Under the pieces are notes generated by a model. The model was given only the letters and a program-made list of their open reading frames with translations. It had not been told where the DNA came from and did not search any database. This document shows, piece after piece, positions 1 through 64,000 of a stretch of 64,000 bases of DNA. Made by a program: the position numbers and the translations under genes. Source of the DNA: Octopus sinensis (taxonomy: Eukaryota); NCBI RefSeq assembly GCF_006345805.1, contig NC_043016.1, positions 10,168,001 to 10,232,000 on the forward strand, given 5' to 3'. The number at the start of each line of letters is the position of its first letter. The first letter of the stretch is position 1.

Positions 1-106
1 ATGTGTGTATGTGTGTTATACAAATATATGTATGTATACTTATATGTATATATCCATGTGTGTATACATATGTGTATGTGTGTGTGTGTTATAGTATGTA
101 TATATA

Positions 107-431
107 TACTCTTTTACTTGTTTCAGTCATTTGACTGCGGCCATGCTGGAGCACCGCCTTTAGTCGAGCAAATCGACCCCGGGACTTATTCTTTGTAAGC
201 CCAGTACTTATTCTATCGGTCTCTTTTGCCGAACCGCTAAGTGACAGGGACGTAAACACACCAGCATCGGTTGTCAAGCAATGCTAGGGGTACAAACACA
301 GACACACAAACACACACACACATATATATATATATATACATATATACGACAGGCTTCTTTCTTTCCGTCTACCAAATCCACTCACAAGGCATTTGTCGGC
401 CCGGGGCTATAGCAGAAGACACTTGCCCAAG
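107..431 (-). mobile_element. Family-A SINE (tRNA head, central microsatellite, ...gaaacaagtaaaagagta tail), 5'-truncated
   Basis: Matches more than 25 copies in this window. Confidence 0.85.
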
Positions 432-465
432 ACGTAATATATATAATATATATATATATATATAT

Positions 466-537
<72 letters not shown>

Positions 538-1110
538 TATATATATATGTACATATATATGTGTGTGTGTGGTGTGTGTGCTCTACACTATTAAGCTATA
601 AAGATATCGTTATTGCATGATATTAGTCGATTATATTTTTTTGTTTTGTTAATTTATGGCAATGTAACAATCTCAGAACATATCTAAATTTCTCACTAAA
701 AGAAAAAAAAAGACAACACGCACACACATGAGAAGCAATCTGCCCCCACCCCGTCGCTCGCCCACCACTCTCATTCACACCCCTTTTCTCATTCGCCCCC
801 TTCTCTCATTCATCACCCCCTCATTGCCCCTCCCCCCAAAACAAAAAAAAAACAACCAAAGACTAAAAAGAGAACAAAACAAGCTGCAACTATGCTGCTT
901 GGCTTAATCCAAATATTTAAACTCCCACCACCACCACAAAAAGAAAAAAAAAAAAGCAAGACACGTTGAGACATTGGTGAGTGTTTGAATGCAGGCAAGG
1001 ATTCTTACTGAACAGATCTATGGTAAAAGGAATTCTGGCCTCTGCTTGATTGAATTTTTGTTTAGTTTTGAAGCATAGGTGCAAGTAGGACTATGTCTTT
1101 TTCATCTTGT

Positions 1111-1550
1111 ATCTTTTACTAGTTCCAGTTGTTAAATTACGGCCATGCTGGGGCATCACCTTGAAGATTTTTGTTTTTAGTCAAATGAATCAACTCCATT
1201 ACTATTTTCGTTAAGCCTGGTACTTATTCTATCATTATCTTTTTGCCAAACTGCTAAGTTATGGTGATGTAAACACACCTTCACCAGTTGTCAAGCAGTG
1301 GTGGGGAACAAACACAGACACAAAGATACACACACACACACACATGTGCATACACACATGTACACACAAGCACACACACACACACACAACAGGCTTCTTG
1401 CAGTTTCCGTCTACCAAATCCACTCACAAGGCTTTGGTTGGTCTGAGGCTATAGTAGGAAACACACTTGTTTAAGATACCATACAGTGGGACTGAACCCA
1501 GAGCCATGTGGTTAGGAAGTAAGCTTCTTACAACACACCCACGTCTGTGC
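1111..1550 (-). mobile_element. Family-A SINE, older copy
   Basis: Colinear with the family, diverged. Confidence 0.75.
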
Positions 1551-1698
1551 CTATTGTCAACATTTTTGTTTTTAATTTGGTATATGTGTATTGTGTAGAA
1601 GATACAGCTGCTATTTCTTGGAATTGAAGTGACCATCTAAAAGGGCACTCTTTTAATTGAGGAGTTGTCTTCATACTTATAAGTTTATTATATATTAT

Positions 1699-2110
1699 AG
1701 GTGCAAGAGTGGCTGTGTGGTAGGTAGCTTGCTTACCAACCTCATGGTTCTGGGTTCAGTCCCACTGCGTGGCACCTTGGACAAGTGTCTTCTACTATAG
1801 CCTCGGGCCAACCAAAGCCTTGTGAGTGGATTTGGTAGACGGAAACTGAAAGAAGCCTGTCGTATATATGTATATATATATATGTGTGTGTATGTTTGTG
1901 TGTCTGTGTTTGTCCCCTTAACATTGCTTGACAACCGATGCTGGTGTGTTAAAGTGTCCCCGTTACTTAGCGGTTCGGTGAAAGAGACCGATAGAATAAG
2001 TACTGGGCTTACAAAGCATAAGTCCCGGGGTCGAGTTGCTCGACTAAAGGCAGTGCTCCAGCATGGCCGCAGTCAAATGACTGAAACAAGTAAAAGAGTA
2101 AAAGAGTATA
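1699..2110 (+). mobile_element. Family-A SINE, full length
   Basis: A-box tggctgtgtgg, B-box ggttcagtccc, gcaccttgg..aagtgtcttc core and tail. Confidence 0.9.
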
Positions 2111-2699
2111 CAGTTATATCTCAACTTAGGCTAGTAATTGGTTCCAAGACATGCAATTTAACTCGAAAAACAATATGACACAAGATACATTCAACCATTT
2201 AGCATTTAAACTGGCAATATTCCTCCAAAATTCTTTATCTGTTTTGTGGTCAAACCAACTAATTATTATCAAATCTTGAAGCTATAAGATTATGTGTGAT
2301 TAATTTCAAAGCATTTAACAGAATAATCTGAATGTTAATTAGTTAAAGAATTCATTAGCTTTTAGGTGTGGGTTTGGCTGTATTGTAAGAATTGGTATGG
2401 GTGTGGTTGTGTAGTAAGAAGCTTGCTTTGCCACCACATGGTTCTGAGTTCAGTCTTTCTGCATGGCACCTTGGGCTGTTGTGTCTTCTTTTGGTGTGTG
2501 GGTTTCAGTGGAATGGTAATTAAGTTTTTTAGTCTTGGTTGGTATTGAGAGGTGTTTTAGAGAAATTTACATTGATTAAATTTGGAGTTATGTTATTGTT
2601 TAGAATTTGTGTATTTAGGACTTGGGCCAACCAAAACTTCGAGAGGGGATTTGATAGATGGAAACTGAAAGAAGCCTGTCTATGAACCATGCTTCTACT

Positions 2700-3450
2700 C
2701 TTTCTCCTCGCACTCACTCCACCCATACCCATTTCCTGTTTCCTCTCACCTACCACCTCTTCACCCTACCCCTCCAATGCACCATTCTCTGAGCCTTCCA
2801 GTGACTCCAGTCTGACCCTCCACTTTACACATCTTCCCTATTCTATCCGTTCCCTCCGTCAAACGAGCCCATAACCTGTGTGACCTCCTGGTCCACAGTT
2901 TCTTCCCTACTCCCACCTGCCAGCCTGGTTCCTTTCCCTGCTCCTGCCCACACTGTCACACCTAACTCTACCTCTCCAATACCTATTTCTTTATTACCCA
3001 CAATGGGCTAAACACAGAGGGGACAAACAAGGACAGACATAGGTATTAAGTCGATTACATCGACCCCAGTGCGTAACTGGTACTTAATGTGTCGACCCCG
3101 AAAGGATGAAAGGTAAAGTCGACCTCGGCGGAATTTGAACTCACAATGTAACGGCAGACGAAATACCGCTAAGCATTTCGCCCGACGTGCTAACGTTTCT
3201 ACAAGCTCTCCAATACCACCATCCTCACAGGCACCCTTCACTGACTCCTTTACCTACACCTCTAGTAATGTTATTTACTGCATCTTCAGGTCTCCCTTTT
3301 CTTCCCGCTTGACTGACTGGTTCGCGGAATACCTCCAAGACAACAAACTCAGCAATGACAACCCGTTCTTGCACTACTTCCACTCTACTGGTCATTCACT
3401 ACAACATCTGTCTGTCTTCAGAATCTCTTTGTTCCTTTGCTCCGTATTGG
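2700..3450 (+). mobile_element. Degenerate Penelope-like element: Cys-rich linker and GIY-YIG endonuclease fragment, interrupted by a SINE
   Basis: Translates to KRAHNLCDLLVHS...PGSFPCSCPHCHT and FTDSFTYTSSNVIYCI...RLTDWFAEYLQD...HYFHSTGHS, typical of Penelope endonuclease regions. Confidence 0.7.
2980..3205 (-). mobile_element. Family-D SINE (Nin/Deu-domain-like core gcctttcatcctttcggggtcgataaattaagtaccag)
   Basis: Other copies at 3578-3790, 24922-25150 (-), 7685-7870 and 59012-59222 (+). The domain assignment is recalled, not searched. Confidence 0.75.
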
Positions 3451-4439
3451 CTCAACTCACCTCCTCTCTTCATCCGACACCAACCCCACATGGATTTCTC
3501 ACACACCTCCTACATTCAACTACCCCCTCCACCAACACACCTTCGAACCACCTACCTTGGTACCCTCACCATACACAAACCTATTTCTTTACTACCCACA
3601 AGGGGCTAAACAGAGACAGGACAAACAAGGACAGACAAATGCATTAAGTCAATTATATCGACCCCAGTGAGCAACTGGTACTTATTTAATCGACCCCGAA
3701 AGGATGAAAGGCAAAGTCGACTTCGGCGGAATTTGAACTCAGAACGTAGCGACATTTCGCCCGGCGTGCTAACGTTTCTGCCAGCTCGCCACCATACACA
3801 AACCACCATACAAACACCCATACATATTGTTCAACTCATTACTCACTTCACACACCATTACACCCACCCCAACAAACACTTTCCCACTCCCCACACATTG
3901 GCACCAACCACTTCTCAGCACCCACACCACACACCATTATCCACACACCCACACACAATCTTCAATAGTGTCACCACACATACCACTCTACGTGCATCCC
4001 CACACACTGTTTAACTCAGTACACACACCACACACCACACACCACCATGCACACTCCCACACTCCCACAAGCACAATACCTGAACTCAAACAATGTATAC
4101 ATACATGCATAAACGCATAAATTTTGCCCACAAGCATACACTATATACATGCACACTAATTGGTCTCACATACACACACACACAAACATACATGTACACT
4201 CACCATTTGAAAAAGTACACAGTAACTGCTACACACAACACACACATTACACATGCACACACACGCACATGTCAGACTCGCCCCCATTCACACATACATA
4301 CTCATACACACAATTCTCACATACACACACATATACTCATGTGCCTTAGTTTGTTGAGATCACCATTATTATCTTCCTTTCATTCAACCTCTTTTTTATT
4401 ATCATCTCCTTTTCATTCAACCTCTTTTTTTCCAGTCAT

Positions 4440-4682
4440 TGGTTGATGTAAATTACTTTTATCTACCATGCCTTTTGAACTTATGGAACTCTACACTATT
4501 TTTTCTCTCTCTGTTTTTTTCATTCATTCTCTCTTCATTTTTCTCTCTCTTATTCCTTCATGCTGAAGAGCGTGGGCTCAAAATGTAAAAGACTTTTCCA
4601 TTCTACCCAAGCATTAAACTAATGCACCTGCTTCTTGTTCCTACACCTGTATTTGTCTTTTGTTTTTTTGTAAATTTGAATT
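4440..4682 (+). mobile_element. Penelope-type terminal repeat (pLTR) relic with variant HHR-like motif
   Basis: Shares gaagagcgt(a/g)ggctc-aaatgt-aaagacttt and the downstream tail with 38990-39200, and lies 3' of the Penelope fragment. Confidence 0.5.
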
Positions 4683-4699
4683 ATATACATACATACATA

Positions 4700-5401
4700 C
4701 ATAAATGCTTAAATAGTCTTGACTATTAATTCTGCCATGAAGGAAAATCATTGGGCTGGTGGATTTCCAAGATATAGCCCCTCCCCCCAGATCATCACAG
4801 ATCCTCCTCCATGTTTAACAGTTGAAAGAAGGCAGTCTCAGTCAAATGCTTCTTTTGGCTGTCTCACATGTATACTTGGCCGGTGGTAAAGGATGAATTG
4901 TCTGAGAAAATAACATTCTTCCACAGCTGTGGGGACCAATTCTGTAGGTTTTTACTCCACTTGAAATATTTTGCAATGTTTGTTTTTGAAAGTAGTGGTT
5001 TTTTTTATTGCAGCCCTCCCATGAAATTTGGCTTTGTGCAGCTTCTGGCAAACAGTTTTTGTGGAAACTGAGTTCTCAAGGTGGTCATTAAGTTCTGCAG
5101 TAATTTTGGGAGCTGTATTTTGTGATCCTTTCTAACAATTTGTGTAAGAGTCCAACGATCCCTATCTGAAAGTCCGATAGATCTGTCATTTTAATGAATT
5201 TTAATTACCTTCTTCTGATGATATCTGAAAAGAAACAGCAATTTTAGCAAAACATATTAAGCAACACTATTATAATAAATCAAAAAGCATAAAAATAAAT
5301 AAAAAAAACATAAAAATAAACAAGCTTTTGACAGTTTTATAGATATTTCAAAATTATGATTCTATGATGCTAGATGTTTCCATTATTTTGACCAACCCCT
5401 G
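4700..5401 (-). mobile_element. Truncated Tc1-like DNA transposon (5' TIR plus transposase relic)
   Basis: Minus strand gives KPLLSKTNIAK...WKNVIFSDNSSF...TVKHGGGSVMIWG...FLHGRINSQDY with frameshifts. TIR-like CAGGGGTTGGTCAAAATAATGG starts at 5401. Confidence 0.85.
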
Positions 5402-5647
5402 AATATACATACATATTTATGTGTGTGTATGTATATACACCCACACACTCACACATACACACGCACGCACACACACACACACATGCACACACACACAGGT
5501 TATGAGAGGTAATGGTGTCATTGAGACCCAAAGATGTCAGGAAATGCTGAATAAGTGCTATAGATAGATCATAGTTAAGTTCCAGGTTCAGTGATTATGC
5601 AAATAAGGGGTTCAACATTGGTCATATGTCAGTGTGTGTATATAGAA

Positions 5648-6344
5648 ATTTTTTTTTTGTAATGAGATAAAAAAAACCAAGGCTGTGTAGATTTTAGAAC
5701 ATTTATAGATAGAACGTCTTACAGTTGTTTCCAGGATATTTATTATATCCCTTCATCGGAGATGGTGTGAGAGGATGGTTAAGTAATAGTTAATTTAGAT
5801 AAGATATGAAATAGAGAGTGAGGTGGAGGAAAGAAAATAGATGTTTGATATGTAGGGATATTGTATTTGTAGATCCATTTTTTTTTAGGCAGAATGGTAT
5901 ACATATAAAATTCTAATACCTAATGAGTAAAATCCAATAGTATTTAAAATTGGTCATTCCAAGTATAGAGTTTATACAGTATTATTGAATCAAGAACCCT
6001 TGATTTAATAACACTGTATAAACTCTATACTTGGAATGACCAATTTTAAATATTATTGGATTTTACTCATTAGGTATTAGAATTTTATATGTATACCATT
6101 CTGCCTAAAAAAAAATGGATCTACAAATACAATATCCCTACATATCACACATCTATTTTCTTTCCTCCACCTCACTCTCTATTTCATATCTTATCTAAAT
6201 TAACTATTATTTAACCATCCTCTCACACCATCTCCGATGAAGGGATACAATAAATATCCTGGAAACAACTGTAAGACATTCTATCTATAAATGTTCTAAA
6301 ATCTACACAGCCTTGGTTTTTTTATCTCATTACAAAAAAAAAAT
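5648..6344. repeat. 697-bp near-perfect palindrome with outward-facing poly(A) ends and an HHR-like motif in each arm
   Basis: 5648-5994 is the reverse complement of 5999-6344, with a 4-nt loop aacc. Confidence 0.95.
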
Positions 6345-6377
6345 AATACATACATATATATAATATGTGTTGGTGTG

Positions 6378-6420
<43 letters not shown>

Positions 6421-6439
6421 TATCTTATATATATATAAT

Positions 6440-6474
<35 letters not shown>

Positions 6475-6974
6475 CGTTTAAATATTTGTGTGCAAGATTT
6501 TATTGGCTAAACTGGCAATATGACCATTCTGAAATATAACAATATAATTATATATATATATATATATACACATACATATGTATTTATATGTAATGTATTT
6601 ATGTGTCTATGTTTGTACCCCTACCATCACTTGACAACTGATGTTGGCATGTTTATGTTCCTGTAACTTAACAGTTTAGCAATAGAGACTGATAAAATAA
6701 ATACTAGGCTAGGCCTACAAAGAATAAGTCATGTGGTTGATTTCTTTGACTAAAAAAAGGAAGACCTTTAAGGCAGTGCTCCAGCATGGCTGCAGTCAAA
6801 AATGATTGAAACAAATAAGAGAATAAAAGAATAGTATTTCAATATATTGACCTTGGAAGGGTGAACAACAAAGTTAGCCTTGGCAGGATTTGAAACCCAG
6901 AACATAAAATGTCAAACCATAAGTAGCAAGGCATTTTGTTTGATATTTTTACCGATTCTACCACTTTACTCTCT

Positions 6975-7620
6975 TTTATTCTCTTTTACTTGTTTCAGTC
7001 ATTTGACTGTGGCCATGCTGGAGCTGGAGCACCGTCTTTAGTCGAGCAAATCAACCCCAAGACTTATTCTTTGTAAGCCTAGTACTTATTCTATCGCTCA
7101 CTTTTGCTGAACCGTTAAGTACAGGGACATAAACACACCAGCATCGGTTGTCAAGCGATGTTTGGGGGGACAAACACAGACACACAAATATATATATATT
7201 ACTCTTTTCTTTTACTTGTTTCAGTCATTTGACTGCGGCCATGCTGGAGCACCGCCTTCAATCGAGCAACTCGACCCCGGGACTTATTCTTTGTAAGCCC
7301 AGTACTTATTCTATTGGTCTCTTTTGCCGAACCGCTAAGTGACGGGGACGTAAACACACCAGCATCGGTTGTCAAGCGATGTTGGGGGGACAAACACAGA
7401 CACACAAATATATACACACACACGTACATACATATATATATATATACACATATATATATACGATGGGCTTCTTTCAGTTTCCATCTACCAAATCCACTCA
7501 CAAGGCTTTGGTCGGCCTGAGGCTATAGTAGAAGACACTTGCCCAAGGTGCCATGCAGTGGGGCTGAACCTGGAACCATGTGGTTCGTAAGTAAGCTACT
7601 TACCACACAGCCACACCTAT
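6975..7620 (-). mobile_element. Family-A SINE, full copy (7201-7620) plus adjacent 3' half (6975-7200)
   Basis: Duplicated 3' portion in tandem. Confidence 0.85.
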
Positions 7621-8183
7621 GTCTATGTAACATTTACAATAAGGGTAAGTGGTGAGTTGGCAGAAATCTTAGGACATTGGTCAAAATGCTTATCAACATT
7701 TTATCCAGTTTCACATTCTGAGTTCAAATTCTGCCGAGCTCAACTTTGCTTTTTATCCTTTAAGGGGTGGGGGTCGATGGAATAAAAAAACAGTTGAACA
7801 CCGAGGTCGGTGTAATTGATTTACTTGCTACCCTGAAATTGCTGACCCTGTGCCAAAATTTGAAACCAATATTTGCAATAATGGTGATTATAAAGTGAGT
7901 GTATGTTGTAATAAGAGAAGATAATTTTTAAAAAATTAAAAAAGAAGCAATGGTTGAGGAGAAACTGAAAAAAAAAATGGGAAGAAAGTCATAACTCTCT
8001 CTTTCTCTTTGTCTTACTATCTCTCTCTCTCACACTCTTTCTCTACGTCACTCTATGTCAGTCTCCCTCTGTCACCCCCTTTCTATCTGTCTGTCCCTCC
8101 CTGTGTGTGTGTGTGTCTCTCTCTCTCTGTCTCTATTTTTCTCCCTTTTTGACCGTCTGTCTCTGTCTCTCTCTGTCTTTGTC

Positions 8184-8221
<38 letters not shown>

Positions 8222-8898
8222 AGTCAATCACCCTCGACAAGGTTTAAAAAATGTAATACTATAACCTTCATATTGGACAAAAGGCTTTGCTATCTTCGGC
8301 TACATTCCTCTAAAATTTAGAGTCTAAATTTTCATTTCCTGAGCTCAAGTCTCACACAAGCTCACTTTCTTGTTGTGGGATTTAAAAATAGTAATTTTCT
8401 AATTTATAGATCAGTGACTAGTTGTCACTTTGAAAACTATATATTCCGAACAGGAATTTGGCAGCGCCACCTCTAGCCGAACAATTATTCTATACTGATG
8501 AAAGGAAATAACCCAGAAATTGCATTACACAGATATCATTTTGAGCTGAGTGGGGGTGCTAGATTCCCTTGTTCGAAAATATAAGGACACAGATCGTGTC
8601 GTATAGCCAGCTGGAGACGATGTCTCCGGGGGCTAAATTACAGCAACATTCATCCTAAACCAGGACTGCCATGTTATGTTGGCAAACAATCTTTACTCCA
8701 AGTTCACCTTCATTTTACAGAAGCAAGAATTTGAGTTTGAGTGTGTGTGTGTGAGAAAGAGAGTGGAGTGTCCCTAAAACAAAAGTACTAATCTAACCAT
8801 GACCCTAACCATCTCGTAAAATTCTTGGCTGTGTACCAATGTTATAAATCATTTGTTGTATTCTATTTACAAGTATGGCATTTTAATTTTTCTTGCAG

Positions 8899-9069
8899 CC
8901 TGAAATCATAAGCAGTTTGATAGTTGTCGATGTCGCTCCGTCTGTGAGTCCGTCAGTCGATGTGTTTCCATACTACGCTTCGGCAATGAAAAGCGTCTCG
9001 ATAGACCCGGCTATGAATATTGTCCAAGCTCGTAAAAGCGTGAGCGAACAGTTACAACCTGTCCTAAAA
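8899..9069 (+). CDS. ABHD11: Internal coding exon of ABHD11-like alpha/beta hydrolase (PEIISSLIVVDVAPSVSPSVDVFPYYASAMKSVSIDPAMNIVQARKSVSEQLQPVLK)
   Basis: Acceptor ttttcttgcag, donor gtaagt, 171 nt, phase 0/0. The peptide resembles the vertebrate ABHD11 segment PELVERLIAVDISP...ARKLADEQLSSVIQ (recalled, not searched). Confidence 0.9.
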
Positions 9070-9156
9070 GTAAGTATGAATCACGATAATGTTGTTGCTG
9101 TTATTGTTTCTCTGTCTCAGGTACATCGTTTCTCTCTTCAGTTTCTCTCTCTCTCT

Positions 9157-9381
9157 TTTACTCTTTTTACTCTTTTACATGTTTCAGTCATTTGACTGCG
9201 GCCATGCTGGAGCACCGCCTTTAGTCGAGCAACTCGACCCTGGGACTTATTCTTTTTGTAAGCCCAGTACTTATCCTATCGGTCTCTTTTGCCGAACCGC
9301 TAAGTAACGGGGGCATAAACACACCAGCATCGGTTGTCAAGCAATGCTAGGGGGACAAACACAGACACACAAACACACACA

Positions 9382-9425
<44 letters not shown>

Positions 9426-9590
9426 TACGACGGGCTTCTTTGAGTTTCCGTATACCAAATCCACTCACAAGGCTTTGGTCGGCCCGAGGCTATAGTAGAA
9501 GACACTTGCCCAAGGTGCCGCGCAGTGGGACTGAACCCGGAACCGTGTGGTTGGTAAACAAGCTACTTACCACACAGCCACTCCTGCGCT
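9157..9590 (-). mobile_element. Family-A SINE, full length
   Basis: Colinear with the family. Confidence 0.9.
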
Positions 9591-9835
9591 TATATTCTTT
9601 ATTCTGTTATTCTTTTATTCCGAGAGCTTCTTTTCTTGAACTACTTCTTTTCAACCTCATCACCGTTGTTTTGTTTTCTTGTGGTCTATGATATTTAGCC
9701 CTTTAAGATTTCTGTCAATTGACATCTTATTAATTTGTCGGATCCTTTCTTTGCCTTCTTTGTAGTCCCTTTCACTATAGTAGGCTCAAGTCTTGTTTGG
9801 AACAAAATTGTGTGTGTGTGTATATATATATAAAT

Positions 9836-10222
9836 GTGGAGGTGCAATGGCCCAGTGGTTAGGGCAGCGGACTTGTGGTCATAGGATCGCGGTTTCGATT
9901 CCCAGACCGGGCGTTGTGAGTGTTTATTGAGCGAAAACACCTAAAAGCTCCACGAGGCTCCGGCAGGGGATGGTGGTGATCCCTGCTGTACTCTTTCACC
10001 ACAACTTTCTCTCACTCTTACTTCCTGTTTCTGTTGTACCTGTATTTCAAAGGCCGGCCTTGTCACTCTCTGTGTCACGCTGAATATCCCCGAGAACTAC
10101 GTTAAGGGTACACGTGTCTGTGGAGTGCTCAGCCACTTACACGTTAATTTCACGAGCAGGCTGTTCCGTTGATGATCAGATCAACCGGAACCCTCATCGT
10201 CGTAACTGACGGAGTGCTTCCA
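9836..10222 (+). mobile_element. Family-C tRNA-derived SINE
   Basis: A-box tggcccagtgg and B-box ggtttcgattccc. Related heads at 20637-20945 (+), 60162-60465 (+), 13580-13730 (+) and 26000-26280 (-). Confidence 0.85.
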
Positions 10223-10431
10223 TACATAAATGTGTGTGTGTGTGTGTGTTAAAATAACATAACAAGACTAAAGCATTTTATTTTATTTCACATATACATA
10301 CTCTCACATGACCTGCCTTAGACTCCTCACTCATGTTATTATTGAATTGGGAGTTTAACACCGCTCTTTCCATAGCACTCACATAGCCTTGCCTACCTTT
10401 TGATTCTTCTGGATACCAAAACATCATATAT

Positions 10432-10836
10432 ACTCTTTTACTCTTTTACTTGTTTCAATCATTTGACTGCGGCCATGCTGGAGCACCGCCTTTAGTCAAG
10501 CAAATCAAACCCAGGACTTATTCTTTGTAAGCCCAGTACTTATTCTATCGGTCTCTTTTGCCGAACCGCTAAGTGACAGGGACATAAACACACCAGCATT
10601 GGTTGTCAAGCAATGCTAGGGGGACAAACACAAACACACAAACACACATACATACATACATATACATATATACGACAGGCTTCTTTCAGTTTCCGTCTAC
10701 CAAATCCACTCACAAGGCATTGGTCGGCCCGGGACTATAGCAGAAGACACTTGCCCAAGGTGCCACGCAGTGGGACTGAACCCGGAACCATGTGGTTGGT
10801 TAGCAAGCTACTTACAACACAGCCACTCCTGCGCCT
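10432..10836 (-). mobile_element. Family-A SINE, full length
   Basis: Colinear with the family. Confidence 0.9.
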
Positions 10837-11095
10837 ATATATATATATATATATATATAAAATACAAAATGGGACAAGAACGCAAAGCATCCATTATTAT
10901 TATCTTTGCAATTTTGGCTGGTTATACTTGAGATTGCCAGGAGGAGGTCAGAACTGACATTTCAGAGTTCTCCACTTTGAAACCAAATGAGTTTTACATT
11001 GATGGGATTAAAAAGCTTGTAAATAGATGGAAGGAAGTCATAGATAATCAGGGAAAGTACATTGATGATTAAATTTCAATTAAATGTAACATTTT

Positions 11096-11550
11096 ACGTG
11101 CCGGTGGCACATAAAAAGCACCATCCGTTCGTGGCCGTTTGCCAGACTCGTCTGGCACCACCATCCGTTCGTGGCCGTTTGCCAGACTCGTCTGGCACCA
11201 CCACCCATTCGTGGCCGTTGCCAGCGCCGCCCCGACTGGCCTCGTGCCGGTGGCACGTAAAAAGCACCATCCGTTCATGGCCGTTGCCAGCCTCGCCTGG
11301 CCCCCATGCCGGTGGCACATAAAAAGCACCATCCGATCATGGTCGTTTGCCAGACTCGTCTGGCACGTAAAAAGCACCCACTACACTCATGGAGTGGTTG
11401 GCGTTAGGAAGGGCATCCAGCTGTAGAAACATTGCCAGATAAGACTGGAGCCTGGTGCAGCCTTCTGGCTTCCCAGATCCCCGGTCGAACCGTCCAACCC
11501 ATGCTAGCATGGAGAACGGACGTTAAACAATGATGATGATGATGATGATT
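11096..11550 (+). mobile_element. Family-B SINE-like repeat with internal tandem gtgcc..ggcac-aaaaagcacc subrepeats and (GAT)n tail
   Basis: Conserved ggttggcgttaggaagggcatccagctgtagaaac block. Further copies at about 13755-14085, 20957-21270, 24021-24345, 25715-25995, 26770-27080, 30996-31201, 34570-34912 and 45849-46170 (all -), and 33270-33683 (+). Confidence 0.85.
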
Positions 11551-12111
11551 TGATCACTTGTTTTCTTTATTCAAAATTCTGACAGAACTTATGGGATTAC
11601 CTGATATATTGAGGTCTTTTGAACTTTTAACTGTATTTGAAACTAACTGTTGTTCAGTACTATCTCTTAGTTTAATCTTTACACCTCCAGCTGTATATTC
11701 TTTATTGAATCCATTTCTATTCTATTTCATTTTTTTATATGAATTTTTAGGCACGTCTAAAATTTTTTGTTTTCATATATAATTACGTTACTTCCTCTCC
11801 TATCCTTTTATGTCTTTTATTAACATTAAGTATTGTCAATTCCAGAACCTTAATTGATATAAAAAATTGATATTTATATTTAGTGTTAATGACTATACCA
11901 AGCTAATTTTATCTAGTATTGGTCTTCCATATATTGCATGTTTAAATGGTAAATTATGTATGTATGCATAGAATTGAGGCATTGGTGGAACCATGATTTT
12001 CTAGTGATCTGATGAGCAAGCTTCCTTTATCTGTACCAATTTGTAAATAAATAGTTGTATAATGCATATCAGGCATATTAGTGCAAACATAGAGCATAAT
12101 TTATTGTAGGC

Positions 12112-12556
12112 ACAGGACAGGCTGTGTGGTAAGAAGCTTGCTTCCCAACACATGGTTCTGGGTTCAGTCCCACTGTGAGGTATCTTGGATAGGTGTCTTC
12201 TTCTATAGCTTCAGGTCGACCAAAGCCTTGTGAGTGCATTTTGTAGACGGAAAAATGAAAGAAGTTCATCGTATATATATAATATATTATATATTATATA
12301 TATATATTATATTATATATATTATATATATATATATATATATATGTATGTTTGTAATTTGTGTGTCTGTATCTGTCCACCACTATCACTTGACAACGATG
12401 TTGGTATGTTTATCCCTGTAACTTAGTGACTCGGCAAAAGGGACTGATAGAATAAGTACTAGGCTTACAAAGAATAAGTCCTGGGGTCAATTTCTTCAAC
12501 TAAAGGCAGTGCTCCAGCATGGCTACAGTCAAATAACTGAAACAAATAAAAGAGTG
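12112..12556 (+). mobile_element. Family-A SINE, diverged
   Basis: Head, core and tail recognisable. Confidence 0.8.
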
Positions 12557-12936
12557 AAATTATTATTACATGATGTAGGCTGTGAAACAGCTGTAATCCT
12601 AAGGATGACACATGGTTAAATAAATATATTCACCTCTCATATCACCTGACTTTATATGGTTTATACACACACACACACACGCCCCCCCACACACACACAC
12701 GCATGCTATATACATACACAGTATATGCCAAAAAATGGCTGCAGTTATAGCTGAGTAGTTAAGAAGTTTGTTTTGTAATCATGATATCCTTTTGATCTCA
12801 CCGTGTGATATCTTAGGCAAGTTAACCGCTGGTAGGATTGTGTTTAATATGTAAAATTTGTATATACGATTGTGTAGCATTGCTAAACTCAGTGTCTATT
12901 TAAGTAATATGTTCATGGATGATTAATGGATTGGAT

Positions 12937-12982
12937 GTGTTACTGATGAGGGAGCAATAAATTCCGAAATGTGTATATACAC
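12937..12982 (+). ncRNA. Decayed minimal type I hammerhead ribozyme motif
   Basis: GTGTTA-CTGATGA-GGGA(gcaataaa)TTCC-GAAA-TGTG-TA-TATACAC. Confidence 0.55.
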
Positions 12983-13433
12983 CCATTACCTATTTTTTGT
13001 CTTCAGTCACATTGTTTACATAGATGTATTCATATATAAAACATTGTAACTTTCAGTACTGGCTCTAATTTCTGGTGCATTTATCATAGTCTCAATCTGG
13101 TTAATCCTTGTGAAAGATTTGAGGAGCCAAGAGATTGTACGAGATCCCATTGAATAGATTGTACATGTAATTCAAAATGTCTGGAGGTGCAGTCTTGCCA
13201 CACACACACATCTTTATGTATCTATATCTACACACACACACCCATACACACACACACACACACACACACAACACACATATCTATATTACAATAAGGTGAT
13301 TAAAAGTGATTTTAATCACTTAATTTAAATTGTATGGATAATTACCATACTAAATTCTGGTGCCTCAACTTAAGTACCATATTCATCTGAATATACATAT
13401 CTATCTATCTCTCTCTATATATATATATGTCTA

Positions 13434-13524
<91 letters not shown>

Positions 13525-14299
13525 ATATATATATGTATGTATGTATGTATCTATATATTGACTCCCATGAATTCATCTTGTGGAAGTGTGTGGCTTAGTG
13601 GTTAGGGTGTTGGACTCATGATCATAAGATTGTGGTTTCGATTCCAGGACCAGGCAATGAATTATGTTCTTAAGCAAAATGCTTTCATTCCACTTTGTTC
13701 CGGTCCACTCACCTTGCAAAAATGTGTAATCATGTGATGTTTTAGCATCCTATCATCATCATCATCGTCATCGTTTAATGTCTGTTTTCCTTGCAAGCAC
13801 AGGTTGGACAGTTTGACCGGGATCTGGGAAGCCAGGGGCTGCACCAGGCTCCAGTCTTGTCTGGCAGTGTTTCTACAGCTGGATGCCCTTCCTAATGCCA
13901 ACCACTCCGCGAGTGTAGTGGGTGCTTTTTACGTGCCACCGGCACAGGTGGCAGGGAAGTCTGGCATCGGCCACGATTGGTTGGTGCTTTTAACGTGCCA
14001 CTGGCACGGAAGCCAGTCAAGGTGGCGCTGGCATCGGCCACGTTCGGATGGTGCTTTTTATGTGCCACCGGCACAGAAGCCAGGGTGAAGAATTTGTACG
14101 CCATGGAAACCATCCCTTATGAGTGGCCATAATTCTTTTATTTATGAATTCATGAGTAACTGGATAGATCTATTTATGAGTCATGAAAGAATGGGCTTAG
14201 AAAAAGTGTTTTAAAAATAATAATCCTGAACAAGAATTTGTTCCTGTCAGAACATTCCATATGGCTGTCAAAATAATAGTAAATAAAACAAATCGCTGA

Positions 14300-14690
14300 A
14301 ATATTTAGCACACATGCTTGAAATGTGTCTTCCATTTTACTCCCACATGATCTGTTATCTCCAGTTACATCATGGCTGGTACACCAAAGAAAAAAACCTC
14401 TTGGTGGTTCAATGATATCAACTCTTCAAGAGTGGAAGATATTGTTACCGATATCCTTACCTGCTTTCACTTTGGCAGTGTCAATGTTGAAGGAGGATTG
14501 AAGATATGGAAAAGAAACACACAACACACTCAACACTACCAGGAGAAGCTAGAAAAATGGTAGCCAAGTAGAATAATAATTGGTATTTTCAACTCAGCAT
14601 TCACGTGTCACGTCTGTGATTGAAGCTGCAGGATTGGGAACGCAAAACATCAAAAGCATCCACGATTGAAGATGATGGTCGTCATATAAT
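14300..14690 (+). mobile_element. Highly degenerate RTE-type LINE 3' end
   Basis: FTCHVCD*SCRIG..KHQK resembles the RTE C-terminal C2H2 finger, and the frame has multiple stops. Confidence 0.45.
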
Positions 14691-15509
14691 ACATTGGATG
14701 ACCACAAGCATACAATAAAAATACATGTACATATATCTGTGTGTGTATGTATACGTATGTTCTAGGCGTGTGTTTGTGAGTGCGTGTGCTTCAGGATTTA
14801 TGTGTGTGCATGTCTGTACGTCTGTAAATGTGTGTGTGCGTTTGTTTATACAACTTACAATATAATTTGAAAACTGTGTCTCAGAATCAATAAACATGAT
14901 AAGGGATAAAAAAAAAAAAATTGTGAATCAGCTTAGCTTAGGGATATTTTTTTTTTGCTTTTTTTCTTTTTTTTTTTGTCTTTTTTTTTCTTTTCTTAAT
15001 CTACTTAAATATGATTGGCTGTTTCTAAACTTTGAATTATTGATTGCTTAACCAAGCTGTACAACACAGCTTGGTAACTGCAGTAATTTACATTCATGGA
15101 ACATTACATGTTAAGTGTGGGATGTTTAATTATTGTGATTCTCTCTTGAAGCATGTTTCAGTTTGCTTTTGGAAAAATTATATAAATATATATTTTTTTT
15201 TCATAAATGTTATTGTAAAACATATAATATATACAACAAGAATATTTCTGTCTCCCACTCACTTCCTTCAGATTTCTCTCTTTCTCTCCCTCTCTCTCTC
15301 TCTCTCTCTCTCATGTATATACACATTCAAACACTTCCACAAACATACATACATTGCAAGTATATGCGCGTGTGTGTGTGTGTGTGGTGTGTGTGTGTGG
15401 GTGGTGTGTGCGTGTGTGTGTGTGTGTGCGTGTGTGTGTGTGTATGTATATTTATAAGAATATATGTGTATGGAAAGTATGCTGGGCATCAGAAGTTTCA
15501 TATTTATAA

Positions 15510-16135
15510 CATCATCATCATCATCATCAGCTGCAAAAGCACAATGACCATCATTATCATCATCATCATCATCATCATCATCATATCATCATCACAATCA
15601 CCATCATCACCTCATCATCAACATAGTCCTTACAATCATCAGTATCATCATAATCACGCCACCACCATTGCCACTGCCCCCACCGCCCTCGCTGCCGCCA
15701 CCACCGCCACCACACCACCACCATCACCACCACCACCACCACCATCACCACCACCACCATCACCACAATCATCACCATCACCACCACCACCACCACCACC
15801 ACCACACCACCATCACCACCACCACCATCACCACAATCACCACCACCACCACCATCAAACCACCACCACCACCACCATCACCACCACCACCACCACCTCA
15901 CCACCACCACCACAATCACCACCACCACCACACCACCACCACCAACATCAATGCCACCACCACCACCACCACCACCACCGCCATCACTGCCCCCACCGCA
16001 CACCACCACCACCATCACCACCGTCCCACCACTGCCACCACCACCACCACCACCACCCCGCCACCACCTCCACCACCACCACCACCGCCACCACCACCAC
16101 CGCCACCACCACCACCATCACCACCACCACACCAT
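15510..16135. repeat. Compound (CAT)n/(CAC)n microsatellite field
   Basis: Direct reading. Confidence 0.95.
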
Positions 16136-16344
16136 CAATCGTCAGTGACAACCACCTTTGCATGTTTACGTGTGTAGGTTGGAATTTATTGAAACAGATT
16201 TTCCTCGGCTGGAATTGCCATTGGTATCACCAGTTCCTAACTGTTTCCCAGCAAGGTAACATTTCCCCATGGCCAGACATGTTCTCGCAGCAGAGTATTA
16301 TTGGTGATAGTGGTGGTGGTGGTGGTGGGGTGGGTTAACGAATG

Positions 16345-19300
16345 GTACGCTTGAATAACCGAGGTCGACTTGCCTTTCATCCTTTCGGGGTCAATTAAAT
16401 AAGTCCCAGTTACGCACTGGGTTTGATATAATCCACTTATCCGGTGTCTGTCCTTGTTTGTCCCCCTCTGTTTTAGCCCCTTGTGGGTAGTAAAAGAATA
16501 GGTACTGCTTGAATAACCGAGGTCGACTTTGCCTTTCATCCTTTCGGGGTCAATTAAATAAGTCCCAGTTACGCACTGGGTTTGATATAATCCACTAATC
16601 CGTGTGTCTGTGTGTCTCTTGTTTGTCCCCCTCTGTGTTTAGCCCCTGTGGGGTAGTTTAAAAGAAATAGGTACTGCTTGAATAACCGAGGTCGACTTTG
16701 CCTTTCATCCTTTCGGGGTCAATTAAATAAGTCCCAGTTACGCACTGGGTTGATATAATCCACTTAATCCGTGTGTCTGTCCTTGTTGTCCCCCTCTGTG
16801 TTTAGCCCTTGTGGGTAGTAAAAAAGAAAAGGTACTGCTTGAATAACCGAGGTCGACTTTGCCTTTCATCCTTTCGGGGTCAATTAAATAAGTCCCAGTT
16901 ACGCACTGGGTTTGATATAATCCACTTAATCCGGGTCTGTCCTTGTTTGTCCCCCCTGTGTTTAGCCCCTTGTGGGTAGTAAAAGAAATAGGTACTGCTT
17001 GAATAACCGAGGTCGACTTTGCCTTTCATCTTTCGGGGTCAATTAAATAAAGTCCCCAGTTACGCACTGGGTTTGATATAATCCACTTAATCCGGTGTGT
17101 CTGTCCTTGTTTGTCCCTCTCTGTGTTTAGCCCCTTGTGGGTAGTAAAGTAAAAAGAAATAGGTACTGTTGAATAACCGAGGTCGACTTTGCCTTTCATC
17201 CTTTCGGGGTCAATTAAATAAGTCCCAGTACGCACTGGGTTTGATATAATCCACTTAATCCGTGTGTCTGTCCTTGTTTGTCCCCCTCTGTGTTTAGCCC
17301 CTTGTGGGTAGTAAAAGAAATAGGTACTGCTTGAATAACCGAGGTCGACTTTGCCTTTCATCCTTTCGGGGTCATTAAATAAGTCCCAGTTACGCACTGG
17401 GTTTGATATAATCCACTTAATCCGTGTGTCGTCCTTGTTTGTCCCCCTCGGTTTAGCCCCTTGTGGGTAGTAAAGAAATAGGTATGCTTGAATAACCGAG
17501 GTCGACTTTGCCTTTCATCCTTTCGGGGTCAATTAAATAAGTCCCAGTTACGCACTGGGTTTGATATAATCCACTTAATCCGTGTGTCTGTCCTTGTTTG
17601 TCCCCCTCTGTGTTTAGCCCCTTGTGGGTAGTAAAAGAAATAGGTACTGCTTGAATAACCGAGGTCGACTTTGCCTTTCATCCTTTCGGGGTCAATTAAA
17701 TAAGTCCCAGTTACGCACTGGGTTTGATATAATCCACTTAATCCGTGTGTCTGTCTTTGTTTGTCCCCTCTGTGTTTAGCCCCTTGTGGGTAGTAAAAGA
17801 AATAGGTACTGCTTGAATAACCGAGGTCGACTTTGCCTTTCATCCTTTCGGGGTCAATTAAATAAGTCCCAGTTACGCACTGGGTTTGATATAATCCACT
17901 TAATCCGTGTGTCTGTCCTTGTTTGTCCCCCTCTGTGTTAGCCCCTTGTGGGTAGTAAAAGAAATAGGTACGCTTGAATAACCGAGGTCGACTTTGCCTT
18001 TCATCCTTTCGGGGTCAATTAAATAAGTCCCAGTTACGCACTGGGTTTGATATAATCCACTTAATCCGTGTGTCTGTCCTTGTTTGTCCCCCTCTGTGTT
18101 TAGCCCCTTGTGGGTAGTAAAAGAAATAGGTACTGCTTGAATAACCGAGGTCGACTTTGCCTTTCATCCTTTCGGGGTCAATTAAATAAGTCCCAGTTAC
18201 GCACTGGGTTTGATATAATCCACTTAATCCGTGTGTCTGTCCTTGTTTGTCCCCCTCTGTGTTTAGCCCCTTGTGGGTAGTAAAAGAAATAGGTACTGCT
18301 TGAATAACCGAGGTCGACTTTGCCTTTCATCCTTTCGGGGGTCAATAAATAAGTCCCAGTTACGCACTGGGTTTGATATAATCCACTTAATCCGTGTGTC
18401 TGTCCTTGTTTGTCCCCCTCTGTGTTTAGCCCCTTGTGGGTAGTAAAGAAATAGGTACTGCTTGAATAACCGAGGTCGACTTGCCTTTCATCCTTTCGGG
18501 GTCAATTAATAAGTCCCAGTTACGCACTGGGTTTGATATAATCCACTTAATCCGTGTGTCTGTCCTTGTTTGTCCCCCTCTGTGTTTAGCCCCTTGTGGT
18601 AGTAAAAGAAATAGGTACTGCTTGAATAACCGAGGTCGACTTTGCCTTTCATCCTTTCGGGGTCAATTAAATAAGTCCCAGTACGCACTGGGTTTGATAT
18701 AATCCACTTAATCCGTGTGTCTGTCCTTGTTGTCCCCCTCTGTGTTTAGCCCCTTGTGGGTAGTAAAAGAAATAGGTACTGCTTGAATAACCGAGGTCGA
18801 CTTTGCCTTTCATCCTTTCGGGGTCAATTAAATAAGTCCCAGTTACGCACTGGGTTTGATATAATCCACTTAATCCGTGTGTCTGTCCTGTTTGTCCCCC
18901 TCTGTGTTTAGCCCCTTGTGGGTAGTAAAAGAAATAGGTACTGCTTGAATAACCGAGGTCGACTTTGCCTTTCATCCTTTCGGGGTCAATTAAATAAGTC
19001 CCAGTTACGCACTGGGTTTGATATAATCCACTTAATCCGTGTGTCTGTCTTTGTTTGTCCCCTCTGTGTTTAGCCCCTTGTGGGTAGTAAAGAAATAGGT
19101 ACTGCTTGAATAACCGAGGTCGACTTTGCCTTCATCCTTTCGGGGTCAATTAAATAAGTCCCAGTTACGCACTGGGTTTGATATAATCCACTTAATCCGT
19201 GTGTCTGTCCTTGTTTGTCCCCCTCTGTGTTTAGCCCCTTGTGGGTAGTAAAGAAATAGGTACTGCTTGAATAACCGAGGTCGACTTTGCCTTTCATCCT

Positions 19301-19437
19301 TTCGGGGTCAATTAAATAAGTCCCAGTTACGCACTGGGTTTGATATAATCCACTTAATCCGTGTGTCTGTCTTTGTTTGTCCCCTCTGTGTTTAGCCCCT
19401 TGTGGGTAGTAAAAGAAATAGGTACTGCTTGAATAAC
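16345..19437 (+). repeat. Tandem array of about 19 copies of a 161-163-bp unit derived from the 3' half of the family-D SINE
   Basis: Unit gaggtcgactttgcctttcatcctttcgggg...gaaataggtactgcttgaataacc. Starts at 17821, 17982 and 18145 give the period. Confidence 0.95.
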
Positions 19438-19727
19438 AGTGACAGTCATTTTCAACAATCACACAAAAGTCAAGACAAAAAAAAAAGGTAACAAACTCAC
19501 ACATGCACTCATGTCTTTCGGTTCCTGCTGTCCACCAAATCCACTCACGGGGCTTTGGTTTGTCCGTCGTGAGGCTAGAGTAGAAAACACTTGCCCCAAG
19601 CGGGACTGAACCTGGATCCATGTGGTTCAAAAGCAAGCTTCTTAACCACGTGATCATGTCTACCCCTTGAGTCACACACACACATTTGTGTGTGTGTGTG
19701 TGTGTGTTGAATGACTGCAACAAACAC

Positions 19728-19728
19728 A

Positions 19729-19760
<32 letters not shown>

Positions 19761-19789
19761 GACTACTACCACCACCACCACCACCACCA

Positions 19790-19823
<34 letters not shown>

Positions 19824-19827
19824 GATG

Positions 19828-19883
<56 letters not shown>

Positions 19884-19912
19884 CACCACCACCACCACCA
19901 CCACCACTACTG
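19728..19912. repeat. (ACT)n/(ACC)n microsatellite
   Basis: Direct reading. Similar fields at 20197-20530, 25385-25560, 51560-52255 and 53385-53740. Confidence 0.95.
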
Positions 19913-20401
19913 AAATGATCCATCTCAGCAACATGACCCAAATGACCCACTGCAATATGGTTCTTGATCACATTCTTTACTGGATTCTTGCTAGCATCTT
20001 CTCAGAATACCTGTTGCGTCTGCCAGTGGAGCAAGTTTAAGAAGCTTTTAAGCCATTCCTTCTTATCCTGCTAATCCGACAATCCCACTGTGCACCTAAA
20101 GTTCCATTCCAGTAAAATGTCATTCATTGATATTAGCATTATTTCCTTTCTTCGTTAGCGGTCACTGTCAGCAGCAGCGGCAGCAGCAGCACTAACCTAC
20201 ACCACCACCACCACCACCACCACCATCATTCTTGTCGTTCTCTTCCTTGTCCTCCTCCTCCTCCTCCTCATCATCATTACCACCACCATCGTAATATCAA
20301 ACACTAGCACCACCACTACCACCACCACCACCACCACCATCATCATCATCCTCATCATCACCATCATTATCATTACCACCACAATCGTCATAACCACCAC
20401 C

Positions 20402-20433
<32 letters not shown>

Positions 20434-21693
20434 TACCACCACCAACACCACCACCACTACCACTATGGCTATCGCCACTGCTAACTTTGTTGCTGCTGCT
20501 GCTGCTTGTTGCTGATACTACCCCTGCTACCACCACCATAACTGTTGACGTTTCCAGAAATGATGGTATCCTACGTACACAAATACTTATGTGTATATAT
20601 ATATATATATATAATATATATATATATATGTGTGTGTGGAGGCGCAATGGCCCAGTGGTTAGGGCAGCGGACTCGCGGTCGTAGGATCGCGGTTTTGATT
20701 CCCAGACCGGGCGTTGTGAGAGTTTATTGAGCGAAAACACCTAAAAAGCTCCACGAGGCTCCGGCAGGGGATGGTGATCCCTGCTGTACTCTTTCACCAC
20801 TCTTTCTCTCACTCTTTCTTCTGTTGGCCTGCTCGCTTAGCCAGCGGGGTGGCGTCATTCGAAGGCTAAAAAACAATGCGAACGCATTGTGACCAGCGAT
20901 GTGTAACTACATCTGATGGACTGGTCGGTCACGTGATCACGTGATATATATATATATCATCATCATCGTTTAACGTCCGTTCTCCATGCTGGCATGGGTT
21001 GGACGGTTCGACCGGGGATCTGGGAAGCCAGAAGGCTGCACCAGGCTCCAGTCTTATCTGGCAATGTTTCTACAGCTGGATGCCCTTCCTAAAGCCAACC
21101 ACTCCGTGAGTGTAGTGGGTGCTTTTTACGTGCCACCTGCACAGGTGCCAGGCGAGGCTGGCAACGGCCACAGTTGGATTGGTGTATTTTACGTGCCACT
21201 GGCACGGAAGCCAGTCGGGGCGGCGCTGGCTTCGGCCACGATTCGGATAGTGCTTGTTACGTACCACCAGACCAGGGGTCCTGGCTGGTTCAATTCAATT
21301 TCGATTTCGATTTCGGTTTCGCTTGATGTAACATTGATTATAGTTTTCATATTAATTTTATTTTCAAATACTTCACTCAATGAAGAAGGAATTTGTTTCA
21401 AATTGTATTTCTTTTTCCATATTTTCATTGTTTCATTCCTTCACTGGAAAATGTAAAAAAAAAAACAACAACAAAAAATCAATTATTGAAAAATAAAAAA
21501 AAAAGTTATTAATAATATATTTAATTCCAACGATTGTAAGTGTTAGTGCCAAAACAAATTGGATTGCTATTTTTATAGAATACCAATTAATCACCGTTAC
21601 TCAATATGAAGACACATACGATTCATAGACTCTCAAGTCACAGAACTCAGAAAATAAATGTTTAATTAACAGATAAATACCAAACAAATAAAA

Positions 21694-21897
21694 TCTAATT
21701 AACTCTTTGCTTACCATTTTGATGTTGAACTACACCCTCTTTATTTCAATTAATTTTGGAAACAATAAAGAATTTACTATACTAAAATATCTTGGCCATT
21801 GACTAAGATGGTAAATGGAGCATATATTAGCACTGTGTTTTATTGGGAAATTTTGAGCAGAATTGGTCTTTGGCAAGTTGGTATCAAAAGCATCAAC
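21694..21897. mobile_element. Degenerate MITE (ttaa-c...tttg / ggtatcaaaag ends)
   Basis: Imperfect terminal inverted repeats resembling the TTAA-CCCTTT family. Confidence 0.35.
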
Positions 21898-22217
21898 CCT
21901 TTGATATTCAGATTATTTTGTCAAATGGAATACTTATTCCTTCACATTATTTTGAATTAATCATGGATTATCTTGTATCTTTGAGGTTTTGATGATGTGA
22001 TTGTTTAGTTGTAGAAAAGACATTGCCTGGTAGACCAGAACTGGCCAGATTTGGCCAGTTAGAACTTAAAACAGAATATTTAGAATATGGCCTGTTTAAA
22101 TGATAAAGGATCAACTCTTTAATATTCAGATTATCCAGTCAAATGTAATCCTTATTTCTTCACATTGTTTTGAAATAATTACACATTATCTCATAGCTTT
22201 GAGATTTTGATGATGTC

Positions 22218-22602
22218 TTTTACTCTTTTACTTGTTTCAGTCATTTGACTGCGGCCATACTGGAGCACCGCCTTTAATCGAGCAACTCGACCCCGGGACT
22301 TATTCTTTTGTAAGCCCAGTACTTATTCTATTGGTCTCTTTTGCCGAACCGCTAAGTAATGGGGACGTAAACACACCAGCATCGGTTGTCAAGCAATGCT
22401 AAGGGGACAAACACAGACACACAAACATACACGCACACACACATATACATACATATATACGACGGGCTTCTTTCAGTTTCCGGCATTGGTCGGCCCGGGG
22501 CTATAGCAGAAGACACTTGCCCAAGGTGCCACGCAGTGGGACTGAACCCGGTACCATGTGGTTGGTTAGCAAGCTACTTACCACACAGCCACTCCTGCGC
22601 CT
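22218..22602 (-). mobile_element. Family-A SINE inserted in a MITE
   Basis: MITE sequence resumes on both sides. Confidence 0.85.
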
Positions 22603-22761
22603 ATGTGATTGTTTATTTGTAGAATGATATTGTAGGGTAGGTGTGAAAGGCCTGATCTGGCTGGCTTGAACATAAAACACGTAAAATATTTAGGCCAGGC
22701 CAGTTTAACTTTTTAGCATTCACAGATTATTCCGTCAAATGTCATCCATATTTATTCACAA

Positions 22762-23155
22762 CTAGCAGTATCGCCCGGCGTTGCTCGGGTTTGTAAGGGA
22801 AATAACTATATAAGCATTTTTAGAGAGTATAGCCAAAAATAGCAAAAAAATGCATTAAAAAGGAAAAAAAATTATGGTAAATTTTTTTTTAAATCGTTGA
22901 CTCATCGTAGACATTTTAGAGAGTTACTTCCCTTATATAATAGCGAAAAAATGCATTAAAATGGAAAAAAATTATGGTAAATTATTTTTAAAATTGTAGA
23001 CTCATCATTGACATGCGCTAATACCCAGAAGGACTCGATATGAATCACGACTATAAGATACCCGGTTTTGGTTAAACTGCACCGCAAAATGTGGGAGTAG
23101 TTAGGAATCTAAATCGTAGGAGACAGACACACAACTTCACTTTTATATATAAAGA
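22762..23155 (-). mobile_element. Non-autonomous Helitron
   Basis: Minus strand A|TC start and CTAG|T end, with subterminal hairpin CCCGAGCAACGCCGGG. A second copy lies at 58606-59005. Confidence 0.8.
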
Positions 23156-23976
23156 TGTTTTCAATTAATCATGTATTATTTCGTAGCTTTGAGATTTTGA
23201 TGATGATGTGATATTTTAGTTCTAGAAAGACATTACTTGGTAGGCCAGGACTGACCAGATTTGGCCAGTTTGAATATAAAACAGAATATTTAGGATATGG
23301 CCAGTTTAAATGTTAAAGGGCCAACCCTATTAATATTCAGATTATCCAGTCAAATGTAATCCTTATTTATTCACATCGTTTTCAATTAATCATGGTATCT
23401 TAGAGCTTTGAGTTCAGCATGTGAACTCAAGATGGTAGCCTCTGTTTATTTACTTGACCTTCTAGAATTAGCAATCAAATCTCTCTTAAATCATATCTAC
23501 CATCTTTGTGAAGGGCGCATTGAATATGGGTAACCTTCACTAAGAAAAAAGATGTGATGTTTTGGTCATGTGTCTGGTTAATCAGGGTTGACCCAGGAGG
23601 GCTAAATGACATCAGTGACAAAAACCTATTTATTTTTTTAGTTGCTTGGTGTTGTTCTCTTTTTTTCATCATTCTTCTTTCTTTAGTCTTTAATCTTTCT
23701 TCATTCATCAAACCAAACCAATCAAGTAATCTAATCTGTCATAAGTAAATCCTGCAAGTTGCTGCAAGACGAAAAAATTCAGAGATCTCTGGAATATTTG
23801 CAGAAGTGGTAGAGCGTCAGACAAAATACTTTGTGGCGTATTTAGTGATAGTTCGTTTGACTTTTGAATTCAGTTTCCACCAAGGTGGGTCTGAGATGCT
23901 TTGGTTCAACCGTTTTGGTGCCACTTGTTTGGCATTTCAATGTTTCTTGCTCTCTCTCTTTTTCTATCTCTCTCCC

Positions 23977-24020
<44 letters not shown>

Positions 24021-24369
24021 CATCATCATCATCATCATCATCGTTTAACGTCCGTTCTCCATGCTAGCATGGGTTGGATGGTTCGACCGGGATCTGGGAA
24101 GCCAGAAGGCTGCACCAGGCTCCGCTCTTATCTGGCAATGTTTCTACAGCTGGATGCCCTTCCTAACGCCAACCACTCTGTGAGTGTAGTGGGTGCTTTT
24201 TACGTGCCACCTGCACAGGTGCCAGGCGAGGCTGGCAATGGCCACGGTCGGATTGGTGCATTTTACGTGCCACCTGCACGGAAGCCAGTCGAGGCGGCAC
24301 TGGCTTCGGCCACGATTCGGATGGTGCTTTTACATGCCACCAACACGTATGCACACACATACACATTAT

Positions 24370-24880
24370 CTTTTACTTGTTTCAGTCATTAGACTGTGGT
24401 CATGCTGGAGCAGCACCTTGAAGAATTTTAGTCAAAAAATTGAACTCTGTACTTACCTGTTTTTAAGCTTGGTACTTATTCTATCAGTCTCTTTTGCCAA
24501 ACTGCAATGTTATGTGGATGTAAACACACTGACAATAGTTGTCGAATGGTGGCAGGGGACAAACACAGACACAAAGACACACACACACACAGATACACAC
24601 ACAACACACACACACGCATGCACATACATACACATGCACACACACATACATACATACATACATACATACATACATACATACATACATACATACACACATA
24701 CACATGCACATTATAATGGGCTTCTTTTAGTTTCTGTCAACAAAATCCACTCACAAGTGTTTAGGCCAGCCTGAGGCTACAGTAGAAGACACTTGCCCAA
24801 GGTGCCACGCAGTGAGACTGAACCCAGAATCACATGGTTGGGAAGCAAGCTTCTTACCACACAGCCACACCTGCACCTAT
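24370..24880 (-). mobile_element. Family-A SINE, older copy
   Basis: Colinear, with a long (TACA)n centre. Confidence 0.8.
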
Positions 24881-25385
24881 GCTTGTGAGTTATAATCGCA
24901 AGGAAGACAACCAAATTAAGAATACCTATTTCTTTACTACCCACAAGGGGCTAAACACAGAGGGGACAAACAAGGACAGACATAGGTATTAAGTCGATTA
25001 CATCGACCCCAGTGCGTAACTGGTACTTAATTTATCGACCCTGAAAGGATGAAAGGCAAAGTCGACCTCGGCAGAATTTGAACTCACAACGTAACGCAGA
25101 CAAAATACCACTTAGCATTTCGCCCGGCACGCTAACGTTTCTGCCAGCTCCACAGTAGAGGAGGTGTGTTAGATGAGGCAATTTGACGCCTTCCACCTGA
25201 AAATGTTTTCTTTTAGATTTTGGCAAGAAATAAAATAAACTAAATAAATGTATACATAAATAAATCAATAGATAAACAGAAGGAAATAAAAACCAAATTG
25301 TTTCTTTTCCTCTATGATGTTATTGGAACTAAATTAACAGATGTTATTGATAGGAGTCTGGCAGTCTTTCATGCAATAGTAATAA

Positions 25386-25424
<39 letters not shown>

Positions 25425-25435
25425 TGTCGTCACTG

Positions 25436-25479
<44 letters not shown>

Positions 25480-26564
25480 AGCATCATCATCGTCGTCATC
25501 ATCGTCATCATCATCATTATCATCATCAGCATCATCATCATTGTCTTCATCATTGGCACAGCTGCAGCAAAAACAATGGTGGTTTCTAATTTAAGTTCAA
25601 AGTTGTAAATTTTGGCAGGCTGGCTCTTGTTTGGTTGGATCGATCCGAGTATTTGACTCATACTTAATTTTATTGACTCTTGCTTTATTTCATTATTTCA
25701 TCTATTATTTAACATCATCATCATCATCATCATTTAGCGTCTGCTTTCCATGCTAGCATGGGCTGCATCAGGCCCAGTCTGATCTGGCAGTGTTTCTACG
25801 GCTGGATGCCCTTCCTAACGCCAACCACTCCGTGAGTGTAGTGGGTGCTTTTTACATGCCACCGGCACAGGTGCCAGACGAGGCTGGCAAACGGCCACGC
25901 TCAGACGGTGCTTTTTACGTGCCACCAGCACAGGGGCCAGGCGAGGCTGGCAACGGCCACGAACGGATGGTGCTTTTTACGTGCCACCGGCACATGTAAA
26001 TAATAAATAAATGCTCCCTTTTAAAGCCTAGCCAGGCTCATGGGCCCGGTTTCTCGGTTTCAATGGTGTATGTGTTCCCCAGCTGGATGGGACGCCAGTC
26101 CATCGTAGCGTTACTCATTTTTGCCAGCTGAGTGGACTGGAGCAACGTGAAATGAAGTGTTTTGCTCAAGTACACAACGCGTCGCCCGGTCCGGGAATCG
26201 AAACCCACAATCTTACGATCATGATGCTGACACCCTAACCACTAAGCCACGCGCCTCCACTATTTAACTTGTGCAGCATGTTTAATAACAGATGGAACAC
26301 ACTATCCAAACCTCTTACCAGCGACTGTTGCCCAGAGTTGCTTTACCTGATTCACGCAAAGGCAATTATATTATTTAATTAAATAACATCAACGCCACCT
26401 ATATAACATTCCAAATTGTTAATCATTAGATTATTAGATTACTTCCTACTGCTGGCTTTCTTAGATATCCGATCTGGTATCTCTTCTAACTTGGTGCTAG
26501 GAGTAGTTTATAGTATAACTCCCTTTTCCTTTGAACTCCTTAAAGTTAAGCAGTACACTATTAT

Positions 26565-27205
26565 TACTACCAAAAAAACTGCGTGTACTCCGTCCCATGT
26601 GATAGGCATTACAAAGGCGAAACATGCTGTCCCCTCAAAATAAGGGTAGAGGAACATTGCAAAGCTGTGACATGGGGAGATATTGATAAATTGGGTATAG
26701 CTGATCATGTATGGAAAAATGGAAACCACCTTCCCCTGTGGGATGAAGTTAAAATAATAGACAGAGAATACATCATCATCATCATCATCGTTTAACGTCC
26801 GTTCTCCATGATAGCATGGGTTGGATGGTTCGACCGGGGATCTGGGAAGCCAGGAGGCTGCACCAGGCAGTGTTTCTACAGCTGGATGCCCTTCCTAACG
26901 CCAACCACTCCGTGAGTGTAGTGGGTGCTTTTTACGTGCCACCTGCACTGGAGCCAGGCGAGGCTGGCATCGGCCATGGTCAGATTGGTGCATTTTACGT
27001 GCCACCTGCACGGAAACCAGTCGAGGCGGCACTGGCTTCGGCCACGATTCGGATGGTGCTTTTTATGTGCCACCGACACGGACAATATGGAAACTAAAAG
27101 AAGCAGCACATATGCTAGGGAACAACACCCTCCTAAGCATTCCGAGTACAGATATGAACAGCATATAGGAACCAGTATTAAGGAAAGACAGGAGAATATT
27201 AGTTT
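26565..27205 (+). mobile_element. Penelope GIY-YIG endonuclease C-terminal fragment, split by a SINE at 26770-27080
   Basis: NCVYSVPCDRHYKGETCCPLKIRVEEHCKAV...IADHVWK...WDEVKIIDRE resumes after the SINE as KLKEAAHMLG...MNSI*EPVLRK. Confidence 0.85.
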
Positions 27206-27232
27206 CATAAACTCTAAAATTCACTTCATTAT

Positions 27233-27388
27233 TGCCCACGTAGTGGTTAAGAGCGCGGGCTACTAACCCCAAGATTCCGAGTTTGATTCCAGGCAGTGAC
27301 CTGAATAAGAATAATAATAACATCGGAAAATACCTTAGGAATGAGAACCCAGCTTTGAAATTTCCCTAAAACATCTGATGAAGGCTGT
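27233..27388 (+). mobile_element. tRNA-headed SINE ending in a truncated HHR start (CTGATGAAGGCTG)
   Basis: A-box-like cgtagtggttaag and B-box-like gagtttgattcc. CTGATGA at 27375-27381. Confidence 0.55.
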
Positions 27389-27517
27389 ATTTTATTTTGT
27401 ATTTTATTTTGTAATTTTATTTGTATTGTTTTTACGTCCTGTTTTTGTCACATTTTTTTCTTTCCTTATTTTTACCCCTCTGTGAAGTAATTTTATTTAA
27501 TTCTTTCGCAGGAAGGG

Positions 27518-27600
27518 CTAGTTCAACGAGTCGTGTTCTGTCCTCACCTTCGAAACACGCATTGAGTCGAACTAGGGACAGCTGATGAAGGGGATTTTTC
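27518..27600 (+). ncRNA. Hammerhead-like motif with permuted strand order
   Basis: CGTG-TT-CTGTCC, then CCTTC-GAAA-CACG, then GGACAG-CTGATGA-AGGGG. Confidence 0.35.
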
Positions 27601-27813
27601 CTTGTATATTTTGTTTTGTACTCTGTTTTTACGTTGTTAAAAAAAAGGTCCGTTTCCATGTTTGTTTTTACGTTTTCATTTCTCGTTGGGTTCTATGTCT
27701 GTTTGTGGTGTCCTGTACTCACGTATATATATTTATATATGCATGTATATATACATGTAGATGTAGGTATGTACATATATGTATGTATGTATGCATATAT
27801 TTTATTATTACAC

Positions 27814-27870
<57 letters not shown>

Positions 27871-27879
27871 GTATATATC

Positions 27880-28215
27880 AGTTGTGGCTGCATGATAAGA
27901 GGTTGCTTCCCAATCATATACCTCCAAGTTCAGTCCCACTGTGTGACACCTTGGGTGAAGTGTTGTCTAACCAGAGCCTTGTGAGTGGCTTTGGTAGATG
28001 GAAACTGAAAGAAACCCATTGTGTATATGTACTTCATCACCGTTTGGTAACTTGTGTTGGCATGTTTACATCCCTGTAACTTAGTGGTTTGGCGAAAGAG
28101 ACTGATAGAATAAGTACTAGGCTTAAGAAATAAGTCCTGGAATTCATTTGTTCGACTAAAACCCTTTGTGGCCGTGCTCCAGTACGGCCACAGTCAAATG
28201 ACCGAAACTAAGTAG
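27880..28215 (+). mobile_element. Family-A SINE, diverged
   Basis: Head, core and tail recognisable. Confidence 0.75.
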
Positions 28216-28889
28216 AATATATGTATAGTGGCTGTTGAGACATAAGGCAAGTTCAGGTGGCGGTAGAAGATTGTTTGTAGAAGCGACTTGCCTTAGATGC
28301 CATACATGTGGCACACCTGGTAGATCAATTAGTAACTACTGGTACGGAAAGACGATTAGAGACAAATTAGATTGCTTTAAATTTTCCTTTTCTCCTAGTG
28401 TTAATTGGCCTGTGTTGTGTAATGTAATTTAATGAAAGACCGTGATTAAACTCTGGACACAAATTATTACTAAGCGTGGTCCCCTTCTCTTTGTGCGTTT
28501 CTGCCATTCAAAGGCTCAACACTTAACATTAATCATTTGCTCATTATCGCCCCCATCATCTTCTATTTGCAGAGCTGCTGCTTTTTATTTTGGATTTCTT
28601 TCATGTCTTCGTATTCTATTAGTTATTCATTACTCAATAATACTTTTATCTTTAAATCTTAATATTAATCTCATTAAATCATTGCACACTATTGGCAAAG
28701 TTCTTTCTCTCTGTGGAACGCAATTTCTACTCGTGTGATCTCATTAATTATTACCATTTGGCCCTCTGGATTTAGCATTATTGTAAGTATACTGACCCAT
28801 TATTGACATCAACTTGAAATCTTCATTTGTCCTTAACATATGTTTACATTTTGTGTGTCTGGTCAAGATACAATGCAGAGTAATAAACT

Positions 28890-30165
28890 TATGAAACAGC
28901 TTCTACATGGATAACACAGTCATAAACTTATGACTTTCCTGAGTTAGCCATGAAACAGCTTCTACACAATGCACAGTCATAAACTTATGACTTCCCTGAG
29001 TTAGCCATGAAACAGCTTCTACACAATGCACAGTCATAAAATTATGACTTCCCTGAGTTAGCCATGAAACAGCTTCTACACAATGCACAGTCATAAAATT
29101 ATGACTTCCCTGAGTTAGCCATGAAACAGCTTCTACACAATGCACAGTCATAAAATTATGACTTCCCTGAGTTAGCCATGAAACAGCTTCTACACAATGC
29201 ACAGTCATAAAATTATGACTTCCCTGAGTTAGCCATGAAACAGCTTCTACACGATGCACAGTCATAAAATTATGACTTCCCTGAGTTAGCCATGAAACAG
29301 CTTCTACACAATGCACAGTCATAAACTTATGACTTCCCAGAGTTAGCCATGAAACAGCTTCTACACAATGCACAGTCATAAAATTATGACTTCCCTGAGT
29401 TAGCCATGAAACAGCTTCTACACAATGCACAGTCATAAACTTATGACTTCCCTGAGTTAGCCATGAAACAGCTTCTACACAATGCACAGTCATAAAATTA
29501 TGACTTCCCTGAGTTAGCCATGAAACAGCTTCTACACAATGCACAGTCATAAACTTATGACTTCCCAGAGTTAGCCATGAAACAGCTTCTACACAATGCA
29601 CAGTCATAAACTTATGACTTCCCTGAGTTAGCCATGAAACAGCTTCTACACAATGCACAGTCATAAACTTATGACTTCCCTGAGTTAGCCATGAAACAGC
29701 TTCTACACAATGCACAGTCAAAAACTTATGACTTCCCAGAGTTAGCCATGAAACAGCTTCTACACAATGCACAGTCATAAACTTATGACTTCCCTGAGTT
29801 AGCCATGAAACAGCTTCTACACAATGCACAGTCATAAACTTATGACTTCCCTGAGTTAGCCATGAAACAGCTTCTACACAATGCACAGTCATAAACTTAT
29901 GACTTCCCAGAGTTAGCCATGAAACAGCTTCTACACAATGCACAGTCATAAACTTATGACTTCCCTGAGTTAGCCATGAAACAGCTTCTACACAATGCAC
30001 AGTCATAAACTTATGACTTCCCTGAGTTAGCCATGAAACAGCTTCTACACAATGCACAGTCATAAACTTATGACTTCCCAGAGTTAGCCATGAAACAGCT
30101 TCTACACAATGCACAGTCATAAACTTATGACTTCCCTGAGTTAGCCATGAAACAACTTCCACAAG
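28890..30165. repeat. Minisatellite, 57-bp unit, about 22 copies
   Basis: Unit catgaaacagcttctacacaatgcacagtcataaacttatgacttccctgagttagc, with internal hairpin AGTCATAA-AC-TTATGACT. Confidence 0.97.
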
Positions 30166-30446
30166 AGGTGCGGGCAAGGCTGTGCAGTTATGAAGTTTAC
30201 TTCACAACCACATAGTTCCTGGTTCAATCTCACTGCATGGCACTTTGGGTGAGTGTCTTGCATTATAACCTCGGACCGACCATTGGCATGTGAGTGAATT
30301 CGATAGACAAAAAACTGTTAAAGGCCATCATATCTGATACACAAGCACTCAACTAAGACTATATTGTATCTTAGAACAGAAACACCTGCAAGGTAATGAA
30401 GGTCATTGGATAATTTCTTGTTTCCTTGTCATTTTATATGATCCCT

Positions 30447-30479
<33 letters not shown>

Positions 30480-30499
30480 TGTTGGCATCTTTTTGTCTT

Positions 30500-30900
30500 G
30501 GGAGACAATGGAGTTGCGCATAAGCTGATCCAGTCTGGTTTTTACATTTCATGTCCTCTCCAGTTTTGCACAGGGCTGGGCTAGATGTAAGAAAATCCTG
30601 GGTAGCCCAATTGTCAGGATTCCTCTCTAGACCTTGCTTTTGTAGCCCAAAGGAGTGCAGAGCATTATGTTTGGCAGCAGCTTGGTTACAGGAGCTGCCA
30701 GAAGAGTGTCAAGTCGAACACTAAACCACCTACGGGGCTTCACTTCGGATTTCTTTGAAGGTTGTCTCCTTTCCATAACCCTGGGTGGGGGCCCATACCA
30801 GCTACTGTCAGCCGGAGCCAGCTGAGCCCGAAACTTGTATCAGACAGGGTCATCACTCCCTGAAGTAGTGAAGAAAATCACTACCCACTACCTATACAAT
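30500..30900 (-). mobile_element. Probable LINE (RTE-like) 5' region fragment
   Basis: GC-richer non-coding island whose general resemblance to RTE 5' UTRs is recalled. No diagnostic peptide. Confidence 0.25.
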
Positions 30901-31199
30901 GCACAATCATAAACAACAACAACAGCAACATTATTCTTCAAATTTTGATACTCTAAAGGAAATTTTTAATGCATTAATGTGTGTATGTGTATATATCATC
31001 ATCATCATCATCGTTTAGCGTCCGCTTTCCATGCTAGCATGGGTTGGACGGTTCAGCTGGGGTCTGGGAAGCCAGAAGGCTGCACCAGGCCCAGTCTGAT
31101 CTGGAAATGTTTCTACAGCTGGATGCCCTTCCTAACTCCAACCACTCCGTGAGTGTAGTGGGTGCTTTTTACGTGCCAGACAAGGCTGGCAAACGGCCA

Positions 31200-31245
<46 letters not shown>

Positions 31246-31617
31246 GCACACGCACACACACATATACACACATATGCATGTATGCAGTGTGTGTGTAGTT
31301 TGGTGTGGTATGTTTGAAATGTGCAACTAAAACCTTAACATGTGATTTAAATGCACTGCTAACACAGTAGAACATGGTACTGACTTATAAAAACGCTTCA
31401 TATATACTTTGTAGCATAGGAAAGAATAGTTACTTCTCCATTAATCTGGTAAAACTTCCCATCTTGTTCAACCGGAATGGCTTTAGCCAGTTATTTTTCT
31501 GTAATGAATACATAACGAAAAACCGTGTGCCTACAAGTCATTAGTATCGGAGATGTAGTCCTGGGACTTGTCAGGTTAAAAAATCCAACCTCCATGCCTG
31601 CATGGAACATGGACATT

Positions 31618-32585
31618 AAATGATGATAATGATGATAATGGTAATGATGTTGATGATTGTTGATGATGATGATGGTGATGTTGATGGTTAATGATAATGA
31701 CAATAATGATGATGAGGATGATGGTGATGGTGATGATAATGATGATGATGGTGATGATGATGGTTGATGATGATTGATGATGATGATGATGGTGATGATG
31801 ATTGATGATTGAAGATGATGATGATAATGGTAATGATGATGATGATGGTAATGATGATGGTTGATGATTGATGATGACAATGATGATGATAGTGATGATT
31901 GACGATTGAAGATGATGATGACAATGATGATAATGATGATGATGGTGATATTGATGATTGATGATTGAAGATGATGACGACAATGATGATAATGATGGTA
32001 CTGATGATGATGATGGTAATGATGATGGTTGATGATGATTGATGACGACAATGATGATGATGGTGATGATGATGGTTGACAATTGAAGATGACAATGATG
32101 ATGGTGATGTTGATGATAATGATGATGATGGTGTGATGGTTGATGATAATTGATGATGATGACGACAAACGATGATGAGGATGATGGTAACGATGGTTGA
32201 TGATTGATGATGATGATTGATGACAATAATGATGATGATGACAATGATGATGATGGTGATGATGATGGTTGATGATTGATGATGATGGTGATGGTTGATG
32301 ATTGATGGTGACGATAATGATGATGGCAATGATAATGATGGTTGATGATTGATGATGATTAATGATGATGACGACAATAATGATGGGGATAATGATGATG
32401 ATGGTGACGATGGTGGATGATGGTGATGACGATGACAATGAGGATGATGGTGATGATAATGATGATTACAATGATGATGACGATTGATGATGATTGATGA
32501 TGACGGTGACGACGATGAAAGTGACAATGCTGATGAGGACAATGATGACAATGATGATGATAATGACAGTGATGATGATGATTAC
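31618..32585. repeat. Degenerate (GAT)n field with gattgatt punctuation
   Basis: Direct reading. Confidence 0.95.
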
Positions 32586-32872
32586 GACTCTCCAGTTAAG
32601 ATAGGATTGTTTTTACAAGAAATTTACATTTAGTAACTGAAATGACCCTTGCATATTCATTAAATCTGCAACCTACCCCACAAGTGTTACTCATGAGTGA
32701 GTATGAGTGTGAGAATGAACTTGAATGTGATTTGGTAATATGTACCATATTTCTACTAATTATTTTGGGTACGTATGTAGTTATGAACTGACACAGGTAC
32801 CCAACCAACCCTGTTGCTCTTGATTCAATAGAGCATCTAGGTCGTGATAGCTAAATAGATAAAGAGAGAGAG

Positions 32873-32903
<31 letters not shown>

Positions 32904-33710
32904 AAGAGAGAGAGAGAGAAGGCTGTGTCAATACTAATTTTCTAGCTGAGTAAACTGGAATCCCATCAAATGAAGTACTCTTCTTTTTTTGAAGCCTGGT
33001 ATTTATTATACTGATCTCTTTTGCTGAACCACTAGGTTATGGAGGTGACAGGAGGTGAACACATACACAAAACTAACACCCACACCCACACCCACACACC
33101 CACACCCACACACACACACCACACACACACACACACATAATGGGCTTCTTTAAATTTCTATCTACCAAATCTACTCACAAGGTGCCAAGCAGTAGGACTG
33201 AACTCAGAACCGTTCAGTTTGGAAGCAAAGTTCTTACCACACAGCTACACTTGCGTGTATATATATGTGATCATTGCCAGAGCAACAAACTGGCTTCTGT
33301 GCCGGTGGCACGTAAAAAGCACCATTTGAGCGTGATCGTTACCTGTGTCGCCTTACTGGCACTTGTTCTGGTGGCATGTGAAAAAAACATCTGAGTGAGG
33401 TTGTTACCAGTGCTGCTGGACTGGCTCCTGTGCAGATGGCACGTAAAAAGCACCATTTGAATGTGGTCGTTGCCAGTACCACCTAACTGGCCCTCATGCC
33501 GGTGGCAGGTAAAAGCACCCATTACACTCTTGGAATGGTTGGCATTAGGAAGGGCATCCAGCTGTAGAAACTCTGCCAGATCAGATTGGAGCCTGGTGCA
33601 GCCATCTGGTTCACCAGACCTCAGTCAAATCATCCAACCCATGCCAGCATGGAAATCGGACGTTAAACGATGATGATGATGATACTGTGTGTGTGTGTAT
33701 ATATATATAT

Positions 33711-34380
33711 AAATCTATATTCAGGGCAAGCAAGTATACAGGCCAAGCCACACGCTGAAAGGAGACACCAAATATCTTTAAACTACCTTAAAATATCACA
33801 ATAAACATGCACCAAACTTAATCAAATAAATGAAAAAGATTCATGTAAAAGTTGAATTACATATCAATGGATTTCAGGATTAAGAGGAAACCCCTTTTTC
33901 CGTCATCAGTGTAATACAACCCAATGTATATAAAAATGAACAATTATACATACCCCATAAACGCAATGGCTTCACGGCACAAAAATGACTGTTCATACTT
34001 ATATACAAATTACAATTGAAAAAAATTCAGATTGTTTATTTTCGACCGTGTGTGAATAACGAAATAATTCAGCAGTGAATATTTTTGGTTTAGGTGAAAT
34101 TATATATATTTTTGGTATATTTTAAAATTTAGGATAAAATCTATATATGATTTTATCTGGTAGTTAGCATGTAATGAACCGGTTAAGTTAAAATTAATAA
34201 ATTTATAAATCTATATTCAGGGCAAGCGAGTAAGTATGCAGGCCATGCCACATGCTGAAAGAAGATGCCAAATATCTCTAAATTACCTCAAGATATCACA
34301 ATAGACATGTGCCAAACTCAGGCAAATAAATGAAAAAGATTCATGGCAAAGGTTCAATTACATATTGATTTCAGGATTTG
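33711..34380 (-). mobile_element. Partial tandem (~500-bp unit, ~1.35 copies) with HHR; retrozyme/pLTR-like
   Basis: 33711-33885 is repeated at 34207-34380. Complete HHR at 33856-33915, and only its 3' half in copy 2. Confidence 0.7.
33856..33915 (-). ncRNA. Type I hammerhead ribozyme motif
   Basis: ATTACA-CTGATGA-C-GGA..AAGGGG ttt CCTCTT..TCC-T-GAAA-TCcattGA-TA-TGTAAT, with a perfect 6-bp stem I. Confidence 0.7.
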
Positions 34381-35179
34381 GGGAAAATGCATGGCACCTT
34401 GGGCAAGTATCTTTTCCTATAGCCTTGGGCTGATCAAAGCATTGTGAGTGGATTTGATAGATGGAAATTGATGGAAGACCATCATAATAATATATATCCT
34501 CTGATTTGAAGCAACAATTTTTAAATGCTTACAAAGCCTTTCTGGCTTGTTTACAGATATTATATATATCATCATCATCATCATCATCGTTTAACGTCTG
34601 CTTTCCATGCTAGCATGAGTTGGATGATTTGACTGAGGTCTGGCGAACCAGATGGCTGCACCAGGCTCCAATCTGATCTGGTAGAGTTTCTACAGCTGGA
34701 TGCCCTTCCTACTGCCAACCCCTCCGAGAGTGTAGTGGGTGCTTTTATGTGCCACCGGCACAAGGGCCAGTCATGCAATACTGGCAATGGCCATGCTCAA
34801 ATGGTGCTTTTTATGTGGCACCTGCATAGGAGCCAGTCCAGCAGCACTGACAATGACCTCACTCAAATGTTTTTTCAATGCCACCAGCACAAGTGCCAGT
34901 AAGGTGACGCAGGTATATAATATATATATATATGTGTGTCTGTGTGTGTTTATATGTATGTATAAAGTAAATAAAAGAGAATGGAGAAGAAAAAATATAA
35001 TAACTGCTTGGTTTATTTTATTTGTATCACACACACACACGTGTACCCTTAACGTAGTTCTCAGGGAGATTCAGCGTGGTGTAGTGTGTGTAAAAAGGCT
35101 GGCCCTTTGAAATACAGGTACAACAGAAACAGGAAGAAAGAGCGAGAGAAAGTTGTGGTGAAGGGGTACAGCAGGCTTA

Positions 35180-35409
35180 TATACATACATACATACATAC
35201 ATACATACATACATACACACATTCATGCGTATGTACATACATACATACATACACACATACATATATACATACATACATACATACACACATTCATATGTAC
35301 ATACATACATACATACATACATACATACGTACACACATTCATACATACGTACATACTTACATACATACATACATACATATATACATACATACATACATAC
35401 ATACATACA

Positions 35410-35443
<34 letters not shown>

Positions 35444-35770
35444 AATACGTACATACATACACACATTCATATGTACGTACATACATACATACATACATAC
35501 ACACACATACATACATACATACACACATTCATATGTACGTACATACATACACACACATACATACATACATACATACATACACACATACATACATACATAC
35601 ATACATACACACATTCATACGTACGTACATACATACATACACACACATACATACATACATACACACACATACATACATACATACATACATACACACATTC
35701 ATACGTACGTACATACATACATACATATATACATACATACATACACGCACACACACACACACACACACAC
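35180..35770. repeat. (TACA)n/(CA)n microsatellite field
   Basis: Direct reading. Similar fields at 40010-40490 and 50190-50670, and (TATC)n at 13400-13525. Confidence 0.95.
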
Positions 35771-35980
35771 CTCTCAGATGCTTACTACCTTATCTATTCC
35801 TTTAATCTGAATGCATCATTCAAAATACTGCCTGGATATACCTGGGATTATTCTTAAGGGATTATACCTTCATGGAACTCCATACAAGATGAACTGTGAA
35901 CTTTATTTTTCTTCTCTCTACCGTTTTATTCTTCTATATGCTACGAATTCTCTGTCTGGAACTTTCCTACATACACACCT

Positions 35981-36062
35981 TGTCTCTGATGACAGAATAC
36001 CCAGTGTTTGCGGGTGTTGACCCATCACTCACCTGGGATATCCCAGAAACAGCTGTCAGACA
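35981..36062 (+). ncRNA. Type I hammerhead ribozyme motif with canonical core and GUC site
   Basis: TGTCT-CTGATGA-[stem II: CCCAG/CTGGG, GGGT/ACCC]-GAAA-CAGCTG-TC-AGACA. 5-bp stem I and self-complementary ACAGCTGT. Confidence 0.8.
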
Positions 36063-36163
36063 TTAATTACATCTAATTCTCCATTTTTGATTCACCTTAC
36101 TCTGATTAGATTTTCTAAATGACCTGAGATACTCTTCCTGCCTTGGTCTTTTTTTCCTTTTTC

Positions 36164-36201
<38 letters not shown>

Positions 36202-36217
36202 CACCACACACACACAC

Positions 36218-36260
<43 letters not shown>

Positions 36261-36636
36261 TTGCATGTCCGTGTCCCCTTACCATTGCTTGGTGTGTTTA
36301 TGTCCCTGTTTCTTAATGGTTTGACAAGAGAGGCTGATAGCATAAATACTAGGCCTAACAAGAATAAGTCCTGGGATCAATTTCTTTGACTAAAACCTTT
36401 TTACGCAGTGCTCCAGCATGGCCACATTTCAAATGACTGAAACGAGTAAATGAATTAAAGAAGTCAACATTCTAATATCCTAAAGCTGACAAACCAACTA
36501 TTGTGTTTCTCCATTTTCTTATTTGTAATATAAATTAATGGTAAAATATTTCTTTACCTTCACCCATTTAATACAATAAGTGAGTTTATTGCATTGCAAT
36601 TAAAAACACTTGTGTCATTGATAATTGAGTATTATA

Positions 36637-37052
36637 CCTATTTTTTACTACCCACAAGGGGCTAAACACAGAGGGGACAAACAAGGACAGACATACGGAT
36701 CAAGTCGATTATAATGACCCCAGTGCACAACTGGTACTTAATTTATCGACCTCTGAAAGGATGAAAGGCAAAATCGACATTGGCGGAATTTGAACTCAGA
36801 ACATAACGGCAGACGAAATACCTATTTCTTTACTACCCGCAAGGGGCTAAACACATAGAGGACAAACAAGGACAGACAAACGGATCAAGTTGATTATATT
36901 GACCCCAGTGCGTAACTGGTACTTAATTTATCGACCCCGAAAGGATGAAAGGCAAAGTCGACCTCAGCGGAATTTGAACTCCCAACGTAACGCAGACGAA
37001 ATACCGCTAAGCATTTCGCCCGGCGTGCTAACATTTCTGCTAGCTTGCCACC
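36637..37052 (-). mobile_element. Family-D SINE partial dimer
   Basis: 3' part duplicated head-to-tail at junction gacgaaatacctatttc. Confidence 0.85.
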
Positions 37053-37329
37053 TTGGGTATTATACCGACAGTCCGACAGTATATTGGATAAGTATTATCC
37101 CTTAGTGGGTTGGATCCACAACCCTTAACTTACTTGGTATATATCTTTTTTATCTTTTACCTTTAACTTGTTTTCAGTCCTTGACTGCGGCATGCTGGAG
37201 CACCACCTTTAATCGAGCAACTCGACCCCGGGACTTATTCTTTTGTAAGCCCAGTACTTATTCTATCGTCTCTTTTGCTGAACCGCTAGTAACGGGGACA
37301 TAAACACACACACGCATTTGGTTGTCAAG

Positions 37330-37429
37330 NNNNNNNNNNNNNNNNNNNNNNNNNNNNNNNNNNNNNNNNNNNNNNNNNNNNNNNNNNNNNNNNNNNNNNN
37401 NNNNNNNNNNNNNNNNNNNNNNNNNNNNN
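37330..37429. other. Assembly gap (100 N)
   Basis: Run of N characters. Confidence 1.
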
Positions 37430-37650
37430 GTTATACAGTCAAACTTTTTACTCTGGTCCTAGGCAACTTACCTGGTATCCTAGGTAACAGAAGTGATCAT
37501 CTACTTGTAGTTTGTCTCCTGGAACGTGGTAGAGAAGTTGGTCTCTGCACATTTTCAGTGTTTATTGCTCCTGTGCATCTGCCACACACAAAACCTATCT
37601 CCCCAGTTAACCTTCCTTTGATATTACTGCACCTCTTAATTGTCCATAGC
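37430..37650 (-). mobile_element. RTE LINE reverse-transcriptase fragment
   Basis: WTIKRCSNIKGRLTGEIGFVCGRCTGAINTENVQ followed, after a frameshift, by a degenerate KL(E/Q)VxDxFxYLG motif. Confidence 0.7.
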
Positions 37651-37999
37651 ATATATATATATATATATATATATGATAAATGAAAGAGAAAAGATGGAAT
37701 ACATGAGAATTTTTATTATTGATCACAACAATTGTTTCAACACATCCAGTGTGTGTGGAGGTGTATGACTTTGTGGTTGGGTTTTGCACTCATGTTCCAA
37801 GATTATTGTTTTCATTCCTGGACCAAGCAATACATTGCGTTGTTGAGCAGGTCACTTCATTTCACATTGCTCCAGTCGACTCATCTGGCAAAAATGATCA
37901 ACTTCACAATGGACCCATGTTCCTTCCAACAGGGAATATATATATACATCAGAGAATCTGGGGAACCAGTCTTATGAGCCTGTGCCTCAGGGAGAACCT

Positions 38000-38392
38000 T
38001 TTACTTGTTTCAGTCATTAGACTGTGGCCATGAAGAATGTTAGTTGAATAAATTGACTCCAGTACAGTGTTTTCTTAAGCTGGTACTTATTCTATCAATC
38101 TCTTTTGCCAAACTGCTAAGTTACTGGGATGTAAACACACTGACAGTTGTGAGAGTGGGGTGATAACACAGACACAAAGATACACACACACGCACGCATG
38201 CACACACACACACACACCACACACACACACACACACACGACAGGTTTCTTTCTGATTCCATCTAACAAATCCACTCACAAGGCTTTGGTAGGCTCATGGC
38301 TATAGTAGAAGACTTGCTCAAGGTTCCATACGGTGGGACTGAACCCAGAACAATGTGGTTGGGAAGCAAGCTTCTTACCACACAGCCAGACC
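38000..38392 (-). mobile_element. Family-A SINE, older copy
   Basis: Colinear with the family. Confidence 0.8.
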
Positions 38393-38989
38393 TATATATA
38401 TATATATATTTAATTTTTCTGGAAGCAGCTGTTTATGAAGTTTTCCTATATTGTCATTTGAAAGCTTGAAATAGGGAGTAGTAAAACAGTCGACAACTGA
38501 GGAGGGGTTAGACTTCTTGTGGTATTTTGTCCTGTACTTGTCTCTCATTATGTGTTTACATATTTTTCACTCTTTGGTGATGTCCTGTTCTTATTCTATA
38601 TTTTCGGGTAATTTGTCCTGTGCTTATCGCTTATGTGTCTATTTATTTTTCATGTATTTCATATATATAATAGCCCAACTCTATCTCCACCCTCAGCCAA
38701 ACCCACACCCCACCCGTGCTTTCCCCACTCTCACCTCCCCCACCTCCCAACCACATCACACCACATTACACCATACAATATTACACATCACATCACAACA
38801 CACCACCCACACACCAGCACTGACCAATTCCCATCCCCACATTTTCACACACCTACACACACACACACGCACACGTCAAGATCACCAGCCCTCTTTCACA
38901 CGCACATATGTACTCTCTTACACACTCGCGCACCTTCGTTTTGGGATCACTACTACTTTGTTATCTCCCCTACTTCTTAGTTCTCCTGT

Positions 38990-39194
38990 GTGACCCTTCT
39001 GTCCAGCATTCACCATGGTAGATCGTTAGCCACTACATACATTTTTTTTCACTCCTTGTTTTCTGTGTCCCTTTCTGTAGAAGAGCGTAGGCTCGAAATG
39101 TTAAAGACTTTTTCAATTCCCGAACATTATACTAATTCATCTGTTTGTTTTCTAAACCATCTGTCTTCATCTTTTGTTTTCTTTGTAAATTCTT

Positions 39195-39200
<6 letters not shown>
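38990..39200 (+). mobile_element. Penelope-type pLTR relic with variant HHR-like motif
   Basis: CTTT-CTGTAGA-A-GAGC gtag GCTC-GAAATGT-T-AAAG at 39071-39106. Homologous to 4440-4682. Confidence 0.5.
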
Positions 39201-39236
<36 letters not shown>

Positions 39237-39266
39237 AATCTTAAATAAATGGATGCTTAAACATAC

Positions 39267-39471
39267 AGGCGCAGGAGTGGCCGTGTGGTAAGTAGCTTGT
39301 TTACCAACCACATGGTTCCAGGTTCATTCCCACTGTGTGGCACCTTGGGCAAGTATCTTCTACTATAGCCTCGGTCCGACCAAAGCCTTGTGAGTGGATT
39401 TGGTAGACAGAAACTGAAAGAAGCCCGTCGTATATATATATATATGTGTGTGCATATCTGTGTTGTCTCCC

Positions 39472-39508
<37 letters not shown>

Positions 39509-39715
39509 ATATGTTTGTGTGTCTGTGTTTGTCCCTCTAGCATTGCTTGACAACCGATGCTGGTGTGTTTATGTCCCTGTTACTTAGCGGTTCGGCAAAA
39601 GAGACCGATAGAATAAGTACTGGGCTTACAAAGAATAAGTCCCGGAGTCGAGTTGCTCGATTAAAGGCGGTGCTCCAGCATGGCCGCAGTCAAATGACTG
39701 AAACGAGTAAAAGAA
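39267..39715 (+). mobile_element. Family-A SINE, full length
   Basis: Starts aggcgcaggagtggccgtgtgg. Confidence 0.9.
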
Positions 39716-40655
39716 AGAAAAAAAGAAAAAAAAGAATACACAAATAGACAAAAACAGATAGATAGTTTGGTTAACACACTGTTGACGACAAAACCACAAA
39801 TGAAATCAGATACCATGGAAGAAACGTACTGTAATAGAACGCAGTAAATGAAGACGGAACACACACAGCATCCACCCATCCCCCCACACACAGTCTGTCA
39901 TTATCGGCCATTATCAGCTGCTGCCTCCTCTAAATTAAATCAATTACAATTTATAGAACGATAAATAATAACGAATGGAACATATGAAATATATTTCAGA
40001 TATCTCATATCACACCCACACATATGCATACATGGGCACACACTCATACACGCACATACATGCACACAGACACACATACACACATACATGCTCATACACA
40101 CACACACTCATACACACACAATATACACTCATACACACAGACACACATACACACATACATGCTCCTATACACACACACTCATACACACACAATATACACT
40201 CATACACACAGACACACATACACACATACATGCTCCTATACACACACACTCATACACACACAATATACACTCATACACACATACACACTTACACGCTCAT
40301 ATACACACACACTCATACACACACAATATACACTCATACACACACATACGTACACACAGACACACATACACACATACATGCTCTCACACACACACACACA
40401 CTCATACACACACATGCACACATACACATTCATACACACATGTGCACACTCATACACACATGTGCACACTCATACACACACACACACACATATGGATGCT
40501 CACTACTGCTGTACAATGTGTGGAACATCTCCATACATTGGCAGGCTTCATAGGGCATGTCTGCTTCCTAACCACTTGGTTCTGAGTTCAGTCCCAAGAA
40601 CTTGTATGTGGGTTTAGTAAATGGAACTGAAAGAAGTCTATCATGCACACCACAC

Positions 40656-40692
<37 letters not shown>

Positions 40693-40904
40693 GTAAGCAC
40701 ACAAATGCATAACAAGGTGGAAGAAAATGGTACTTGAATACCAAAGGTAGAGTAATATACTTTTTTATTAAAGCTGCAAAACTATCACAAAGCCATTACT
40801 CAGAGTTTCACGTTCCTTTTTGTCTAATAGGAACATGAAACTCTGAGTAATGGTTTTGTGATAATTTTGCAGCTTTAATAAAAGTGTTATATTCTCTTTT
40901 TTTT

Positions 40905-41365
40905 TTACTTGTTTCAGTCATGTGACTGTGGCCATGCTGGAGCACCACCTTTAGTCGAGCAAATTGACCCCAGGGCTTATTCTTTGTAAGCCTAGTACTT
41001 ATTCTATCGGACTCTTTTGCCGAACTGCTAAGTAACGGGAACGTAAACACACCAGCATCAGTTGTCAAGCGATGTTGGGGGGACAAACACAGACACACAA
41101 ACATATACACACACATACACATATATATATATGTATGTATATATATATATATATAAATGGTGGTGCCCCAGCATGGCCACAGCTCGTGAGCTGAAACTAG
41201 ATAAAATAAAAAAAAATAATATATATATTTCCGTCTACCAAATCCACTCACAAGGCTTTGGTCAGCCCTAGGCTATAGTAGAAGACACTTGCTCAAGGTG
41301 CTATGCAGTGGGACTGAAGCCGGAACCATGTGGTTGGTAAACAAGCTAGTTACGACACAGCCAAT
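40905..41365 (-). mobile_element. Family-A SINE with internal insertion
   Basis: Colinear apart from about 41155-41225. Confidence 0.8.
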
Positions 41366-41546
41366 ATATGCATATATACTCACATGCATGTACATGCCTA
41401 CATTTATATGTATATATACATGCACATATGGGTACATGATGTCAGTCATCACTGAACATGACTAAGGGTGTAAACACACCAACATTGCTAGAAATAAGAG
41501 CTAAAATACTCTAATGCTGTAGGGGAAGCACATAAATGTATATGTA

Positions 41547-42383
41547 TGAGGTTTGATCAACAAGTATGTGGAATGTTGCCATAGTAATGAAGCCAAAACA
41601 TGCAGAGTAAAGCTACTTGGCAAAGATTGACCTTGAACTCTGCTGTACATGCGCACTAAGTTTTAACATTGTAGCTCACTTCCACTGTTTACAGCAGTAC
41701 TTGGAAGGAAGGTGTGTAGTGTGTGGTTATTGCATTGACCATGACAAAGTTGAGTAGAGAATCTGCATCAAATTTTGCCGAAAGCTTGGCAATACCTGCT
41801 CAGAGGCCTATGCAAAGTTTCCAAAAAGTATTCATCATTCTCAACGCAATAAAGGAGATCTTGTCCAACTGAAACCTGTCTCTTTGGTCAGCTGAAAACA
41901 AATTTGGTACAAACCTGGCAGACATGCGTATCATATCCAAATCTTCATTGATAATGGACTGAACTGAACTATAACTAATCAGCACATCCTCTGATAACTC
42001 ACAGATGGTGATTTGATGATTTCCTCTCACAGCTGCATGCATATCTGCAATGCTTTTCTCAGTTCTGCTGGTTGCTGGTCTCCCAGAATGTTTGTCAATA
42101 TTGGCATATTTTTAGCCATCTTAGAAATGTCTGAACCACTCGTACACTTCTGTGTGGTTCATACACTCCTCTTTATGCACTATCTGCAACTTTGCATCAG
42201 CTTCTAAGCAGGTATTGCCGTGACAACTTTTTGTCATGGTCAATGCGACAATCACATGCTACACACCTTCCTTCCAAGCACTGCTGTTAACAGCAGAAGC
42301 GAGGTAGGATGTTAAGACTTAGTGCACATACATAGTAGAGTTAATCTTTGCCAAGCAGCTTCACCATTGTTGGTCAGACCTCG
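41547..42383. mobile_element. Mariner derivative made of two inverted 5' ends, TA target duplication
   Basis: TA at 41545-46 and 42384-85. The + arm encodes E*RICIKFCRKLGNTCSEAYAK, and the - arm encodes the HTH region through SVQSIINEDLDM..MSARFVP. Confidence 0.8.
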
Positions 42384-42659
42384 TATACTCTCACAGGGGT
42401 TGTAATCACCCAAAACACTGACTCAAGAATTTCTTTGACAGAACATCCAGTTTCAGCTATTTCCGTAGCCTTCATCAGTAAGGACCACTCGTTTTGCTGA
42501 TTCCAGGCGAATCCTCCTGTCAGCAAATATGACATAAAAATTTACGGGTAGTTTAGTGGATCACTAATGTGTATACAAAAATTAATATAAACAGCCATGC
42601 ACAATGTGATACCATAGAGGAAAGGTATAAACGTCACATTGTGCATGGTTGTGTATTAT

Positions 42660-43050
42660 TTTTATTTGTTTCAGTCATTTGACTGTGGCTATGCTGGAGC
42701 ACTGCCTTTAGTCGAGTAAATTGACTCCAGGACTTATTCTTTGTAAGCCTAGTACTCATTCTATCAGTTCTCTTGCTGAACCACTAAGTGACAGGGACGT
42801 AACACACCAGCATTGGTTGTCAAACGATGTTGGAGGGACAAACACACACACAAACATATACACATATATATATATATATATATATATACGATGGGCTTCT
42901 TTCAGTTTCTATCTACCAAATCCACTCATAAGGCTTTGGTTGGCCAGAGGCTATAGTAGAAGACACTTGCCTAAGGTGCCATGCAGTGGGACTGAACCTG
43001 GAACCATGTGGTTGGTAAGCAAGCTACTTACCGCACAACCACTCCTATGC
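42660..43050 (-). mobile_element. Family-A SINE inserted in the right arm of the foldback element
   Basis: Palindrome symmetry resumes across it. Confidence 0.85.
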
Positions 43051-44113
43051 TTATTAATTTTTTGTATACACATTAGTGATCCACTAAATCATCCATAAAT
43101 TTTTACGATAAATGTATATATACTGACAGTGGATTAAGCCTGGAAATAACTGAATGAGTGATCATGCTGATGAAGGCTACAGAAATAGCCGAAACTGAAC
43201 CTTCTGTCTAAGAAATCTTCAAGTTGGTATTTTGGGCAATTGCAGGCCCTGTGAGCATATATGTGTATATTTATGTGGCTTTCCTACAGCAGTAAACCAT
43301 TTTAGCTCTTATTTCTAGCAATGTAGGTGTCTTGACACACTTAGTCATGTTGAGTGACATATTTTCCCTTTATGGTATCACATTGGGAGGAGCTGTTTAT
43401 ATTAATTTTTGTATATATATATATCTTAATAATACTAAAACTCTAGGGATGTTTGTACCCCAAATATCCCAGAAGTATATTTTATCTTCAGCAATGCAGT
43501 ACAAATTTTGTAGCATTTGGGCCTCTATTTGTTAATGAAAACGAGTAAACACAATTTTCGTTTGTTATTTCTTGACAGAAAAAGAACATGGCTTCCATGA
43601 TGTCAACACACATAGACACATACAGAATGCACACACACACGTGTAATGAATATCGTGGTGTGTCAATCAACACAAACACACATCCACTATCTGTGACATG
43701 TAAGCACACATAGACTTTGTGCTCTCTAAGAAAAAATGCCGACTTTTTGATGTATATAATATTTTAATCATTTAGAAATATTTTTTACTGAATGTGATTT
43801 CAAATATATAAATTGTTTGTACATTATTTATTTATATTTTAGCTTTCTTTAAACAGACAATATTTTAATGGTTTTTAAATTAGTTTTGAGTCATTAATTT
43901 CCGTAAAATTTTTTTATTTATTTACTTTTGTTTTAAAGTGAAAGAGAGGAGAAAATGAAAGATGTATGTGAGTGTATACGAAATAGATGTGTGTGTGTGT
44001 GTGTGTGAAAGAGAGAGAAAAATTGAGAGAGGTAGAAAGAGAGTGAGTGAAGGGGTATGTTGTTATGAATACGTACATACATCAATACATGTGCGTAAAT
44101 TTTTTTGTATGTA

Positions 44114-44145
<32 letters not shown>

Positions 44146-44629
44146 GGGGGAGAGAAAGAGAGTGAGTGAGTGAGTGAATGTATGTGTTCTCATATATGTA
44201 TAAGTGACACTCTCTCTCTCTCTTACACACACACGCACACACACACGTCCATTTTATATACACATTCATACATCTTTCGCTTTCTCCTCTCTTACAGTTT
44301 AAAACAAAAATTTTTTCAGAATTTAACAAACAAAACCAGCTGATCTGGTTGACAGTTCTGAGAGGTAAAGCGAAAGATCCCCCCAAGAGAATACCTTTAC
44401 AGAAAGTTTTTCATGTGCATTCAGCATATCTCGGCTCCAAAGATTTGGCTTCTATTTCTAGCACGCCTTGCCACTACATAACAGCTATTTGCGATAAAGG
44501 ACCCGAAATACCTGTTACATGATAGCAGGGCATGCAAGAAATAACAGCCAAATCTTTCCTTTTCTGTGGAAAGGAGCCATTTATGCGAGGTTTTGATGTG
44601 ATATTCATTAAAAGCATGCAAAATAACCC

Positions 44630-44932
44630 GTAACTTAGTGGTTCGGCAGAAGAGTCTGATAGAATAAGTACTAGGTTTACAAAGAATAAGTCCTGGGGTC
44701 GATTTGCTCGACTAAAGGAAGTGCTCCAGCACGGCCACAGTCAAATGACTGAAATGAGTAAGAGAGTAAAAGAGGCTTCTTTCAGTTTCCGTCTACCAAA
44801 TCCACTCACAAGGCTTTGGTCGGCCCGAGGTTATAGTAAAAGACGCTTGCCCAAGGTGCCATACAGTGGGAATGAACCCGAAACCATGAGGTTGGTAAGC
44901 AAGTTACTTACCACACAGCCACTCCTACGCCT
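44630..44932. mobile_element. Family-A SINE with its 5' half inverted relative to its 3' tail
   Basis: Tail on + (44630-44772) abuts head on - (44773-44932). Confidence 0.7.
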
Positions 44933-45047
44933 GGGCTTTTTTTTTCAGCACTTTATATCTGTACGAGATACTTTCTCAAAATGGGTGCCACAGTTTTCTG
45001 GCTTTCACCAGTATCTGCATGTGAAGCAAGACATACAGACTGATATA

Positions 45048-45448
45048 CTCTTTTACATGTTTCAGTCATTTGACTGCGGTCATGCTGGAGCACCGCCTTT
45101 TGTCGAGCAAATCGACCCCGGGACTTATGCTTTTGTAAGCCCAGTACTTATTCTATCGGTCTCTTTTGCCGAACGCTAAGTGACGGGGACGCAAACACAC
45201 CAGCATCGGTTGTCAAGCAATGCTAGGGGGACAAACACAGACACGCAAACACACACACACACACATATATATATACATATATACGACAGGCTTCTTTCAG
45301 TTTCCGTCTACCAAGTTCACTCACAAGGCATTGGTCGGCCCGGGGCTATAGCAGAAGACACTTGCCCAAGGTGCCACACAGTGGGACTGAACCCGGAACC
45401 ATGTGGTTGGTAAACAAGCTACCTACCACACAGCCACTCCTGCGCCTA
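45048..45448 (-). mobile_element. Family-A SINE flanked by an 86-bp direct duplication
   Basis: 44962-45047 equals 45449-45534. Confidence 0.9.
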
Positions 45449-45776
45449 TACGAGATACTTTCTCAAAATGGGTGCCACAGTTTTCTGGCTTTCACCAGTA
45501 TCTGCATGTGAAGCAAGACATACAGACTGATATATGTATTTATAACAGATAGAGAGGTTATGATAAACATAAGATGCAGTTTATATTATCTGTTCCCGAT
45601 GTACATTTCCCCATTGGATGTTCCAAGTGAAATTGGATGCTGAACCATGACAGGTCGCCAGAAGAACAGTTTATTGCATTATGTTACCCAGATCAAATGA
45701 TGCCTCGAGTTCGAGCTTTAAATCACTAGTAGCAGTCATACATCTAACTGTACTAACAAGACATACCATTAATATA

Positions 45777-45821
<45 letters not shown>

Positions 45822-46392
45822 ATATATGTATTATATATATATGTATATCATCATCATCATCATCATCGTTTAACGTCTGTTTTCCATGCTAGCACGGGTT
45901 GGACGGTTTGACCGGGGTCTGGGAAGCTAGGGGGCTGCACCAGGCTCCAGTTTGATCTGGCAGTGTTTCTACAGCTGGATGCCCTTCCTAACAACGCCAA
46001 CCACTCGTGAGTGTAGTGGGTGCTTTTTACGGGCCACCGGCACAGGTGCCAGGGGAGTCTGGCAGTGGCCACAATCAGTTGGTGCTTTTACGTTCCACCG
46101 GCACAGAAGCCAGTCAAAGCGGCGCTGACATCGGCCATGTTCGGATGGTGCTTTTTATGTGCCACCAGCACATGTACATATGTATGTGTATATATATATA
46201 TATATATTATATAAAAGGCTTAGTAAAATAAATTACTTTGCCGCATTACTGAACTCATTAGAAATAGCAGCTAAAAAAACTTTTTTAAAACTATTTCCAA
46301 TACTAAAGAAAACCTCTCTCATATAGTGTTTGCTCATTCAACTCACGCAAATTGGGGGTAGAGACATTAAAAAATCAAGTGCAAAGGTTATT

Positions 46393-46445
46393 TGAGAACG
46401 TACGTTTCAAGATTAGTCAAAATCCGACATTTTATCATCAGCTCA
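46393..46445 (-). ncRNA. Type I hammerhead ribozyme motif (copy 1)
   Basis: TGAG-CTGATGA-[stem II]-GAAA-CGTACG-TT-CTCA, with palindromic ACGTACGT. Confidence 0.75.
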
Positions 46446-46944
46446 GAACTCCCTGGTTGGATTTGAAAACACTGAAAGTAGGAGCATACCCTTCGGCTTC
46501 CTCTCGCTTCTGAAGATCTGCTCCCAACTAACAGTGCCAACAAACTCAAAAATGCAAGCGAAGAATTTCTGCTCTCCCCTTTCCACCAGCGTGGGTTAAA
46601 ATCAGTAAACACTATGCTTTTTTCGGTAAAATCCGCGGCATTATATAGAGAGAGATGAATTATAATTTCAACAATTGAGGGTAAAATTAATTATTAATCA
46701 ATTCACCAAGTATTCAGTATGCAAAGGGACCATTTAGGCGAATTCAAATTATTACATTATATAAAAGGGCTTAGTAAAATAAATTACTTTGCCGATACTG
46801 AACTCATTAGAAATAGCAGCTAAAAAAACTTTTTTAAAACTATTTCCAATACTTAAAGAAAACCTCTCTCATATAGTGTTTGCTCAATTCAACTCACGCA
46901 AATATGGGGGTAGAGACATTAAAAAATCAAGTGCAAAGGTTATT

Positions 46945-46998
46945 TAAGAACGTACGTTTCAAGATTAGTCAAAATCCGACATTTCTATCATCAGCTCA
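46945..46998 (-). ncRNA. Type I hammerhead ribozyme motif (copy 2)
   Basis: TGAG-CTGATGA-T-AGAaatGTC ggatttt GACtaaTCT-T-GAAA-CGTACG-TT-CTTA. Confidence 0.75.
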
Positions 46999-47365
46999 GA
47001 ACTCCCTATATATATATATATATAATATAAATAATATATATGCATATGTATACACAAACACACATATATACACATGCATATATGGGTACAGGACGTCACC
47101 GACAGTAAACAACATGAAATATGAAAGTAAATGAGTTTGATATGCAAACAACGAAAACCATTTTCGAACTTAGTCGATCCAATCAACTGACCCCCTCCCC
47201 AAAAGTTTTGGCCCGTGTGCTTAGAGTAGAAAAGAATATTATTTAGATTAGTGAAGAACTCCAAATAATTTTTTGGTAGTGTCCAAGATCTTCCATGGTT
47301 TCTTTTTCTCTTGTATGACACAAACATATACACTTACATATACATATATCATTCTTTAACCTTTC

Positions 47366-48031
47366 ACTCTTATCAGTGATTCTCTCTCCAATGCCCAGTC
47401 TCTTTTACAATCTCTTGAACAAGCCTCAAATTATGTAGATCTTTACCTCAATGAGGCCAAGACTGAATACATAAACAAGTGCCTGTCCAACAGTGATTGC
47501 ATCATCCATACTCTCAACAATGCGCCCTTAAATATGGTCTCTGATTACAAATATCTTGGGTCATACATATCATCTGGAAAAGACTTTCTAACTAGAAAGG
47601 GTATGGCCTGGTCAGCCTGTAATGACATGCATAAGATCTGGTCATGAAATCGAAGTAGAGACTTCAAACTTGAAATCATCAAAGCCAGAGTCGAACCAAT
47701 TCTACTATATGGCTCAGAAACCTGGACGTTATCAAAGAAGCTTGAGAGGCGGTTGGATGGAACCTACACTCGCCTCCTTATGAGAGCTCAAAATCTCTCG
47801 TTGAAGCGTCATCCAACCAAAATGCAAATATATGGGAAACTACCACCTGTGTCATCTCTTGTGAAAGGTAGGAGAGTCCAGTTTGCTGGATATTGTTGTA
47901 GAGCTGAAAAAGAAGTAATTTCTACTCTTCTCCTCTGGAAGACAATACCAGAGGGCGCACACTCTCCTACCCTGATGTAATCTCCAGGGATACAGGCATC
48001 CAGCAACAGGACCTCCATCATGCCATGATTA
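47366..48031 (+). mobile_element. 5'-truncated RTE-clade (RTE-X-like) LINE, RT C-terminal/thumb region, with a stop and a frameshift
   Basis: LISDSLSNAQSLLQSLE...LYLNEAKTE...DYKYLGSYIS...VEPILLYGSETWTL...LDGTYTRLLMRA...RRVQFAGYC. Confidence 0.9.
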
Positions 48032-48318
48032 ACCTTTCAACACCTGGAATAATACCACCAATATCTATCTTCCCTTCTTAGATGCTACCTCTCTTTTTCC
48101 TTTTTCTTTGCTCTTTTCTGTATTACAAGTTACATAGCAACCTCACTAGTGCTGATGCCAAGGAAAAAATAAAGTACCCAGGTAGACTCTGTAAAATGGT
48201 TGATGTTAGGAAGGGTATCTAGCTATAGAAACCACGCCAAAGATGACATTGCAGCTTGATGCAGCCTCCACTGAAGAGTTGCATGATTGCAACTTGTGGT
48301 GGCATTTGGGGATTTTAA

Positions 48319-48890
48319 CCCTTTAGTATTCAGATTATTCTGTCAAAAGTAATGCTTAGTTATTCACATTGTTTTGATTTAATCATGGCTTATCTCATAG
48401 CTTCGAGATTTCAATGATGTGATTCATTGTTTTTAGAATGACATTTTAGGGTCAATTTGCTCGACTAAAGGTAGTGCTCCAGCACAGCCACAGTCAGATG
48501 ACTGACATGAGTAAAAGAGTAAAAGAGGCTTCTTTCAGTTTCCGTCTACCAAATCCACTCACAAGGCTTTGGTCGGCCCGAGGCTATAGTAAAAGACACT
48601 TGCCCAAGGTGCCAAGCAGTAGGAATGAACCCGAAACCATGAGGTTGGTAAGCAAGTTACTTACCGCACAGCCACTCCTACGCCTGGGCTTTTTTTTTCA
48701 GAACTTTATATCTGTACGAGATACTTTCTCAAAATGGGTGCCACAGTTTTCTGGCTTTCACCAGTATCTGCATGTGAAGCAAGACATACAGACTGATATA
48801 CTCTTTTACTTGTTTCAGTCATCTGACTGGTCTGAACATAAAATGGGTGGAATATTTGGGCCGGATATGGCCGGTTTAAATGCTAAAGGG
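48319..48890. mobile_element. piggyBac-like MITE with TTAA target duplication, carrying a captured ~375-bp filler
   Basis: TTAA|CCCTTTAG ... CTAAAGGG|TTAA. Interior 48448-48822 duplicates 44695-45070. Confidence 0.8.
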
Positions 48891-49135
48891 TTAAAGTCTT
48901 CTCTATCCTGTTTTTTCATGAGATATTTTGTAGCTATCTCCTGCTCTTGGATTGCAAAAAGCACAGCCTTTGAAATGTGATGTAATGGTCATGAGTCCAA
49001 GAGAGGCTATACTTTATGGTGTTTTGGAAATACTCAGTTACAAAGTCAATTTTTAACTGCACAGTTCTGCTTGTGCCTGTCACACGATTTTCAAGACTAA
49101 GTTTTCAGAATATTTATTGTAATCTGGCACATATA

Positions 49136-50022
49136 CTAGGTGGTATCAAAAAGTCCCCGGACTAGTTCTGTAGCATGCCAACAGATGGCAGCACATGGTT
49201 ACATGTGCAGTGATAGCTAGCAGTGACCTTCATGAAGCAGTGTGCTGAGTGATATCGCTACGTTTACTTTGCAAGTTGTGGAATTTGCATTTTTGTCATC
49301 ATGTGTATGCCGTAGTCTGCGATTTTGCCAAGGACAGGAATTTGGAACAAAGAGCCAGCACGAAATTTTGCATTAAACTCAGGAAGTCTACAGAGAAATT
49401 GATCATGCTTTGGCAAGCTTATGGTGATGAGGCAATGTGTCATACACAATGTTTCCAGTGGCATGGGTGCCTCAAAAGTGGAAGGACATACCTGAAAGAC
49501 AACGAGCAATATGGAAGAAGCTGCCTTGGGTGTCGCCTCCAGAATTATGGTATTATGCACTGAGAAATTGTCTCCTAGGGCCAGACCATCAGTCAAGAAT
49601 TCTACAGCAATGTCTTGAAGTGATTGAAGGAGGACATTTGGTGAAAGTGACCAGATCTGTGTAGCATGACAAATTGGATTCTTCACGACAACAATGCACC
49701 ATGTGACTGAGCTCACCCCACTTGTGAGCTTCTCACTAAAAACAACATGGTATCACTTCCACACCTGCTCTATTCACCAGATTTAGCACCTGTGGACTTC
49801 CATCCCTTTCCCATGATGAAAATGCAGCTCAAATATTGCTGATTTACTGCCATTGGTTGAGATCCAGAGCGGAAAAGCCTCCCAGGCTGGATTCCAAAAG
49901 TGGAAGGAATGCTGAGACTGGTGCAAGGTGACTATTTCAAAGGAGATGATGTTAGAACTTAGGTAAATAAGTTATTTATTTATTAAATACAACTAATCTA
50001 AGAACTTTTTGATATCACCTTG
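49136..50022 (+). mobile_element. Internally deleted mariner element with TIRs and TA duplication
   Basis: TA|CTAGGTGGTATCAAAAAGT ... ACTTTTTGATATCACCTTG|TA. Peptides EQRASTKFCIKLRKS..AYGDEAM and WILHDNNAP..YSPDLAP.DF. Confidence 0.92.
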
Positions 50023-50976
50023 TATATTTTGGAGAATTGTTCTACATTTTCACTGGTACAATATAACTATAAAATATATAGCCTCATTGAACTTGGAAAA
50101 TTTCCATGTTTTTTTCATGGTTTTCATTTGTTATGCCATAAAAGAAGAGCTGTTTCCAACTTAGACATAAACATATGCATAAGTGCATATAATATATATA
50201 ATATATAATATATATATAAATACATACTCATATACATACATACTCATATACATACATACATACATACATACATACAGAGATATGTTCATACATTCATACA
50301 TACATACACACACATACACACATACATACATATACACACACATACATACATATATACATACACACATACATACATACACAGACACATACATACATACACA
50401 CATACATACATACATACACACACATACACACACACATACATACATACATACATACGCACGTACGTACATACATACATACACACATACATACATACACACA
50501 CACATACACACATACATACATACATACATACACACATACATAAATACATATGTTCATACATGTTCATACAACACAAGATATACACATATTTGTGTAATAC
50601 GAAGGATATGTGTGTGTGATAGAGAAAGAGAGAGAGAGTGTGTGTGGTGTGTGTGTGTGTGTGTGTGTTTCTTGCTTCTACTGATATAGGGAAATGAAAC
50701 TTTTTATTCACATTATTTTTCAAATAATGTCTCTGGAAAAATTTTATATGCTTTGGAGAAGAAGAAAAAAATTACATACATGAAAGAAAAAAAAAATTCA
50801 GCAAAAAAGTTTTTTTTGAAAAAAAATTCTTAAAAGAAATATTATGTTTAATAACATATTCTTCGTAAAAATAAAGATAAAATACAATTTTAAAATCGAA
50901 TAAAATAAAATAAACAAAAATATAAATTAATAATAATAATAATAATAATAATATAATAATAATAATAATAATAATA

Positions 50977-51013
<37 letters not shown>

Positions 51014-51251
51014 TAAAAAATGGCAACAATCGACATTTCGGTTAGGAATATAAAATTTAATGCTTCTTCAGAAAATTCATTTCTCTCTTCATTTTTTGTT
51101 ACTTTGCTTCATGATATCTTATAAAAAAACAAAAAAATTGATTTTTGTATGAATATTAAAATTTTTGTTGTACCTTTTTTTTTTTCCTGTTATTAAATGT
51201 ATCCACCACCATGTTGTGGATTCTATATTTTATTATTTCATTCATTTGTAG

Positions 51252-51433
51252 GACACAACATTACGTCAGTTCATTCTTACAAATCTGGTTGAGAAAGAAG
51301 GAACGGTACAGTGGCGCCTAAATCTCGATGCCATTATTACAGATTTCAAAGAGATCATGGCTTTTCCAGAGTGTGGCAATAGTTATCAGGGACCAACTCT
51401 GTTTTTAGGTGGACAAAACTCTAATTATATTGG
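51252..51433 (+). CDS. ABHD11: Next coding exon of ABHD11-like gene (DTTLRQFILTNLVEKEGTVQWRLNLDAIITDFKEIMAFPECGNSYQGPTLFLGGQNSNYI-G)
   Basis: Acceptor tttgtag, donor gtatgt, 182 nt, phase 0/2. RQFxLTNL, WRxNLDA and YxGPTLFxGGxNS match ABHD11, and it joins in frame to the 8899-9069 exon. Confidence 0.92.
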
Positions 51434-51943
51434 GTATGTTGCCATCATTGATCTTTTTATTTTTTTTTTGTTTTTTTGGGGATGCTTTATAGTTTTAAAT
51501 TATTGATTTGTGGCCGACAAGTTCGTACTGACATTCGTTACTGAAATCCTCTTCTTCATCCTCCACCACCTCACCAACACCACCACGACGATGTCTACCG
51601 TGACCTCTACCACCAACAATGCCACCATCACTGCTACTGCCACCATCACTGTCTTCACCACCGCCATCATGTCCACTACCACCATCACCACCATTGCCAT
51701 CACCATCATCATAATCATCATTATCACTGTCGTTACCATCATTGCTGTTGTGGTTGTCCTCCTCCTTCTCCTCATTGTCATCATTACCACATTACCATCA
51801 CTATCACCACTACCACCACCACCACTACCACAACCACCACCACTGTTACCACTACCACAACCTCCATCACCATCAACATTGCTACCACCATTATCATAAC
51901 CACCACAACCATCACCATCACTATAACCACCACCATCATCATA

Positions 51944-51995
<52 letters not shown>

Positions 51996-51996
51996 T

Positions 51997-52035
<39 letters not shown>

Positions 52036-52339
52036 CATCACCACCACTATTACTACCACTACTACTACTACTACTGCTACTGTTGCTACTGTTGCTGCTG
52101 CTGCTACTACTACTGCCCACACTACACTCAACACCATCTTAACTACCACCATCATGACCACCACTACTGTCACCAACATAACCACTATTACAACTTCTAC
52201 GCCTACTGTTGCTGCTGCTGCTGCTACTACAACTGCTACTACTACTACTACTTCTTTTATTCGTTAAATTTGCCATGTAGTCCGCACACAGATAAGATAG
52301 CTTTGCGGGCTGGACCCAGACATTGATGAGGCAAATAAT

Positions 52340-52741
52340 TACTCTTTTACTCTTTTACTTGTTTCAGTCATTTGACTGCGGCCATGCTGGAGCACCGCCT
52401 TTAATTGAGCAACTCGACCCCAGGACTTATTCTTTGTAAGCCCAGTACTTATTCTATCGGTCACTTTTGCCAAACCGCTAAGTAACGGGGACATAAACAC
52501 ACCAGCATAGGTTGTCAAGCAATGCCAGGGGGACAAACACAGACACACACATGCATATATAGATATATACATATATACGACGGGCTTCTTTTAGTTTCCG
52601 TCTACCAAATCCACTCACAAGGCTTTGGTCGGCCCGAGGCTATAGTAGAAGACACTTGCCCAAGGTGCCACGCAGTGGGACTGAACCCGGGACCATGTGG
52701 TTGGTAAACAAGCTACTCACCACACAGCCACTCCTGCGCCA
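52340..52741 (-). mobile_element. Family-A SINE, full length
   Basis: Colinear with the family. Confidence 0.9.
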
Positions 52742-53643
52742 ATTATGATCCAAAAATGATAAAGATGGGAGAAGACAGAAAGCGCCCGCCAACCCTCTGC
52801 TTCTCTATAACACCGTTCTTTAAAAACGCCTATACAGAGGTATTAACCCTCTTACAATTTAAAATACAATATATTTGGACTAAAAAGTCCATACAATTAT
52901 AAAACACAATTTATATAAAAATTGGAGGCGATAAACCTCTACAGTCCTTCCCCAAGTAATTTCCTTGCAGCTTGCAGGCATTCCTGCAACCGCAATCCGG
53001 GGCTCCGAAAAAGAGTTCTATAATTTTCGTTTTTACACGAGTCAATTATGAGATCACAATACTTTCTTTCCTGCACCAGAGCAGCCACCTCCGAAGGCCG
53101 CACTGGGCTGTCAGTGCAGCCCAGAGTCGGTTCCCCCAGGACATGACAGTCCATATTATTCTCCACGAAACTGTCAATAGCCCCCTCCCCTGAGATTGAA
53201 GAACATATATTCTTCACCACTTTCAGTGGGAGGGGCCTCAACTCCCTCGCTCGGTGGCACACATCCCACTGACGAGGTTATCTTCTTCTCCCCCTCTGGT
53301 GGCACACATCCCACGGAAGGGGTTTTGGGACATAGCACCACCGGTAATGCCCCGTTTTTCTTTTTTCTCTTCTTTTTTTCCTTTTACTACTACTACTACT
53401 ACTACCAACACCAACACCACCATCAGCATCACCACTACTACTACCAGCACCACTACCACCAGCACCACTACCACCACCGCCATCATCAGCAGCACTAGCA
53501 CTACCACTCCTACTACTACCAACACAACCACCACAACCACTACCACAACCTCTACTACTACTACCAACACCAACACCATTACCAGCAACACCACTACTAC
53601 TACCAGCACTGCTACCACTACCACCACCACCATCAGCAGCAGC

Positions 53644-53675
<32 letters not shown>

Positions 53676-55221
53676 GACCACCACCACCACTACCATGATA
53701 ACTATTACCATAATTGCTGTTATTTTTGCTGCTGCTGTTGTTGTTTTCTGCAAGTGGTCTTATTCCGCAGAACTCCATCCACTCAAGAGATATTTCTCTT
53801 TTTTTTTTTACCCTAGCATTATTTCGTACAAAAAACAAAAACAAAAAACAAAAAAAAAACAAAAAAAAAACAAACAGAGAGCAAAAGAGGGTATAATTTT
53901 TTTGTTTTTATTCTCTTCATCAACAAAGGATTTCAGAATATTTAAACATCCACTCCATTATCTCCTTTGCATAGAAAAGAAAGCTCATCTAAACATTTGC
54001 TTTTACCGTGCGTAATATTCTTGCTTGGCGGCCATTCTTGTTATTTATTCATGATCCAAAATGGTTACAAATGTGTTTGCAGGAAGGGTTACTAACTGTA
54101 ATTGGGGTGGAAGCAATACACCCTTCCAAAGTTTTGAAAGCATGAAGTCTGCTTAAAAACAAGAAAAAGAAGAAAGGAAGCAAATGATGACATGCAAATT
54201 TGTGAAGAGTTCCTTATTTTTTGTCATTGGTGCAGCGGGCATGGCTGTGTGGTGAAGAAACTTGCTTCCCAACCATGTAATCTTGGGTTCAGTTCCACGG
54301 TGCAGTGCCTCAGGCATGTGTCTTTTCCTATGACCCCAGGCTGACCAAAGCCATGAGAGTATATTTGGCAGACAGAAACTGAAAGAGGCCTGTCATATAT
54401 AAAGGACTCCCTTCGGTCATGAGCGACCATGGAACTGCACCTAGAAAGTTCCTGTCTGAGACACAATTCCAGGCAAGGTTGTTTATGGAAGACCAGCAGT
54501 CACCCATGCATACCAACCTCCCCTCTCCATGCCACTGATGTTATCCAAGAGAAAAGCAAAGGCTGATACAACTTGGCACCAGTGATGTTGCAACTCATTT
54601 CTAAAGCTGAGTGAACTGGAGCAACGTGAAATAAAGTGTCTTGCTCAAGGACACAACATACAGCTTGGTCTCGGAATCAAACTCATTACCTATTTATAAT
54701 AAATATATATTTATGTGTGTAAGTTTGGTTTGTCTCCCATTCCTGTTTCACAACCAGTGTTGGTTTGTTACACAGCCTGTAGCGTAACAGTTTGGAAAAA
54801 GTGACCAATTGTGTAAGTACCAGGCTTACTAAGTCTTTCAGGGCTGTGCCCCAGCATGGCCACTGTTCAAAGACTGAAGCAAGACAAAATTATATTTTAA
54901 AAAAAAGAGTGACATGTAAACCAAGCAGTTACAATAAACACAAGCGCTTAACGCAACTGACATGGAGGTTGGTTCTGCATATCAAGCTTTTGAGACTGCC
55001 CTTATCTCTGTGATATGAACTTTCTGTTTTAAAATTATCTAAATTAAAACCTTCAATCAAAATTCCATGTTAATTAAAGCTAGAAACACTAACTTAATAA
55101 CGGTGAAGTTACTTTATTGAATTCTTCATTATTTTCAAAATTAATTAAAATAAAGCCAGTGTATTTCAACAGAAATATGGTTAAAAAAAAAGGGTTCATT
55201 CTTTATTCTTTTCTTTTATTC

Positions 55222-55418
55222 TTTTACTTGTTTCAGTCATTTGACTGCGGCCATGCTGGAGCACCGCCTTTAGTCGATCAAATCGACCCCCGGGACTTAT
55301 TCTTTGTAAGCCCAGTACTTATTCTATTGGTCTCTTTTGCCGAACCGCTAAGTGACGGTGACATAAACACACCAGCATCGGTTGTCAAGCAATGCTAGGG
55401 GGACAAACACAGACACAC

Positions 55419-55484
<66 letters not shown>

Positions 55485-55515
55485 TACATATATACGACAG
55501 GCTTCTTTCAGTTTC
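55222..55515 (-). mobile_element. Family-A SINE, 5'-truncated
   Basis: Tail and middle only. Confidence 0.85.
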
Positions 55516-56467
55516 ATTATTTATTTTTTTGAAACAGTGAATCTTGAAGCAGATGATAGAGAGCTTTAAATAGTAAATATAATATTGGGTTGAAAACCCC
55601 TTTTGGATAGAAAAGTCAAAGACTGCTTGAGTGGGATTTGAACTCACATCTCTTGTCAACATCTATTATTTAAAACTGTATACATGTGCTTCAAGATACA
55701 CTATTCCCCACCCCAAAGAATTATTTCTTGTTTTCTTAGAAGTTTATAAAATTCTTATGATGTTAACATTAATCCTCTTCTCAGTTAAAATCCAACCTTT
55801 CTCTCATATTTGGGACATTCTTTCTTTATCTTCATTCTATAAACACTTCCCATGGTTCTTGATTTGCCAAACTTTCTCTTCTTGTACTTCCTCTCAATAT
55901 TTCTGTTAACTCTCGTCATTTCACTGTTCTTGTCCACTCTTTGGCGGTGCATATTCTTGAGCATCTGTTATATGGAACAATCTCTCTTGCTTTCCAGATT
56001 AAATATAATCTTTATTTCTTTTAAATTTTTGTATTGATCTATCAGTTCATGATTCTTAAGGTGGCTTTTCATTGGAATTTTCTTTTTTTTTAATATTCTT
56101 TATTCCTTTTTCATTTTGTAACACTCAACACACTGAGTGGTCGCTTAATGCCTGTTTTATTGCTGGTTGTTTTGCAAATGAGAATTGCAAATCTGTGACA
56201 GGAGTAAAATTAGAATATGAATAACACAAACATAAGTGAAGTGGTGAAAAACACAAGCTTAAATTACAAAAAAAAACCCCCAAAAAAAACAAGTGTCAGC
56301 AACAACAACAACAGCAGCATTTCATCTTTTGCTAGCATGCTGGGGTCAGTGGAGGAGGGGACGGTCTTGAAATGAGCTTGTTTCAATGGAAGACATATGC
56401 CACTAAAAATATTGCTTCTCTGCCTAAGGATTTTACCCAAGAAAGATCACGAAAGAAATGCAATTCT

Positions 56468-56884
56468 TATTTCTTTATTGCCCACAAGGGGCTAAACACA
56501 GAGGGGACAAACAAGGACAGACAAAGGGATTAAGTCGATTACATCGACCCCAGTGTGTAACTAGTACTTAATTTTTCGACCCCACAAAAGGATGAAAGGC
56601 AAAGTCAACCTTGGCAGAATTTGAACTCAGAACATAAGACAGATGAAATACCTATTTCTTTACTACCCACAAGGGGCTAAACACAGAGAGGACAAACAAG
56701 GACAGACAAAGGGATTAAGTCGATTACATCGACCCCAGTGTATAACTGGTACTTAATTTATCGACCCAGAAAGGATGAAAGGCAAAGTCGACCTTGGCGG
56801 AATTTGAACTCAGAACGCAAAGACAGATGAAATACCACTAAGCATTTCACCTGGCATACTAACCTTTCTGCCAGATCGCCACCT
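56468..56884 (-). mobile_element. Family-D SINE partial dimer
   Basis: Same junction (gatgaaatacctatttc). Confidence 0.85.
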
Positions 56885-57554
56885 TATGTAATTCTATTTT
56901 TTCCAAACATGGAGGAGGTTTTCATATGTTCTTAAAAGATGAATTGGAGAGAGCCCTTGTTTTGGTATGGAAATTTGTGTCTATTATTTAAGTGAAGTCT
57001 GAGCATAAGGTAAGAAGACAGGTTGAGTTCATATGCTGCACGTTTTTCCTCAGAATGATGCCACAGTTCATGATAAAAAAAAACAATCCCAGTGGTCTGG
57101 GTATGATGCATTGGTATAAACACTGACTTGTGGTCACCTCAGTTATGCGATCCCCCACTATGGGGCAGGTTGTGAGTGTGGTGAGGATCTGCAACAACAT
57201 GTAGATGAATGGGGTCTGCATGAACTTTCAGGTCTTTATTATAGCTGAAGACTATAAAGGTACCCCAGATTCATGTCCCATTGATCGGTGTAAAGAAGAA
57301 GCTGATAAGAAGGGTAGGTTGGCGCAGAAAGCCTAGTTGCTACATGTGCACACATGTTGTAGTAAAGACATCTTGAGAGTTTTCTATGCAGAAGAAGGAA
57401 AAAAAATGTAAAAGAGCAGATAGCAGAAGTTGGGACAACAGAAGGCCCCTGGGGTTGTTGCTGGTGTTATTTGGTACCCAATTTCTTTCTTTTTGTTTGG
57501 TTTTATTTTTCTTTTTCCCACAAGATGATCCTAATGGCAATAACAAATACACAT

Positions 57555-57958
57555 ATAGGTGTATGAGTGGCTGTGTGGTAAGTAGCTTGCTTACCAACCA
57601 CATGGTTCTGGGTTCAGTCCCACTGCGTGGCACCTTGGGCAAGTATCTTTTACTATAGCCTCATGCCAACCAAAGCCTTGTGAGTGGATTTGGTAGACGG
57701 AAACTGAAAGAAGCCTGTCGTATATATGTATATATATATATATGTGTGGGGTATTTGTGTGTCTGTGTTTGTCCCCCCAACATCGCTTGACAACCGATGC
57801 TGGTGTGTTTACGTTCCTGTAAATTAGCAGTTCGGTAACAGAGACTGATAGAATAAGTACTAGGCTTACAAAGAATAAGTCCTGGAGTCGATTTGGTCGA
57901 CTAAAGGCGGTGCTCCAGCATAGCCACACTCACATGACTGAAACAAGTATAAGAGTAG
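57555..57958 (+). mobile_element. Family-A SINE, full length
   Basis: Colinear with the family. Confidence 0.85.
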
Positions 57959-58605
57959 AGTACCACCACCTTCAACAGATCATCTTTTGCTTGCATGGTG
58001 AGCTAGAGGAAGATCTTGATATGAGCCAGTTCCTTGGAAGCAGCGTGTCACAAAAAGAAAACATTACCTTTAGTTTTATTCTGTTCCTCTCATATTTATT
58101 TCTTCATGTCTGTGCTGTCTGTAGTCACACTGACTAACTGACAATGGTTCTGAACTATTAACTACGCACCATCCTACACTATTGTCATCACTCCTTATAC
58201 TTTCCTTGCAAATAATCAAACCATTTTCTCTATTTCTCCTGGTCAGGTGAAACCTATGAATATCACACGTTAGTCTGAGTTCTTCATGATATCATCTTCA
58301 ATTTCTGCATCGTTCTGTCTTTCTCCCAGAGATCACCTACAATTCCTTTGAATATCTCTGTTCTATAATTCATTCTGGATATTGTTCATATGTTTATCGC
58401 TAATCTCGTGTTTCTTTGATTTTTAACACAAATTCTAATCTTCACTTTGAGCTGTTTCCAAATAGTTTTTTTTCTTTCATTTCAGTTTCCTTGATTTTGT
58501 TGAATTCCTGTTGTATTCCTGTATCAATTTCACTCAATGTCTTTTATTACCACCCACAAATGCTATACCATGTACTGGAACCATCTTTCCTCTTTTTATT
58601 ATAAA

Positions 58606-59005
58606 CTAGCAGTATCGCCCGGCATTGCTCGGGTTTGTAAGGGAAATAACTATATAAGCATTTTTAGAGATGTAAAGTATAATAGCCATCTCAATATGGC
58701 TAACCACAAAGGGGGGGATGTTACTGTAGCTTTTTACGTTCTGAGATTTAATAATAAATTTTTAGAGAGTTACTTCCCTTATATAATAGCGAAAAAATGC
58801 ATTAAAATGGAAAAAAATGATGGTAAATCTTTTTTTAAATCGTAGACTCATCGTAGACGCGTGCTAATACCCAGAAGGGCTCGATATGAATCACGACTAT
58901 AAGATACCCGGTTTTGGTTAAACTGCACCGCAAAATGTGTGAGTAGTTAGGAATCTAAATCGTAGGAGACAGACACTCACACAACTTCACTTTTATATAT
59001 ATAGA
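58606..59005 (-). mobile_element. Non-autonomous Helitron (second copy)
   Basis: Same termini and hairpin, and colinear with 22762-23155 apart from an internal indel. Confidence 0.8.
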
Positions 59006-59544
59006 TATACCAAGGCAGTGAGCTGGCAGAATTTCTGGTGCATCAAACAAAATGTTTAGCTGTATTTCTTCTGGTTCTTACATTCTGAGTTCAAATCCTG
59101 CTGAGGTTTGCTTTGCATTTTATCCTTTCGAGGTTGATAAAATAAAGTGCCTGTCAAGTACTTTGGTTGATGTATTCAATTTGTCCCTTCCTCTTAAAAT
59201 TGCTGGCTTCATGCCAAAATTAGAAAGAATTGTGAGAATATCACAGTTTTAGTCCTGAATTCCAAGTCTTTGACTTCACCAAGGAAATGAACAGTTATAA
59301 CTAAAGAATCCATCTGGTTGCCATCATTCTGACTAGTTTAAGATCATTCATAAAAAACGAAAAAACTGCTTCATTCATATTCAATTCTTGTCTTTTACAA
59401 GGTTGGCATCATTCATACAAAATATAAAGCAAGAAGGTGATGCACTACCGTCTTGGAAGATCCTTGTTCTTCTTTGAATTTTGCCAAGTACCTCTTCTCA
59501 TGTTGTCAATTCAATCTTTTGTGAACGCATAACAATGAATTCTT

Positions 59545-59955
59545 GTTTCTTTATTGCCCACAAGGGGCTAAACTCAGAGGGGACAAACAAGGACAGACAA
59601 AAGGATTAAGTTGATTACATCGACCCCAGTGCATAACTGGGACTTAATTTATCGACCCTGAAAGGATGAAAGGCAAAGTCGACCTCAGCGGAATTTGAAC
59701 TCAGAACATAGTGGAAGATGAAATACCTATTTCTTTACTAACCACAAGGGGTTAAACACAGAGGAGACAAACAAGGACAGACAGACGGATTAAGTCGATT
59801 ATATCGACCCCAGTGCATAACTGGTACTTAATTTATCGACCCCGAAAGGATGAAAGGCAAAGTCGACCATGGCGGAATTTGAACTCAGAACATAGCGGCA
59901 GACGAAATACCGCTAAGCATTTCGCCCGGAGCGCTAACGTTTCTGCCAGCTCGCT
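59545..59955 (-). mobile_element. Family-D SINE partial dimer
   Basis: Same junction (gatgaaatacctatttc). Confidence 0.85.
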
Positions 59956-60879
59956 GCATAACAATGAATTCTATCATGTTAGTGGCTAAACCAAATAGTT
60001 CCATGTGTTTCCCTATCCAAGGACAAAGAACCATATTATATGTATGTCATAATCTAAGTTGGTATCTAAATTGATATTAATTGTTGGTAAGGACACCATA
60101 TTTTGTTATGTGACCATAATTTACTACCAGGTATATTAAAGGATTCTAATTCAATAGTAGTGGAGGCACATGGCCTAGTGGTTAGAGCAGCGGACTCGCG
60201 GTCGAGGGATCGTGGGTTCGAATCTCAGACCAGATAACGTGTGTGTTTATGAACGAAACACTTAAGCTCCACATGGCTCCGGCAGGAGGTAATGGTGAAA
60301 CTTCTGCTGACACTTTCGCCACAACTTTCTCTCACTCTTTCTTCCTGCATCTTGCAGCTCACCTGCGATGGACCAGCGTCCCCTCCAGGTGGGGAACCTA
60401 TACACCAAGGAAACCGGGAAACCGGCCCTTATGAGCCAGGCATGGCTCAAGAAGGAACAAACAACAAATCAATAGTGTGCCTCACCTGTGTTAGCAGTGC
60501 AATTAAATCGTATAAAATGTAGTAACACACGAGTGTTGGCTCTAATTTCTATAGAAAATCTGTAGAGATACACTTTAAAACTAAATTGCGTGCCTCCTCT
60601 GACAAACATTCAGTGTTGATTTGTTGCTCAATGCTCAACACCTGACCATTTATCTCTCTCTCTCTCTCTCTCTGTGTTTTTACGACAGCCTTTCCATTCA
60701 TCAGGGATTCATTCTAGTTAGTGTTTACTGTGGAAGTGAATGCGGAAGTAAAAGATATGATGTTGGACAAGAGCTATCAACCACATTTCCGTTTGCTGGA
60801 TCCTTTAAGAATAAAATACTTTCCCCATTCAGCATCCGTGCAATTAGCACTTCTTTATCATTCAAGAACATTTGCCTGT

Positions 60880-61500
60880 TATCTTTTACCCGTTTCAGTC
60901 ATTGCACTGTGGCCATGCTGGGGCACCACCTAGAAGGGTTTAGTTGAACAAATCAATTCCAGTATATCTTTTATCTTTTACCCGTTTCAGTCATTGCACT
61001 GTGGCCATGCTGGGGCATCACCTTGAAGGGTTTTAGTTGAACAAATCAATCCCAGTATATCTTTTATCTTTTACTTGTTTCAGTCATTGGACTGTGGCCA
61101 TGCTGGGGCACCACCTTGAAGGGTTTTAGTTGAACAAATGAATCCCAGTATATCTTTTATCTTTTACTTGTTTCAGTCATTGGACTGTGGCCATGCTGGG
61201 GCACCACCTTGAAGGGTTTTAGTTGAACAAATCAATCCCAGTATATCTTTTATCTTTTACTTGTTTCAGTCATTGGACTGTGGCCATGCTGGGGCACCAT
61301 CTTGAAGGGTTTTAGTTGAACAAATCAATCCCAGTATATCTTTTATCTTTACTTGTTTCAGTCATTAGACTGTGGCCACGCTGGAGCACCACCTTGAAGG
61401 GTTTTAGTTGAACAAATCAATCCCAGTATATCTTTTATCTTTTACTTGTTTCAGTCATTGCACTGTGGCCATGCTGGGGCACCACCTTCAAGGGTGGTTA
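60880..61500 (-). repeat. Tandem array, ~92-bp unit, about 6.5 copies, from the family-A SINE 3' tail
   Basis: gtttcagtcatt recurs at 60892, 60984, 61077 and onward. Confidence 0.9.
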
Positions 61501-61844
61501 GACAAATCCACCCCAGTACTTATTTTTTCTAAAGTAAGGCACTTACTCTATCAGTTGCTTTTGCTGAACTGCCAAGTTATGGGAGTATAAATAAGCCAAC
61601 AATGGTTGGAAAGTGGTAGTGAAGGTCAAATACAAACATAAAGATAAATACTTGCCTCCACCCCATATTGAATGATTTTGGTCTGGAGACTTATATTCAG
61701 GTCTTCAAGTTTTTGTATAAACAACATGATAATTGTTGAACTTCTTGAGCTTATCAAAAGCCCAATGCATGTGGCAACATCAATCACAAACATAAAAACC
61801 GTGCACTGCTAGTAAGAAAACCTCCTCTCTGCTCATTAGAATGT

Positions 61845-62065
61845 TTGACTCTTTGGTATTCAGATTACCCTGTGAAATGCAATGTTTATTCACACAGGTT
61901 TGAATTAATCCTGCATTATTTTGTAGTCTAGAGATTTCAGTGATGTGATAGTATATTTTTTAGGCTAAGATTGTTGGGTAGGTGTCAGAGGCAGCATCTG
62001 GGTAGGTGTCAGTTGGAACATAAAGCATACAGACTATTTTGGCTGGATATGCTAAAGGATTAAGG
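61845..62065. mobile_element. Degenerate copy of the TTAA/CCCTTT MITE family
   Basis: gactctttggtattcagatt...tgctaaaggattaa, homologous to 48319-48890. Confidence 0.6.
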
Positions 62066-63138
62066 AAAATAACCTTTTATGTCTTGATTGCTAGAAATTA
62101 GCAAAAATCAATTATGTGTTGGTTGGAATAAATCATATATATAAATATGAAGTAATAAAATGAAAATAAAATATACATATAAATATATAAATACTACAAT
62201 GATAAATAAATAAATACATATATAAACAATAAAGAATAGGTCACACAGCTTCTTAAGAATTTTTTTAAAAAACCCCAAAAATGGGATATTAAGGTTAAAA
62301 TAGTATTACAAAATCTGGAACTTAAAAATCAAATATTAAAAGATATGAAATTTCCAAGAAACCCTGAAAGTTGGAGGATTAAAAAGTTTAAAATATTAAA
62401 AGTTAACATTGAAATTAACAACTAGAAATTAAAAATTTAAAATCAAAAGTAATTGAGTATTGAAAAATTCCAAAATTTCAAAGTGAAAAGTAAATAAAAT
62501 AAATTTTATTTTTCCCTGGTCCATGATTTATTAATCATTAAAACCATTTAAACTTAGCTGTTTCTCAGTTATTCTGAACTCACCTGTAAAATTTTTGTTG
62601 GATTGTTGTTCATATTGTTTATGCTCTGCTGTCCTATCCCAGTTCACTATACTTTCACATTAATTTCAATTATCATTTTGTATTCTTTTCTCCAAAAACA
62701 TTAATATTCTTTCTCAACACCTCACTATCCTCTAGCATTTTTTTCTTTTCTACCATAGATTATTCTTAAAATACAAAAAATACAATAATGAAAAAAAACA
62801 AAACATATTTGTTTTTTTCTTATATTATTCAATGCCATCTCGTTTGATAAAATTTATACTTTGCAACTCTGTGAATGTTTGTTTCCGGTTCTTTGTTAGT
62901 GGATAATATAATGACTCCATTAATCTTCTTCGTAATCTCCTTTAGCCAACTTCTTTCAACATTTTAAATGAATTGTGCCTATCAAAGCCATTGTTTTTCT
63001 TAATTCCAGCTGTCTGTGTCACTTCATCGTTATCACTTCATCATTGTTACTTAATTCATTCTCATTCTTCACAAGTACTTATCTTTTCCTTCGCTGTTTA
63101 CCATCTCCTCTACGGTTCCAGTCTGTGTTTGTTTATCA

Positions 63139-63444
63139 TCACTGTATTAGGAAGAATTTCAACCGTATTTCGTGGTCTGCTTCCACAACAGCTCCTTTAT
63201 AGGATCCAGTTAGCTAAAGACATCATCAGGAGGAACCACGTCACTGTATTAGGAAGAATTTCAACCGTGTTTCGTGGTCTGCTACCACAACAGCTCCTTT
63301 ATAGGATCCAGTTAGCTAAAGACATCATCAGGAGGAACCACGTCACTGTATTAGGAAGAATTTCAACCGTGTTTCGTGGTCCGCTACCACAACAGCTCCT
63401 TTATAGGATCCAGTTAGCTAAAGACATCATCAGGAGGAAACACG
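63139..63444. repeat. Three tandem copies of a 102-bp unit, each with CTGATGA...GAAA on the minus strand
   Basis: Units start at 63139, 63241 and 63343. Confidence 0.95.
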
Positions 63445-64000
63445 TCCCGTTTCGGCCCCCTACTCCTTTACCATTTTGACGCCCGCCCCTCCCCCTTTCG
63501 GAGGTGTCCTCAGCTCTGGTGTTGGGTGCATGTCTTCTTTCTTCTTCTTTCTTCTGTTCCCTGGCCCCTTCGATGTAGCGTCAATGACTTTCAACGGGCG
63601 ACTGACTGTCTTGCCAAATTCACCATTCTTTTGTTCCTTATGCAAAACTACTTTTTCCCCCCTCGTTATTTATTCAAGTCTTAATTCATTCAAATATCCA
63701 TTTTTTTTTCATAATTTCCTTAGCTCAGGTCACAAACTCCTTGTTCCAATGCATCAAATATTCATTTCTTTCCACTCTGAATATAATCTATGTCTGCATC
63801 CCTCCCCATCTCTCTCTCTCTCTCTCTCCTTTCTCTGTAATTCCATCTTGATTTATTGGATTACTTCGATAAGATTTTATAGCAATTAGATTCATCTCTT
63901 TATTCTGTTCAGGAGACAATACTGTGACTAAGGCATTCAGAGCTCAAATGAGGACTTGATCCATAGATTCAGGACTCAAATTAGGACTTGATCCAAGAGC

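What the first reader, a model, noticed from the sequence alone, without database searches (positions are those of the whole stretch)
35981..36062. Canonical-core hammerhead in sense orientation inside the 42-kb ABHD11 intron
Seen: UGUCU-CUGAUGA...GAAA-CAGCUG-UC/AGACA, with a perfect 5-bp stem I, a GUC triplet, palindromic ACAGCUGU and a long branched stem II (CCCAG/CUGGG plus GGGU/ACCC). It is on the same strand as the host exons. Inference: it could cleave the pre-mRNA co-transcriptionally after 36057 and affect splicing or intron turnover. It may be restrained by the need to dimerise.
Basis: partly seen in the sequence, partly recalled or inferred. Interest (0 to 1): 0.78.

Follow-up and report, generated by a model that had tools for sequence, protein, structure and literature searches.

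The report
Decayed retroelement hammerhead relic in intron
The hammerhead-ribozyme motif is really in the sequence, but it sits in an old, mutated copy of a short repeated mobile element inside a 42-kb intron and has lost the helix next to its catalytic core, so it is most likely an inactive relic, not a regulator of the host gene.

Summary
Both flanking exons are on the + strand around a 42,182-nt intron.

Three points weaken the functional reading:
- **Helix II does not close on the core.** The four positions next to it are C·A, A·C, G-C and A·C.
- **No covariance model recognises it.** Rfam gives no hammerhead hit even at E<=10. A model built here from 32 intact hammerheads with the same GAAACAGCUGU half scores independent controls at 45-62 bits. 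The candidate gets only an 11.6-bit local hit.
- **It is not a unique site.** It lies in a ~350-nt repeat with two more copies in the window (5648-5994(-), 5999-6345(+)). These form a head-to-head pair with simple-repeat tails, as Penelope-like retroelements do.

The copies carry complementary defects. This points to an ancestral type-I hammerhead with a 7-bp helix II, since decayed, partly at CpG sites.

Verdict: a decayed retroelement hammerhead, a new member of a known kind, of low interest. Conservation in other species and RNA ends could not be tested.

The parts
35981..35985 (+). Helix I, 5' strand (UGUCU, positions 2.5-2.1)
   Evidence: Pairs perfectly with 36058-36062. The next pair outward would be U·U.
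35986..35992 (+). Core box CUGAUGA (C3-A9)
   Evidence: Read directly.
35993..36045 (+). Helix II region. It is a 53-nt imperfect hairpin that does not close on the core (C·A, A·C, G-C, A·C, then A-U, U-A, A-U, a bulged A, then CCCAG/CUGGG). It holds about 32 nt more than the paralogues do.
   Evidence: All three core-proximal mismatches are A·C, each one transition away from a Watson-Crick pair.
36033..36046 (+). Competing hairpin CUGGG-AUAU-CCCAG, which pairs core G12
   Evidence: Present in the minimum-free-energy fold.
36046..36048 (+). Core G12 A13 A14
   Evidence: Read directly.
36049..36056 (+). Helix III, palindrome ACAGCUGU. As a monomer it forms 2 bp (A15.1-U16.1, C-G) plus an AGCU loop. 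In a dimer it could form 8 bp.
   Evidence: The identical GAAACAGCUGU half occurs in an intact hammerhead family and at L001:18069-18115.
36057..36057 (+). C17, the predicted cleavage site (cut after this base)
   Evidence: Position follows from the hammerhead numbering. No cleavage was shown.
36058..36062 (+). Helix I, 3' strand (AGACA, positions 1.1-1.5)
35808..36156 (+). The repeat copy (family A) that carries the motif. Its 5' side abuts a (TATG/CA)n microsatellite and its 3' end ...GCCTTGGTCTTTTTTT...CATTCAC runs into (CA)n.
   Evidence: A gap-tolerant local alignment to 6033-6326 scores 37, against 13.5 +/- 3.0 for 300 real control segments, none of which reaches it. BLAST gives E 0.005 for the 27-nt core block. 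nhmmer recovers it.
5999..6345 (+). Family A copy 2, with a hammerhead-like motif at 6230-6277 (CCGAUGA, compact helix II GGGAUA/UAUCCU with loop CAAUAAA, GAAAC, ACAACUGU, GUA) and an A-rich tail
5648..5994 (-). Family A copy 3, the inverted twin of copy 2 (arms 5670-5994 and 5999-6323, 98% complementary, 4 nt apart), with its motif at 5716-5763
8899..9069 (+). Upstream coding exon of the host gene (acceptor AG 8897-8898, donor GTAAGT 9070-9075)
   Evidence: The spliced peptide aligns without a break to YbfF-type esterases.
9070..51251 (+). The 42,182-nt intron that contains the candidate
51252..51433 (+). Downstream coding exon (acceptor AG 51250-51251, donor GTATGT 51434-51439)

Best explanation
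The motif is the remnant of a type-I hammerhead ribozyme. It was carried near the 3' end of a short (at least ~350 nt) retroelement, either the terminal part of a Penelope-like element (PLE) or a non-autonomous, retrozyme- or SINE-like derivative of one.

In the active element, the published model for such hammerheads applies (inferred, not shown here). The weak palindromic helix III lets two ribozymes on one multimeric transcript pair with each other. They then cut the RNA to unit length for reverse transcription or circularisation.

This copy inserted at a microsatellite in the intron and has since decayed:
- Two or three G-to-A transitions, two of them at inferred CpG sites, opened the core-proximal part of helix II.
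- Loop 2 holds about 32 nt more than in the paralogues.
- No partner copy lies in tandem.

Today it is most likely neutral intronic DNA. It is transcribed with the pre-mRNA, removed with the intron, and has no significant self-cleavage.
For: 1. Repeat family.
- Two further copies in the window share the same ordered blocks: CACACC..TCTC-GATGA..ATATCC..GAAACA-CTGT-AGACATT..GCCTTGGT-T(n).
- The full-length alignment score lies far outside 300 real-sequence controls.

2. Element architecture.
- The two other copies form a head-to-head inverted pair, 98% complementary with 4 nt between the arms.
- All three 3' ends run into poly(A) or microsatellites.
- Inverted 5'-truncated partners, a bias for inserting at microsatellites and hammerheads near the 3' end are described for PLEs (PMC8557442). 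Close hammerhead pairs on opposite strands are also reported (PMC4209133).

3. Complementary decay.
- The candidate keeps CUGAUGA, the perfect palindrome, GUC and a 5-bp helix I, but has a broken helix II (CAGAAUA/UAUCCCA).
- Copies 2 and 3 keep a compact helix II (GGGAUA/UAUCCU, 7-nt loop). They have U4-to-C, a broken palindrome and a 3-bp helix I.
- Each copy's 5' strand pairs 6 of 7 with the other copy's 3' strand.
- All three mismatches in the candidate are A·C.
- The simplest ancestor is CGGGAUA/UAUCCCG. The changes CG-to-CA (twice, candidate) and CG-to-UG (copy 2) are typical CpG decay (my inference).

4. The 3' half GAAACAGCUGU(C).
- It is identical to that of an intact type-I hammerhead family recovered from metagenome contigs.
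- In that family 95.8% of cells are paired, 8 of 12 pairs show compensatory changes, and slid controls give 27-32%.
- It also matches L001:18069-18115, which scores 55.4 bits.

5. Inactivity.
- No Rfam hammerhead hit, even at E<=10.
- The custom model gives only an 11.6-bit local hit, against 45-62 bits for controls with helix II segments of 12-18 nt.
- The best predicted fold sequesters G8, A9, G12, U16.1 and C17.

6. Background.
- The window holds other hammerhead-like repeats on both strands.
- It also holds a fragment of a PLE-type GIY-YIG endonuclease.
- PLEs are abundant and old in octopus genomes (PMC13282606).
Against: - Only two independent lineages of the family are available, so the ancestral hammerhead is inferred from them, not read from a consensus.
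- No reverse-transcriptase or endonuclease ORF is linked to family A in the window, so the PLE assignment rests on architecture alone.
- The inferred ancestor would have C10.1-G11.1, not the G10.1-C11.1 that is highly conserved in PLE hammerheads.
- Covariance models penalise the long helix II insertion heavily, so low scores partly reflect length rather than loss of function.
- The nearest-neighbour folding test does not discriminate. The intact control and the inferred ancestor also put the hammerhead fold at about 1e-5 of the ensemble.
- Hammerheads with little or no helix II ('minizymes') keep some activity, according to established literature that I recall but did not re-read here.
- Conservation at the orthologous site could not be examined.
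Confidence: 0.68

Rival explanations
1. Hammerhead look-alike in a repeat that never encoded a ribozyme. On this view family A merely resembles a hammerhead, and this copy drifted to a perfect core by chance. Some PLE clades are reported to carry 'HHR_core' strings that fit no helix descriptor.
For: - Copies 2 and 3 lack U4 and the perfect palindrome.
- None of the three copies scores as a hammerhead with Rfam or with model R1.
- Naiad PLEs, present as remnants in cephalopods, lack canonical hammerheads but can carry core strings (PMC8557442).
- At 0.0033 per window, a large genome would hold about 100 chance matches (extrapolated).
Against: - The candidate would have had to gain U4, the palindrome-restoring G and two extra helix I pairs independently. 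Loss of these in the other lineage is far more likely at the observed divergence.
- The paralogues have a proper hairpin exactly where helix II belongs.
- All mismatches in the candidate's helix II are one transition away from a pair.
- The 3' half is identical to that of an intact hammerhead family.
- The hammerhead block is the best-conserved part of the repeat.
Confidence: 0.17
2. Residual weak ribozyme with no function. The copy still cleaves very slowly in vitro, at high Mg2+ or when artificially dimerised, as reported for PLE minimal hammerheads, but this has no effect on the host transcript.
For: - The core, C17, helix I and the 8-nt palindrome are all intact.
- PLE minimal hammerheads showed low activity, mostly at non-physiological Mg2+ and only as dimers or with an extended helix III (PMC4209133).
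Against: - The bases flanking the core in helix II are unpaired.
- Competing pairings involve G8, A9, G12 and C17.
- There is no tandem partner.
Confidence: 0.1
3. Domesticated intronic ribozyme. A hammerhead in the sense orientation cuts the nascent ABHD11-like pre-mRNA after 36057 and so influences splicing or intron turnover, like the conserved intronic hammerheads of amniotes.
For: - The motif is in the sense orientation, deep in a very long intron, 26.9 kb from the donor and 15.2 kb from the acceptor.
- The core is complete.
- There is a precedent. Type-I hammerheads resembling retroelement ones are conserved in introns of RECK, CTCL and DTNB (PMC6155905).
Against: - Helix II is defective and there are no loop-loop contacts.
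- No covariance model recognises the site.
- It is one of several hammerhead-like repeat copies lying on both strands in the same gene, so there is no orientation bias.
- The decay pattern looks neutral.
- A vertebrate survey found retrozymes depleted from introns (bioRxiv 10.64898/2026.07.22.740005).
Confidence: 0.04

Closest known systems
Minimal hammerheads of Penelope-like elements (Cervera and de la Pena 2014, PMC4209133)
   Same: - Type-I topology.
- Short helix I (4-5 bp; here 5).
- Long helix II (7-8 bp; the inferred ancestor has 7).
- Palindromic positions 15.2-16.2, which imply action as a dimer.
- Huge numbers of diverged solitary copies, and pairs on opposite strands 100-700 bp apart.
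- The host element inserts at microsatellites and forms inverted partial copies (PMC8557442).
   Different: - No reverse-transcriptase or endonuclease ORF is linked to this family in the window.
- The present copy lacks the conserved G10.1-C11.1 pair. The inferred ancestor would have C-G there.
- It has a real 2-bp helix III with a tetraloop instead of none.
- Helix II carries about 32 extra nt.
Canonical animal type-I hammerheads of non-LTR retrozymes and Sm-alpha-like SINEs (PMC7229834, PMC6155905)
   Same: [quoted passage not shown]
- The GAAACAGCUGUC half is identical to a family of intact hammerheads recovered here.
- It is carried by a short non-coding repeat.
   Different: - Those have helix I of 6 bp and helix II of 4-5 bp closing on the core, and score 45-62 bits with model R1. 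The candidate does not.
- Retrozymes are tandem arrays with a hammerhead in each unit. The candidate is solitary.
Conserved intronic hammerheads of amniotes (Rfam HH9 and HH10; RECK, CTCL and DTNB introns)
   Same: A type-I hammerhead in the sense orientation in an intron of a protein-coding gene, thought to derive from retroelement hammerheads.
   Different: - Those are intact and ultraconserved across species, with tertiary loop contacts.
- This one is structurally damaged, gets no HH9 or HH10 hit even at E<=10, and its conservation is untested.
Engineered 'minizymes', hammerheads lacking helix II (recalled from the literature, not re-read here)
   Same: An intact core with no stable helix II next to it, so any activity would be expected to be orders of magnitude below that of a full ribozyme.
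   Different: Minizymes are designed trans-cleaving constructs with optimised arms. This is a natural decayed sequence with competing folds.

Membership tests
Hammerhead ribozyme (any type) | Conserved core: C3 U4 G5 A6 N7 G8 A9, G12 A13 A14, and an A15.1-U16.1 pair | tested here: met
   CUGAUGA 35986-35992, GAA 36046-36048, A 36049 and U 36056.
Hammerhead ribozyme (any type) | Cleavable triplet with H17 (not G) followed by helix I | tested here: met
   GUC with C17 at 36057. Helix I is UGUCU/AGACA, 5 Watson-Crick pairs.
Hammerhead ribozyme (any type) | Helix II closing directly on the core (10.1-11.1 and 10.2-11.2 paired) | tested here: not met
   C·A, A·C, G-C, A·C next to the core. The first run of pairs starts 4-5 positions out.
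Hammerhead ribozyme (any type) | Recognised by curated or purpose-built covariance models | tested here: not met
   - Rfam: nothing at gathering score and no hammerhead family at E<=10 in 601 nt.
- Model R1: an 11.6-bit local hit on GAAACAGCUGU only. Controls score 45-62 bits.
- Caveat: Rfam is weak on this class. An intact control reached only 20.9 bits.
Hammerhead ribozyme (any type) | Site-specific self-cleavage giving 2',3'-cyclic phosphate and 5'-OH ends | not testable with these tools
   Needs a transcription and cleavage assay, or end-specific RNA sequencing.
Animal type-I hammerhead (retrozyme / Sm-alpha type) | Helix III of 1-2 bp capped by a 2-4 nt palindromic loop | tested here: met
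   A-U and C-G plus an AGCU loop. This is the same as in the 32-sequence reference family.
Animal type-I hammerhead (retrozyme / Sm-alpha type) | Tandem repeats with a hammerhead in each unit | tested here: not met
   The candidate is solitary. The nearest copy on the + strand is at 6230, about 30 kb away.
PLE minimal hammerhead | Short helix I (4-5 bp) and palindromic positions 15.2-16.2 | tested here: met
   5 bp, and the palindrome ACAGCUGU. Criteria from PMC4209133.
PLE minimal hammerhead | Highly conserved G10.1-C11.1 and a helix II of 6-8 bp, often after one unpaired nucleotide | tested here: not met
   - The present copy pairs 4 of 7 positions, and none next to the core.
- Paralogue copy 2 has 6 of 7 (GGGAUA/UAUCCU).
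- The inferred ancestor has 7 bp with C-G at 10.1-11.1 (inference).
PLE minimal hammerhead | Located in the pseudo-LTR of an element that encodes a reverse transcriptase and a GIY-YIG endonuclease | tested here: inconclusive
   - No such ORF adjoins any family A copy.
- The architecture is PLE-like: a head-to-head inverted pair with microsatellite targets.
- An unrelated fragment of a PLE-type endonuclease lies at about 26574-26780.
PLE minimal hammerhead | Membership of a multi-copy consensus family with compensatory changes | tested here: inconclusive
   - There are three copies but only two independent lineages in 64 kb.
- Their strands complement each other across copies.
- The rest of the genome could not be reached.
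Domesticated intronic hammerhead (HH9/HH10-like) | Conserved at the orthologous intron across species | not testable with these tools
   No cephalopod genome was reachable:
- protein searches were empty;
- exact-ORF look-ups were empty;
- the metagenome scan for the family-specific string gave 0 hits;
- the ENA contigs that were fetched come from an unrelated organism.
Domesticated intronic hammerhead (HH9/HH10-like) | Sense orientation within an intron of a coding gene | tested here: met
   Exons 8899-9069 and 51252-51433 are on the + strand with consensus splice sites. The spliced peptide aligns without a break to PDB 7c4d, E 8e-10.

The most novel reading that the evidence does not exclude
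A retroelement hammerhead has been co-opted in a cephalopod gene. On this reading, the extended helix II and the palindromic helix III keep it mostly off. Occasional co-transcriptional cleavage after 36057 then breaks the 42-kb intron and tunes the output of the ABHD11-like gene. This would be an invertebrate counterpart of the amniote RECK and CTCL intronic hammerheads.
Probability: 0.03. Interest if true: 0.6.

Novelty: new member of a known kind. Interest (0 to 1): 0.14.

Why it matters
As it stands, it matters little. Hammerhead motifs scattered by Penelope-like elements and retrozymes are known to litter animal genomes, and most copies are dead.

There are two modest points of value:
- **A caution for genome scans.** A perfect core, a perfect helix I and a GUC site can survive in a copy whose helix II has decayed. 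Core-based descriptors will therefore flag relics. Checking for paralogues and checking that helix II closes on the core separates relics from candidates for function.
- **Several hammerhead-like repeat families in one 64-kb window.** My literature searches found no description of cephalopod hammerheads.

If this copy were active, against expectation, it would be the first intronic hammerhead proposed to act on a host transcript outside amniotes.

Tried and rejected
- **Rfam.** Nothing at gathering score over the whole window, and no hammerhead at E<=10 around the site. Rfam also misses the window's other hammerhead-like repeats and barely sees an intact control. I therefore gave the negative result limited weight and built my own model.
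- **Thermodynamic test.** I computed the fraction of the folding ensemble compatible with a hammerhead. It is 8e-7 for the candidate, but only about 5e-6 to 5e-5 for the intact control, the inferred ancestor and family B. I rejected it as non-discriminating.
- **A strict local alignment of the candidate to copy 2** was not significant (score 38, shuffles 30 +/- 4.5). A gap-tolerant alignment judged against real-sequence controls was.
- **Reaching the orthologous intron or more family copies.**
  - Protein searches with the exon peptides were empty.
  - Exact-ORF look-ups were empty.
  - The metagenome scan for the family-specific 24-mer gave 0 hits.
  - Homologues of the PLE endonuclease led to ENA assembly ERZ21867824. 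Its five loci (100 kb) share no megablast similarity with the window and hold no family A copy.
- **Pfam** on the exon peptides and on the candidate transposon ORFs was uninformative.
- **The 102-bp tandem repeat at 63150-63450(-)** contains CUGAUGA...GAAAC. Only 4 nt lie between the would-be cleavage site and the next core, leaving no room for helix I, so I rejected it as a hammerhead.
- **Regions downstream of the PLE ORFs in L001 and L002** were searched for a hammerhead related to family A. None was found.

Full report
**1. What is in the sequence**

The 82 bases at 35981-36062(+) read UGUCU-CUGAUGA-[53 nt]-GAA-ACAGCUGU-C-AGACA.
- In hammerhead numbering, all eleven conserved core nucleotides are present, together with the A15.1-U16.1 pair and C17 at 36057.
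- UGUCU and AGACA form a perfect 5-bp helix I.
- ACAGCUGU is an 8-nt palindrome. In a single molecule it can form only two pairs plus an AGCU loop.

The description of helix II is not.
- CCCAG (36000-36004) pairing with CUGGG (36033-36037), and GGGU with ACCC, form one unbranched, imperfect hairpin.
- This hairpin is separated from the core by CAGAAUA on the 5' side and AUAUCCCA on the 3' side.
- Read outward from the core, the opposing bases are C·A, A·C, G-C, A·C, A-U, U-A, A-U, then a bulged A.
- The two pairs that must stack on the core, 10.1-11.1 and 10.2-11.2, are therefore missing.
- The predicted best fold (-24.4 kcal/mol, z = -1.5) pairs GACAG (G8, A9 and three more bases) with CUGUC (including U16.1 and C17). 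It also forms CUGGG-AUAU-CCCAG, which takes up G12.

**2. Is it more than chance?**
- A descriptor asking for CUGANGA, GAAA, an 8-nt palindromic helix III, H17 and at least 5 bp of helix I finds one site. Shuffled windows give 0.0033 on average, and 1 of 300 shuffles reaches one.
- The plain string CTGATGA-N30-60-GAAAC occurs 3 times, against 0.32 expected.
- Within one window this is beyond chance. Over a genome of a few Gb the same rate predicts about a hundred chance sites (my extrapolation). The decisive evidence has to come from elsewhere.

**3. Covariance models**
- Rfam gives nothing at gathering thresholds over the window. It gives no hammerhead family even at E<=10 in the 601 nt around the site.
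- Rfam is weak on this class. It also misses the window's other hammerhead-like repeats and gives an intact-looking control only 20.9 bits. I therefore built a dedicated model.
51 of the matches have a 14-nt helix II segment.
- 32 distinct sequences from that set form a gapless 47-column alignment. 95.8% of cells are paired, against 27-32% when partners are slid, and 8 of 12 pairs show compensatory changes. Three of those eight are among the four helix II pairs, which played no part in selecting the sequences.
- Model R1, built from this alignment, scores seven hammerheads that were not in the training set at 45-62 bits. Their helix II segments range from 12 to 18 nt.
- In the window, the candidate gets only an 11.6-bit local match to GAAACAGCUGU (E 0.5), and nothing is significant.
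- The candidate therefore shares the 3' half of a genuine animal type-I hammerhead family letter for letter, but fails as an intact member.

**4. It is part of a repeat**
- BLAST of the surrounding 370 nt against the window finds a 27-nt match at 6254-6280 (E 0.005). A mismatch search finds the same block at 5715-5731(-).
- These two lie in a head-to-head pair of copies. The arms are 5670-5994 and 5999-6323, 98% complementary and 4 nt apart.
- A gap-tolerant alignment of 35808-36156 to 6033-6326 scores 37. Real control segments from the window give 13.5 +/- 3.0, and none of 300 reaches 37. A stricter scoring scheme had not been significant.
- The copies share, in order, CACACC, TCTC-GATGA, ATATCC, GAAACA-CTGT-AGACATT and GCCTTGGT-T(n).
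- Each copy ends in a simple repeat: poly(A) followed by (TA)n/(TG)n for copies 2 and 3, and (CA)n for the candidate. The candidate's 5' side also abuts a long microsatellite.
- Inverted 5'-truncated partners, insertion into microsatellites and a hammerhead near the 3' end are the described habits of Penelope-like elements (PMC8557442). Solitary copies and close opposite-strand pairs of minimal hammerheads are reported for them as well (PMC4209133).
- PLEs are abundant in octopus genomes, with an old burst of activity (PMC13282606).

**5. What the paralogues say about the ancestor (inference)**
- Copies 2 and 3 read AUCUC-CGAUGA-A-GGGAUA-CAAUAAA-UAUCCU-G-GAAAC-AACU-GU-A-AGAC.
- They have a compact helix II exactly where a hammerhead needs one. 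However, they have U4-to-C, a broken palindrome and only 3 bp of helix I.
- The candidate has the opposite set of defects.
- Each copy's 5' strand pairs 6 of 7 with the other copy's 3' strand.
- All three mismatches in the candidate are A·C, each one transition away from a pair.
- The simplest common ancestor is UGUCU-CUGAUGA-CGGGAUA-loop-UAUCCCG-GAAAC-AGCU-GU-C-AGACA. This is a well-formed type-I hammerhead with a 7-bp helix II.
- Three of the five helix II changes are CG-to-CA or CG-to-UG, the usual decay of methylated CpG.
- Loop 2 of the candidate holds about 32 nt more than that of the paralogues.
- This pattern is what neutral decay of two copies of a ribozyme-bearing element would leave. 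It would be unlikely if the family had never encoded a hammerhead.

**6. Gene context**
- The + strand has an exon at 8899-9069 (acceptor AG, donor GTAAGT) and another at 51252-51433 (acceptor AG, donor GTATGT).
- Their joined translation aligns without a break across the junction to YbfF-type esterases in the PDB (7c4d, E 8e-10; residues 110-228).
- The second exon closely resembles my memory of the C-terminal half of human ABHD11. Pfam and the large protein database returned nothing, so neither the name nor the species could be confirmed.
- The intron is 42,182 nt long. The motif is in the sense orientation, 26.9 kb from the donor and 15.2 kb from the acceptor.

**7. Why a function in the host transcript is unlikely**
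- Helix II is broken and competing folds exist.
- The motif needs a partner to extend helix III, and none lies in tandem. The only other + strand copy is in a different intron, about 30 kb upstream, and has a mutated palindrome.
- PLE minimal hammerheads cleave poorly even as dimers in vitro.
- The same gene region holds other hammerhead-like repeats in both orientations, so there is no sign of strand selection.
- The nearest-neighbour ensemble test could not add to this, because intact controls also score poorly.

**8. Limits**
- Only two independent lineages of the family were available.
- No coding PLE is attached to any copy.

**9. Verdict**

The site is a decayed, transposon-borne type-I hammerhead. 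It is a new member of a known kind and most probably inert.
- Relic explanation: about 0.68.
- The repeat never encoded a ribozyme: about 0.17.
- Residual activity with no consequence: about 0.10.

Noticed in passing
window 46247-47005 (-); motifs at 46945-46998 and 46393-46445: A second hammerhead-like family (B): UGAG-CUGAUGA-U-[imperfect helix II]-GAAAC-GUAC-GU-U-CUCA, with the 8-nt palindrome ACGUACGU. Two 95-99% identical copies lie 549-553 nt apart on the same strand, as a head-to-tail partial tandem of about 1.4 units ending in (TA)n. This is the layout of a pseudo-LTR or a retrozyme dimer, antisense to the host gene. Neither Rfam nor R1 scores it significantly (13.0 and 11.2 bits).
   Followed up: partly
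window 42384-42478 (-) and 43167-43261 (+): A third family (C), an inverted pair 688 nt apart: CUGAUGA-A-GGCUA-C(A/G)GAAA-UAGC(C/U)-GAAAC. It has an unpaired A after A9 and a clean 5-bp helix II with G10.1-C11.1 in one copy, the signature of PLE minimal hammerheads. I could not find a convincing helix I or helix III.
   Followed up: partly
window 33855-33916 (-) and 8488-8534 (+): Two further weak hammerhead-like sites. The first has a 6-bp helix I, CUGAUGA and GAAA but an ill-formed helix II (R1 13.5 bits, E 0.13). The second has the canonical 14-nt helix II spacing but poor pairing, and lies about 365 nt upstream of the exon at 8899 (12.8 bits).
   Followed up: no
window ~26574-26780 (+): A fragment of about 66 aa that looks like the GIY-YIG endonuclease of a Penelope-like element (…VYSVPCDRHYKGETCCPLKIRVEEH…), cut off by repeats on both sides. 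Nine homologues (E down to 5e-26) were found. The five I looked up all lie on contigs of ENA assembly ERZ21867824, two of them next to reverse-transcriptase ORFs. Pfam itself gave no GIY-YIG hit.
   Followed up: partly
window 63150-63450 (-): A tandem repeat with a 102-bp period. Each unit contains CUGAUGA...GAAAC and a GUGGU/ACCAC hairpin, but only about 4 nt lie between the would-be cleavage site and the next core. It is therefore not a workable hammerhead.
   Followed up: partly
L001:18069-18115 (+) (ENA ERZ21867824, ctg119366l): An intact-looking type-I hammerhead (6-bp helix I, GAC/GUU helix II, GAAACAGCUGUU; R1 55.4 bits). It lies directly after a stretch that looks tRNA-derived (ggtttgatctcc, resembling a B box), suggesting an Sm-alpha-like SINE that carries a hammerhead, in an unidentified animal.
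   Followed up: no
L006-L125 (metagenome contigs): At least 51 contigs, mainly from a few sample series (Ga0126336, Ga0126343, OFE*, ERZ1740055, MKWU01), carry one conserved type-I hammerhead with a 14-nt helix II and AGCU loop 3, and with rich covariation. They are presumably animal host DNA within metagenomes. Most contigs hold a single copy and a few hold opposite-strand pairs. Matches with spacers of at least 19 nt almost never have a helix I and look like chance hits in unrelated DNA.
   Followed up: partly
window 37330-37429: A run of 100 N, an assembly gap 1.3 kb downstream of the candidate. The local structure of the intron is therefore not fully resolved.
   Followed up: no
window 28903-30177: A minisatellite of about 22 units of 57 bp that keeps a 424-aa ORF open on the minus strand (…VEAVSWLTQGSHKFMTVHC…). 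It is probably non-coding.
   Followed up: no
window 12584-12594 (+): A second exact GAAACAGCTGT, preceded by ACATGATGTAGGCTGT. This is either a very degenerate hammerhead remnant or chance. ACAGCTGT itself occurs 3 times, against 1.4 expected.
   Followed up: no
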